From an uncultured Clostridium sp. (GTDB lineage: Bacteria > Bacillota > Clostridia > TANB77 > CAG-508): 64,000 nucleotides of DNA. Under the pieces are notes generated by a model. It searched no databases. It was not told where the DNA came from and worked only from the letters and a program-made list of their open reading frames with translations. This document shows positions 1 through 64,000 of this stretch, piece by piece. The stretch is taken from contig USCV01000001.1 of the NCBI GenBank assembly GCA_900553225.1, positions 2,717-66,716 on the forward strand, in the 5' to 3' direction. Each line of letters starts with the position of its first letter. Position 1 is the first letter of the stretch. A program made the position numbers and the translations under genes.

Positions 1-225
1 TATCTTCCAAAAGAAAAAGAAGATATGGGAGAGTATTATAAGTACATAATAAATGTAAAGCCTGGATTAACTGGACCATGGCAAATTGCAGGTCGTTCAA
101 ATCTTATATTTGAAGATAGATTAAAATTAGATGAAGAATATGCAAGCAGATGTGGAAATAAAAGAGATATAGTAATAATATTAAAAACATTTAAAAAAGT
201 ATTTGAAAAAGAAGGAGCAATATAA
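1..225 (+). CDS. C-terminal end of a bacterial sugar transferase (polyprenyl glycosyl-phosphotransferase, WbaP/CpsE/EpsL family); 5' part lies upstream of the window
   Basis: Open frame runs to position 1. Tail ...VKPGLTGPWQIAGRSNLIFEDRLKLDEEYASRCGNKRDIVIILKTFKKV matches the conserved C-terminal block of this family. Confidence 0.75.
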   Translation, partial: YLPKEKEDMGEYYKYIINVKPGLTGPWQIAGRSNLIFEDRLKLDEEYASRCGNKRDIVIILKTFKKVFEKEGAI

Positions 226-1017
226 TTGAAAAACGTAAAGATAATAGTAGCATCTCATAAAGAATATCAGATGCCAAAAGATGATATGTATTTGCCAGTA
301 CAAGTTGGGGCTGAAGGAAAACAAATTATAAAAGGCTATAAACAAGACAATCAAGGAGAAAATATTTCTATAAAGAATCCATATTTTTGTGAATTAACAG
401 GTTTATACTGGGCTTGGAAAAATTTAGATGCAGATTATATTGGACTTGTTCATTATAGAAGATATTTTGCAATTAAAAGTAAGAAAGTAAAGACTGAAAA
501 TGAAAGATTTAATATTGTTTTAGAAAAAAATGAGGTAAATGAAATTTTAAAAAATACAGATGTAATTTTACCAAAACAGAGAAATTATTATATAGAAAAC
601 TTGTATAATCATTATAAACACACAATGTATATTGAACCATTAGATGAAACTAAAAAAATAATCGAAAAAAAATATCCGGATTATTTAATAGAATTTGAAA
701 AGTTACATACAAGAAAAAAAGCACATATGTTTAATATGTTCATAATGAAAAAAGAAATATTAAATCAGTATTGTACTTGGCTTTTCGATATTTTATTTGA
801 ATTGGAAAAGAAAGTAGATAGTTCAAAATATGATAACTTTCATAGTAGATTTTACGGAAGAATTTCTGAACTATTATTAGATGTTTGGATTAATACAAAC
901 AAAATAAAATATGAAGAAGTAAAAGTTATAGATATGCAAAATGTAAACTGGTGGAAAAAGGGCTTTTCTTTTTTAAAGGCAAAATTTACAGGCAAAAAGT
1001 ATGAAAAGAGTTTTTAG
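226..1017 (+). CDS. DUF4422-family protein (glycosyltransferase-like, common in capsule/EPS loci)
   Basis: TTG start 7 nt after a GAAGGAG RBS. MKNVKIIVASHKEY...CELTGLYWAWKNL.ADYIGLVHYRRYF is the hallmark of the family. Confidence 0.75.
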   Translation: MKNVKIIVASHKEYQMPKDDMYLPVQVGAEGKQIIKGYKQDNQGENISIKNPYFCELTGLYWAWKNLDADYIGLVHYRRYFAIKSKKVKTENERFNIVLEKNEVNEILKNTDVILPKQRNYYIENLYNHYKHTMYIEPLDETKKIIEKKYPDYLIEFEKLHTRKKAHMFNMFIMKKEILNQYCTWLFDILFELEKKVDSSKYDNFHSRFYGRISELLLDVWINTNKIKYEEVKVIDMQNVNWWKKGFSFLKAKFTGKKYEKSF

Positions 1018-1366
1018 AAAGAAGAAAACTATTAAGTATATTATATATTTATTTTATAGACTTCAAATGTGTAAACAGTAACTATAAAAAATTGAAAGTT
1101 GGAGTGGAAAAACCTAGGAAGTTTCTACTTCAACTTTTATATTATTCAATAAAGTGATAATTGTTTATATTCAATAATAAAATTCTAATTTTTAAATGTT
1201 TTAGTTTTTTAAACAATAAAAATTAAAAAAAATGAAAAATGTATTGAAAAAAATGTATTTTAATAGTATAGTATGAAAAGTATAGTCTGAAAATGTTCAT
1301 ATATAATTTTTGATATACAAATTAAAAGAAAGGAACTATGTAAGGAAAAATTACATAGGTAAGCAA

Positions 1367-2449
1367 ATGGGAAAACATAGTATAGAAAACAAAAGAAATG
1401 AAAGAGTAAAAACTACAAAGAAAAAAAGTGGGTTCTTAAAATTTTTAAAAGTATTAGGAATTATTATTCTAATTCTAATATTAATTCTAGTTGGAGTTGG
1501 AATTGGAGGATATATATATATAAACAACAGATTAGGAACAATGAATTATGTTCATATAAATAAAGATGATATAGAAATAAATGAGGGTGTAGAAGAGTCA
1601 CTAAATGGCTATAGAACAATAGCACTTTTTGGTGTGGATAGCAGAGAAGAACAATTAGAAAAGGGAACAAGAAGTGACTGTATAATGCTTGCTGTAATAG
1701 ATCAAAAAAATAAAAAAGTTAATTTAGTTTCCGTATACAGAGATACGTATTTACAAATTCCAGGAAGAGGATTAGATAAAGTAACACATGCATATGCGTA
1801 CGGTGGACCGGCATTATCATTAAGTACATTAAATTCAAATTTAGATTTAAATATTACAGAATTTGCTACGGTAAACTTTGATTCTCTAGTAGATATTGTA
1901 AATGCAGTAGGTGGAATAAAAATAAATATATCATCAGAAGAAAAAAAATATATAAATGATTATATAGATGCAACATCACAAATTGTAGGAAAATCATCAT
2001 CACATATATCACAAGCAGGAACACAGACATTAGATGGTGTACAGGCTGTTGCATATTCAAGAATTAGATATACTGCAGGTGGAGATTACAAAAGAACAGA
2101 AAGAATGAGAACAGTATTAATGGCAATAGCTGATAAAGCAAAAACAATGAATGTTTCGCAATTAAACAATCTAGCAAATATAATATTACCAAAAGTTTAT
2201 ACAAACATAAAATCAGATGAGTTATTATCTCTTCTACCACAAGCTGCAACATATTCATTCTCAGATAGTATAGGCTGGCCTTATGAAACTAAAGGCATAA
2301 CTTTAGACAGATGGTATGGAGTTCCTGTAACACTACAGGAAAATGTAAAGAAATTACATAAAGAAGTGTTTGGACAAACAGATTATGAAGTTTCAAATAA
2401 AGTAAAGACAATCAGTGAATCAATAGTAAAGAAGACAGGATACAAATAA
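1367..2449 (+). CDS. LytR-CpsA-Psr (LCP) family polymer-to-peptidoglycan ligase
   Basis: Short cytoplasmic tail and one TM helix. The LCP core has ALFGVDSRE...RSDCIMLAVID...VSVYRDTYLQIPGRG...NVGGI. The alternative TTG start at 1310 lacks an RBS. Confidence 0.8.
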   Translation: MGKHSIENKRNERVKTTKKKSGFLKFLKVLGIIILILILILVGVGIGGYIYINNRLGTMNYVHINKDDIEINEGVEESLNGYRTIALFGVDSREEQLEKGTRSDCIMLAVIDQKNKKVNLVSVYRDTYLQIPGRGLDKVTHAYAYGGPALSLSTLNSNLDLNITEFATVNFDSLVDIVNAVGGIKINISSEEKKYINDYIDATSQIVGKSSSHISQAGTQTLDGVQAVAYSRIRYTAGGDYKRTERMRTVLMAIADKAKTMNVSQLNNLANIILPKVYTNIKSDELLSLLPQAATYSFSDSIGWPYETKGITLDRWYGVPVTLQENVKKLHKEVFGQTDYEVSNKVKTISESIVKKTGYK

Positions 2450-2474
2450 AACTGGAATATATAAATTCAGAAGT

Positions 2475-2857
2475 ATGGTGCAGAATGCTGAAGATATGAT
2501 TGCTGAATTTACAGAGGAACAAAAAAAGAATTTAGAGAAAAGTACAAACTCCAAGACGATCCTAGAGTTACTAAGATTGGAAAAATTTTTAGAAAAACAT
2601 CATTAGATGAATTACCACAAATTTTAAACATATTGAAAGGCGATTTATCAATTATCGGACCTCGACTAGTAATAAAAAGGAAATTTGAAAAAAGAATTGA
2701 TCCAAGCAAATATGATAGTTTCCATGCTAGGCATTTAGGAAGAATAAGCGAAAAACTTTTAGATGTGTGGATTAATACAAAAGGATATAATTATAAAGAA
2801 GTTAAGTTTATGAGCATTCAGAAAGTAAATTGGTGGAAAAAAAGATGTCTTTTTTGA
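2475..2857 (+). pseudogene. Gene remnant: internal fragment of a sugar transferase (..QDDPRVTKIGKIFRKTSLDELPQILNILKGDLSIIGPR) with a poly-A frameshift, fused in frame to the last ~55 aa of a DUF4422 protein
   Basis: Translation of two frames either side of the A7 tract near 2519-2527 gives AEDMIAEFTEEQKK / EFREKYKLQDDPRVT..GPR. It then continues as RIDPSKYDSFHARHLGRISEKLLDVWINT..VNWWKK, about 60% identical to the C-terminus of the intact DUF4422 at 226..1017. Confidence 0.7.
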
Positions 2858-2908
2858 TGTAAAAAGTTACAGAAAAAAATATGAGAAGAGTTTTTAAAGG
2901 GGAAAATT

Positions 2909-3820
2909 ATGGAAAATACCAATAAATCTATGCATAAATTAAAAAATGAAAAGTTAATAGAATTATCAATGAAAGATATAAAAATTATACAAAGTTGTAT
3001 TCTGAATATGATAAAAGAATTAGATGAAATATTTAAGAAAAACAATATAACTTATTATTTAGGGGGTGGAAGTGCTTTAGGAGCTATTAGACATCAAGGT
3101 TTTATTCCATGGGATGAAGATATGGATATTAATATGACTAGAAAAGATTGTGAAAAATTAATTGAAATATATAAAAATACTCCAGAATTTAATAAAAAGT
3201 ATTATATATGTGAAAACTCCTATGACAATGAATTTGATGTTAACTTCTTAAGAATAAAACTAAAAGGTACATCATTTAAAGAATATTTATACGAGGATTA
3301 TAGCAAAGATGGGGTATTTATTGATATTTTTCCTGTTGAAAATATGTTTGATAATCTGATTATAAGGAATTTACATGGAATATTAATAACAGCAATGCTT
3401 TTTGTAACATCTTGCGTACGCATTTACAAGAAAAAGACAAAATATTTGAGTTTTAAAGGCAATAAGAAATATACTAAGACAATAAAAATCAAAGCATTTA
3501 TAGGAAAAATATTTTCTATAATAAATTTTAATACCTGGTTAAGAATTTCTAAAAATATAATGTCAATGTGTAAAAATGAAAATTCTAAATATATATCTGT
3601 TCCAACAGGAAAAAAACATTTTTGGGGAGAAATGTATGAACGAAAGGATATATTGCCAACTAAATATGAAATATTTGAAAATATAAAATTGCCTGTTGCC
3701 CAAAATAATGATAAATATATGACTAATATGTTTGGAGATTATATGAAAATCCCAAGACCGGAAGATAGAGAGAAGCATTTTATTTGTGAATGGAAAATTG
3801 GAGGAATAAGAGATGAGTAA
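2909..3820 (+). CDS. licD: LicD-family phosphotransferase (phosphocholine / alditol-phosphate transferase, nucleotidyltransferase fold)
   Basis: YYLGGGSALGAIRHQGFIPWDEDMDINMTRKD matches the LicD core motif. Confidence 0.8.
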   Translation: MENTNKSMHKLKNEKLIELSMKDIKIIQSCILNMIKELDEIFKKNNITYYLGGGSALGAIRHQGFIPWDEDMDINMTRKDCEKLIEIYKNTPEFNKKYYICENSYDNEFDVNFLRIKLKGTSFKEYLYEDYSKDGVFIDIFPVENMFDNLIIRNLHGILITAMLFVTSCVRIYKKKTKYLSFKGNKKYTKTIKIKAFIGKIFSIINFNTWLRISKNIMSMCKNENSKYISVPTGKKHFWGEMYERKDILPTKYEIFENIKLPVAQNNDKYMTNMFGDYMKIPRPEDREKHFICEWKIGGIRDE

Positions 3821-4823
3821 AATATTAACGATTTCAGTTGCAGCATATAATGTTGAAAACTATATATCAAATACATTAGAATCTTTATTAGTAGACGATA
3901 TAGATGATATTGAAATTTTAGTTGAAGATGATGGCGGAATAGATAATACTGCTAATATAGTAAAGGAATATGAAGAAAAATATCCTAATGTAGTAAAACT
4001 AATACATAAAGAAAATGGAGGATATGGCTCAACGATAAACAAAAGTTTAGAAATTGCTACGGGAAAATACTTTAAGCAATTAGATGGTGATGATTGGTAT
4101 GATTCTAATAATTTTAAAAAGTTTTTAGAATTATTAAGAAATATCGATACAGATGTTGTTTACACACCATACAAAGAGTTTTATGAAAACAAAAAAAAAT
4201 ATATATTAAAAGATTTTTTTAGTAATAAATTCGAAAAAGAATATGACATAGAAGATATAATATTAGAAGCAACTCATCATTTAAATATGTATACAGTTTG
4301 TTATAAAACAGAAATTCTAAAAAAAAGCAAATTGAAACTATTAGAAAAGTGTTTTTATACAGATACTCAATATGCAATGTATCCAATAGCTTCTGCTAAT
4401 ACTATATATATAACTCATTACCCTATATATGTATATAGATTAGGAAATGAAGGACAAAGTGTAAGCTTAAATGGTGCTATTAAGCATTATCAGGATCATA
4501 TAAAAGTCTCGAAAGATATAATTAATTTTTATAATGATAATAAATTTAGTGAAAATAAAAGAAAATATTTATTGAATTATGCTGCAAGTCATGTTGCTAA
4601 TACAATTTCTGGATTTTATATGGTATTGGAAACTGATAAACAAAATCTAAAACAAATAAAAGAGTTTAAAGATTATGTACTACAAAATAACAAAGATATT
4701 TATAACGAGTTATCTAGCAAAAGTAAAATAGTAAAAATTCTTGGAAAAACAAACTACAATTATATTGTATATGTGATTATATCTAAATTAAAGAGAAACA
4801 AAATGAAAAATAAATATAAATAA
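3813..4823 (+). CDS. Family 2 glycosyltransferase (GT-A)
   Basis: N-terminal ISVAAYNVENYISNTLESL...VEDDGGIDNT...QLDGDDW (DxD). Overlaps the upstream stop. Confidence 0.75.
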   Translation: MSKILTISVAAYNVENYISNTLESLLVDDIDDIEILVEDDGGIDNTANIVKEYEEKYPNVVKLIHKENGGYGSTINKSLEIATGKYFKQLDGDDWYDSNNFKKFLELLRNIDTDVVYTPYKEFYENKKKYILKDFFSNKFEKEYDIEDIILEATHHLNMYTVCYKTEILKKSKLKLLEKCFYTDTQYAMYPIASANTIYITHYPIYVYRLGNEGQSVSLNGAIKHYQDHIKVSKDIINFYNDNKFSENKRKYLLNYAASHVANTISGFYMVLETDKQNLKQIKEFKDYVLQNNKDIYNELSSKSKIVKILGKTNYNYIVYVIISKLKRNKMKNKYK

Positions 4824-4878
4824 TTTACTTAGAAAGAAAGGGGAGTACAATATAAAAGAATATTGTACAAAATTATTA

Positions 4879-5607
4879 ATGAATATAGCAATAATATTTG
4901 CAGGTGGTACAGGAAAAAGAATGAAAACAAACGGTACACCAAAACAGTTTCTAGAAATAGACGAAGTTCCAATAATTATACATACATTAAATATATTTGA
5001 AAATGCAAAAAGCATAGATGCAATTGTAATAGCGTGTATAAGTTCGCATATTGAATATTTAAGAAAAATTGTAAAAAAGTTTGAAATCTCTAAAGTAAAA
5101 TTAATTGTAAAAGGTGGAAAAACTGGACAAGAATCAATTATAAATGGACTAAAGGCAGCAGAAAAGATAAAAGAAGGTGATAAAGATATAGTTCTAATAC
5201 ATGATGGAGTTAGACCTATAATTGACGAAAAATTAATTGACAGTAATATTGAAAATGTAAAAAAGTATGGTACTTCAATAAGTTGCTTAAAGCAAAGAGA
5301 AACAACAGCTATTTCAGTATGTCACGATAAAATTGAAAAAATAACTGATAGAGAAAACACTTATATAGCAAGGGCTCCACAAACGTTTTATTTAAAAGAT
5401 ATTTTAGATGCAGAAGAAAAGTCAATGAAAAATAATGATTTAAACTGCATTGATTCATGTAGTGTAATGATGAAATACGGAAAGTATAAACAACCACATA
5501 TTACTGAATGTTTAAATGACAACATAAAGATTACAACTCCAGAAGATTATTATATAGCTCAAGCTTTGCTTAAACAAAGGAAAAATAAGGAAGTATGGGG
5601 GATCTAA
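4879..5607 (+). CDS. IspD/TarI-like cytidylyltransferase (CDP-alditol, likely CDP-ribitol, pyrophosphorylase)
   Basis: MNIAIIFAGGTGKRM...PKQFLEI..PIIIHTL matches the IspD/TarI family. Sits in a capsule/teichoic-acid context next to an SDR and LicD. Confidence 0.65.
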   Translation: MNIAIIFAGGTGKRMKTNGTPKQFLEIDEVPIIIHTLNIFENAKSIDAIVIACISSHIEYLRKIVKKFEISKVKLIVKGGKTGQESIINGLKAAEKIKEGDKDIVLIHDGVRPIIDEKLIDSNIENVKKYGTSISCLKQRETTAISVCHDKIEKITDRENTYIARAPQTFYLKDILDAEEKSMKNNDLNCIDSCSVMMKYGKYKQPHITECLNDNIKITTPEDYYIAQALLKQRKNKEVWGI

Positions 5608-5608
5608 G

Positions 5609-6649
5609 ATGAATTCTATTTTAAAGCAGGACTTAGAAGAAATAATTCATACATCAATTATTGATTGGAATAAATTACAAGATAAATCAATTTTAGTAAC
5701 TGGTGCAACCGGACTTATTGGTTCTATCTTAGTAAAATCGCTTTTATTAAAGAATAAACAAGATAATTTAAATTCAAAAGTGTTTTTAGTTGTTAGAAAT
5801 CTAGATGAGGCAAATGAGATTTTTGAAAATGAAGATAGTATAAACTATATAGTTTCAGATATTAAAGATTATGAGCCTAAAGCTCTAAATATAGATTACA
5901 TAATACATGGTGCTTCACCAACTAAATCTAGATTTTTTATTGAAAAACCAGTAGAGACAATGGATATTTCAATAATTGGGACTAAAAAAATTTTAGAACA
6001 AGCTAAAATATGTAATGTTAAATCTATGGTATATTTATCATCTATGGAAATGTATGGAGTTTTAAACTCTAATGATGTACAAGAAGACGTACAAGGATTT
6101 ATAGATCCTTTAAACATTAGAAGCTCTTATTCCCAGAGTAAAAGAATATGCGAGTTATACAGTTATAGCTATTATGATGAATATAATGTACCAGTAAAAA
6201 TTGCTAGAATAGCTCAAACGTTTGGTGCGGGAATAAGCAGTAAAGAAAGTAGAGTATTTAAGGCATTTGCAGATTCAATATTAAAACAACAAGACATAAT
6301 TTTAAAATCAGAAGGTTCTTCGTCAATCAATTTTTCATATACAACTGATACAGTTATAGGAATACTGTGTATATTATTAAATGGAAAAAATGGTGAAGCA
6401 TATAATTTGGTATCTAATGCAACTAATATGACAATTTTAGATAGTGCAAAGTGGTTAGCACAAAAGTATGGGAAAGGGTTAGTTAATGTGAAAATACAAA
6501 TATCAAAAAAGAATTTTGGTTTTGCTCCCAATAATAATATGATACTAAATAATAAAAAAATCAAATCTATAGGCTGGAGACCTAAATATGATTTAAAACA
6601 AGGCTATGATAGATTGTTAAAATATTTGGAAGAGGAGGAGAATAATTAA
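5609..6649 (+). CDS. NAD(P)-dependent epimerase/dehydratase-family SDR (candidate ribulose-5-P/ketose-phosphate reductase partner of the cytidylyltransferase)
   Basis: N-terminal Rossmann motif ILVTGATGLIGS and an extended SDR length. Start overlaps the stop of the upstream gene (ATGA-type coupling). The arrangement resembles the Bcs1-type two-domain enzyme. Confidence 0.6.
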   Translation: MNSILKQDLEEIIHTSIIDWNKLQDKSILVTGATGLIGSILVKSLLLKNKQDNLNSKVFLVVRNLDEANEIFENEDSINYIVSDIKDYEPKALNIDYIIHGASPTKSRFFIEKPVETMDISIIGTKKILEQAKICNVKSMVYLSSMEMYGVLNSNDVQEDVQGFIDPLNIRSSYSQSKRICELYSYSYYDEYNVPVKIARIAQTFGAGISSKESRVFKAFADSILKQQDIILKSEGSSSINFSYTTDTVIGILCILLNGKNGEAYNLVSNATNMTILDSAKWLAQKYGKGLVNVKIQISKKNFGFAPNNNMILNNKKIKSIGWRPKYDLKQGYDRLLKYLEEEENN

Positions 6650-6652
6650 AAA

Positions 6653-7894
6653 ATGATAAAGAAATTAAAAAGTTTTGTTTTAAATAATTTTTTGATATTG
6701 TTTACAATATATTATTGTACTCTTTTTCTTGATACCTCTTCGTTAGAAATAGATTATCCTCCTATAGAGATAATTTCTAAGATTATAAGGTATGCAATAT
6801 ATATACTTTTATTTATAAGACTAATTTCCATTTTACCTTGTTATAAGGAAGATATAAGTAAAGCTAAGTGGAAAGAAAAGCCTATATTTGTAAAATTTAT
6901 TTATTTTTTAATAATTATAATGATGATAAGTTTAACAATAAATTTTATTACGACTAAAAATAAAAGGATGTTATTTCTAATGCTTCTTTTAATGTCATCA
7001 TATAAGACAGATTATAGAAAAATTATAAAATCTACAATGAATTTACAAATAATTTTAACAAGCATTTTAGTTTTATTATCTATATTGGGAATAACACAGA
7101 ATTATATAGTACCAAGAGGAAAAATTTCAAGATATTCATTAGGATTTGTATATACAACTAATTTAGCTCAGATGATTGCCTTCTCATCGATACTATATTT
7201 ATATAATCAAGGAAGTAAAATAAAAATTAGAGAATTATTTATAATGCAATTAATTAACGCGTTCGCGTATTTTATAACTGACTCAAGAACAGAATTTATA
7301 ATGCTTCAAGTAGTTATAGGACTAGCAATAATGTGGAAGGCATTAAAAAGAATAGATAAGGAAAAAATATTAAAAAATGCTAAAAAAGTATATTCGTATA
7401 TATTTTCTAGAAGTTTTATTATATATCCTATAATAAGTCTTATTATAGTTATGTGTTATCCATCAGGAGGCATATGGAACAATATTAATTCGGCACTTTC
7501 AAATAGATTAAAACAAACTTATGATAATATTGAATATTATGGGATAAGGCCATTTGGCGATGATGTAGAACTATTAGGATTAGGATTAAAAGAAAAAATA
7601 AAATATGGTAGTTATAAAAGTAATTATATAGATAATGAGTATATCCAGATGGTGTTTAAAGAGGGCTATATTTTTGCTATATGTTTTATTATACTAATAA
7701 ATGTATTATTAATTATATTATATAAGAGAAAAAAATATAAAGATGTTATGCTATGTAGCTTATATTTATTATTTGGCTTATTAAACCCAAGAATTGTAAA
7801 TATATTATATTGCCCAATACTTTTTATGATAATTCCAGAGGTTATAGAGTATTGTAAAACAAGTGAAATAAATGTAAACGAAGAAATTTATTGA
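6653..7894 (+). CDS. Polytopic membrane protein, Wzy-like polysaccharide polymerase candidate
   Basis: About 10-12 hydrophobic helices with no soluble domain, located in a Wzx/Wzy-type locus. Confidence 0.45.
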   Translation: MIKKLKSFVLNNFLILFTIYYCTLFLDTSSLEIDYPPIEIISKIIRYAIYILLFIRLISILPCYKEDISKAKWKEKPIFVKFIYFLIIIMMISLTINFITTKNKRMLFLMLLLMSSYKTDYRKIIKSTMNLQIILTSILVLLSILGITQNYIVPRGKISRYSLGFVYTTNLAQMIAFSSILYLYNQGSKIKIRELFIMQLINAFAYFITDSRTEFIMLQVVIGLAIMWKALKRIDKEKILKNAKKVYSYIFSRSFIIYPIISLIIVMCYPSGGIWNNINSALSNRLKQTYDNIEYYGIRPFGDDVELLGLGLKEKIKYGSYKSNYIDNEYIQMVFKEGYIFAICFIILINVLLIILYKRKKYKDVMLCSLYLLFGLLNPRIVNILYCPILFMIIPEVIEYCKTSEINVNEEIY

Positions 7895-8036
7895 TAAAAG
7901 TTCAAATATTATGAAATTGCTTAAAGAACCATTGGAGTATTAATTGATTCTTGAGATATAGATTTATATTTGACTTATTAGACAAAGCAAAATAGAGGAG
8001 AAATATGATGAAAAATGAAGCATTTATGCCTGTTAA

Positions 8037-9083
8037 ATGTTCAGAAAAAATAGTAGAATAGTATATTTTGATATTTTAAATATTTTGTCCATTGTTGCTG
8101 TTATTGCATTACATTGCAATGGAATTGTTCATAATTTTTCAATAAAGTATGTGACCGCATGGTCGACAAGTTTAATAGTGGAATGTATATTTTACTGGGC
8201 AGTACCTGTATTTTTAATGCTATCCGGTGCTAACTTGATGAAATATAGAGAAAGATATAGCACAGTGGACTATTTTAAAAAAAGATTTATTAAAATAGTC
8301 ATTCCATTTATATTTTGGGCTAGCGTAATGTTAATATGGAAAAAGTGCACTGGACAGTTAAAAATAGATAATATGTCTGTAAAAACATTATTAAATATAT
8401 TCTTTTCAAACAAGGAAGAAAATACATATTATTTTATTTTTTTAATATTAGGTATATATATAACAATCCCTACATTATCTATATTAGCCAAGGAAGAGTA
8501 TAGAACTATTTGCTGGTATACTGTTTATGGAATCTTTATAACACAATCAGTCTTGCCGATTGTGTTGAAATTGCTTGGAATAAATTATAATAATTTATTA
8601 TCTATTCAAATTGGTGGATATATAATATTTGTCTTATTAGGGTATTTACTATCAACTCAAAATTTAACTAAAAAACAAAGAATAGAATTATATTGTTTGG
8701 CAATATTATCCATTTTTTTTAGATATAGTATGACATACTTTTGGACTCTATCTTCAAATAAATTAAATAAAACCCTATTTGGTTACACCCAATTTCATTC
8801 TGTATTGTTAGCGACCGGAGTATTTGTGTTTATTAAAAATATTAGATTCAATTATATAATAACTAACGATAAAATTAAAAAAATAATTTCTGATATTGCT
8901 GGATGTAGCTTTGGAATATATTTAATACATATGATTGTTAAATACTATGAAATATTGATATTTAATATTAATATTTACTCATGGCAATGGAGGACACTTG
9001 GAATAATAACTACATATTTAATTTCTTTAGCAATTGTATATGTATTAAAGAAAATACCAATAGTCAGAAAAATTGTTCCATAA
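8037..9083 (+). CDS. Acyltransferase family 3 (OatA/WecH-like membrane O-acyltransferase)
   Basis: YFDILNILSIVAVIALHCNG... with about 10 TM helices. The start is uncertain: a strong RBS plus ATGATG at 8005 opens an 18-codon ORF in another frame that would join via an A6 tract. Confidence 0.6.
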   Translation: MFRKNSRIVYFDILNILSIVAVIALHCNGIVHNFSIKYVTAWSTSLIVECIFYWAVPVFLMLSGANLMKYRERYSTVDYFKKRFIKIVIPFIFWASVMLIWKKCTGQLKIDNMSVKTLLNIFFSNKEENTYYFIFLILGIYITIPTLSILAKEEYRTICWYTVYGIFITQSVLPIVLKLLGINYNNLLSIQIGGYIIFVLLGYLLSTQNLTKKQRIELYCLAILSIFFRYSMTYFWTLSSNKLNKTLFGYTQFHSVLLATGVFVFIKNIRFNYIITNDKIKKIISDIAGCSFGIYLIHMIVKYYEILIFNINIYSWQWRTLGIITTYLISLAIVYVLKKIPIVRKIVP

Positions 9084-9218
9084 GACACTGACAATAAAAA
9101 TAGATGAATTGATTGACAATTGGACTTAAACTATAAATAAAAATTCACCACCAAAATAAAACATGGACATTCACTATAATAATATTAATTTCATAAATTA
9201 TTACGAGGTGATAATTTA

Positions 9219-9740
9219 ATGAACAATGAAGAACTAAACGAAATGTTACATGAATTAGACAATATTCCTTATCCAGAAGTAAAATATGTAGTAAAAAATT
9301 CAAATTATGCTAATATGCTTTATGATGATATGTCAGGAGAACTTGGAGAACTTTCTGCTGTTACACAATATGTATATGAACATATGGATTTATCAGATTT
9401 TAATGTTATTAGTGGAATCATGATACAAATTGCAATTCAAGAAATGAAGCATTTGAATTTTGTTGGGGATCTAATAAAAAGGTTAGGAAAAACGCCATAT
9501 TTTATTGGTAGTAAAGGAAATTGTTGGACTACTGAAAATGTAAAATATAAATTTACGAATTTAGTACATATGATGGAATACAATATTGAAACTGAAAAAG
9601 CAGCAATTGAAGGTTATTCTAAGGCAATCTATTGTACTAGAAATCAAGATATACGTAAACTATTTCAAAGAATCATATTAGATGAAAAAAATCATATAAA
9701 GATTTTTAAAAAAATTATTGAAATGCAAAAAAATGTTTAA
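9219..9740 (+). CDS. CotJC-like / manganese-catalase-family ferritin-like protein
   Basis: YPEVKYVVKNSNYANMLYDDMSGELGELSAVTQYVYEH parallels CotJC YPVKV..NP.LA..L.EQYGG.NGELAA..RYLNQRY. Preceded by a GAGGTGA RBS. Confidence 0.6.
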   Translation: MNNEELNEMLHELDNIPYPEVKYVVKNSNYANMLYDDMSGELGELSAVTQYVYEHMDLSDFNVISGIMIQIAIQEMKHLNFVGDLIKRLGKTPYFIGSKGNCWTTENVKYKFTNLVHMMEYNIETEKAAIEGYSKAIYCTRNQDIRKLFQRIILDEKNHIKIFKKIIEMQKNV

Positions 9741-10025
9741 AAAGAATAAAAATATCTCTTCCTAAATAGAATAAATTATAAGGAGGGGATTTTATTTTGG
9801 ATAAAAAAGAAGTTAGAAATTGGCAAATAGATGTAACTATTTTTAGTATTATTTTGCTATTTGTTTTATTATAGTTTTTTTCTATACAAATACAGGAATT
9901 ATTGGAACTAATTACTAATGAATATGGAATAATACAAAAGTAATACATAAAAATATTAAGTAAATTTGATATAAAAACATTTTAATTTATGATATAATGT
10001 GAAAAAAACAAAGGAGAGTTTTAAT

Positions 10026-10862
10026 ATGTTAAATATAGGTTGTCATTTATCTGCCTCAAAAGGTTTTAAAAACATGGGAGAAGAATCATTAAAAATAAAG
10101 GCTAATACTTTTCAGTTTTTTACCAGAAATCCAAGAGGCGGAAAAGCAAAGGAAATTAAACAAGATGATGTAGATAGTTTATTAAAAATAATGAAAGATA
10201 ATAATTTTGCACCAATTTTAGCTCATGCACCATATACACTAAACTTATGCTCAGGAGATGAAAAAATAAGAGAATTTGCTAAAAACACAATGGCAGATGA
10301 TTTAAAAAGAATGGAATATGTACCTGGAAATATGTATAATTTTCATCCAGGTAGCCATGTTGGACAAGGCGTAGAAGTTGGAATTGAATTTATTGCAGAA
10401 GCTTTAAACGAAGTTCTAAGTAAAGAACAAACAACAACAGTATTACTTGAAACAATGGCAGGAAAAGGAAGCGAAATTGGAAGAAACTTTGAAGAACTAA
10501 AACAAATAATAGACAAAGTAACTGTAAAAGAAAAACTAGGGGTTTGCCTAGATACATGCCATGTTAATGATGCAGGATATGATATTATAAATAATTTGGA
10601 TGGTGTATTAAAAGAATTTGATGAAATTATAGGATTAGATAGACTAAAGGCAATTCATATTAATGATAGTATGAATCCAATTGGAAGCCATAAAGATAGA
10701 CATCAAAAAATTGGCAAAGGAACTATTGGACTAGATGCTTTAGGAAGAATTATTAATCATCCAAAACTAAGAAAATTACCATTTTACTTAGAAACTCCAC
10801 AAGAAGATATTATGGGATATGCAAAAGAAATAGAATTATTAAGAAATTTATATATTAACTAA
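10026..10862 (+). CDS. nfo: Endonuclease IV (AP endonuclease, TIM barrel)
   Basis: [14 protein letters not shown]...HAPYTLNL...HVNDAGYD...HINDS matches the Nfo metal-binding pattern. AAAGGAGAG RBS before 10026; the track's GTG start at 9999 is less likely. Confidence 0.85.
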
Positions 10863-10932
10863 TAACGCAAATTATATAAAGGCACCTTTTAATAGCTTTT
10901 TAATAAAATAAAAGCATGGAGGTGCTTTTAAA

Positions 10933-11418
10933 ATGCAAGTAAAAGAGTATGATAAAGCAAAAGCAATAGAATATGCTAAAAAGTGGGCATATTCAAGAAA
11001 CACTAAGTTTTATGATTATGAAAACTTGGGTGGAGATTGTACAAATTTTATATCACAATGTATTTACGCAGGTACAAATACCATGAATTATAGCAATATA
11101 AATGGTTGGTATTACAATAATGCAAATGCAAAATCACCATCGTGGACTGGCGTAGAATTTTTATATAAATTTTTAACTACAAATAAAACTGTAGGCCCAT
11201 TTGGAAATGAAGTTAATAGAATTGAAATTGACAATGGAGATATAGTACAATTATCTTTTGATGGAATAAAATTTGCGCATTCTTTATTTATAGTTAATCG
11301 TATAAATGATAAAATTTTTGTTGCAACACATACATTCGATGCTTTTAATAGAGACTTAGACACATATCATTATTCAAAACTAAGATATATAAAAATAAAA
11401 GGTTATAGAGATTGGTAA
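10933..11418 (+). CDS. Putative amidase-domain protein (PF12671-like)
   Basis: GGDCTNFISQCIYAG matches the putative amidase domain signature. Confidence 0.5.
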   Translation: MQVKEYDKAKAIEYAKKWAYSRNTKFYDYENLGGDCTNFISQCIYAGTNTMNYSNINGWYYNNANAKSPSWTGVEFLYKFLTTNKTVGPFGNEVNRIEIDNGDIVQLSFDGIKFAHSLFIVNRINDKIFVATHTFDAFNRDLDTYHYSKLRYIKIKGYRDW

Positions 11419-11479
11419 AAAAATTATTAAATATATAAAACTTAATAATACAAGTAAATACTTTTAAATTTTTATTGAC

Positions 11480-11765
11480 AAACCAGTTATTAATAGTATA
11501 ATAAGAATAATTGAATTTGATTATGTTTTAAAAAGAAACCAGTAGTAAGTCTATAGTTATAAAAGAGAAATAGTGGAAGGTGCAAACTATTAGGTGTAGA
11601 TTTATGAATTACAATTCTTATATAGTAATTAACGTTAGCAACGAACAGCTAAATTTTGAGGCAATACTGCTTGAAAGTATTGTGAATAAAGGTGGTACCA
11701 CGAGTTAAATCGTCCTTTAACAGGGATTATTTAGCTCTTTTTTTATAAAAACAGATAGGGGGAAA
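11480..11765 (+). promoter_or_regulatory. T-box leader (tRNA-sensing riboswitch) controlling tyrS
   Basis: Conserved T-box sequence AATAAAGGTGGTACCACGAG at about 11680-11700, followed by a terminator/antiterminator region and a T-run directly upstream of tyrS. Confidence 0.7.
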
Positions 11766-11769
11766 ATAT

Positions 11770-12999
11770 ATGACATTATTTGAAGATTTAAAATGGAGAG
11801 GATTAATTAAAGATATTTCAAGTCCAGAATTAGAAAAAAAGCTAAATGAAGGTGGTATGAGCTTTTATATTGGTACAGATCCAACTGCAGATAGTTTACA
11901 TGTAGGACATTTATCAAGTTTCTTAATATCTAAAAGATTAAAAGATGCAGGACATCATCCAATATTATTAGTTGGTGGTGCTACAGGAATGATTGGAGAT
12001 CCAAGACCAACATCTGAAAGAGCTATGATATCAAAAGAAGAGGTCCAGAAAAATTTTGAAGCATTAAAAAAACAAGTAGAAGGTATTTTTGGCTTTGAAG
12101 TTGTAAATAATTATGATTGGATAAAAGATATTAATATAATAGAGTTCTTAAGAGATTATGGTAAATTTTTTAATATAAATTATATGTTAGATAAAGATAT
12201 AATAAGAAGAAGATTAGAAACTGGAATTACATTTGCAGAGTTTACATATATGATATTACAAGCACTAGACTTTAAATATTTACATGAAAATAAAGGTGTA
12301 AACCTTCAATGTGCAGGTTCAGATCAATGGGGAAATATAACTGCTGGAATAGATTTAATAAGAAAAACTACAGGAGACGAAGTATATGCATTTACAATGC
12401 CACTTGTAACAGATTCACAAGGCAAAAAGTTTGGCAAAAGTGAAGGAAACGCCTTATGGCTTGATAAAAATAAAACTTCTAGTTATAAACTATATCAATT
12501 CTTTATCAATGTTGAAGATTCTATGGTAATTGATTATTTGAAGATTTATACATTCCTATCAAAAGAAGAAATTGAAGAATTAGATAGAAAAAATAAAGAG
12601 CACCCAGAGTTAAGAGAAGCACATAAAACACTTGCAAAAGAAATAATAACTTTTCTTCATGGAAGAGAAGAGTACGAAAAGGCTGTAAAACTTGCAGAAA
12701 ACCTATTTCAAAATAAGTTTAAAAATATGTCAAAAGAAGATATTATTGAGCTATTTGGTGGAGAAGATATAAAAACAGTAAAAAGTAATGCAAATATTGT
12801 TGATTTTATTACTGATATGGGTGTTGTAAAAAGTAAAAGAGAAGCAAGAGAATTTATTTCTAATGGTGCAATTTCAGTTAATGGAGATAAAATTGAAAAC
12901 CAGGATATACAAATTACAGATGATATGTTTATTGATAATACTTATATTGTAGTTAAACGAGGAAAGAAGAATTATTATATAGGGAAAAGAGAACTGTAA
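11770..12999 (+). CDS. tyrS: Tyrosyl-tRNA synthetase
   Basis: HVGHL (HIGH) and KFGKSEGNALWL (KMSKS) motifs, with a C-terminal S4 domain. Confidence 0.95.
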   Translation: MTLFEDLKWRGLIKDISSPELEKKLNEGGMSFYIGTDPTADSLHVGHLSSFLISKRLKDAGHHPILLVGGATGMIGDPRPTSERAMISKEEVQKNFEALKKQVEGIFGFEVVNNYDWIKDINIIEFLRDYGKFFNINYMLDKDIIRRRLETGITFAEFTYMILQALDFKYLHENKGVNLQCAGSDQWGNITAGIDLIRKTTGDEVYAFTMPLVTDSQGKKFGKSEGNALWLDKNKTSSYKLYQFFINVEDSMVIDYLKIYTFLSKEEIEELDRKNKEHPELREAHKTLAKEIITFLHGREEYEKAVKLAENLFQNKFKNMSKEDIIELFGGEDIKTVKSNANIVDFITDMGVVKSKREAREFISNGAISVNGDKIENQDIQITDDMFIDNTYIVVKRGKKNYYIGKREL

Positions 13000-13155
13000 T
13001 TTTGATGTTTTTGATGTGTTGTAAAAAAAAAATAATTTTATGTAGATAAAGCATTTACAAAGACTTAGAATTATGAAATAATAAGAAAAATTCAAAATAT
13101 CATAGTAAAATAAGCAAATGATTAATATTAAATATTGGGGGAGAACATAAAAAAA

Positions 13156-13971
13156 ATGAAAAAAAATATATTAAAATTAGTTGGAATTATATTTATATTA
13201 GGAATTATTTTAACAACAACGGCAATTGTATATTTATATCACGAACCTAAAATAGCAGTGCTAAGTTACCATAACGTAGCTACAAATAAAAAAAGTTCAT
13301 CTGAGAAAAACTTATGGTGTATTTCAGTAGAAAATTTTGAAGAAGAAATGAAATACTTACATGATCATCATTATAAAACATTAACCATGGATGAATTTTG
13401 CAAATGGAAAAGAGGAGAAATTAACTTACCTTTTAAAAGCGTATTAGTAACTTTTGATGATGGTTTATTATCAAATTATCAGTTCGCATTTCCAATTTTA
13501 AAAAAATATAATATAAATGCAACTCTATTTATGATAGGAGAAAATAGTGAAAAAATAGGAGATACTCCGAATAATTGGACAGGAGAACTTATATCATACA
13601 TGTCAAAAGACCAAATAGAAAAAACAAAACAGGAATATCCAAATGTGGAAATTTATTCGCATACATATGGAATGCATAAAGAAGTAGATGGCATTGCGGC
13701 TGCAAAAAAATACAAAAAAGAACAAATGTTAGAGGATATTCAAAAATATGAAAATTACATGGGAAAAACAGAAGTTATAGCATATCCATTTGGGGTTACA
13801 AATGAGAGATTCATTAATGCATTAAAGAAAAAAGGATATAAATATGGTTTTGTTTTGGGGGATAATAAAAAAGCAACAAGAAAAGATAACGATTTTATGA
13901 TTAACCGTATCAACACATCATATGATAAAAAAATTTCACATTTTGGACTTCGCTTTTGGTTACCATATTAA
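13156..13971 (+). CDS. Polysaccharide deacetylase (NodB homology; PgdA-like), membrane-anchored
   Basis: N-terminal TM helix and the VTFDDGLLSNY NodB motif. Confidence 0.75.
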   Translation: MKKNILKLVGIIFILGIILTTTAIVYLYHEPKIAVLSYHNVATNKKSSSEKNLWCISVENFEEEMKYLHDHHYKTLTMDEFCKWKRGEINLPFKSVLVTFDDGLLSNYQFAFPILKKYNINATLFMIGENSEKIGDTPNNWTGELISYMSKDQIEKTKQEYPNVEIYSHTYGMHKEVDGIAAAKKYKKEQMLEDIQKYENYMGKTEVIAYPFGVTNERFINALKKKGYKYGFVLGDNKKATRKDNDFMINRINTSYDKKISHFGLRFWLPY

Positions 13972-14025
13972 TAAAATTCTAATTTATAATATAAATTAGA
14001 AAATAGAGTTTTAGGAGGCATTTTA

Positions 14026-14724
14026 ATGAACTGGAATGAACAAATGATAGAAAAATTAGAATGGAATTCAGAAATTACAAATAAAGAACAAAAACAAAAA
14101 CTAGCTCTAAAAGTAGCAGAAAAAGTAAAAGAAGGGGAAGTAATAGGATTTGGATCTGGCTCCACCTCTTTTCTTGCTGTTTGTGCTATTGCAGATAAAA
14201 TAAGAAAAGAAAAAATTAATATTACTGCAATACCAACATCCCATGAAATAAAAATGATATGTTCCTATTTTAAAATACCAACATGTACGCTATTAGAAAA
14301 AAAACCAGATTGGTGTTTCGATGGAGCAGATGAAGTAGACAAGCATGGATGGTTGATTAAAGGTAGAGGAGCAGCAATGTTTCAGGAAAAGCTTAATATT
14401 TTGAATTCAAATAAGAATTTTATTTTAATAGATGAAAGCAAAATTACATCAGAATTTGGAAAAAAATGTCCTATTCCTGTAGAATGTTTTCCTAATTCAA
14501 TGCTATATGTAAAAGAAAAATTATTCGAAATTGGAGCAAAAGAAATAAAATTAAGAAAAGCAGTTGCAAAAGATGGACCTGTTATAACTGAAAATGGAAA
14601 TTTTATTCTAGATACTAAATTTGAAGAAATTCATGAAGATTTGGAAAAACAAATGAAATGTATCTCAGGAGTAATTGAAACAGGACTTTTCATAGGATAT
14701 AATGTAAATATTGAAAAAATATAA
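14026..14724 (+). CDS. rpiA: Ribose-5-phosphate isomerase A
   Basis: GFGSGSTS...DGADEVD...KGRGAAMFQEK match RpiA active-site motifs. Confidence 0.85.
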   Translation: MNWNEQMIEKLEWNSEITNKEQKQKLALKVAEKVKEGEVIGFGSGSTSFLAVCAIADKIRKEKINITAIPTSHEIKMICSYFKIPTCTLLEKKPDWCFDGADEVDKHGWLIKGRGAAMFQEKLNILNSNKNFILIDESKITSEFGKKCPIPVECFPNSMLYVKEKLFEIGAKEIKLRKAVAKDGPVITENGNFILDTKFEEIHEDLEKQMKCISGVIETGLFIGYNVNIEKI

Positions 14725-14745
14725 AAAGGAAAAGAGGAATAAAAG

Positions 14746-15843
14746 ATGTGGGGAGATATAGCAATAGCATTTTTATTAGCATTCATTACAGCTTTTGTAA
14801 TAACACCATATACAATGAGACTTGCAAAGAAAGTTGGAGCAATAGATATTCCAAATGAGAGAAGAATAAACAAAAAACCGATGCCAAGACTTGGGGGAGT
14901 TGCAGTAATATGTGGTTTCTTTGTATCAATTATATACTTATTATTAACAATGGGTATAGAAAAAAAAGTTAACTTTTTTGGGGAAGAACAATATTACCTG
15001 AAACTTATTGGATTTTTTGTTGGAATTATAGTATTAGGTATTACATGTTTTATAGATGATTCTAAGAATATACCTCCATTAGTAAAATTGTCTGGGCAAA
15101 TAGCGGCTGCAGTAATTGTAGTTGCTTGCGGAGTCAAAATCGAAAATATAAATATTCCTTTCTTTGATAACGCAATACCAATTAATCAAATATTAACATA
15201 TACAATTACAATAGGTTGGATTGTAGGAATAACAAATGCTATTAATTTAATTGATGGTTTAGATGGTCTATCATCTGGAATCACATTAATTTCATGTTTA
15301 TCACTTCTAATTATTTTCTCATTAAATGGAGCTTCAATAGTGCCAATTATATTAATAACAGCACTTGCAGGAAGCATTGTAGGCTTCCTTCCATACAACT
15401 TCAATCCTGCTAAAACATATATTGGTGATACTGGTTCTAATTTTTTGGGATATTCATTAGCAGTAATATCAATAATTGGTGTAGCAAAAACATATACAGC
15501 AATTGTATTAATTGCACCTTTAATAGTATTAGGACTGCCAATTTTTGATACATTATTTGCAATTGTAAGAAGAGTTATCAAGGGCAAATCTATAAAAGCA
15601 ATATTATCTCCAGACAAAGGACATTTACATCATAGGCTAATGGCAAAAGGATATACGCAGAAACAATCAGTTCTAATTTTATATGGAATTAGTGCAACAT
15701 TAGGTATGTTTGCAATCATATTATTAGATAGTGGAATATGGAAAGCTATATCATTTGCATTAATAATACTTGCAATTATTGGTATTGGATATAAAGATAT
15801 ATTTAAGACAAATAAAAATGATGAAAACAATAAAGAAAGCTGA
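14746..15843 (+). CDS. tagO: UDP-GlcNAc:undecaprenyl-phosphate GlcNAc-1-phosphate transferase (GT4 MraY/WecA/TagO family)
   Basis: PMPRLGG, NAINLIDGLDGL and GDTGSNFLGY motifs, with 10-11 TM helices. Confidence 0.85.
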   Translation: MWGDIAIAFLLAFITAFVITPYTMRLAKKVGAIDIPNERRINKKPMPRLGGVAVICGFFVSIIYLLLTMGIEKKVNFFGEEQYYLKLIGFFVGIIVLGITCFIDDSKNIPPLVKLSGQIAAAVIVVACGVKIENINIPFFDNAIPINQILTYTITIGWIVGITNAINLIDGLDGLSSGITLISCLSLLIIFSLNGASIVPIILITALAGSIVGFLPYNFNPAKTYIGDTGSNFLGYSLAVISIIGVAKTYTAIVLIAPLIVLGLPIFDTLFAIVRRVIKGKSIKAILSPDKGHLHHRLMAKGYTQKQSVLILYGISATLGMFAIILLDSGIWKAISFALIILAIIGIGYKDIFKTNKNDENNKES

Positions 15844-15853
15844 GGTATGGTAA

Positions 15854-16891
15854 ATGATAATATTAACTGTAAAAGGCGCAGGAAGTTTTAATGCTGGACC
15901 GAAAGCGCCAAGCGATATAATTGAAATATTAACTAAAAAATATAATGCGGAAAGTGTATTACTAGTTCAGGGAAACGGAATTATAGAAAAAATTAAATAT
16001 AGAAAAAAAATATTTTCAACAATTCTAAAAAGCAAAAAGAAAAAAGAAGTTCTTGTTCTTCAATTCCCTATGTATGAAACTACGAAAATACTTAATAGAT
16101 TATTTTTAATGGCATTAAGCTTTGTTAATAAAGATAAAACAGTGGTATTAATACATGATTTAGATAGCATAAGAGGAAATGATGAAATACTAAAAAAACA
16201 AGAGTTTGATAGACTATCTAAAATAAAATATATAATTGCACATAATGAAAGAATGAAAAAATATCTAGAAGAAATGGGATTAAATGCCAATATTTATACA
16301 TTAGATTTATTTGATTATATTTGCGATAAAAAAGAAAATTACACAAGAAAAAATAATACAATTGAACCTAATTCTTTAAAAATTGCTTATGCTGGAAACT
16401 TAATCAAAGCCAAAAGTCCATATTTATATCAATTAGATAAAGATAAAATGAATTTTTATATTAATTTGTACGGTGTAGGAATCGAAAATAATATAAATGA
16501 AAGGTTGATATATAATGGCAAATATCCACCTAATGAATTACCAGATAAAATAGAAGCAAATCTAGGTCTAATATGGGATGGAAATTTTGACGATAGTGAT
16601 GAAAATGTTGGATTTAAAAAATATACAAAATATAATAATCCACATAAATTATCTTGCTATATTGCAGCAGGACTACCTGTTATAGTGTGGAAAAAAGCAG
16701 CTATTGCTGATTTTGTTAATAAATATAACATTGGTTATACAATTAGTAAGATATATGATATAAATGAAATTGATCTATCAGACTACAATCAGAAACTTGC
16801 CAATATTTCGAAATTACAACAAGAAGTAAGAAATGGCGAGTTTACAATCAGAGTTTTTGATAAAGTTTTAAAAGATATGGAGGAAAAATAA
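15854..16891 (+). CDS. Putative glycosyltransferase, possibly a galactofuranosyltransferase (WbbI-like)
   Basis: Soluble ~345-aa protein immediately upstream of glf. Weak resemblance to beta-galactofuranosyltransferases. The call rests mainly on context. Confidence 0.35.
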   Translation: MIILTVKGAGSFNAGPKAPSDIIEILTKKYNAESVLLVQGNGIIEKIKYRKKIFSTILKSKKKKEVLVLQFPMYETTKILNRLFLMALSFVNKDKTVVLIHDLDSIRGNDEILKKQEFDRLSKIKYIIAHNERMKKYLEEMGLNANIYTLDLFDYICDKKENYTRKNNTIEPNSLKIAYAGNLIKAKSPYLYQLDKDKMNFYINLYGVGIENNINERLIYNGKYPPNELPDKIEANLGLIWDGNFDDSDENVGFKKYTKYNNPHKLSCYIAAGLPVIVWKKAAIADFVNKYNIGYTISKIYDINEIDLSDYNQKLANISKLQQEVRNGEFTIRVFDKVLKDMEEK

Positions 16892-17995
16892 ATGAGTAGA
16901 TATGATTATTTAATAGTAGGTTCGGGATTATTTGGAAGTATATTTGCATATGAAGCAAATAAAAGAGGGAAAAAATGTTTAGTAATTGATAAAAGAAACC
17001 ATATAGGAGGAAATATATACACAAAAGAAGTTGAAGGAATTAATGTACACGAATATGGTGCACATATTTTTCATACAAGCAATAAAGAAGTATGGGACTA
17101 TATAAATCAATTTGCAGAGTTTAACAGATATACAAATTCGCCTGTTGCAAATTATAAAGGGGAAATATACAATTTACCATTTAATATGAATACATTTAAT
17201 AAATTATGGGGTGTAGTAACACCAGAACAGGCTAAAGAAAAAATTGAAGAAGAAAAAAGAAGCAGCAACATTAAAGAACCTAAAAATCTTGAGGAACAAG
17301 CTATCAATTTGATTGGAAAAACTATTTATGAAAAATTAGTAAAGGGATATACTGAAAAGCAATGGGGAAAAAAGGCTACAGAGTTGCCTTCTTTTATCAT
17401 AAAAAGATTACCAGTTAGATTTATTTATGACAACAACTATTTTAATGACACATACCAAGGAATTCCTATTGGTGGATATACAAAAATAATTGAAAAAATG
17501 TTAGATGGAATTGAAGTAAAATTAAATTACGATTTCTTCGAACACAGAAATGAACTAGAAAATATTTCAAAAAAAATTGTATTTACAGGAATGATTGATA
17601 AATATTACGATTATAAATTTGGAGAGTTGGAATATAGAAGTCTAAGATTTGAAACAGAAGTTTTAGATGTTTCTAACTATCAAGGAAATGCTGTTATAAA
17701 TTATACGGATTATGAAACACCTTTTACAAGGATTATCGAACATAAACACTTTGAATTTGGTACACAGGAAAAAACTGTAATAACAAGAGAATACCCTGAT
17801 AATTGGACAAGCGAAAAAGAACCATATTATCCAATTAATAACGAAAAAAATAATGCACTATATGAAAAATATAAAGAATTATCTGAAAAAGAACCAAATG
17901 TCATTTTTGGAGGCAGATTAGGTCAATATAAATATTATGATATGCATAAAGTTATAGAAGAAGCATTATTATGTGCAAAAAGAGAGTTAGAATAA
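16892..17995 (+). CDS. glf: UDP-galactopyranose mutase
   Basis: YDYLIVGSGLFGSIFA FAD-binding N-terminus. Length and conserved blocks match Glf. Confidence 0.9.
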   Translation: MSRYDYLIVGSGLFGSIFAYEANKRGKKCLVIDKRNHIGGNIYTKEVEGINVHEYGAHIFHTSNKEVWDYINQFAEFNRYTNSPVANYKGEIYNLPFNMNTFNKLWGVVTPEQAKEKIEEEKRSSNIKEPKNLEEQAINLIGKTIYEKLVKGYTEKQWGKKATELPSFIIKRLPVRFIYDNNYFNDTYQGIPIGGYTKIIEKMLDGIEVKLNYDFFEHRNELENISKKIVFTGMIDKYYDYKFGELEYRSLRFETEVLDVSNYQGNAVINYTDYETPFTRIIEHKHFEFGTQEKTVITREYPDNWTSEKEPYYPINNEKNNALYEKYKELSEKEPNVIFGGRLGQYKYYDMHKVIEEALLCAKRELE

Positions 17996-18014
17996 AATCC
18001 TAGGAGGAAAATGA

Positions 18015-18989
18015 ATGGAAAAAGTAAGGGAACTTTTGAAGAAGAACAAATTAATTTTTGGAATTTGGAATAAATTTTATCAAAGAAAATTAAATAAAAA
18101 AGAAGAAGCAAAGTTAAAAGGAAAATATGAATTTATTGACAGAAGTAAAAAAAGCGAAAATTTATGCATAATTTTAGCAGGGTATAAAGAATTCTTATGG
18201 AAGGAAGTATTTGAAAGAATTGAAAAATTTATTCCTAAAGATTTTGATGTTTGCATTGTTTCTCCAGGAATGTTTAATGAAAAATTAGTAGAATTGTGTG
18301 AAAAAAATAGTTGGTCATATTTAAGTGTAGAAATGAACAAAGTTACTTTAGCACAGAATATAGCAATTCATTTACATAAAAGCGCAAAGTATATTTATAA
18401 ATTAGATGAAGATATGTTTATTACAGAAGGATTTTTTGAAAACTTGAAAGAAACATATTTAAAAGTTAAAGAAGAAAATAAGTATAAAGTAGGCTTTGTA
18501 GCACCGTTAATTAATATTAATGGATATAGTTACAGAAGGATCTTAGAGAAAACTAATTTGTTATCAAAATTTGAAGAAAAATTTAAATCAGCATATATGG
18601 ATGCGACTCCTGGAGAACAAATTATTGAAAATGGAGAGATTGCAAAATTTATGTGGGGAAATGGCAATCAAGAATTAAAAAATATAGATGAAATTTCACG
18701 AAAATTTTCTAAGGAAGAATTTTCATATTCAATTTGTCCAATTAGATTTAGTATAGGAGCTATATTGTTGCCAAGAGAAACATGGAATAAAATGGAGAAA
18801 TTTGATGTGTGTAGAGGAAACAATATGGGGTTAGATGAAGTAAAACTTTGTCAGTTTTGTACAATATATAGTAGAGTAATGGTTATATCAGAAAATATAT
18901 TGGTAGGACATTTTTCATATGGTCCACAAACTTCAGAAATGAAGAAATATTACCAAGAACATAAAGAAATATTTTCATTAAAAAGTTAA
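18015..18989 (+). CDS. Hypothetical protein, candidate glycosyltransferase of uncharacterised family (DED motif)
   Basis: No recognised domain. A KLDEDMF acidic motif and its position among GT genes suggest a transferase. Confidence 0.3.
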   Translation: MEKVRELLKKNKLIFGIWNKFYQRKLNKKEEAKLKGKYEFIDRSKKSENLCIILAGYKEFLWKEVFERIEKFIPKDFDVCIVSPGMFNEKLVELCEKNSWSYLSVEMNKVTLAQNIAIHLHKSAKYIYKLDEDMFITEGFFENLKETYLKVKEENKYKVGFVAPLININGYSYRRILEKTNLLSKFEEKFKSAYMDATPGEQIIENGEIAKFMWGNGNQELKNIDEISRKFSKEEFSYSICPIRFSIGAILLPRETWNKMEKFDVCRGNNMGLDEVKLCQFCTIYSRVMVISENILVGHFSYGPQTSEMKKYYQEHKEIFSLKS

Positions 18990-19005
18990 TATGAAAGGAT
19001 ATACG

Positions 19006-20472
19006 ATGAGTAAAAAGAGTATTTCAAAAAATTATTTTTATAATTTATTTTATCAGATATTAGTAATTGTAATGCCACTTATTACAACACCATATTTATC
19101 TAGAGTACTAGGCGCTGAAAGCATAGGAATTTATAGTTATACATTATCAATTGCTACATATTTTATTCTTTTTGGAACACTAGGAATCTCTATGTATGGT
19201 CAAAGAGAAATTGCATATGTTCAAGATGATGAGAAAAAAAGAAGCATTGTGTTTTGGGAAATAGTATTGCTTAAAGCAATAACAATGACAATTTCAATAT
19301 TAATATTCTGGTTTACTTATGGAATGTATGGAGAATATAAAATATACTATAGGATTTTGATTATTGAATTAATAAGCCAGTGTATTGATATTAGTTGGTT
19401 CTTTCAGGGCATTGAAGAATTTAAAAAAACTGTTATTAGAAATTCTATAGTAAAACTCATATTTGCTGTATGTATATTTATATTTGTAAAATCTCCAAAT
19501 GATTTAATAAAATATATTGTTATAATTGCAGGAGCTAATTTATTTGGAAATTTATCTTTATGGATGTATGTTCCTAAGTATATAAAAAAAATAGAATTAA
19601 AGAAATTACATATTTTTAAACATTTAAAGCCAACTATACTTCTATTTATTCCACAAATCGCAGTACAAATTTATACTGTACTTGATAAAACAATGCTTGG
19701 TATGATGATTGAAGATAAATCAGAGGTTGGTTTTTACGAGCAATCACAAAAGGTAGTAAAATTATTGCTAACTTTGACTACTTCATTAGGAACAGTTATG
19801 GTTCCAAGAATGGCAAGTACATTTGCTAAAGGAGATAAAGAACAATTAAAAAGATACATGTACCGTTCATTTAGTTTTGTTTTCTTTTTGGCATTTCCAA
19901 TAATGGCAGGACTTATATTAATTTCGGGTGAATTTGTGCCAATCTTTTTTGGGCAAGGATATGAGAAAGTTATAGTATTAATAAATGTCATTGTTCCGAT
20001 TACATTATTTATTGGACTTAGCAATATAACTGGAATCCAGTATCTATTACCAACAAAAAGACAAACCGAATTTACTATTTCTGTTGTGATAGGTGCAGTT
20101 GCAAACTTTATCTTGAATTTAATTACAATAAAAAAATATGCTTCAATTGGAGCATCAATCACTACAGTTATAGCTGAGTTTTTGGTAACAGCTGTTCAGT
20201 TTTACTTTGTTAGAAAGGAAATAAATATAAAAAAGGTACTATTACTATCAAAAAACAACGTTATTGCTGCAGTTGTTATGTTTATAACAGTATATATGAC
20301 ATCAAAAATTTTACCATTACATGGAATATATATTATTATAGCCCAAATGATTGAAGGATGTATAATATATGGTATTGTATTAATTTTACTAAAAGATAGT
20401 TTTATTCATGATGTTTTTAATAAAATAAATGAAAAAAAGAATGTTGTAATAGAAAAGTTTAGGAGTAATTAA
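19006..20472 (+). CDS. wzx: Wzx-type oligosaccharide-unit flippase (polysaccharide biosynthesis protein, MOP superfamily)
   Basis: Fourteen predicted TM segments. N-terminal YNLFYQILVIVMPLITTPYLSRVLGAESIGIYSY is typical of Wzx. Confidence 0.8.
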   Translation: MSKKSISKNYFYNLFYQILVIVMPLITTPYLSRVLGAESIGIYSYTLSIATYFILFGTLGISMYGQREIAYVQDDEKKRSIVFWEIVLLKAITMTISILIFWFTYGMYGEYKIYYRILIIELISQCIDISWFFQGIEEFKKTVIRNSIVKLIFAVCIFIFVKSPNDLIKYIVIIAGANLFGNLSLWMYVPKYIKKIELKKLHIFKHLKPTILLFIPQIAVQIYTVLDKTMLGMMIEDKSEVGFYEQSQKVVKLLLTLTTSLGTVMVPRMASTFAKGDKEQLKRYMYRSFSFVFFLAFPIMAGLILISGEFVPIFFGQGYEKVIVLINVIVPITLFIGLSNITGIQYLLPTKRQTEFTISVVIGAVANFILNLITIKKYASIGASITTVIAEFLVTAVQFYFVRKEINIKKVLLLSKNNVIAAVVMFITVYMTSKILPLHGIYIIIAQMIEGCIIYGIVLILLKDSFIHDVFNKINEKKNVVIEKFRSN

Positions 20473-20473
20473 G

Positions 20474-21604
20474 ATGAAAAAAATAACAATATTATTATTA
20501 CATATGCAACATGGAGGTATTGAAAAGCAGACCATTTCTTTTGCAAATGAATTAAGCAAAAAATATAATGTTGAAATTATATCTGCATATTCAATGAAAA
20601 AGGATCCTGCTTATGAAGTAAATCAAAAAATCAGTATAAAATATTTAATCAATGATGAACCTAATAGAATAGAATTTAAGAAAGCAGTAAAAAGTAAAAA
20701 CCCATTTAAAATAATAAAGCAAGGTTTCAAAGCAATAAAAATATTGTACTTAAAAAATGCATTAATGGTTAGAGCAATAAAAAAAATAGACTCAGACTTT
20801 GTATTATCAACACGAATCGAATATGCAAAAATGCTTTCGAGATATGCACCAAAGTCGGTTGTTACAATGACACAGGAGCACCTTCATGATGATTCGAAAA
20901 AATACATAAAAAGGATAAAAAAATCTTTTAAAAATTTAGATTATCTTATTGTGCTTGGACCAGGTTCTAGAGAAAATTATAGTAAATGGTTAAAAGATAA
21001 TAAAAAGATAAAAATTGTTGAGATTCCTAATATGCTAGAAGAAATACCAAAAGAGAGCAGTTTACTAAATGGCAATAAATTAATTGCAATTGGAAGATTA
21101 CATCCTGTTAAAGATTTTGAAACATTGATACATGTATTTTACAAAGTACAAAAACAAATTCAAACTGCAACTCTTACCATAGTTGGTGGAGGAGATGAAT
21201 ATGAAAAATTAAAGAACTTGACTATGGATCTAGGCATACAAGATAAAGTTGAAATTACAGGAATGGCTTCAAAAGAGCAAGTAAAAGAGTATTTACTAAG
21301 TTCAGACATATATGTTATGACATCTTTAACGGAATGTTTTCCAATGGTTTTATTAGAAGCAGCATCATGTGGACTTCCATTAATTGCATTTGATGTCCCA
21401 GTCGGACCAAGAGCTATTATAAAAGAAGATGAAGACGGATATTTAATTGCAAATAGAAATCAAGATGAAATGGCAAAAAAAATTATAGATTTATTGAATG
21501 ACAGGGAAAAACTAAGCAAACTTGGAGAAAAGGCTAAAGAACAATCATTTTGTTATATACCAAGTAAAATTATGAAAAAATGGGACGACATTTTTCAAAA
21601 GTGA
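20474..21604 (+). CDS. GT4 glycosyltransferase (GT-B)
   Basis: C-terminal ...TECFPMVLLEAASCGLPLIAFD matches the EX7E GT4 signature. Confidence 0.8.
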   Translation: MKKITILLLHMQHGGIEKQTISFANELSKKYNVEIISAYSMKKDPAYEVNQKISIKYLINDEPNRIEFKKAVKSKNPFKIIKQGFKAIKILYLKNALMVRAIKKIDSDFVLSTRIEYAKMLSRYAPKSVVTMTQEHLHDDSKKYIKRIKKSFKNLDYLIVLGPGSRENYSKWLKDNKKIKIVEIPNMLEEIPKESSLLNGNKLIAIGRLHPVKDFETLIHVFYKVQKQIQTATLTIVGGGDEYEKLKNLTMDLGIQDKVEITGMASKEQVKEYLLSSDIYVMTSLTECFPMVLLEAASCGLPLIAFDVPVGPRAIIKEDEDGYLIANRNQDEMAKKIIDLLNDREKLSKLGEKAKEQSFCYIPSKIMKKWDDIFQK

Positions 21605-21618
21605 AATGGAGGTAAAGT

Positions 21619-22485
21619 ATGATAACGGTATTTACACCTACTTACAATAGAAAAGATGAATTAATAAATTTATACAAATCCTTATTGGAACAGGAATTTA
21701 AAGATTTCGAATGGGTAATTGTTGATGATGGTTCAAAAGACAATACAGAAGAAACAGTTAAAAATTTTATTAAAGAAAATAAAATAAAAATAAATTATTA
21801 TAAACAAGAAAATAAAGGAAAGAGTTTAGCTCATAATAAGGGAGTAGAATTAGCACAAGGTGAATACTTTGTAGGAATTGATTCAGATGACATTTTTGCT
21901 CAAGATGCATTAAAAAAAATTCATAAATATTTTGAAATAATAAAAGAGAAAAGTGACATTTGTGGAATATGTTTTTTAAATTATAAAAAAGGTACAAACC
22001 AAATAATTGGGCATAAATTTCCACAGGATGAAATGGTGGATACTTATTATAATTTATATCATAAACACAAAATTACTGGTGACAAAGAAATGGTTTTTAA
22101 AACTAGTGTGTTGAAGGAATTTCCATTTCCTATATATGAAAATGAAAAATTCGTACCAGAAGCATTAGTATTTAACAGAATATGTAAAAAGTATTTATTT
22201 TTATGTATTAATGAGCCCGTTATTTACAAAAAGTATTTAATTGAAGGCTATAGCGCAAATTATTTTAATTTAGCAAAGAAAAATCCAAGAGGACAAATGA
22301 CTTATTATAAAGAATTATATGATTTGGAACCTACAAATTACAATATTGCAGCATATAATATGTATTCAATATATGCAAAATATGGATTTATAAAGACAAT
22401 AAAAGAGCATCCAGCGAAAATTAAATGTTTAGCTATGTATATACCAGCATATATAAAGTACTTACAAAAGGAGAGAAAAAAATGA
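21619..22485 (+). CDS. GT2 glycosyltransferase
   Basis: ITVFTPTYNRKDEL...WVIVDDGSKDNTEE...GIDSDD. Confidence 0.8.
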   Translation: MITVFTPTYNRKDELINLYKSLLEQEFKDFEWVIVDDGSKDNTEETVKNFIKENKIKINYYKQENKGKSLAHNKGVELAQGEYFVGIDSDDIFAQDALKKIHKYFEIIKEKSDICGICFLNYKKGTNQIIGHKFPQDEMVDTYYNLYHKHKITGDKEMVFKTSVLKEFPFPIYENEKFVPEALVFNRICKKYLFLCINEPVIYKKYLIEGYSANYFNLAKKNPRGQMTYYKELYDLEPTNYNIAAYNMYSIYAKYGFIKTIKEHPAKIKCLAMYIPAYIKYLQKERKK

Positions 22486-23558
22486 AAAAAATAATGTTTT
22501 TTGGATATACATTGGAAGTTGGAGGGGCAGAAAAAGTATTAGTTGATTATATTAATGAACTACAAGATAAATATGAAATTACATTAGTTTTATTGCAAAA
22601 AAAAGGAGAATTTTTAGAGAGTGTTCCTAAAAATATTAAAATAATACAGTTAAGAAATAATAACTTACAATATGTTCTTTTTAGATATATTCCATTTATA
22701 AGAAAAAGAAAAATAAATAGAATTGTTGAAAAAGAAAATTGCGATATAGCAATAGGCTTCTTTGAAGGAAGAAGTGCTACATGGGTTGCGGACATTAAGA
22801 AGAAAGTAAGAAAGCTTGCATGGATACACAATGATGTTAACAAATTTGATATAGGAATTTCGGAAAAAGAAATAATAGATACATATAATAAAATGGATAA
22901 AATCATTACTGTATCTGAAGTAGCTAAAGAGAGTTTATGCAAAAAATATAATTTTAATAAAGAAAAAATCGAAGTATTATACAATCTAATAGACGAGCAA
23001 AGTATTATTGAAAAGTCTAGAGAAGTGGTTCCTAGAAATGATGTCTTTACTTTTGTAAATGTTGGAAAAATGCGACCTCAAAAAAGACAAGATAGATTAA
23101 TAGAAATTGCAAGAGACTTAAAAAATGAAAATTATAAATTTAAAATTCAGATAATTGGAAATGGACCAGAAGAAGAAAAGATTAAGAATCTTGTCAAAGA
23201 ATATAAGGTTGAAGATGTTGTTGAATTATTAGGATTAAAACTTAATCCTTATCCGTACATTAAGCAAGCAGATTGTATTGTGGTTTCAAGTGATTTTGAA
23301 GGATATAGTGTTGCAATTAAAGAAGCATTACTACTAAAAAAGGCAGTTGTTTCGACAAATGTATCTGGTGTATCGGAAATGTTTGATAATGAAAAATATG
23401 GAATATCAACCGAAATTTCTACTCAGGATTTAGAAAAAACAATGAAGAAGGTACTAGATGGAACTATAGATATAAAAAAAATAGAAAATAATTTAGAAAA
23501 ATTTGATTGCGGAAATAATCAAATTATACAAAAACTTATAAAATTGATAGAGGGATAG
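22482..23558 (+). CDS. GT4 glycosyltransferase
   Basis: ATGA overlap with the upstream gene and an AAAGGAGAG RBS. FGYTLEVGGAEKVL N-terminus and EGYSVAIKEALLL C-terminal block. Confidence 0.75.
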   Translation: MKKIMFFGYTLEVGGAEKVLVDYINELQDKYEITLVLLQKKGEFLESVPKNIKIIQLRNNNLQYVLFRYIPFIRKRKINRIVEKENCDIAIGFFEGRSATWVADIKKKVRKLAWIHNDVNKFDIGISEKEIIDTYNKMDKIITVSEVAKESLCKKYNFNKEKIEVLYNLIDEQSIIEKSREVVPRNDVFTFVNVGKMRPQKRQDRLIEIARDLKNENYKFKIQIIGNGPEEEKIKNLVKEYKVEDVVELLGLKLNPYPYIKQADCIVVSSDFEGYSVAIKEALLLKKAVVSTNVSGVSEMFDNEKYGISTEISTQDLEKTMKKVLDGTIDIKKIENNLEKFDCGNNQIIQKLIKLIEG

Positions 23559-23566
23559 ATAGTAGG

Positions 23567-25771
23567 ATGGAAAATATAAAAAACAAGATAAAAACAATTA
23601 TTAATGTTAAAGTTATTACAAAGTTAGTATTATTTTTTATAATACTACAACCTATTTTTGATATATTATCATTTTTAAATATTAGAGGTTATATTCCAGT
23701 TGGAATATCAACAATCATAAAACCATTATTTGTATTTGGAATAGGTCTTATAATTTATTTTATAGATAAAAAACAAAGAAAATCTTACACCAAAATATTT
23801 GTTGGATATGGAATTTTAATATTGATACATAGCATTATTTTAAAGGATATAATGGTATCTAATTCTGTAATATTACATGAATTAAGATTTATGATTAATA
23901 TAGCATATATGATTGTAATGTTTATGATTATGGACTATGTATACATAAATAATGAAGACAAAACAGAATTTATTAATAAATTAAAGAAAACATTAGTAAT
24001 TACATTTCTAATATATACAATTACAATTGTTTTAGCTGTTATAACAGGTACATCTGCTAAAACATATGAATATTCTGATGCAACTAAACAAGGATATAAG
24101 GGTTGGCTAGATTCTGGACAGATTTTTGGGCACGCTTTATCAATTACATTACCTTTTATGATTTATTACTTGTTAAAATATGATTGGAAAAATAAAATAA
24201 TCAATATTTTAAGTAGGGTTTGTATCATCTTACCAGTAGGCGTTTTACTTTTAATTGGAACAAAAGTAACATTCTTTATTGCACTATTAGTTCTAATATC
24301 ACATGTAATATTAGATGGTATTTACTTTATAAAAAAAAGGCAAAGAAAAGACTTATTTTCAAGTATAGCTTGTTTGATATTACTAATATTATCAATTAGT
24401 ATATATCCATATTTACCAGTAAAAAAGAATATTGATATTAATAATAATGTTTTATCAGTTGATATGTCTGGTATTGAAAAAGGTAGTGAAACAAACAGAA
24501 AAGATTTAATAAAAATGAAAGAAAATATTAGTAAAGGTGAAAGCAATACTAATAGAACAAAATTTCAAGATGAAAGATTAAAAAGAATAGAAAAGTATTA
24601 TATGTGGGATTATAAGTCATCTACATTACTAGAAAATAAATATGCAACAGGAGAATTACATCCTAGTGACATGAGAGCAAGACAATTAGTCTACAATTTG
24701 AATAAGTATAAATTATCATCAATTCAATATAAATTATTTGGTCTTGGATATTTAAATCAACCAGAAGCATTATCAATAGAAAGAGACATTTTTATGATAA
24801 TATTTAGTTTTGGTATTATTGGATTTTTGACTGTATTACTAAAGCCAATATTAATTTGGTTGAAGTCAACATTTAAGATTTTAAAAAATTTCAAGGAAAT
24901 TGAATTAGATACATTATATTTATATGAAGGTCTTTCAATATTTTTCTGTATAAGTATTTATGCTGGATACACATTTATATATACAAACTTTTCAATATTC
25001 CTTGTAATTATTGCACTGTTATTAAGAGATAGTTTTAGAAAATATAGTAAAAATAGTTTTAATAAATATTTTGACAAAATCTATAAAAATGGAAGAACAG
25101 AGTTTTATTCAGAATTAGAAGAAAAAATTACTAAAAATGAAAAGCAATTTATTGTTACTGCAAATCCAGAAACACTAATGCAATCTGAAAAAGATGAAGA
25201 ATTAAGAAAAGCAGTATTAGATGATAAAACGGTTATAATACCTGATGGTGTTGGAATAATAAAGGGAGCAGATAAATTGAATTATCAAATTAAAGAAACC
25301 ATTTTAGGTGTTGACGTAGCTAATAAACTATTAGAATTAGCAGATAAACATAATAAAAAGGTGTTCTTGTTTGGAGCAAAAAAAGAAACAATTGAAAAAA
25401 TGCAACAAGTTATAAAAGAAAAATATAGTAGCTGTAATCTTGTAGGAGCTATCGATGGTTATGTAAACAACAAGGATGAAGTGTTTGAAAAAATAAAGGA
25501 AGCAAATCCAGATGTTGTTTTAGTTGCACTTGGAATACCAAATCAAGAAAAACTTATATATAAAAATCTTAGTAAATTTGAAAAAGGAATATTTGTAGGA
25601 GTTGGTGGAAGTTTTGATGTAATTAGTGGATGCAAGAAGAGAGCTCCAAAGATATTTATAAAATTAAAATTAGAATGGTTATATAGAATTACAGTAGAAC
25701 CAAGTAGATTAAAGAGATTTTATGAAAGTAATATTAAATATTTATTTAAGATAAATAATGATGTAATATAA
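23567..25771 (+). CDS. Two-domain protein: N-terminal O-antigen ligase/polymerase-like polytopic membrane domain (Wzy_C-like, large extracytoplasmic loop) fused to a C-terminal WecG/TagA/CpsF family GT26 (ManNAc/GlcNAc transferase) domain
   Basis: About 500 aa with around 10 TM helices and a roughly 120-aa hydrophilic loop. The C-terminal 230 aa IVTANPETLMQ...DGVGII...VFLFGAKKET...VLVALGIPNQE...GVGGSFDVISG...RAP..LEWLYRI..EPSRLKRF is a full GT26 domain. Confidence 0.75.
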   Translation: MENIKNKIKTIINVKVITKLVLFFIILQPIFDILSFLNIRGYIPVGISTIIKPLFVFGIGLIIYFIDKKQRKSYTKIFVGYGILILIHSIILKDIMVSNSVILHELRFMINIAYMIVMFMIMDYVYINNEDKTEFINKLKKTLVITFLIYTITIVLAVITGTSAKTYEYSDATKQGYKGWLDSGQIFGHALSITLPFMIYYLLKYDWKNKIINILSRVCIILPVGVLLLIGTKVTFFIALLVLISHVILDGIYFIKKRQRKDLFSSIACLILLILSISIYPYLPVKKNIDINNNVLSVDMSGIEKGSETNRKDLIKMKENISKGESNTNRTKFQDERLKRIEKYYMWDYKSSTLLENKYATGELHPSDMRARQLVYNLNKYKLSSIQYKLFGLGYLNQPEALSIERDIFMIIFSFGIIGFLTVLLKPILIWLKSTFKILKNFKEIELDTLYLYEGLSIFFCISIYAGYTFIYTNFSIFLVIIALLLRDSFRKYSKNSFNKYFDKIYKNGRTEFYSELEEKITKNEKQFIVTANPETLMQSEKDEELRKAVLDDKTVIIPDGVGIIKGADKLNYQIKETILGVDVANKLLELADKHNKKVFLFGAKKETIEKMQQVIKEKYSSCNLVGAIDGYVNNKDEVFEKIKEANPDVVLVALGIPNQEKLIYKNLSKFEKGIFVGVGGSFDVISGCKKRAPKIFIKLKLEWLYRITVEPSRLKRFYESNIKYLFKINNDVI

Positions 25772-25798
25772 AAATAAAAGGATTGAAAGAGGAAAAAA

Positions 25799-26902
25799 AT
25801 GATTAAAGTAATGACGGTTTTTGGAACAAGACCTGAAGCTATAAAAATGGCTCCATTGGTTAAAGAATTAAAATCAAGAAAGGAAATAGAATGTATTGTT
25901 TGTGTAACTGCACAACATAGGCAAATGTTAGATCAAGTATTACATACTTTCAATATAGTTCCAGATTATGATTTAGATATTATGAAACAAGGACAAACTT
26001 TAAGTGATATAACATCTAGAGCTTTAAAAGGTTTAGAAGAGGTAATACAAAAAGTAAAACCTAATATAGTTTTAGTTCATGGAGATACAACAACAACTTT
26101 TGCTGGAGCACTTGCAGCATATTATTCTCAAGTTGATGTTGGACATGTTGAGGCAGGGTTAAGAACTTGGAATAAATATTCTCCATTTCCAGAGGAAATG
26201 AATAGGCAGATGGTAGGCGTAATTGCAGATATGCACTTTGCTCCTACAGAAAATAGCAAAAATAGTTTACTAAAAGAAGGCAAAAAAATAGAAAATATTT
26301 TTGTTACAGGAAATACTGCAATTGATGCTCTTTCTACAACTGTTGATCAAAATTATAAAAATGAAATTTTGGATTGGATTGGAAAAGATAGAATGATTCT
26401 TATAACAGCACATAGAAGAGAAAACTTAGGAGAGCCAATGAGAGGAATGTTTAAGGCAATTAAAAGGATTATTGATGAGTTCCCCGATGTAAAGGCTGTA
26501 TATCCCGTACATTTGAATCCAAAAGTAAGAGAAGTTGCAAATGAAGTGTTTGGTGATGATAACAAAATAAAATTAATAGATCCACTAGAAGTAATTGATT
26601 TTCATAACTTTTTAGCAAAATCTTATTTAATACTAACAGATAGCGGTGGTATTCAAGAAGAAGCTCCGTCATTAGGAAAACCTGTTTTAGTATTAAGAGA
26701 TACAACGGAAAGGCCAGAGGGAATAACAGCAGGAACATTAAAGCTTGCAGGAACAGATGAAGAAACAATATATAAACTAACAAAAGAATTACTTGAAAAT
26801 AATGAAGAATATGAAAAAATGAGTAAAGCATCAAATCCATATGGTGATGGAAAAGCAAGCAAGAGAATCGTTGACGCTATTATAAGAAAATATGGAAATT
26901 AG
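25799..26902 (+). CDS. mnaA: UDP-N-acetylglucosamine 2-epimerase (non-hydrolysing)
   Basis: MIKVMTVFGTRPEAIKMAPLV and full-length conservation with WecB/MnaA. Confidence 0.9.
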   Translation: MIKVMTVFGTRPEAIKMAPLVKELKSRKEIECIVCVTAQHRQMLDQVLHTFNIVPDYDLDIMKQGQTLSDITSRALKGLEEVIQKVKPNIVLVHGDTTTTFAGALAAYYSQVDVGHVEAGLRTWNKYSPFPEEMNRQMVGVIADMHFAPTENSKNSLLKEGKKIENIFVTGNTAIDALSTTVDQNYKNEILDWIGKDRMILITAHRRENLGEPMRGMFKAIKRIIDEFPDVKAVYPVHLNPKVREVANEVFGDDNKIKLIDPLEVIDFHNFLAKSYLILTDSGGIQEEAPSLGKPVLVLRDTTERPEGITAGTLKLAGTDEETIYKLTKELLENNEEYEKMSKASNPYGDGKASKRIVDAIIRKYGN

Positions 26903-26984
26903 CTGTAAAAAAAGTAAGACATTATTCAATATTTTAAAATGAAACTTTTGAAATCAAATTATAAAAAAGAATGTGAGTTATGGT

Positions 26985-27990
26985 ATGAAAAATGAGAGAA
27001 TAATTAACCCAGAAACTATCAATTCTGGAGAAGAAAAACTAGAAACATCATTAAGACCACAAGTTTTAAGTGAATATATAGGACAAACTAAAGTAAAAGA
27101 AAACATGAAAATATATATAGAGGCTGCCAAAAAAAGAGGTGAGCCTCTTGACCATGTTTTACTATATGGACCTCCAGGACTTGGAAAAACAACACTTTCA
27201 AATATAATTGCAAATGAAATGAATGCAAAAATAAAAATAACATCAGGGCCTGCGATAGAGAAAACAGGAGATTTAGCATCAATTCTTACAAGTTTAAATG
27301 AAAATGATATATTATTTATAGATGAAATCCATAGGATTAACAAAAATGTTGAAGAAATATTATATCCAGCTTTAGAAGACTTTACATTAGACATTATGAT
27401 AGGAAAAGGACCAACTGCGAAATCAATTAGAATTGATTTACCAAAGTTTACTTTAATTGGAGCAACAACAAAAGCAGGGTCGCTTTCTACACCGCTAAGA
27501 GATCGCTTTCGGAATAGTACATAGATTAGAGTTATATAGTGTTGAAGACTTATGCATTATTGTAAAGCGTTCGGCAAGTATATTACAAATTGAAATAGAA
27601 AATAATGCGGCAATGGAAATTGCAAGACGTTCAAGAGGAACACCAAGAATTGCAAATAGACTGCTTAAAAGAGTAAGAGATTATGCACTTGTTTTGGGCG
27701 ATGGAAATATTACATTAGAAATAACAAAGCTTGCTCTTACAAGACTTGAAATAGATGAACTTGGACTTGATGAAATAGACAGAAAAATTTTGGAAACTTT
27801 AATTGTAAATTATCAAGGAAGACCAGTTGGTATTGATGCACTTGCAACTACAATTGGAGAAGAAGTAGATACAATTGAAGATGTATATGAACCATATTTA
27901 ATACAAATAGGCTTTATTTCAAGGACGGTAAGAGGAAGAATAGCTATGCCGGCAGCATATAAGCATTTAAAAATAGAATTTGAAGCATAA
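26985..27990 (+). CDS. ruvB: Holliday junction helicase RuvB, interrupted by a +1 frame break at in-frame CGG (27510-27512)
   Basis: N-terminal part is ...[10 protein letters not shown]...DEIHR...PLRDRF. Skipping C27510 continues [14 protein letters not shown]...[24 protein letters not shown], which otherwise appears as the separate ORF 27613..27990. Confidence 0.85.
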
Positions 27991-28017
27991 ATTATTAAAA
28001 ATTGATGGAGGGTTAAA

Positions 28018-28591
28018 ATGAAACTATTAATGCATACTTGTTGTGCTCCTTGTAGTATTTATTGTATAGAAACTTTAAGGAATGAGGGGATAGAGCCAAC
28101 TCTTTACTGGTATAATCCCAATATTCATCCATACAAAGAATACGAAGCAAGAAGAGATACTTTAAAGGAATATAGTAAAATGATAAACATAAATGCTATT
28201 TTTGAAGAAGATTATGGACTTAAGAATTTTTGCAAAAATGTAATAGATGATTTGGATAATAGATGCAGTAATTATTGTTACAAAGTACGTTTAGAGCAAA
28301 CTGCAAAATATGCAAAAGAACATGGCTATGATGCAATTACTACAACTCTTTTTGTAAGTCCATATCAAAAGCATGAAGCAATAAAAAAGATTGCAAGTGA
28401 AATTGCTAAAAAATATGACTTGGAATTTGTATACAGAGATTTTAGAGTTGGATTTAGAGAAGGACAAGCAAAAGCAAGAGAACTTCGGATTATATATGCA
28501 AAAATATTGCGGTTGTATATTTTCAGAGGAGGATAGATATAGTAAGCAAATAAAAAGAGATAGAGAAGATAATATAAACCATTCTATGTAA
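28018..28591 (+). CDS. queH: Epoxyqueuosine reductase QueH (DUF208), interrupted by a +1 frame break at in-frame CGG (28486-28488)
   Basis: CCAPCS N-terminus. ...FREGQAKAREL then, after skipping the C, GLYMQKYCGCIFSEE. The conserved C-terminal CGC motif is only reachable in the +1 frame. Confidence 0.8.
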
Positions 28592-28758
28592 ATCAAGGCT
28601 TTGATAAATAAGAGAAAACAATTAAAAATTTCTTTATAGATAATTATGAAGAAGAAATCAAAGACGGAGATTTTACTTGTACTGATGTTAATATATTATT
28701 CAAAAGATTTAAAGAAAAAATAAAAGATAACTAGTAATTTGAGAGTGAGGTTGATAGT

Positions 28759-29397
28759 ATGAAAGATGGAAAAATACCTAATCCAAATACAATAAATCCT
28801 ATTGCAGGATATGATAAAGAAATATATATAAAGCCAACAATAAAGAATAAGAATATTATTGTAGGAGATTTTTCATATATTGCAGATTCTGATTTCGAAA
28901 GTCATGTAACACATCATTACGAATGGAATAATGATAAGTTAAATATAGGAAAGTTTTGTCAGATAGCTTCAGGTGTTGAATTTGTTATGAATGGAGCAAA
29001 TCATCAAATGAATGCAGTTTCGACATTTCCGTTTTATACTTTAGAAGGATGGAAACAAACACCACCAACACGAAATGACTTACCAATAAAGGGAGATACT
29101 ATCATTGCCAATGATGTATGGATAGGACAAAATGCAACTATTCTTCCAGGAGTTCATATTGGAGATGGTGCAATAATTGGTGCTAATAGTGTTGTTGGAA
29201 GTAATGTTGAACCATATACAATAGTTGTAGGAAATCCTGCAAAAGCGTTAAGAAAAAGATTTGATGAAGAACTAATTGATATTATGGAAAAATTAAAGTG
29301 GTGGGATAAAAGTATAGAAGAAATAAATAATTTAATTCCTTTACTAACAAACAGCAATTTAGAGTATGTAAAAGAAGAATTAAAGAAATTGTTATAG
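28759..29397 (+). CDS. Xenobiotic acetyltransferase of the Vat (streptogramin A acetyltransferase) family; hexapeptide-repeat
   Basis: DKLNIGKFCQIASGVEFVMNGANHQMNAVSTFPF...LPIKGDTIIANDVWIGQNATILPGVHIGDGAIIGANSVV...GNPAKALRKRFDEELIDIMEKLKWW aligns closely with Vat(D)/SatA-type enzymes. Confidence 0.7.
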   Translation: MKDGKIPNPNTINPIAGYDKEIYIKPTIKNKNIIVGDFSYIADSDFESHVTHHYEWNNDKLNIGKFCQIASGVEFVMNGANHQMNAVSTFPFYTLEGWKQTPPTRNDLPIKGDTIIANDVWIGQNATILPGVHIGDGAIIGANSVVGSNVEPYTIVVGNPAKALRKRFDEELIDIMEKLKWWDKSIEEINNLIPLLTNSNLEYVKEELKKLL

Positions 29398-29619
29398 TTA
29401 CAAATTAAAAGTTATAGAGAGAATATAAAACTGATAATGTATAAAGCAAAGGAAGAACGAGCATAAATCCTATAGAAAATTTGAAAGACTTAATAATATA
29501 TCAAAGTAAAAACAATGAAAATATATTAGTAGAAGTTTTATACGATTAGGAATATATAGTTTATATATTATGAGAGAAAAAAGATACGAATAATTTTTTG
29601 TTATGATTGGAGAAGAGTT

Positions 29620-30150
29620 ATGTCAGAAAAAGATAAAATGTTGGCAGGAGAATTATATGATACTAACTATGATAAAGAATTAATAAAAGATAGATATAAA
29701 GCTAAAGATATTTGCTTTGAATATAATAATTTAAAACCATCAGATTTTGAAAGCAAAGACAGAATAATTAAAAAATTATTTGCAGAAACAGGAAAGCAGA
29801 TAATAGTTGAACAGAACTTTTGGTGTGATTATGGTTATAATATTTCTGTTGGAGAAAATTTTTATATGAATCATAATTGTATAATATTAGATGGTGCAAA
29901 AGTAGAGTTTGGTGATAATGTATTTGTTGCACCTAATTGTGGTTTTTATACGGCAGGCCACCCTTTAGATTATGAAACTAGAAATAAAGGATTAGAATAT
30001 GCAAAGCCTATCAAAGTAGGAAATAATGTATGGATAGGTGGAAATGTCCAAAATGTAATAATGAAAAATTTGAAAGAGATCAATTTCAAGCTACTGGAGG
30101 AAATTTTGCAAAAATATTTGATGTGCAAAATAAAAAATTCATTACTATAA
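29620..30150 (+). pseudogene. maa: Maltose/galactoside O-acetyltransferase (Maa/LacA family), 3'-truncated: hexapeptide domain ends at ..KPIKVGNNVWIGGNV (about nt 30058) and the remaining ORF tail is unrelated
   Basis: N-terminus and core (CDYGYNISVGENFYMNHNC..GDNVFVAPNCGFYTAGHP) match Maa. The last ~45 aa of hexapeptide turns are missing. The breakpoint coincides with the start of the next gene. Confidence 0.65.
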
Positions 30151-30233
30151 GTTGTACGAAATGCGGTTATACAGAAATTTATAAAACTGAAACAGAAGCA
30201 GGAATGAATATATTAGATTTTTTACTAAATTAG
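30030..30233 (+). CDS. Small zinc-ribbon protein (CPKC...CTKCG), start embedded in the truncated maa
   Basis: MDRWKCPKCNNEKFERDQFQATGGNFAKIFDVQNKKFITISCTKCGYTEIY. Two CxxC pairs flank a TGG..F..DVQN.KF core, and the ATG lies within the maa codons for VWIGGN. Confidence 0.5.
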   Translation: MDRWKCPKCNNEKFERDQFQATGGNFAKIFDVQNKKFITISCTKCGYTEIYKTETEAGMNILDFLLN

Positions 30234-30329
30234 ATAAAATAAAAGAAACAGTGAAAAGTAATTAATTGAAAAAATAGATACTTTTATGGTCTTATAAATC
30301 TATATTTTATATATAAGAAGTGAGGAAAA

Positions 30330-31001
30330 ATGTCAAAAATATTAATAGTTGAAGATGATGAAAAATTACGAAATGAACTTGAAATTTTTCTTAACAATAA
30401 TGGGTATGAAGCATGTTGTTTAGAAAAGTTTGAGAATCCAATAGAAGATATATTAAAAGAAAATGCAGATTTGGTTTTATTAGATATAAATTTACCTAAT
30501 TCAGATGGAGAGTACATTTGTAAAAAGATAAGAAAATTATCAAATGTGCCAATAATAATGGTGACAAGTAGAGATAATGAAATTGATGAATTATTAAGTT
30601 TAAATAACGGAGCAGACCAATATGTAACTAAACCATATAATAGTCGAATTTTGCTTGCGAAAGTTTCTGGGCTACTTAAAAGAGTACAAAATATGGAAGC
30701 ATATCAAAATAGAATTAATTATAATGGGCTCACATTAGATATTTCTAAAAGCATTATAGAAAAGGAAAACGAAAAGATAGAATTAACTAAGAATGAGTTA
30801 AAGATATTTCACTTTCTTTTATTAAACAAGGATAAAATTATATCAAGAGACGAACTAATGGATTACTTGTGGGAAAGCGAAAGCTTTATAGATGATAATA
30901 CACTATCAGTAAACATGAAAAGACTAAGAAATAAGCTAGAAGATTTAGGAATGAAAGACTGTATAGAAACTAAAAGAGGACAGGGGTATATATTAAAATG
31001 A
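30330..31001 (+). CDS. OmpR-family response regulator (BceR-like)
   Basis: Receiver LIVEDDEKL...LLDINLPNSDG and a winged-helix C-terminus. Upstream of an HK and a Bce-type ABC pair. Confidence 0.85.
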   Translation: MSKILIVEDDEKLRNELEIFLNNNGYEACCLEKFENPIEDILKENADLVLLDINLPNSDGEYICKKIRKLSNVPIIMVTSRDNEIDELLSLNNGADQYVTKPYNSRILLAKVSGLLKRVQNMEAYQNRINYNGLTLDISKSIIEKENEKIELTKNELKIFHFLLLNKDKIISRDELMDYLWESESFIDDNTLSVNMKRLRNKLEDLGMKDCIETKRGQGYILK

Positions 31002-32020
31002 GTTTTAAGGAATATATAAAGGATAAAAGTATTTACATTTTAGTGTTATTATTTGTTGTAGCAACTTCTGAAATATTACTGATTCCATTTAGTATACACA
31101 AATTTGTAAAGATCTACATTGAGGTTATACCTGTTATGATGTTTTCTATTTGTTTCTTTATAGAATATTACAGAAAAAATAGATATTATAATAATTTGAA
31201 AGATAAGCTAGAAGATTTGAAAGAAAAATATCTAATAGCAGAAATTATTGAAACATCAAATTTTTCAGAAAGCAAAATTTTAAAAGAAATATTGCAAGAG
31301 ACAGGAAAATCAATGCTTGAAAATGTAAATAAGTACAAGCATTTAACAGAAGACTATAAAGAATATATTGAGTTATGGATACATGAGGTAAAAATACCTA
31401 TAGTTACAGGAAAAATGATTATAGAAAATAATAAAAACGAAGTAACAGAAAGTATAGATGAAGAATTAGACAAAATAGAAAATTATATAGAACAAGCTTT
31501 ATTTTATGCTAGAAGTAATGTACCAGAAAAAGACTATTATGTAAAGAAACAAAATTTAAAAGAGATTGTAAATACAGCAATATTAAAAAATAAAAGAAGC
31601 TTATTGCAAAATAAAGTAAAATTAAATTTGCACGAGTTAGATGGTCAAATATATACAGACTCTAAATGGTGTATTTTTATAATAAATCAAATAATACAAA
31701 ATGCAGTAAAGTACAGTAAATCTAGTAACAAAGAAATAGAAATGTTTGGCATAAATAATAAAGAAAATACAATTTTATGCATAAAAGATAATGGAATAGG
31801 CATAAAGAAGGGTGAAATTACAAGAGTATTTGAAAAAGGTTTTACTGGAACAAATGGTAGAAAAGTAGGACAAAAATCAACAGGAATGGGATTATATTTA
31901 TGTAAAAAATTATGTAATAAGTTAGGATTGAGAATAGAACTAGACTCAGAAGAAAATATTGGAACAGAAATAAGAATTGCATTTCCAAAAAGTAGTTTTA
32001 TACAAGATGCAATAGAATAA
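30998..32020 (+). CDS. Intramembrane-sensing histidine kinase (BceS-like)
   Basis: Two N-terminal TM helices with a minimal loop, H-box HEVKIPI, and an ATPase domain IKDNGIGI...GTNGRK...GMGLYLCKKL. ATGA overlap with the RR. Confidence 0.8.
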   Translation: MSFKEYIKDKSIYILVLLFVVATSEILLIPFSIHKFVKIYIEVIPVMMFSICFFIEYYRKNRYYNNLKDKLEDLKEKYLIAEIIETSNFSESKILKEILQETGKSMLENVNKYKHLTEDYKEYIELWIHEVKIPIVTGKMIIENNKNEVTESIDEELDKIENYIEQALFYARSNVPEKDYYVKKQNLKEIVNTAILKNKRSLLQNKVKLNLHELDGQIYTDSKWCIFIINQIIQNAVKYSKSSNKEIEMFGINNKENTILCIKDNGIGIKKGEITRVFEKGFTGTNGRKVGQKSTGMGLYLCKKLCNKLGLRIELDSEENIGTEIRIAFPKSSFIQDAIE

Positions 32021-32045
32021 TATGTAGAAAGGCTACCAGATTGAA

Positions 32046-32095
32046 CTATACTCCAAAAATTATAGTTCAAATGGTGGCTTTTTTCAAATCTTACA
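32046..32095 (+). terminator. Rho-independent terminator after the HK gene
   Basis: 10-bp perfect inverted repeat TTGAACTATA...TATAGTTCAA followed by GGTGGCTTTTTT. Confidence 0.6.
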
Positions 32096-32096
32096 A

Positions 32097-32118
32097 AAAA
32101 GTAAGATTTGTGTAATGC
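32097..32118. promoter_or_regulatory. Perfect palindrome AATCTTACAAAAAAGTAAGATT upstream of the bceA-like gene; candidate BceR-type response-regulator binding site
   Basis: 8-bp inverted repeat with a 6-bp spacer about 70 bp upstream of the ATG at 32186, where Bce-type regulators bind target promoters. Confidence 0.4.
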
Positions 32119-32185
32119 AAATCGATGGCAAGAAATAAAAAAGGTAGTACAATTAATGTAATAAAACAGAAAGGGAGATTGAAAG

Positions 32186-32954
32186 ATGGAAAATGTATTA
32201 GAAACTAAAAATATTGAAAAATACTATGGCAACAAGTCTAATCTAACAAAAGCTATCGATAATATTAGCTTTGAAGTGAAAAAAGGAGAGTTTGTTGGAA
32301 TAATGGGAGCAAGTGGATCACGGAAAAACAACACTTTTAAATTGCATTTCTACAATTGATAGAGTTACAGCAGGAAAAATAATAATTGATGGAAAAGACA
32401 TTACAAAATTAAAAGGAAATCAACTAAATAAATTTAGAAGAGAAAAACTCGGTTTTATATTTCAAGACTTTAATTTATTAGACACATTGACAGCTTATGA
32501 AAATATTGCATTAGCATTAACTATTTCAAAAGTGAATGCACATGAGATAGATAAAAAAGTAAAAGAAGTTGCTCAAAAACTTGGAATTTCAGACATATTA
32601 AATAAATACCCTTATCAAATATCTGGAGGACAAAAACAAAGAGTAGCATCAGCAAGAGCAATTATCACAAATCCAAAATTAATATTAGCAGATGAACCAA
32701 CAGGCGCATTGGATTCGAAATCTGCAAAACAATTACTAGAAAGTTTTGAAATTTTAAATCAAAAAATAAATTCAACTATAGTTATGGTTACACATGATTC
32801 TTTTACAGCAAGTTACGCAAGCAGAATATTATTTATAAAAGATGGAAAGATTTTTAATGAACTTATAAAAGGAAATGATACAAGAAAACAATTTTTCGAA
32901 AAGATAATAGAAGTTCAAACCTTATTAGGAGGTGAACTTGGAGATGTTATTTAA
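32186..32954 (+). CDS. ABC transporter ATP-binding protein (BceA-like), interrupted by a +1 frame break at in-frame CGG (32321-32323) inside the Walker A motif
   Basis: MENVLETKNIEKYYG...GEFVGIMGASGS then, after skipping the C, GKTTLLNCIS. Downstream are LSGGQKQRVASARA, the Walker B ILADEPTGALD and the H-loop. Confidence 0.85.
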
Positions 32955-35046
32955 ATTATCAATAAAAAACATGAAAAAGAGTTTTAAAGATTATGCAATA
33001 TACTTTATTACTTTGGTTTTAGGTGTAGCAGTATTTTATATGTTTAACTCCATTGATAGTCAAGAAGCAATGCTACAAGTATCAAGTTCTACTAAACAAA
33101 TGATAAAACTTATGATTAATATGCTTGGCATGGTATCGGTATTTATTGCTGTAATATTAGGACTCTTAATTGTATATGCTAATAATTTTTTAATAAATAG
33201 AAGAAAAAAAGAATTTGGAATATATATGACATTAGGAATGGGAAAAAGGCAAATCTCTAAAATTTTATTAATAGAGACAGTACTTGTTGGGATAATTTCT
33301 CTTGCAATAGGTCTTATATTAGGAATTTTCGCATCACAGTTTATGTCTATATTGGTTGCAAAATTATTTCAAGCAGATATGAGTAAATTTGAATTTGTAT
33401 TTTCGCAAAATGCTTGTATTAAAACTTGTATATATTTTGCTGTAATGTATTTGGCTGTATTACTTTTCAATGCATTTACAATATCAAGATATAAATTAAT
33501 AAACCTACTAACAGCAATTAAAAAGAATGAACAAATAAAAATGAAAAATCCAATAGTATGTATTATAGTTTTTATAATTGCAGCAGTAGGTTTAGGATAT
33601 GCTTATTGGGAAGTGACAAAAGGAATTTTCAACATGACAAATGTTAATGATACAACAAGAGCTATTGGAATATCAGTTTTACTTGGAGTAGTTGGAACAA
33701 TTTTAATATTTTGGTCTTTTTCAGGATTAATATTAAGATTAGTTCAAGCTAAAAAAAGTACATACTTAAAAGGAACTAATATGTTTGTACTAAGACAATT
33801 ACATAATAAAATTAATACAACTGTAATTAGTATGAGTGTAATATGTTTAATGCTATTTATGACAATTACCGCATTATCTTCATCAATTGCATTAAAAAAT
33901 TCTATGCAAGCTGATTTAGAAAAAATGACACCGGTAGATTTGAACTTATACAAAACAGCTAATTTACCAGAAAAGACTGTAAATAGTAATGAAAAAGAAA
34001 TTACTTATACACAAGAGTTACAAGAAGATTCAAAACAAGCTATTTCATATACGCTTATTCAAAATGGTTTTGATATGAAACAATTAAAAGATGTTATAGA
34101 AGCACCAATTTATGAAGCAGATGGATTTTCATGGAAAAAAACATTAGGAAAAGCTTCAGATCAAATAAAAGAACAATTTCCTAGAATGAAATTGGATATA
34201 CTAGAACAAGTAATGAAGATATCTGATTACAATAAAATTGCAAAATTATATGGAAATGAACAGTATTCTTTAAAAAATGATGAATATATTATAATTTGTA
34301 ATTATGAAAGTATAGCCAATATAAGAAATTTAGGATTGAAAGAAAAGACTATAATTAATTTAAATGGAAAAGAATATAAACCAAAATATAATGAATGCAA
34401 AGATGGATTTATACAAATATCAACAAGTCATACAAATGAAGGAATTATATTAGTTCCAGACAGTTGCAATTTTAGTGAAAAAGAACAAAAATTGTGGTTC
34501 TTAGTTGCTAATTATAATGCTAAAACAGATAAAGAAAAAGAACAAATAGAAAAGATGCTTACAAGCGATGAGTCTGAATTGGTACAAAAACTAAACAAAG
34601 AAAATAATACATTAGATGGAGAAACTAAAATAAGTATAATTGAATCAAGTGTTGGGTTATCAACTATAATAGTATTTATTGCAATTTATTTAGGAATTAT
34701 ATTTCTTATAGCAAGTTGTGCTATTTTAGCATTAAAACAACTAACAGAAAGCTCAGATAACAAACAAAGATATATTATATTAAGAAAAATAGGTTGTGAT
34801 GAGAAGATGATAAATCAAGCACTATTTAGACAAATAGGAATCTTCTTTGGATTACCACTTATTTTAGCAATAATTCACTCAATATTTGGAATACAATTTG
34901 CTATGTCTATATTTGATGTACTCGCGTCTAAAGAACAATTATTACCATCAATTATAGCAACTGCAATTGCTATAGGTGTAATTTATGGATGTTATTTTTT
35001 AGCAACATATATAGGAAGTAAAAACATCATTAAAGAGGAAGAATAA
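32944..35046 (+). CDS. FtsX-domain ABC permease, BceB-like (10 TM, large extracellular loop)
   Basis: N-terminus MLFKLSIKNMKKSFKDYAIYFITL resembles BceB. About 700 aa with a ~210-aa loop between TM7 and TM8. Confidence 0.8.
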   Translation: MLFKLSIKNMKKSFKDYAIYFITLVLGVAVFYMFNSIDSQEAMLQVSSSTKQMIKLMINMLGMVSVFIAVILGLLIVYANNFLINRRKKEFGIYMTLGMGKRQISKILLIETVLVGIISLAIGLILGIFASQFMSILVAKLFQADMSKFEFVFSQNACIKTCIYFAVMYLAVLLFNAFTISRYKLINLLTAIKKNEQIKMKNPIVCIIVFIIAAVGLGYAYWEVTKGIFNMTNVNDTTRAIGISVLLGVVGTILIFWSFSGLILRLVQAKKSTYLKGTNMFVLRQLHNKINTTVISMSVICLMLFMTITALSSSIALKNSMQADLEKMTPVDLNLYKTANLPEKTVNSNEKEITYTQELQEDSKQAISYTLIQNGFDMKQLKDVIEAPIYEADGFSWKKTLGKASDQIKEQFPRMKLDILEQVMKISDYNKIAKLYGNEQYSLKNDEYIIICNYESIANIRNLGLKEKTIINLNGKEYKPKYNECKDGFIQISTSHTNEGIILVPDSCNFSEKEQKLWFLVANYNAKTDKEKEQIEKMLTSDESELVQKLNKENNTLDGETKISIIESSVGLSTIIVFIAIYLGIIFLIASCAILALKQLTESSDNKQRYIILRKIGCDEKMINQALFRQIGIFFGLPLILAIIHSIFGIQFAMSIFDVLASKEQLLPSIIATAIAIGVIYGCYFLATYIGSKNIIKEEE

Positions 35047-35080
35047 TTTATATTAAAGGAGAAATTTAAAATGGAATATG

Positions 35081-35621
35081 AAAAAACAAAAAAGTATATG
35101 CAGTAGATTTATGGAGTAATCCTGAAGAAAATAGAGAATTCTTTACACAAATGGGATTAACAGATAAGCAAATTGTTCCCGTGAAAGCAGATGCTACAGA
35201 CTTAAAATTCGAAAAAGAATTTTTCGATGCAGTAGTTAGCACAGATTCATATAATTATTTTGGAAGAGATGAAAAATACTTAGATGAAAAACTTTTACCT
35301 TTTGTGAAAAATGGAGGATACATTTACATAGTTGTTCCAGGAATGAAGAAAGATTGTCATAGCGACATTCCAAAAGAATTGCTTTTACCTTGGACTCCTG
35401 AACAATTAGACTATATTCACGATATTGAATACTGGAGAAACATTGTTTCAAAATCAAAGAACAGTGAAATAATTTCAATTTATGAAATGGAAAGTAATGA
35501 AGAATGTTGGAATGATTGGATACAATGCGATAATGAGTATTCTAGAAGCGATAGAAAAGCCATTGAAGCAGGAGCATGCAAATATTTAAACTTTATTGCT
35601 ATTGTTCTGAAGAAAAAATAA
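35081..35621 (+). pseudogene. Class I SAM-dependent methyltransferase, 5'-truncated remnant (lacks motif I); an 11-codon ORF MEYEKTKKYMQ* with a good RBS precedes in another frame
   Basis: KKVYAVDLW...PVKADATDLKFEKEFFDAVVSTDSYNYFG corresponds to motifs II-III of small-molecule MTases. Only ~70 nt separate it from the permease stop, so the SAM-binding N-terminus is absent. Confidence 0.5.
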
Positions 35622-35630
35622 ATTCTTATT

Positions 35631-35670
35631 AAGAGGGTAACAATTCAAATTGTCACCCTCTAATATTTTT
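35631..35670 (+). terminator. Rho-independent terminator
   Basis: AGAGGGTAACAATT-CAA-ATTGTCACCCTCT hairpin followed by an AT-rich T-run. Confidence 0.6.
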
Positions 35671-35869
35671 AAGGAAGACTAAAAATGACTATTCCAGAGA
35701 AAAAAATATATACTCGTACAGGTGATAAACAAACAGAACAGAAACTTTGTAATTTATGCTATCGTATGACAGAAAAGTGAAGTACCGTATTGCCAAATTT
35801 ATTCTTTTTATGATATAATATTAGAATAAAACTTAAATGGTTGTATCTATACAAAGGAGGAATATTAAA

Positions 35870-36175
35870 ATGAATGAATTTAAGGTTATTGTTGTAATGA
35901 ATGAAACAATGTTAAATGTTCTAAAAGACAAAAATTCTGATTATTCATTAAATTTAAAAATTCAAAAATATTTAAAAGATGAAGCTCTCTTCTTTAAAAT
36001 AAATAAACAAAATGCTTATAAAATCTTGCAAGCGGTAGGCGTAAAACAGGAGCAATTGGAAGGGGTGTACAAGAAGTTAATAGAACCAAATATGTTTTAT
36101 GATTTATTAAATAGAGGAAAAATAAATGCTGCTGATGATAGCATAATTATTAAATATGATACTTATCGGCTATGA
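35870..36175 (+). CDS. Hypothetical small protein
   Basis: AAAGGAGG RBS before the ATG at 35870. No recognisable domain. An in-frame CGG sits 3 codons before the stop (36167); the +1 reading would extend it by 11 codons. Confidence 0.35.
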   Translation: MNEFKVIVVMNETMLNVLKDKNSDYSLNLKIQKYLKDEALFFKINKQNAYKILQAVGVKQEQLEGVYKKLIEPNMFYDLLNRGKINAADDSIIIKYDTYRL

Positions 36176-36230
36176 CGACTTATTTAAAAAAAGAAAATAA
36201 TATATAAAAAAAGTAATGGGGGAAAAATAA

Positions 36231-37244
36231 ATGCGTGATGAATATATAAAAAAATTTTATGACGAAATAAGCCAAGAACTAGAGGGGAATTATAAAATAA
36301 TATTAGAACCTAATAGAGAACTTAAAGAAGATTGGATTGAATATGATCAAGTAAAATGGGAGATGGATGAGCAACTTCAGAATTTAGTGACAAAATTATT
36401 AAAAGAAAAATCAATGAATTTTGAAGATAAAGTTTTGGAAATTTATAAATACATATGTTTGAATTATATATATGATGATAATGTGTTATATTTCTTTAAA
36501 AAGGATTTAAGTGATATAAACAATATAAAATATATAGCAGTAGATTGGTATGGAAGAATAGTTGGTGATAAGTGGAAGGAAAATCGAAAAAAACATAATA
36601 GAAGAATATGTTATGAATTTTCTAGATTTTATGCAAAAGCAATAAATGAGTTACTAGAAGGAAATGATAGTTTAGAAGCTTTTATGTTTGGAGATAAAGA
36701 AAATTTACATTATGTTGTTGGATTAACAGGCGAAGAATATAGTGTTATTTTAGATTTAGATGATTTTAATAATATAAAAGATCTTACTAGAGTAAAATTA
36801 GGTCTAAAAATTAAAGGAATAAAAATACTTAGGGATAATTCAGGAAAATTTCAAAAAGCCGTTGATAAGTTTAATAAAGACAAAAAAGATGAGTTGACTG
36901 AGATAGAGGAAGCACAAAAAAACTTAAAAGACAAAAATCTTATTGAGTACTTTAAGAGTGTTGTAAAAACATTAAATAGTTATCAGATTGATTCACAAGG
37001 ATTTTGTGAATATATTAAAGCAATAGTTGAGAATGAGGGCATTGAAGTTGAAAAAGTATGGAAGGAAGTTAAAGGAGCTGATGAAAAAAGATATGCAAAA
37101 TGTATAATTTTCGACTTTGAGTCTAAAACATATTTAGTTGATAGTGTTGATAAAGAAATGAGTATAATAAACAAAGAAGATTTAGATAAAAAAATTTTTA
37201 TATTTAATCCAGAAGAGAATGAATATCCTTATTATGGAGGGTAA
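36231..37244 (+). CDS. Hypothetical protein with putative transglutaminase-like (Cys-His-Asp) core; paralog of the next gene
   Basis: HNRRICYEFSRFYA (Cys), NLHYVVGL (His) and VILDLDDF (Asp) are spaced as in transglutaminase-like cysteine-protease folds. Roughly 45% identical to 37292..38392 over the core. Confidence 0.4.
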   Translation: MRDEYIKKFYDEISQELEGNYKIILEPNRELKEDWIEYDQVKWEMDEQLQNLVTKLLKEKSMNFEDKVLEIYKYICLNYIYDDNVLYFFKKDLSDINNIKYIAVDWYGRIVGDKWKENRKKHNRRICYEFSRFYAKAINELLEGNDSLEAFMFGDKENLHYVVGLTGEEYSVILDLDDFNNIKDLTRVKLGLKIKGIKILRDNSGKFQKAVDKFNKDKKDELTEIEEAQKNLKDKNLIEYFKSVVKTLNSYQIDSQGFCEYIKAIVENEGIEVEKVWKEVKGADEKRYAKCIIFDFESKTYLVDSVDKEMSIINKEDLDKKIFIFNPEENEYPYYGG

Positions 37245-37291
37245 TTTAATATAATAATTAATAATCATTAATAATATAAGGAGAAATTAAA

Positions 37292-38392
37292 ATGAGTATA
37301 AATATAGAAAGACTTGACAGATTAAATAAACTAGTAAGTTTATCTTTTAGAAGAAAACATTCAATTGTATTAAATCCAGAAGAAAAGATTAATGATAAAG
37401 ACGAACTTAATGAGGATATAATATATGATGAGGCAAGTTGGAAAATAACAAATGAACTTCAAGAATATATTGATAAGTTATCTGAAGATGATAAATTAAG
37501 TGTAGAAGATAAAATTTTATTAACTTATGAAAAATTATGTAAGGATTATGTATATGATGACAATTTAATATCTTATATAAAAAAGATTGATGATGATGTA
37601 TTTAGTTTACCAGATTGGTATGGAAGAGATGTTGATCAAGAATGGGAAAAAAATAGAGAGCAACATAATAGAAGGATCTGTTTTGAGCTATCTAGATATT
37701 TAGCAAAAGCATTGACAGAATTATTAAAAGACAATAACGATTATAATATTTGTATTTTCTGGAATAAAAATCTTACACATTACTTTGTTGGATTAACTTG
37801 CAATGATTATAGTTTGGTTTTAGATTTAGATGACTTTTTTAACATAAAAGATCTTACAAGAATAAAAGCAGACTTAACTGCCGAAGGAATAGTAATTTTA
37901 GAAGATTATGAAAATAAATTTAAAAATGCACTTGATAAATTTAATGAAGGCAGAAGTGAGTATGCTATAAAAAAAGTAGAAGATGAAATAAACAATGATA
38001 ATACCAATTCAAACCATAATACAGAAAAGGATTCTGATAAAAAAGAAGAAAATGAAGACATTGTGTTTTTTAAGAAAGCAATAGAAGTATTAACAAAAAA
38101 ATATGATATTGATTCACAAGGCATATATGAATATATGAAAGAAATAGTTGATATTAAACTAGGACCAGATGGAAGAGAAAAAATATGGAAAAAAATAGAT
38201 GGAAATACTAAGGAATCAACTAGGTATATAAGATGTTTAGTTTTGAATATAGATAATGAAAAGTATGTTATTGATGTTGATGAAAAGATAGTACGACCAT
38301 TTGATGAGAAAGAATTAACAGAGAAAAGGGCACGTTTCGTGCCATATAAAGAACTTTCTCGTGGTGGTTTTGACTATTATGATGGTACATAA
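37292..38392 (+). CDS. Paralog of 36231..37244 (putative transglutaminase-like domain protein with an acidic insert)
   Basis: HNRRICFELSRYLA...LTHYFVGL...LVLDLDDF. Same architecture, plus a D/E/N-rich low-complexity stretch. Confidence 0.4.
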   Translation: MSINIERLDRLNKLVSLSFRRKHSIVLNPEEKINDKDELNEDIIYDEASWKITNELQEYIDKLSEDDKLSVEDKILLTYEKLCKDYVYDDNLISYIKKIDDDVFSLPDWYGRDVDQEWEKNREQHNRRICFELSRYLAKALTELLKDNNDYNICIFWNKNLTHYFVGLTCNDYSLVLDLDDFFNIKDLTRIKADLTAEGIVILEDYENKFKNALDKFNEGRSEYAIKKVEDEINNDNTNSNHNTEKDSDKKEENEDIVFFKKAIEVLTKKYDIDSQGIYEYMKEIVDIKLGPDGREKIWKKIDGNTKESTRYIRCLVLNIDNEKYVIDVDEKIVRPFDEKELTEKRARFVPYKELSRGGFDYYDGT

Positions 38393-38520
38393 CAAATTTT
38401 AATATCAGTAGGGATGGTTACGTTTGACGAAAAAAAATAGAAAATAATTAGCAAGTGTCAAACAAAGCCATCCCTATTGACAATAATTGACATAATAATA
38501 AAGGAAGTAGAAGAAGATAG

Positions 38521-39316
38521 ATGAAGGAAGAAATAATAGAAAATAAAAATTCATATGAAAAAATAGATTTAACTAGAAAAATTGGAGTATTTGATTCTGG
38601 AATTGGTGGAGTTACAGTTCTAAGAGAGTTAATTAAGATTCTTCCAAAAGAAAATTATATTTATTATAGTGATTCAAAGAATAATCCATATGGAGATAAA
38701 ACTCAAGAAGAGATAATAAATATATGTGACGAAATTGTACAATTTTTTATAAGAAAAAATTGCAAAGCAATTGTAATTGCATGTAATACTGCAACTGCTA
38801 ATGCGGTTTCGTATTTAAGAAACAAATACAATAACATTCCATTTGTTGCAATTGAACCGGCATATAAAATGGTATATGATTATGCTTATAATGAAGAAAC
38901 TCTAGTTATGGCAACAAAAGGAACAATCGAAAGTGAAAAGTTTAATTTACTTTATGAAAAATACAATAATCACAAAACAAAATTGTTACCTTGTGTGGGA
39001 CTAGCTGATGTGATAGAAGAGGGAGACCCAAAAAAGCAAAAGAAAGTATTAGAAAAAATATTAAAACCATATAAAGGAAAAGTTAAAAATGTAGTTCTTC
39101 GGTTGTACACATTATCCATTAATAGAACAAGAAATTGCAGAAACTTTAGGAGGAAATATAAAGTTTTTTAATGGAGCGCCAAGACTTGCAAAACACTTAT
39201 ATGAAATTTTGCAGGAAAATGATTTGATAGATGAAAATGAAGGAAAGATAGAATTTTATGATTCAAACCATTCAGAAAAAAAGAAAGAAAGATTTTTTAA
39301 TAATGTTCTATCTTAA
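38521..39316 (+). CDS. murI: Glutamate racemase MurI, interrupted by a +1 frame break at in-frame CGG (39100-39102)
   Basis: GVFDSGIGGVTV...IACNTA...KNVVL then, after skipping the C, GCTHYPLIEQEIAETLGGNIKFFNGAPRLAKHLYEIL.. to a stop at 39316. The second catalytic Cys block (GCTHYP) is only in the +1 frame. Confidence 0.8.
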
Positions 39317-39339
39317 AAAAAGAAGAAGGATAATGCTAA

Positions 39340-39400
39340 AAAATATTTGTAAAAATAGAAACTCAATATAAAAGATTAACTTTATATATGAGTTTCTTAT
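39340..39400. terminator. Bidirectional hairpin between murI (+) and the convergent minus-strand gene
   Basis: GAAACTCA...TGAGTTTC stem with a nested ATATAAAG/CTTTATAT loop, T-rich on both sides. Confidence 0.45.
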
Positions 39401-39426
39401 TTATGCAAAATATTGTTTATAATTCA

Positions 39427-39732
39427 TTAGAGTTCAAAGGTTGAATATATATCTAATAATCTATCTAATTCATAACTTTCAGTCTCCTGATTCATTGAAA
39501 GATCATAAAACTCAATTGCATCAGTTTTCATATCATACTCTAAGTATTCTATACATTTATTTTTCAGGTCTTTCAAATCTGTATATGAAAAGTCTTTATC
39601 ATATTTTTTTACATGTTCAATAAGTAATGATTTTATTTCTTGGTGCAATATATAAATGCAGTAAGAATAGTCCCCCTGGTTTAGCCTTTTTTTAAACTCA
39701 TTTTTATTAAAGCTCAATATCGTCACCTCCAT
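39427..39732 (-). CDS. Hypothetical small protein (~100 aa), start overlaps the end of the upstream large gene
   Basis: GGAGGTGA RBS embedded in the last codons of the upstream gene. No recognisable domain. Confidence 0.35.
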   Translation of the reverse strand: MEVTILSFNKNEFKKRLNQGDYSYCIYILHQEIKSLLIEHVKKYDKDFSYTDLKDLKNKCIEYLEYDMKTDAIEFYDLSMNQETESYELDRLLDIYSTFEL

Positions 39733-41627
39733 TAGGATATTCTTGCATTTCTTTTTTATTAGAATCAATACAAGTAGAAAATGATTTTTTAATCTCACTT
39801 GGTATTTTCACATATTCATTATCTTTTTTTATATAAACTTGTAATGGCTTACCTGGTTCATATTCACCTAAATTTACATATGTTCTTATAAAGCTCTTTT
39901 TCTTACGTCCTTTATCATCAATTATAGTAGACTTAAACTTTTCTGGTACTTTAGATGAATCTCTAAGCCAATTAAGATGTAAAATGAAGTCTTTATTTAA
40001 ACCATTAGGATTTGCAGCAACGGCTTTCTTTAACACTTTTTCTTGTTCTTTTGTAAAAGGCAAGATTTGTTGCGCTGAAATAATTTCTCCATTAGGAAAT
40101 GTAAAGTCTGATTTACCTTCGTAGATAGGAATATATTCGTTTCCATTTTGCAGTGAAACCAAAAAGTCTTTTAAAACATTAAGCTTTATATGCTCTCTTA
40201 CTGGAAATGTAAGCTTAGTATCTAATCCAAGGCAAACAAAATTTGGGTTCAACATTATTTGTGTTCCATCATCTAAAACTGAATCAGGAATTATACCGGC
40301 ATTTATAATATCAGAACTATTATCCAAATTAGAAATAAGTGAATTTAATATTTCATCTTTCATGTTATAAATATTAATCACAGGACTAATTAGTTCTGCA
40401 TATAATATTGCATTATTCTCTATAGTATTATTGGACTTAGATAACAATTGCGTAAAGAATTTTTGGTAATCTGTAGAATACAAAGATTTTAATTGTTTAG
40501 CTAGTGGAACATAAGAATAAGTTATATAATTTTTGTTTTCATCAGTAGTATATGTATTCTTAGGTAGTGTGCCTTTGTAATAAGCTTCTTGACGATCATT
40601 AATAAATCGTTGAGAATGTCTTCGTAACATCATACATTTAATTAGAGTTGTCTCAAGCGCATCTTTATTAATGTCGCTAATATCAAATGTATTATCTAAT
40701 ATTTTAGGCAATACACCTAAAGTTTTAATAGCAAATATACCATTGGCGTAGCTATCTAATTCTTTAGCATATCTATTTATCCAAAATGAATTTAAAATCA
40801 TTAAATCATGAACTGACATATTACGAAGAATTTGCGGACTTGTAATATCTATATTCTTTTTACCAGAGATAAACTCTTTGAAATCCATCCTTTCAAAGTT
40901 TAGAGACTCAAGTTCAGTATATTTTTGAAATAGATTTAATGATGATATTTGCTTTGCAATTGAAGAAATTGAATCTGCAAGTATATTTTTAAGATTTTCA
41001 GCTAAAAGCTTTTCATCTTGTGGTAAAAACTTTTTTGCACCAAAAAGATAAAAATTAGCTAATTGCATTGAGAATTCTCTATCATGTTTAGATGAAACAT
41101 GTTTATTTATATAAGTTTGTATTCTTTTTATTTTTTCCTCTTTTTTAAGTTCAGGGTTTTCTAAGATACTTTTTAATGTTAAATCATTCATCACAAATTT
41201 TTCACATTGCGTATATACCTCTTCTTCAAAAGCCTTTGTCATAGATTGAGTGTAAAAAGTTAAATAATCTCTAAAATTGTTTTTTGATGGCATATTCATT
41301 TTAAGTGCATCAACTTTTATTTTCCCACTTTTTAATCCGATCATGTATTTCATCAAAAACTTTTGGATTTGACTTTAAATACTGACAAGAAATGTAAAGC
41401 ATATAGTAATCAAATGCAAAGGAAGATTTAAAAGCAGTTTTACCCAAATCTAAATAATCTTCTCTAAGCAAATCTTCAAATTCTTCTAGTGTTAAGTCGG
41501 GGTTTTGACTTTGCATACCTTTTAGATATGGTTGTAGTGTATATATAATATACTTTTTTAAGTTTGATACATCATCTTTTGATATATATTTTTTTGCCTT
41601 TTTATAATCCTTCTCAAAAGCAGTCAT
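39707..41627 (-). CDS. Large cytoplasmic hypothetical protein (~640 aa), interrupted by a +1 frame break at in-frame CGG (complement of 41347-41349)
   Basis: ORFs 41310..41627 and 39707..41356 overlap by 47 nt. On the coding strand ...DEIHD-CGG-ATT.. becomes DEIHD-GLKSGKIKVDALKM.. when the C is skipped. No TM segments and no recognisable domains. Confidence 0.6.
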
Positions 41628-41883
41628 AAATTTTCCTCCAATATATAAAACTAAACATTATTATACCATATATAAAAGAAAATTACAATTTTTTGAAGAA
41701 GTAAACATAAAATGAAGCAAATACTTTTTTTATTGGAATAAATAGTCATCAAATTACTAAAAAAGCAATAAGTAAATCTTATACACAAATTTTAGCAATT
41801 ACTACTTGAATATATGTGCATGTGTATATATAATAAGATCGATAATAAATATATATATTATTTTTAATATAGGAGGATAAAGT

Positions 41884-44607
41884 TTGAAAAGGTTAGTTTT
41901 AATAGATGGAAACAGTATTATGAATAGAGCGTTTTATGGAATTATGGGAAGCAAAATGCTAACTACAAAAGATGGTAAATATACAAATGCCGTATATGGA
42001 TTTTTGGCAATAATGTTTAAAGTAATAGATGATTTAAATCCAGACTATATGGCGGTTGCATTTGATTTAAAAGCGCCTACTGCAAGACATAAAATGTATG
42101 AAGGCTATAAGGCAACAAGAAAAGGTATGCCAGATGAACTTGCACAGCAAATGCCAATAGTAAAGGAAATTCTAAGAGCAATGAATATTGATATAATAGA
42201 AAAAGAAGGATATGAGGCAGATGATGTACTTGGAACCTTATCAAAGTTTGGAGAAAAAAATGGATTAGAAGTTACAATTCTTTCAGGAGATAGAGATACT
42301 TTTCAGCTTGCAACAGATAAAGTTACAATACGTATTCCAAGAACAAAGATGGGTAAAACAGAAACAGAAGATTTTAATAGAGAAAAAATAATTGAAACTT
42401 ATGGATTAGAACCAAAACAATTAATTGAAGTAAAAGGACTTCAAGGCGATACATCTGATAATATTCCGGGGGTGCCGGGAATAGGAGAAAAAACTGCATT
42501 AAGTTTGGTGAAGAAGTTTGGAAGTATTGATAATTTATATAATAAATTAGAAGCGGGAGAATCAGAGTTAAAAGGCAAACAAAAAGAAAATTTAGAAAAC
42601 AATAAAGAGCTTGCCATATTATCAAGAACACTTGGAACAATTAATCTAGAAGTCCCATTTAGTGATACTCTAGAAGATTTACAAGTAGAGGAATGGAATA
42701 AACAAGAGGTTTTAAAAATTTTTAAGGAATTAAATTTTAACCGCTATATTGATAGATTTAATCTTCAAGACCAAAATATACAAACAAAAAAAATAGAAGA
42801 CCTATTTAACATAGAAGAGATGACTTTAAATGAGGAAGAAAAAGTAGAGAAACTAATAAATGAAGTAAAAAGAAGTAAAAAGTTAGTTTTTTTTATAGAT
42901 AAAAAAGCAAGTGATAAACCAGAAAAGATAATAAAAAAAGAAATAAAATCAATTAGTGTATATACTGGTGGAAAAAGCGTCTTCTTTATTGCAATTCAAG
43001 ATTCAAGGAAATTTACTTTGAAATTTAAAGAAATCTTTGAAGATGAAAAAATTGCAAAGTATGGATTTGAATTAAGCCAAGATTATGTAATGCTAAGAGA
43101 ACTAGGCATTAATATGAAAAATTTAATTTATGATGCCAAAATTGCAGCATATGTTATAAATCCAACAGTGAAGTATAATCTATCTGATATTATTGCTCAA
43201 TATCTTGAAATAGATGTTAATGAATTTTTATCTGAAGATAAAGAAAATGTACAAAATCAAATTAACTTGTTCGATGAATTACAAAAATCAAATGAAGAAA
43301 ATAAAAACCAGTTAGAGTATGCATTATATGCATATTGTATATATAGTTTGGAAGCAAAAACAAAAGAGAAATTAATTGAAATAGGAAGTCTAGATTTATT
43401 TAAAAATATTGAAATGCCACTTGTAGAAGTACTAGCAGAAATGCAGTTTAATGGTATGCATGTTGAAAAAGATGAATTAAAGGAATTTGGAGATAAACTA
43501 AAAATTGATTTAGATAAACTCACAAATGAAATTTATGAGCTATGTGGAGAAAAATTTAATATTAATTCAACACAACAATTAGGCGTAATATTATTTGAAA
43601 AATTAAAGTTACCAGTGTATAAGAAAACAAAAAAAGGATATTCAACAGATGTAGATATTTTAGAAAAGTTAAAAGGTCAGCATCCTGTAATTGAAAAAAT
43701 ATTGGAATATAGAAGTCTAATGAAGTTAAACTCTACCTATGTAGAAGGATTATTACCATATATTAATGAAAAAACCAAAAGAATTCATTCATATTTTCAT
43801 CAAACGGTAACTGCAACAGGAAGAATTAGCAGTACAGAACCAAACCTTCAAAATATTCCAACTAGAATTGAACTTGGAAAGAAACTAAGAAAAGTCTTTA
43901 AACCAGAAGAAGGGAATATATTTGTAGATGCGGACTATTCACAAATAGAATTAAGAGTACTTGCACATATTTCAAAAGATGAGCATATGATTACTGCATT
44001 TAATGAAAACCAAGATATTCATAAACAAGCAGCATCAAAGGTTCTTGGCATTCCCATTGAGGAAGTAACAAAAGAACAAAGAAGTTCTGCTAAAGCTGTA
44101 AATTTCGGTATTGTATATGGAATTAGTGATTTCGGATTAGCACAGCAATTAGGAATTAGTAATAAACAAGCAAAACAATATATAGAGCAGTATCTTGAAA
44201 AATATAGTGGAATAAAGAAATTTATGGATGAAATTGTTGAAAAAGCAAAGGAACAAGGATATGTTGAAACTTTATTTCATAGAAGAAGATATATTCCAGA
44301 GCTAAGTTCAAACAATTACATGGTAAGGCAGTTTGGAGCAAGAGCTGCAATGAATACTCCAATCCAAGGTACGGCAGCAGACATTATGAAAATAGCTATG
44401 ATTAATGTATATAATGAATTAAAAAAAGAGAAGCTTAATGCTAAAATAATTCTTCAGGTGCATGATGAATTAATCATAGAATGTCGAAAAGAGGAGAAAG
44501 AAAAAGTAAAAAAAATATTGAAAAATTGTATGGAAAATGCTATAACTTTGGTAGTGCCGTTAAAAGTAGATATTTCAGAGGCAGACAATTGGTATGAAGC
44601 CAAATAA
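41884..44607 (+). CDS. polA: DNA polymerase I (5'-3' exonuclease, degenerate 3'-5' exonuclease, polymerase domains)
   Basis: TTG start 6 nt after AGGAGGA. N-terminal FEN domain LVLIDGNSIMNRAFY and polymerase motifs RRSAKAVNFGIVYG (B) and QVHDELIIE (C). Confidence 0.95.
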   Translation: MKRLVLIDGNSIMNRAFYGIMGSKMLTTKDGKYTNAVYGFLAIMFKVIDDLNPDYMAVAFDLKAPTARHKMYEGYKATRKGMPDELAQQMPIVKEILRAMNIDIIEKEGYEADDVLGTLSKFGEKNGLEVTILSGDRDTFQLATDKVTIRIPRTKMGKTETEDFNREKIIETYGLEPKQLIEVKGLQGDTSDNIPGVPGIGEKTALSLVKKFGSIDNLYNKLEAGESELKGKQKENLENNKELAILSRTLGTINLEVPFSDTLEDLQVEEWNKQEVLKIFKELNFNRYIDRFNLQDQNIQTKKIEDLFNIEEMTLNEEEKVEKLINEVKRSKKLVFFIDKKASDKPEKIIKKEIKSISVYTGGKSVFFIAIQDSRKFTLKFKEIFEDEKIAKYGFELSQDYVMLRELGINMKNLIYDAKIAAYVINPTVKYNLSDIIAQYLEIDVNEFLSEDKENVQNQINLFDELQKSNEENKNQLEYALYAYCIYSLEAKTKEKLIEIGSLDLFKNIEMPLVEVLAEMQFNGMHVEKDELKEFGDKLKIDLDKLTNEIYELCGEKFNINSTQQLGVILFEKLKLPVYKKTKKGYSTDVDILEKLKGQHPVIEKILEYRSLMKLNSTYVEGLLPYINEKTKRIHSYFHQTVTATGRISSTEPNLQNIPTRIELGKKLRKVFKPEEGNIFVDADYSQIELRVLAHISKDEHMITAFNENQDIHKQAASKVLGIPIEEVTKEQRSSAKAVNFGIVYGISDFGLAQQLGISNKQAKQYIEQYLEKYSGIKKFMDEIVEKAKEQGYVETLFHRRRYIPELSSNNYMVRQFGARAAMNTPIQGTAADIMKIAMINVYNELKKEKLNAKIILQVHDELIIECRKEEKEKVKKILKNCMENAITLVVPLKVDISEADNWYEAK

Positions 44608-44647
44608 TAATTAAACCGAAGATAACATTATAAGGAGAGAATGTGCA

Positions 44648-45217
44648 TTGTCTAAGCTAATAAAAAAGCTTTTTATAATTATTCTAGTAATTGTTATAGC
44701 AATTGGAATAATTCATAAGCTAAACATAAAAAATTATATTATGAAAAATATGTATCCAAAAGAATATTCAGAATATGTATACAAATATTCTGAAGAAAAT
44801 AATATTGATCCATTATTAACATTTGCTATTATAAAAGCAGAAAGTAACTTTAACCCAGAAGCAACATCAAACAGTAATGCAATAGGGCTTATGCAGGTAT
44901 TAGAAACAACAGCTAAAGAAGTAATGCAAAATAAAACAGAGGAAAATTTTTCAAAAGAAATATTATTTAATGCAGAAGATAATATAAAAATAGGAACAAC
45001 ATATTTTGCTTATTTACTGGACAAATATAACGGGAATATAGCACTTGCACTTACAGCATATAATGCGGGAATAGGTAAAGTAGATAACTGGATAGAAAAT
45101 GGAATTATAAAAGAAGATGGCTCAGATATAGAAAATATTCCATACAAAGAAACAAATAATTATGTTAGAAAAATATTAAGAGATTATAAAATATATAAAA
45201 AAATATATATAAATTAA
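44648..45217 (+). CDS. Lytic transglycosylase (SLT domain), membrane-anchored
   Basis: N-terminal TM helix. AIIKAESNFNPEATSNSNAIGLMQV...AYNAG matches the SLT catalytic motif. Confidence 0.75.
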   Translation: MSKLIKKLFIIILVIVIAIGIIHKLNIKNYIMKNMYPKEYSEYVYKYSEENNIDPLLTFAIIKAESNFNPEATSNSNAIGLMQVLETTAKEVMQNKTEENFSKEILFNAEDNIKIGTTYFAYLLDKYNGNIALALTAYNAGIGKVDNWIENGIIKEDGSDIENIPYKETNNYVRKILRDYKIYKKIYIN

Positions 45218-45233
45218 AATAGGAGGTAAGAAT

Positions 45234-46232
45234 ATGTCAGTATTAGTTACAGGAGGAGCAGGGTATATAGGAAGTCATACATGTGTTGAATTATTAGAAG
45301 CGGGAGAAAAAATTATTATTGTGGATAATTTTTCAAACAGTAAACCAGAAACACTTGAAAAAATTAAAGAGATTACAGGAAAGGATTTTAAATTTTACAA
45401 AGTAGATATATTAGATGAAGAAGGATTAAAAAATATATTTAAAGAAAATCCAGATATTGAATCTGTTATACATTTTGCAGGATTAAAAGCAGTAGGAGAA
45501 TCTGTTGCAAAACCAATAGAATATTATCATAACAATATAACAGGAACACTTGTATTATTAGATGTTATGAAGAAATTTGGATGCAAAAAAATTGTATTTA
45601 GTTCTTCAGCAACAGTATATGGAAATCCAAAAACAGTTCCAATAAAAGAGGATTTTCCATTATTTACAACAAATCCATATGGAAGTACAAAATTAATGAT
45701 TGAACAAATATTAAATGATGTATATATATCAGACAATGAATGGAGCATTATTTTATTAAGATACTTTAATCCAATTGGAGCACATAAAAGTGGCAAAATT
45801 GGAGAAAATCCAAATGGAATACCTAATAACTTAATGCCATATATTAATCAAGTTGCTATAGGAAAATTAGACCATTTAAATGTATTTGGTAATGATTATC
45901 CAACAAAAGATGGAACCGGAGTAAGAGATTATATACATGTTGTTGATTTATCAATGGGACACTTAAAAGCTTTAGAAAAGGCAAGAAAGGGTACTGGGGT
46001 AGAAGTATATAATTTAGGAACAGGTAAGGGATATTCTGTATTAGAAATTGTAAAAGCATTTGAAGATGCAACAGGAGTAAAAATTAAATATGAAATAACA
46101 GCAAGAAGACCAGGAGATATACCAACATGTTTTGCTGACCCAACAAAAGCAAAAGAAGAGCTTGGCTGGGAAGCTACAAGAGATATTAAAGAAATGTGCG
46201 AAGACTCTTGGAGATTTACAAAAAATGTGTAA
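45234..46232 (+). CDS. galE: UDP-glucose 4-epimerase
   Basis: MSVLVTGGAGYIGSHT, YxxxK (YGSTKLMIE) and full-length GalE conservation. Confidence 0.9.
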   Translation: MSVLVTGGAGYIGSHTCVELLEAGEKIIIVDNFSNSKPETLEKIKEITGKDFKFYKVDILDEEGLKNIFKENPDIESVIHFAGLKAVGESVAKPIEYYHNNITGTLVLLDVMKKFGCKKIVFSSSATVYGNPKTVPIKEDFPLFTTNPYGSTKLMIEQILNDVYISDNEWSIILLRYFNPIGAHKSGKIGENPNGIPNNLMPYINQVAIGKLDHLNVFGNDYPTKDGTGVRDYIHVVDLSMGHLKALEKARKGTGVEVYNLGTGKGYSVLEIVKAFEDATGVKIKYEITARRPGDIPTCFADPTKAKEELGWEATRDIKEMCEDSWRFTKNV

Positions 46233-46267
46233 ATACAATATAAAATAAAAGTAATAAATATAGTAAA

Positions 46268-46310
46268 CCTAAGAATATAAAATAATATATTTTTAGGTTT
46301 TTTTTTAAGC
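46268..46310 (+). terminator. Rho-independent terminator after galE
   Basis: AACCTAAG...TTAGGTT stem followed by TTTTTTTTT. Confidence 0.55.
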
Positions 46311-46530
46311 AAAAATAAAGAGCCATTTTAAAAAAGAATAATAAACATAATGAATTGACACCGAAGGAAATTATTTTCTTGTTATGTTAAGTACTACGAC
46401 AATGTCCAAAAGCAATTAGATATCTTAATGCAAAATTACACAATTTTTTCCAAATTCTATTGAAAAATAAAAATTTATGTTATAATAAAAGCAAATTTAC
46501 CAAAGAATAATACTAAGGAGGAAATACAAA

Positions 46531-49156
46531 ATGGAAAAAAAATATGTGTACCTTTTTAATGAAGGAAATGCAGGTATGAAAGAAATATTAGGAGGAAAAG
46601 GAGCAAACCTAGCAGAAATGACAAATTTGGGAATGCCAATTCCACAGGGATTTACAGTAACAACAGAAAGCTGTAATAAATACTATGCAGACGGTGAAAC
46701 AATTTCAGAGGAAATAGAAAAGCAAATAAAACAAGCATTAGAAAAGTTAGAACAAAGAACTAATAAAGTTTTAGGAAATAAAGAAAAACCGCTATTAGTT
46801 TCAGTAAGGTCTGGTGCAAGAGCTTCTATGCCAGGAATGATGGATACAATATTAAACTTGGGAATTAATGATGAAGTTGCAAAAGTAATAGCACAAAAAA
46901 ATAGAAGATTTGCTTATGACAGTTATAGAAGATTCATTCAAATGTATAGTGATGTTGTAAAAGAAATACCAAAAAACTTATTTGAAAGAGCAATAGATAC
47001 TAAAAAAATGCAAAGAGGCTTGAAACTAGATACTGATATGGATGCAAATGATCTAGAAGATTTAGTAAAGGTATTTAAAGGAATTTATTACAAGCAATTA
47101 GGTGAAGAATTTCCACAAGACCCAAAAGAGCAATTATTAGATGCTATAAAAGCAGTATTTCGTTCATGGAATAATCCTAGAGCAATTACTTATAGAAGGT
47201 TAAATGATATTCCATCTAACTGGGGAACTGCAGTTAATGTACAAGAAATGGTTTTTGGAAACATGGGAGAGGATTGTGGAACAGGAGTTGCCTTTTCACG
47301 AAATCCAGCAACAGGTGAAAACGAAATATTTGGTGAATTTCTTATGAATGCTCAAGGAGAAGATGTTGTTGCAGGAATAAGAACACCACAATCTATTGAT
47401 AAACTTAAGGAAATTAACCCAAAAGTATATGAAGATTTTGCAAAATATGCTAAAATGTTGGAAAATCATTATAAAGATATGCAAGATATGGAATTTACCA
47501 TAGAACATGGAAAGCTATATATGCTTCAAACGAGAAATGGAAAACGTACTGCAAATGCTGCGTTAAAAATAGCTGTAGACCTTGCAAATGAAGGTATGAT
47601 ATCGAAAAAAGAAGCTGTTTTAAGAATCGAACCAAAACAATTAGAACAATTGTTACATCCAAATTTTAATATAGAAAAATTAAAACTTGCAAAAGCAATA
47701 GCTAAGGGACTTGCAGCATCACCAGGAGCTGCAACAGGAAAAGTTGTATTTTCTGCACAAAAAGCAAAAGAACTTGCAGAAGCTGGAGAAAAAGAGCTTA
47801 TATTAGTAAGACTTGAAACATCACCAGAAGACATCGAAGGAATGGTTGTATGTAATCGGTGTTTTAACAGTTAGAGGAGGAATGACATCACATGCAGCAG
47901 TTGTAGCACGTGGAATGGGTACTTGTTGTGTGGCCGGCTGTGGAGAAATAACGATAGACGAAGACAATAAAGTATTTTATGTTTCAAATGGAAGCCAATA
48001 TCATGAAGGAGATTATATTTCTCTAGATGGTTCTACAGGAAAAGTATATGGAGAAAAAATTGAAACAGTTCCAGCATCACTTTCTGGTAACTTTGCAAAA
48101 CTAATGTCTTGGGCAGATTCATACCGTAAATTAGGAGTTAGAACTAATGCAGATACTCCAAGAGATGCAAAACAGGCATATGAATTTGGTGCAGAAGGAA
48201 TTGGTTTATGCAGAACAGAGCATATGTTCTTTGATCCAGATAGAATATCAGCAATTCGTGAAATGATAGTTTCAAAAACTTCAGAACAAAGAGAGAAGGC
48301 ACTAAATAAATTATTGCCAATGCAAAGAGGAGATTTTGAAGGATTATATAAAGCAATGAAAGGTTATCCAGTAACAATACGATTACTCGATCCTCCATTA
48401 CATGAATTTTTGCCACATGAAGATGCTGAGATATCAGAACTTGCAAAAGATATGGGAATGTCATTTGAAGAATTAAAAGAGATTGTGGTAAGCTTGCACG
48501 AATTTAACCCAATGATGGGACACAGAGGATGTAGATTAGATGTAACCTATCCTGAAATTGCCAAAATGCAAACAAAAGCAATTATTGAAGCAGCAATAAA
48601 TGTTAACAGAGAAGGAATGAACATTGTTCCAGAAATTATGATTCCATTAATTGGAGATAGCAAAGAATTGAAATTTGTTAAAGAAATTATTACAAAAACT
48701 GCCGACAATATTATAGTAAGTTCAGGAGAAAGCCTAAATTACCATGTAGGAACAATGATTGAAATACCAAGAGCATGCTTAATTGCAGATAAAATAGCAG
48801 AAGATGCAGAATTCTTTTCTTTTGGAACAAATGATTTAACACAATTAACATTTGGGTTTAGTCGTGATGATGCTGGAAAATTCTTAAAGTCATATTATGA
48901 GAAAAACATTTATGAATTTGATCCATTCGCTAAAATAGATCAAGTAGGTGTTGGAAAACTTGTAAAAATGGCTGTAGATTTAGGGAAACAAACAAGACCA
49001 AATATAAAACTTGGAATTTGTGGGGAGCATGGGGGAAATCCAGAAACAATAGAATTCTGCCATAAAATAGGATTAAGTTATGTATCATGTTCACCATATA
49101 GAGTTCCAATTGCAAGACTATCAGCAGCTCAAGCAGCAATAAAAAATGAAAAATAA
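46531..49156 (+). CDS. ppdK: Pyruvate, phosphate dikinase, interrupted by a +1 frame break at in-frame CGG (47857-47859)
   Basis: N-terminal ATP-grasp (GGKGANLAEM). ...SPEDIEGMVVCN then, after skipping the C, GVLTVRGGMTSHAAVVARGMGTCCV (phospho-His domain). C-terminal PEP-utilising domain to 49156. Confidence 0.9.
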
Positions 49157-49176
49157 AAAAAGGAATGAGGTAGAAA

Positions 49177-49794
49177 ATGGGATTATTTGATATTTTTAAA
49201 AATGTAACAACAAAGTTTACAAGCAAAGGACAAGCAAAACTTCCAGAGGCACAGTTCATAAATAGTGCAACTGCAGATAAAGCTTTTATTCATGAAAATG
49301 CCTATATAGAGGCATACACAAAGCAACTAAATACTAAACCATCTAATATCATTTGCTTAGAAGATAATGGCAAAATAATCAAAATGAAACATAATGACTC
49401 GGATATGCAAGTTAAATCAGTGAAGAAATTAAAAGAATCTTTAAAAGTAGAAGATGGCAGACAGATAGATTTATATAGAGGAATACTAGAAAAAGATGAA
49501 AAAAAGAAATTAGTGTACTTTGGATTAGAAAGTGGAGTAAATTTACATGATGCATTAAAAGATAAAAATAAAAAATATAAAGTATCAAATAAAATAACAA
49601 AGATGTTTACAATGACTCAAGATAATATACCATCAAAGTTTGTAGGAAGTTTAGTTGAAGATGATATATATAGAAATTATTGTATTACAAAGTCTTCAAA
49701 GCTTGAAAATTATGTAGATAGAATAGAGGAAAAGAGAAAGCAAACTCTATTAGAAAAAAGACAAAAGAATAAATCTATAAAAAATAAAAAATAA
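49177..49794 (+). CDS. Hypothetical protein
   Basis: ORF with a GGAATGAGG RBS and no recognisable domain. Confidence 0.4.
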   Translation: MGLFDIFKNVTTKFTSKGQAKLPEAQFINSATADKAFIHENAYIEAYTKQLNTKPSNIICLEDNGKIIKMKHNDSDMQVKSVKKLKESLKVEDGRQIDLYRGILEKDEKKKLVYFGLESGVNLHDALKDKNKKYKVSNKITKMFTMTQDNIPSKFVGSLVEDDIYRNYCITKSSKLENYVDRIEEKRKQTLLEKRQKNKSIKNKK

Positions 49795-49873
49795 ATTTCA
49801 ATTTAATCCTTGAAAATTTTGGTGATTTATTGTAGAATATATACAAATTATATAACAAGGGAGTGTTTTTATT

Positions 49874-50230
49874 ATGTCTTTGTTGAAGTTTTCAGTTAAA
49901 GAAAGCAATGCCCCTTTTCTCTTTTCTCTTTTAAATTCTTTTATTGAAAAAGAAGGTGAACAAATTATTCGCAAATTCGGAACGTTTCCTCAAAAAATGC
50001 GGATAGATATTAGGCCACTTACAGAACCAAAATTTTTAAGTGTTGAGATACATGGTGACTTAAATCATATTTGCGATGATTTTATTGAACCGTTAGAAAA
50101 TTTTCTCAACAATGAAAACAAAGAAAATGATTTGAAGAATGAAGAGGTAATGCGTTTCTTAGATGAATTAAATTGTTGGCAACTTGTACAGCTAATTGCC
50201 TACATCGATGAGACAATCAATAATCAATAA
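49874..50230 (+). CDS. Hypothetical protein
   Basis: ORF of 118 aa with no recognisable domain. Confidence 0.35.
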   Translation: MSLLKFSVKESNAPFLFSLLNSFIEKEGEQIIRKFGTFPQKMRIDIRPLTEPKFLSVEIHGDLNHICDDFIEPLENFLNNENKENDLKNEEVMRFLDELNCWQLVQLIAYIDETINNQ

Positions 50231-50234
50231 AAAA

Positions 50235-50282
50235 CAAAAAGGGAGATCTTTTAATTTTGATCTCTCTTTTCCCTTTTTAAGA
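50235..50282. terminator. Bidirectional terminator between convergent genes
   Basis: AAAGGGAGATC...GATCTCTCTTTTCCCTTTTT inverted repeat between the stop at 50230 (+) and the asnB stop at 50290 (-). Confidence 0.55.
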
Positions 50283-50289
50283 TAAAAAA

Positions 50290-52137
50290 CTATAAATCTA
50301 TTGTAGGTTGATATTTTTCAAGCCACATATTAACTTGGCAAAGGTAAGCCATAAGCTGAGGACCTGTCATTAACTGGCCAAACCAAGGTCTAGTAAATGC
50401 TTTCCCATCTGTCTTAATAATATCTAAAATATATTGTCTATTTAATAATGAGTTAATTGGAGCGTTTTTATTTTCCATTATATCTGTTAACATTCCTTTG
50501 ACTTTTTGCAGATAAGTTGGATTCCAAGTTTTAGGATATGGGCTCTTTTTACGATCAACAATTTCAGAAGGAAGTAAATCTTTCATAACATAACGTAAAA
50601 GTCCTTTTTCGCGCCCATTTAAAGCTTTAATTTCCCATGGAATATTCCATACATATTGTGCTAATCGATAATCACAAAATGGAACTCTTATTTCAAAACC
50701 ATTATACATTGCCATTCTATCAGAACGATCTAAAAGTGTTTGCATAAACCAATTTAATGTCAAATGAGAGATTTTTCTTTTTTCTTGTGTTTCTTTTGAA
50801 TCTGTATCTAAAATATTAACTTCATTTAAACTTTCAGCATAACGGAAATTAACATAATCTTTTAAATGAACTTTTTTCGCAATCTCAGGATTTAAGAGAG
50901 TCTGTCTTTCGTCTAACGCAATTGACCATGGAAATGTCCCACTATTTAAAGCATCATCACGGAAAAACCATGGATAACCACCAAAGATTTCATCTGAACA
51001 TTCTCCAGTTAAGGTAACAGTAGCATGCTTTTTAACATTTTTGCAAAATAAAAGAAGTGAAGAATCAACATCAGCCATTCCTGGATAATCTCTTGCAAGC
51101 ATTGCATCTTCTAAACTGTCTGCAAGTTCGGGAGTGTCTAAAATTATAGAATGATGATTAGTGTTAAGTTTATTTTTCATTAAATTAATATAGTAATTAT
51201 CAGAATTAGGCTGAAAATCGGTTTTAACAAAGTTTTTATCATTATCCACATAATCTACCGAATAAGTATTTAAAGGTGGTAATCCTTTTTCTTTACAGTA
51301 ATTTGCGGCATATAAAGTTATTATACTAGAATCTAATCCTCCAGATAAAAAAGTACATAATGGAACATCAGAAACTAGTTGTCTACGAATAGAATCTTCT
51401 AATAAGAATCTGACCTTATCACATGTTGTTCCAAAGCTATCTTTATGAGGTAAAGAAACAAGTGACCAATACTTTTCTACATGTAACCCAGAACTATTAA
51501 AAACACCATAGCTTGCTGGTTTTAACTCATGAATATCTTTAAAAATGCCATGACCTGGTGTATGACTTGGTCCTAATCCAAACAATTCGCTAATTCCTTC
51601 AGAATCAATTTTAGCTGTAATTCCTGGATATTTAAATAAAGCTTTTACTTCTGAAGCAAAAACGAAAGTACCATCTACTATAGAATAGTAAAAAGGTTTA
51701 ACTCCAAAATGATCTCTTGCAACAAATAATTCTTTTTCTTTTGAATTCCATATTGCAAAAGAAAAAATTCCATTTAATTTGTGAATAATATCATATTTCC
51801 AAAAAGAAAAGCCTTTAAGTAAAACTTCTGTATCGCTATGTCCATCAAAAGTAAAACCATTTTCTGAAAGTTCATCCTTTAATTCTTTTGTATTATATAT
51901 TTGACCATTATATACTAAAGAATAAGTATTTCCTTGATATCTAAAAATCATAGGCTGCTTTCCACCATCTGGGTCTATAACAATTAATCTTTTATGACCA
52001 AGACAAACATTCTCTTCAAAGTACATTCCGTCTTCATCAGGGCCCCTTTTAGCAATTTCATTATTCATATTGTTTAGAACATTCCTAAAACTTGAAACAT
52101 CTTTAAATGGATTTGCAAATCCAACTAAACCACACAT
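50290..52137 (-). CDS. asnB: Asparagine synthase (glutamine-hydrolysing)
   Basis: MCGLVGF N-terminal nucleophile Cys, SGGLDSS PP-loop, about 615 aa. Confidence 0.9.
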   Translation of the reverse strand: MCGLVGFANPFKDVSSFRNVLNNMNNEIAKRGPDEDGMYFEENVCLGHKRLIVIDPDGGKQPMIFRYQGNTYSLVYNGQIYNTKELKDELSENGFTFDGHSDTEVLLKGFSFWKYDIIHKLNGIFSFAIWNSKEKELFVARDHFGVKPFYYSIVDGTFVFASEVKALFKYPGITAKIDSEGISELFGLGPSHTPGHGIFKDIHELKPASYGVFNSSGLHVEKYWSLVSLPHKDSFGTTCDKVRFLLEDSIRRQLVSDVPLCTFLSGGLDSSIITLYAANYCKEKGLPPLNTYSVDYVDNDKNFVKTDFQPNSDNYYINLMKNKLNTNHHSIILDTPELADSLEDAMLARDYPGMADVDSSLLLFCKNVKKHATVTLTGECSDEIFGGYPWFFRDDALNSGTFPWSIALDERQTLLNPEIAKKVHLKDYVNFRYAESLNEVNILDTDSKETQEKRKISHLTLNWFMQTLLDRSDRMAMYNGFEIRVPFCDYRLAQYVWNIPWEIKALNGREKGLLRYVMKDLLPSEIVDRKKSPYPKTWNPTYLQKVKGMLTDIMENKNAPINSLLNRQYILDIIKTDGKAFTRPWFGQLMTGPQLMAYLCQVNMWLEKYQPTIDL

Positions 52138-52310
52138 AATAAAGTACCTCCATATGTTTTTTTATTAGTATATGCCAAATAAATAAAAAAGTTTCGGAAT
52201 ACAATTGACAAAACGAAAAAAAACTAGTATACTTTTAAGGTGACAAAATAATAATGTTAAAAATTAGAATATATACATAATTCTAGATATATACAAGGGA
52301 GGGAATAAAA

Positions 52311-52493
52311 ATGGCACAACCAAAAAGAAGATGGTCAAAAGCAAGAACACATTTAAAAAGATCTACATGGAAATTAGAAAAACAAAATTTAGTAGAATGT
52401 TCACACTGTCATCAACCTATAATGCAACATAGAATATGCCCAAGTTGCGGATATTATAATGGAAAACAGGTAGTTACAAAAAAAGAAGCATAA
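52311..52493 (+). CDS. rpmF: 50S ribosomal protein L32
   Basis: MAQPKRRWSKARTHLKRS...CSHCHQPIMQHRICPSCGYYNGKQV zinc-ribbon L32. Confidence 0.85.
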   Translation: MAQPKRRWSKARTHLKRSTWKLEKQNLVECSHCHQPIMQHRICPSCGYYNGKQVVTKKEA

Positions 52494-52513
52494 AAAGAAA
52501 ATAATATGCCATA

Positions 52514-52546
52514 CAAAAATAGTATGGTATATTTTTTTATTCAAAA
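52514..52546 (+). terminator. Rho-independent terminator after rpmF
   Basis: GCCATAC-AAAAATAG-TATGGTA hairpin followed by TATTTTTTT. Confidence 0.6.
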
Positions 52547-52628
52547 AATACTATTGAAATTTTTAACAAACAAAAGTATAATTTAAAAAATAATAGTAAA
52601 GAAAGATATTAAATAAATTTAATAATGG

Positions 52629-52829
52629 GTGAAAACTATGAAATCATATTTAATAAAAGATACTTCAAAAGAAGAAAGAAAAGAAATTGTAAAAAAAGCA
52701 TTAGCGGTTTCTTGCGTAGGTGGGAAGATGCCAAGTCAAGATGTTTTAGATTTAGCTAAAGAATATATTGATGGAAATATGGAAATTGCCGAAATTCAGA
52801 AAAAAGTATTAAATAAATATAAAAAATAA
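52629..52829 (+). CDS. Small protein immediately upstream of fic; candidate Fic antitoxin (VbhA-like)
   Basis: 66 aa, ends 18 nt before fic. Loose resemblance to VbhA-type antitoxins (..ALAVSCVGGKMPSQDVLDLAKEYIDGNMEIAEI). The canonical SxxxE(G/N) motif is not obvious. Confidence 0.3.
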   Translation: MKTMKSYLIKDTSKEERKEIVKKALAVSCVGGKMPSQDVLDLAKEYIDGNMEIAEIQKKVLNKYKK

Positions 52830-52846
52830 AAAGGAGTCTGTAATAT

Positions 52847-64000: not shown

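Follow-up and report, generated by a model that had tools for sequence, protein, structure and literature searches.

How the cytoplasmic synthesis of a repeat unit communicates with polymerisation across the membrane has so far been shown in no Wzy-dependent pathway, and enterobacterial common antigen (ECA) offers only hints, namely that wzyE and wecG are coupled in translation and that there is a weak effect on membrane association. The locus described here, part of a stretch of 64,000 nucleotides (the window), encodes a protein in which a membrane domain of the O-antigen ligase/polymerase type is joined to a glycosyltransferase (GT) of family GT26, and it raises the question of whether such a fusion denotes a coupled machine or a simpler arrangement of two enzymes. 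We consider it probable that the fusion works as a bifunctional enzyme in a cell-wall polysaccharide pathway of the Wzx/Wzy type, the host being a monoderm member of the Clostridiaceae, that its design is that of a modular tether, and that the membrane domain acts as a Wzy-type polymerase.

The fusion gene is a single ATG-to-stop ORF at positions 23567..25771 of the plus strand, with 734 amino acids plus stop and the same coordinates as in the initial annotation, and it has two Pfam domains above threshold, PF13425 followed by PF03808. Single-base frameshifts are present elsewhere in the window, in ruvB and in a queH-like gene 1-3 kb downstream of the fusion. Because these neighbours are frameshifted, it was important to check whether the gene could be a chimera, that is, a wzy-like gene and a tagA joined by a missed stop codon or indel. 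The 90%-identity cluster of the fusion has 61 members from independent assemblies (NCBI, JGI, ENA and Logan), essentially all of 734 aa, and one of them, HJJ04516.1, is seen as an identical sequence on 203 contigs. Overall, hundreds of contigs carry a nearly identical copy of 734 aa, which argues against an assembly artefact. Approximately 33 clusters at 90% identity and at least 18 at 50% identity share the architecture, with alignments continuous across the junction, and end-to-end homologues are detected down to 27% identity. The chimera, also named in the initial annotation as a possible explanation, is thus refuted by the independent assemblies and its probability is next to nil; the fusion is one real, uninterrupted protein of an uncultured gut Clostridiaceae bacterium. 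The same clusters indicate that calling the fusion unusual was overstated, since the architecture is common in metagenomes and already present in nr. There, proteins of 730 aa are named just "WecB/TagA/CpsF glycosyltransferase", an annotation that hides the probable polymerase of the locus.

The membrane domain (23567..25033, plus strand) was defined by Pfam (142 bits), hydropathy, the positive-inside pattern, AF2 and Foldseek. PF13425 (O-antigen_lig) matches aa 17-486 over model positions 4-455 of 462, with 142.3 bits against a cutoff of 31 (E = 2.7e-41), and the AF2 model has a pLDDT of 91.4 and a pTM of 0.90. Foldseek returned the O-antigen ligase WaaL (7TPG_B) as the sole significant match (E = 4.7e-4, probability 1.00, TM 0.43/0.50), the next matches having a probability of 0.12 or less; the sequence profile of the membrane family did not reach WaaL. 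These results agree with the earlier description of a polytopic N-terminal domain of about 500 aa resembling O-antigen ligases and polymerases, and with WaaL as the only fold match nothing points to an unrelated transporter family, the other explanation raised at that time. Hydropathy, charge and the AF2 helices predict 12 TM helices with both termini inside, which places the GT26 domain in the cytoplasm.

The large hydrophilic loop previously claimed was located at aa 279-406 (24401..24784, plus strand; 128 aa), between TM9 and TM10, and is extracytoplasmic in the predicted topology. It is helical in the AF2 model (284-296, 312-326, 332-361, 369-383 and 386-391), and N288, R370, Q373, K389 and E405 are invariant among 62 sequences, as is D407 at the start of TM10. 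A second external loop at aa 161-189 (24047..24133, plus strand), between TM5 and TM6, carries the near-invariant motif GTSxxTYEYSDAxKxGxKGWLDSGQIFGH, in which T162, Y167, D171, K174, G176, K178, G179, W180, S183, G184, Q185, I186 and H189 are invariant; judging from this conservation and the predicted topology, it is a candidate active-site loop. The conservation of the whole domain is biased outwards: 81 of the 87 invariant or near-invariant residues belong to the external loops or the outer half, where 316 of all 493 residues are found (odds ratio 9.8, p = 1.5e-11). R107, K174, K178, H189, K233, R370, K389, E405 and D407 are among the outward-facing conserved residues, and the cytoplasmic half holds only three of the 44 invariant ones.

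Two observations would suit a catalytically dead relic that merely anchors TagA to the membrane. TagA activity requires the membrane, and in a variant of the fusion with Alg14 as partner the membrane domain's final TM helix stands where Alg14's own anchor would be, stand-alone Alg14-like proteins having a single N-terminal TM anchor. However, a domain of 490 aa and 12 TM helices, with 87 invariant or near-invariant positions of which 81 face outwards and many are charged, is unlike a passive anchor, and the stand-alone members of the family are equally conserved. A dead relic is therefore very improbable, and the outward-facing conserved residues argue for a membrane domain that works as an enzyme and does not just serve as an anchor.

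The C-terminal GT26 domain (WecG/TagA/CpsF, GT-E fold) covers aa 498-734 (25058..25771, plus strand) with its C-terminal tail intact, as supported by PF03808, 7MPK and Foldseek. PF03808 (Glyco_tran_WecG) matches aa 555-719 over model positions 2-168 of 168 (173.3 bits against 27.4, E = 4.9e-51), and NCBIfam TIGR00696 (wecG_tagA_cpsF) gives 162.9 bits against a cutoff of 69. The TarA equivalog NF041710 scores 177.7 bits, below its cutoff of 350, so the domain was filed as a GT26 family member and not as a strict TarA equivalog. It matches the TagA 7MPK sequence with E = 7.4e-33, and its AF2 model (pLDDT 88) resembles 7MPK, 5WB4, 5WFG and 7N41 in Foldseek (TM(target) 0.78-0.86, rmsd 2.1-2.6 A). 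Residues T37, N39, D65, Y137, Q167, E168, R214 and R221 of Thermoanaerobacter italicus TagA correspond to T531, N533, D560, Y632, Q660, E661, R707 and R714, all identical in 25 of 25 fusions. The 7MPK alignment places R224 at R717, which is nearly invariant among the broader fusions, and the amphipathic-helix motif LEWLYR is invariant. In TagA, D65 is the catalytic base, D65A and T37A mutations have been tested (PMC6493773), and R214, R221 and R224 matter for catalysis (PMC8784642); neither TagA nor WecG is active away from the membrane (PMC6493773, PMC8784642, PMC9804384). The exception to this agreement is the position of R83, a proposed lipid-diphosphate contact that in TagA was modelled only, without mutation (PMC6493773). 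Here it is Thr578; of 25 close fusions 23 have Thr and two have Asn, while Arg is retained in the majority of distant fusions. The specificity for donor or acceptor may therefore not be that of TagA.

The identity of the GT26 domain thus stands as initially annotated, but its start, put there at residue 505 or so, lies near aa 495-500 when aligned with stand-alone GT26 proteins and with TagA 7MPK. Stand-alone GT26 proteins align from about aa 497-502 of the query and stand-alone PF13425 proteins end at about 488-500, and with TM12 at 473-489 in the AF2 model the junction is reduced to aa 490-497 (25034..25057, plus strand). The sequence of aa 487-537 contains no Met whose ATG could start translation of the GT26 part on its own.

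The genes around the fusion form an operon in the order tagO-galfT-glf-wzx-GT4-GT2-GT4-fusion-mnaA, all on the plus strand with tiny gaps. No plus-strand terminator was found inside it, and the best promoter-like site (14675-14703; 11 of 12 positions match) lies just upstream of the first gene. This gene (14746..15843) encodes the initiator, a TagO/WecA-type polyprenyl-phosphate GlcNAc-1-P transferase (PF00953, E = 3.2e-39; TIGR02380 ECA_wecA, E = 6.1e-35, below cutoff), and is the only initiating transferase in the window. It is followed by a galactofuranosyltransferase-like gene (15854-16891; NF007326, beta-1,6-galactofuranosyltransferase, E = 5e-66, below the equivalog cutoff), the UDP-galactopyranose mutase gene glf (16892-17995; PF03275 GLF, E = 2.3e-87) and a flippase gene of the Wzx type, MOP family (18991..20472; PF01943, E = 3.2e-33, and PF13440, with a weak match to NF041871 Wzx_EPS). 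Three cytoplasmic glycosyltransferases assigned by Pfam to GT4, GT2 and GT4 (20474-21604, 21619-22485 and about 22482-23558) precede the fusion, and a non-hydrolysing UDP-GlcNAc 2-epimerase, MnaA/WecB (25799..26902), follows it (TIGR00236, 559 bits against 210; PF02350, E = 1.3e-124). With a TagO-like initiator and MnaA in the same operon, the GT26 domain probably uses UDP-ManNAc as donor and GlcNAc-PP-Und as acceptor.

Two further genes of the window, both on the plus strand, bear on the pathway. One (1310..2449) encodes an LCP (LytR-CpsA-Psr) glycopolymer-peptidoglycan ligase (PF03816, E = 1.8e-37; TIGR00350, 96 bits against 62), which is likely to carry out the final attachment step. The other (6653..7894), which sits among LicD and CDP-alditol genes, encodes a polytopic protein of 413 aa with about 10 hydrophobic segments and a sub-threshold match to PF04932 Wzy_C (E = 0.0097, 16 bits against 31.7), possibly a second Wzy-like protein of the locus. 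No chain-length regulator of the Wzz/PCP or CpsC/D type was found among ORFs of at least 110 aa in positions 1-28,000; monoderm pathways of the secondary cell wall polysaccharide (SCWP) type have no absolute requirement for one.

From the domain identities and folds, the TagA residues, the outward conservation, the operon content, the recurrence of the architecture and the predicted topology, we infer a pathway, including its sugar specificity, its polymerase or ligase chemistry, its product and the reason for the fusion. The TagO/WecA-like enzyme would form GlcNAc-PP-undecaprenol and MnaA would supply UDP-ManNAc. The GT26 domain, kept at the inner face of the membrane by the junction of only about eight residues after TM12, would then add ManNAc, in beta-1,4 linkage by analogy with TagA, to give ManNAc-GlcNAc-PP-Und; D560 may act as base, and the tail arginines R707, R714 and R717 may close over the UDP-sugar. 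The galactofuranosyltransferase and the GT4, GT2 and GT4 enzymes would finish the repeat unit, and Wzx would flip it. The PF13425 domain, with its WaaL-like fold and outward active site, would act on the Und-PP-linked glycan, most probably as a Wzy polymerase, and the LCP enzyme would join the polymer to peptidoglycan. The tether would permanently fix a membrane-activated second-step transferase to the membrane, with a stoichiometry of 1:1 to the polymerase. That one polypeptide transfers the second sugar in the cytoplasm and also has a domain of polymerase or ligase type outside it, as initially annotated, agrees with the predicted topology and the domain matches. The second sugar had, in contrast, been ascribed to a linkage unit. 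Because the operon has a Wzx and a single TagO-type initiator, it is more likely that ManNAc-GlcNAc is the reducing end of every repeat unit, by analogy with ECA or SCWP.

Alternatively, the membrane domain could be a ligase of the WaaL or WpaA/WpaB type, transferring a finished Und-PP-linked glycan to an acceptor outside the membrane. A candidate acceptor is a 'murein linkage unit', the ManNAc-GlcNAc-PP-Und that its own GT26 domain would make and that would then be flipped, as in the Bacillus anthracis model, and other candidates are a membrane glycolipid or a surface protein, as for a PglL/WsaB-like O-oligosaccharyltransferase. The use of its own GT product would be a neat rationale for the fusion, and the model for B. 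anthracis has PF13425 proteins ligating onto linkage units (PMC6030368). The Pfam family is named O-antigen-ligase-like, and its only structural neighbour here, 7TPG, is a ligase. However, Wzy, WaaL and O-oligosaccharyltransferases share one Pfam clan, so the likeness to WaaL does not discriminate between them. With one initiator in the window, of the TagO type, separate linkage and repeat units are not obviously provided, and in monoderms final attachment is done by LCP enzymes, one of which is encoded here. Polymerisation could instead be the task of the weakly Wzy_C-like protein encoded at 6653..7894, and because of that protein the PF13425 domain is not strictly the sole polymerase candidate in the window. 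Related loci argue the other way. A Wzx and repeat-unit glycosyltransferases are encoded with the PF13425 protein in the operon of the window and in loci L003-L007, and in L003 and L005-L007 Pfam recognises no other Wzy-like protein beside Wzx; L006 and L007 also carry an unassigned polytopic protein of 479 aa, and DUF6020 membrane proteins are present in L004 and L008. A PF13425 protein of Flavobacterium has been assigned as Wzy (PMC5601056). Taken together, a ligase is unlikely, and a Wzy-type polymerase remains our preferred reading. An activity has yet to be demonstrated for any PF13425 protein, WpaA and WpaB of B. anthracis included.

The distribution of the two domains is informative about the reason for the fusion. 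The PF13425 family also occurs alone or fused to Alg14, to GT4 or to GT4 plus GT26, and GT26 domains are commonly fused also to GT4, Wzy_C, VanZ or a second GT26. The sister architectures (PF13425 with Alg14, with GT4 or with GT4 plus GT26, and Wzy_C with GT26) likewise have an N-terminal membrane domain of the Wzy/WaaL clan and one or more C-terminal cytoplasmic glycosyltransferases, but differ from the fusion of the window in the partner GT family. The Alg14, GT4 and GT26 variants whose loci were read stand, like the window's, in Wzx-containing GT cassettes; no experimental characterisation of the sister architectures was found in the literature searched. The order Wzx-GT4-GT2-GT4-[PF13425] recurs in L003, L006 and L007, with a related order in L005, and in L006 and L007 an epimerase again lies downstream of the fusion. 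The GT4-GT2-GT4 trio precedes the PF13425 gene in both GT26-fused and Alg14-fused loci. In an NJ tree without bootstrap support, the Alg14-fused proteins nest inside the GT26-fused clade; the Alg14-fused locus is syntenic and has a separate Alg13-like gene, and in a related locus Alg14, Alg13 and PF13425 are three separate genes.

The fusion had been taken to imply physical coupling of initiation and polymerisation or ligation. In its obligatory form, the GT26 and membrane domains would be a functional unit linking these steps, for example by substrate hand-over, by feedback on Und-P/Und-PP or by nucleation of a GT-Wzx-Wzy assembly complex. To our knowledge, such a complex has long been proposed and never demonstrated. 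The Wzy-like family is repeatedly fused to cytoplasmic glycosyltransferases (GT26, Alg14, GT4, GT4 plus GT26), Wzy_C with GT26 being an independent case, and the junction between the domains is very short, all of which would favour coupling. GT26 and Alg14 (compare Alg13/14 and Cps14F/G) are second-sugar modules that act on Und-PP-monosaccharide. Read as 'Rosetta-stone' evidence, the recurrent fusions would mean that in Wzx/Wzy pathways repeat-unit initiation is coupled, both physically and functionally, to extracytoplasmic polymerisation in a GT-Wzx-Wzy assembly complex, or, in a more specific variant, PF13425 would ligate the polymer onto the ManNAc-GlcNAc-PP-Und linkage unit of its own GT26; we regard this as possible but not likely. 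In Shigella, the neighbouring genes wzyE and wecG show translational coupling, and deletion of wzyE weakens the membrane association of WecG, but DSP crosslinking showed no contact between WzyE and WecG (PMC9804384). The fusion itself also argues against an obligatory unit: with so few invariant residues in the cytoplasmic half no conserved docking surface is visible, the active sites lie on opposite sides of the membrane with several GT steps and a flippase between them, the partner domain swaps within one clade, and close relatives are unfused. Obligatory coupling is therefore quite doubtful and is not implied by the fusion. Since the partner is interchangeable and close relatives are unfused, the fusion appears facultative, and tethering or co-expression explains it adequately. 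With the cytoplasmic face also unconserved, a modular tether, and not an obligatory channelled machine, is the simpler reading.

If the fusion is merely a tether, it is a tidy, ordinary case of modular domain fusion in polysaccharide loci. The unfused and partner-swapped close relatives constitute a ready experimental series, and the fusion offers a stable membrane-anchored TagA for structural work with lipid substrate.

Like WaaL of Cupriavidus metallidurans (7TPG/7TPJ), the membrane domain crosses the membrane with 12 TM helices, has its large external loop towards the end of the sequence and exposes conserved basic and His residues on the outer side. In WaaL the arginines bind pyrophosphate and the histidine is catalytic (roles as summarised in PMC12800693), and the outward-facing invariant R107, K174, K178, H189, K233, R370 and K389 are candidate counterparts. 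The match to WaaL is modest, with 12% identity, TM 0.43-0.50 and no profile match, and the external domain of the window's protein is much larger. A lipid A-core acceptor is not expected, as the Clostridiaceae bacterium is taken to be a monoderm without LPS. The GT26 domain shares with TagA/TarA (T. italicus 7MPK, 5WB4) the GT-E fold, approximately 31% identity, the amphipathic helix, a UDP-GlcNAc 2-epimerase partner and all the important residues of the core and C-terminal tail, the R83 position (Thr) excepted. TagA itself, in contrast, is a stand-alone peripheral membrane protein of about 245 aa with a dimer-to-monomer switch and serves a single linkage unit in an ABC-transporter (TagGH) pathway, whereas the domain described here is permanently tethered and belongs to a Wzx-type operon.

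As complete pathways, two systems are close. The SCWP of B. anthracis has in common with the window the PF13425 membrane family, the TagO/TagA/MnaA chemistry, a monoderm cell wall and LCP as the last step. Its WpaA and WpaB, likened here to the window's protein by Pfam family, are encoded separately from TagA and have been proposed as polymerases and/or ligases of a ManNAc-GlcNAc-containing SCWP (PMC6030368). The ECA module (WzyE and WecG, with WecA and WzxE) resembles the window in its WecA/TagO-type initiator, its Wzx, its polymerase of the Wzy superfamily, its use of GT26 to add the second sugar to GlcNAc-PP-Und and its gene order, wzy then GT26. It differs in being a diderm system with the co-polymerase WzzE, of which no counterpart was found among the scanned ORFs, and WzyE was not among the Pfam hits obtained here, the window's membrane domain being PF13425. 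WecG transfers ManNAcA, which needs the dehydrogenase WecC, and no UDP-ManNAc dehydrogenase of this type was found among the scanned ORFs. The relation to ECA is thus one of analogy and not of membership. Even so, wzyE-wecG is the closest unfused analogue, and the single polypeptide of the window may be seen as a covalent version of what in ECA are two separate proteins.

The open reading frame at 23567..25771(+) lies in a very AT-rich window (24-31% G+C) and runs from a single ATG to its stop, encoding 734 aa. Pfam recognises two non-overlapping domains, both near full-length: the N-terminal membrane domain PF13425 (aa 17-486; 142.3 bits, cutoff 31) and PF03808, WecG/TagA/CpsF (aa 555-719; 173 bits, cutoff 27.4). 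In NCBIfam the GT26 part passes the superfamily model TIGR00696, and it scores 177.7 bits with the TarA equivalog model, under the 350-bit cutoff. The initial annotation was therefore correct in describing a fusion of an O-antigen-ligase/polymerase-like membrane domain to a GT26 glycosyltransferase, although its GT26 start of ~505 is slightly late. The boundary is nearer aa 495-500, since stand-alone GT26 proteins align from residues ~497-502 of the query and residue 27 of TagA pairs with query residue 521.

Because two genes just downstream carry single-base frameshifts in the window, the fusion had to be checked as a possible artefact. The ruvB gene (26973-27990) appears as two ORFs split by a +1 frameshift at about 27,505; an extra C (GAT CGC TTT[C]GGA ATA, about 27,500-27,510) interrupts the reading '...PLRDRF', which resumes as 'GIVHRLELY...' in the next frame; the split reflects either an indel in the assembly or a genuine pseudogene. 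The queH-like gene (28018-28591) has a single-base frameshift near 28,470, its conserved C-terminus '...QKYCGCIFSEEDRY' being in a different frame (ORF 28391..28591). The presence of two indels inside 1.5 kb points to sequencing or assembly that is prone to them. The 90%-identity cluster of the fusion has 61 members, essentially all of 734 aa (NCBI, JGI, ENA, Logan), one of which, HJJ04516.1, is present on 203 contigs, the longest of 1.82 Mb. The same precomputed two-domain architecture is found in approximately 33 further 90%-identity clusters (53-81% identity). An exhaustive HMMER scan over 1.84 billion representatives for end-to-end homologues put the number of 50%-identity clusters matching the whole fusion at no fewer than 18 (27-43% identity), with the two-domain make-up confirmed by Pfam in four of them and the alignment running unbroken across the junction. 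The 734-aa form is thus carried by independent assemblies, and a chimera of two ORFs, raised initially as an alternative, is ruled out by the 61-member cluster, the 203 contigs and the distant homologues. Searching proteins with a profile of the distant fusions (A3) recovered essentially the same homologue set, and a genome-contig search with the single protein yielded only L001, a stand-alone GT26 of a Lachnospiraceae MAG, and L002, a weak match at 23%. The taxonomy of the carriers is that of MAG labels ("Clostridiaceae/Clostridia bacterium"). Both protein and architecture are already in public databases, labelled merely as GT26 glycosyltransferase.

For the membrane domain, 12 transmembrane (TM) helices are predicted consistently by hydropathy, by charge distribution and by two AF2 models (domain-only model: pLDDT 91.4, pTM 0.90). 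Both termini are predicted inside, together with the basic loops KKQRK (66-70), KKRQRK (254-259) and 431-446, and a 128-residue helical loop between TM9 and TM10 (aa 279-406) is predicted outside. The cytoplasmic loops are predicted at aa 66-73, 128-131, 205-209, 258-259 and 441-446. This modelled layout is of the WaaL type and places the GT26 domain in the cytoplasm. In a Foldseek search of the PDB, WaaL (7TPG_B) alone reached significance (E 4.7e-4, probability 1.00, TM 0.43/0.50). All other matches, including MFS, MATE and ABC transporters, had a probability of 0.12 or less, which rules out a transporter fold, the other alternative named at the outset. The sequence profile of the membrane family did not reach WaaL in the PDB, so the relationship is one of fold and Pfam clan membership only. 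An alignment of 62 homologues covering all architectures has 44 invariant and 43 nearly invariant positions; 81 of these 87 lie in outer-leaflet helix halves or external loops, a part that holds 316 of all 493 residues (odds ratio 9.8, p 1.5e-11). The charged ones include R107, D171, K174, K178, H189, K233, R370, K389, E405 and D407. Mapped on the model, this pattern fits an enzyme with an outward-facing, putative pyrophosphate-binding active site, and it is at odds with an inactive, passive anchor, a reading that was rejected.

The GT26 domain matches Thermoanaerobacter italicus TagA (7MPK) in sequence (E 7.4e-33), and its AF2 model (pLDDT 88) fits the TagA fold at TM 0.78-0.86 (rmsd 2.1-2.6 A). 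Residues important in TagA are T37, N39, the general base D65, Y137 (uracil stacking), Q167/E168 and the tail arginines R214, R221 and R224 (PMC6493773, PMC8784642); they map to T531, N533, D560, Y632, Q660/E661, R707, R714 and R717 of the fusion. All but the last are identical in 25/25 aligned fusions; R717, taken from the 7MPK alignment, is nearly invariant among 19 aligned sequences, and the amphipathic-helix motif LEWLYR is invariant in the fusion alignment. The sole departure among the compared residues is at TagA R83, modelled beside the lipid diphosphate (PMC6493773), which is Thr578 in the subclade of the query; R205, its co-varying partner, is Ile or Val there. Most distant fusions retain Arg at the R83 position, so Thr578 is a trait of the subclade, and the substitution is ruled out as a hallmark of the fusion. 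A UDP-GlcNAc 2-epimerase gene (TIGR00236, 559 bits) lies 28 nt downstream of the fusion, and an epimerase also follows a 53%-identical relative. An active ManNAc transferase is the most likely identity of the GT26 domain.

All genes between 14746 and 26902 lie on the plus strand and are separated by minimal gaps, in the order TagO/WecA-type GlcNAc-1-P transferase, beta-1,6-galactofuranosyltransferase-like, Glf, 324-aa protein, Wzx, GT4, GT2, GT4, fusion and MnaA. The best promoter-like match is directly upstream of tagO and no plus-strand terminator was detected inside 14746-26902; with totals not above shuffled expectation, these scans are weak evidence of operon boundaries. Taken from its listed ATG at 22425, the third GT overlaps the upstream GT2 gene by 61 nt (22425-22485). 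As family alignments begin at residue 20 (MKKIMFFG), its true start is probably at ~22482, with a 4-nt overlap typical of translational coupling. The 324-aa soluble ORF between glf and wzx (18015-18989) has no Pfam or NCBIfam matches. In three related loci (L005, L006 and L007) the same cassette includes a similarly sized Gtf3-like GT (340-347 aa) beside Glf or Wzx, and the 324-aa ORF may be a divergent GT.

A second glycopolymer set lies upstream (226-9083), comprising a DUF4422 GT, an LCP (LytR-CpsA-Psr) ligase, a LicD phosphotransferase, a GT2, a CDP-alditol-type cytidylyltransferase with dehydrogenase/epimerase, and an acyltransferase_3. No separate initiator or flippase was seen in this set, which may decorate the same polymer with ribitol-/glycerol-phosphate and O-acetyl groups. 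Among its LicD, GT2, IspD/TarI-like, reductase and acyltransferase genes, a putative alditol-phosphate decoration module, sits a 413-aa polytopic membrane protein (6653-7894) with no Pfam family above threshold. Its sub-threshold Wzy_C (E 0.0097) and weak VpsF-family (E 2.8e-4) matches make it a possible second polymerase- or ligase-like protein. Elsewhere in the window, three sizeable ORFs of 337, 366 and 549 aa (36231-38392 on the plus and 39707-41356 on the minus strand) have no Pfam family at E 1e-5 and lie among genes with housekeeping roles (polA, asnB, der, a two-component system and an FtsX-type ABC permease).

With one initiator, one Wzx and an LCP among its polysaccharide genes, the locus most likely encodes a Wzx/Wzy-type wall-polysaccharide pathway. 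The same three components point to repeat units and not to a one-off version of the linkage unit named initially, and every repeat probably has ManNAc-GlcNAc at its reducing end, with GlcNAc, ManNAc and Galf as its predicted sugars; enterobacterial common antigen (ECA) and the secondary cell wall polysaccharides (SCWP) of B. anthracis and P. alvei have a reducing end of this type per repeat unit (PMC9804384, PMC6030368). The fusion is best supported as a bifunctional protein, in which the GT26 domain would carry out step 2 inside the cell and the PF13425 domain would act outside on the flipped Und-PP-glycan. This outside activity is predicted to be, most probably, that of a Wzy-type polymerase, because PF13425 is the sole Pfam-recognisable Wzy-like protein beside Wzx in four related loci (L003, L005-L007), because Wzy assignments exist for other PF13425 proteins, as in Flavobacterium (PMC5601056), and because the LCP would cover the ligation step. 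Possibly the domain is instead a WaaL/WpaA-B-like ligase, as the only structural neighbour of the membrane domain is a ligase and a second, weakly Wzy_C-like protein is encoded in the window. Besides PF13425, L006 (12220-13659) and likewise L007 encode a 479-aa polytopic protein directly after the 53%-identical fusion. It has no Pfam match, at least nine hydrophobic segments and a long loop; it resembles GT-C proteins and is possibly an extracytoplasmic glycosyltransferase decorating the polymer.

The membrane family occurs alone (about 485-515 aa) and joined to several partners: GT26, Alg14-like PF08660 (about 655 aa), GT4 (about 855 aa) and GT4+GT26 (about 1,070-1,085 aa). The metagenomic proteins P0197, P0207 and P0371 are such triple fusions, with the membrane polymerase-like domain followed by two cytoplasmic GTs. 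In another metagenomic protein, P0212 (706 aa), Wzy_C PF04932, a different family of the same clan, is independently fused to GT26, suggesting convergent joining of Wzy-like and GT26 modules. GT26 further occurs in GT4+GT26, VanZ+GT26 and tandem GT26 proteins; thus, the claim that GT26 enzymes normally stand alone is true of characterised enzymes, not of sequence space. P0221 and P0275 represent duplications of GT26, either as a GT26-GT26 tandem or as two GT26 matches beside a VanZ domain, and this duplication may be linked to the dimer-monomer regulation described for TagA. P0193 (544 aa, SusD-like + GT26) and P0034 (635 aa, PF13425 + PF12708 + GT26) are probably chimeric or truncated metagenomic gene calls.

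The related loci are syntenic: L006 and L007 read Wzx-GT4-GT2-GT4-[PF13425+GT26]-(x)-epimerase, L003 reads Wzx-GT4-GT2-GT4-[PF13425+Alg14]-Alg13-like, L005 reads Wzx-GTs-Glf-GT4-[PF13425+GT4], and L008 has Alg14, Alg13, GT4, GT4 and PF13425 alone. In a neighbour-joining tree of the membrane domain, built without support values, the Alg14-fused proteins nest within the GT26-fused clade, and their ~70% identity to the membrane domain of the query exceeds that of many GT26 fusions. By these sequence relationships, the C-terminal module appears swapped between GT26 and Alg14. Stand-alone Alg14 normally bears a single N-terminal TM anchor, and in the Alg14 variant the final TM helix of PF13425 stands in its place. 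Alg13/14 is the second-sugar enzyme on polyprenyl-PP-monosaccharide; GT26 likewise adds the second sugar to such a substrate, and both are membrane-requiring.

A modular tether is the explanation that best fits the fusion. Only ~8 residues separate TM12 from the GT26 domain, and the fusion would fix a membrane-activated transferase at the membrane and tie its dosage to that of the polymerase. Physical coupling of the two activities, as the initial annotation implied, may exist, and the fact that such fusions recur hints at it. An obligatory, specific coupling is opposed by the cytoplasmic face of the membrane domain, which is unconserved, with no docking surface visible in the conservation map of the 62 homologues, as well as by the interchangeable C-terminal partner and the unfused close relatives. 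In Shigella, a WzyE-WecG crosslink was not detected (PMC9804384). With its unfused, fused and partner-swapped forms, the family offers a natural Rosetta-stone series on a possible link between cytoplasmic assembly of repeat units and external polymerisation.

Literature searches found no paper describing or testing a Wzy/O-antigen-ligase-GT26 fusion; in a paper on Sphingomonas promonan the two are encoded as separate genes. The closest analogue is the enterobacterial wzyE-wecG pair, whose genes stand in the same order and are coupled in translation, and in which loss of wzyE weakens the membrane association of WecG (PMC9804384). The closest homologue set is TagO/TagA with WpaA/WpaB of B. anthracis. 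The membrane domain resembles WaaL in layout and fold, whereas its family profile lacks a WaaL match, and the GT26 domain of this subclade differs from T. italicus TagA in having Thr578 for R83.
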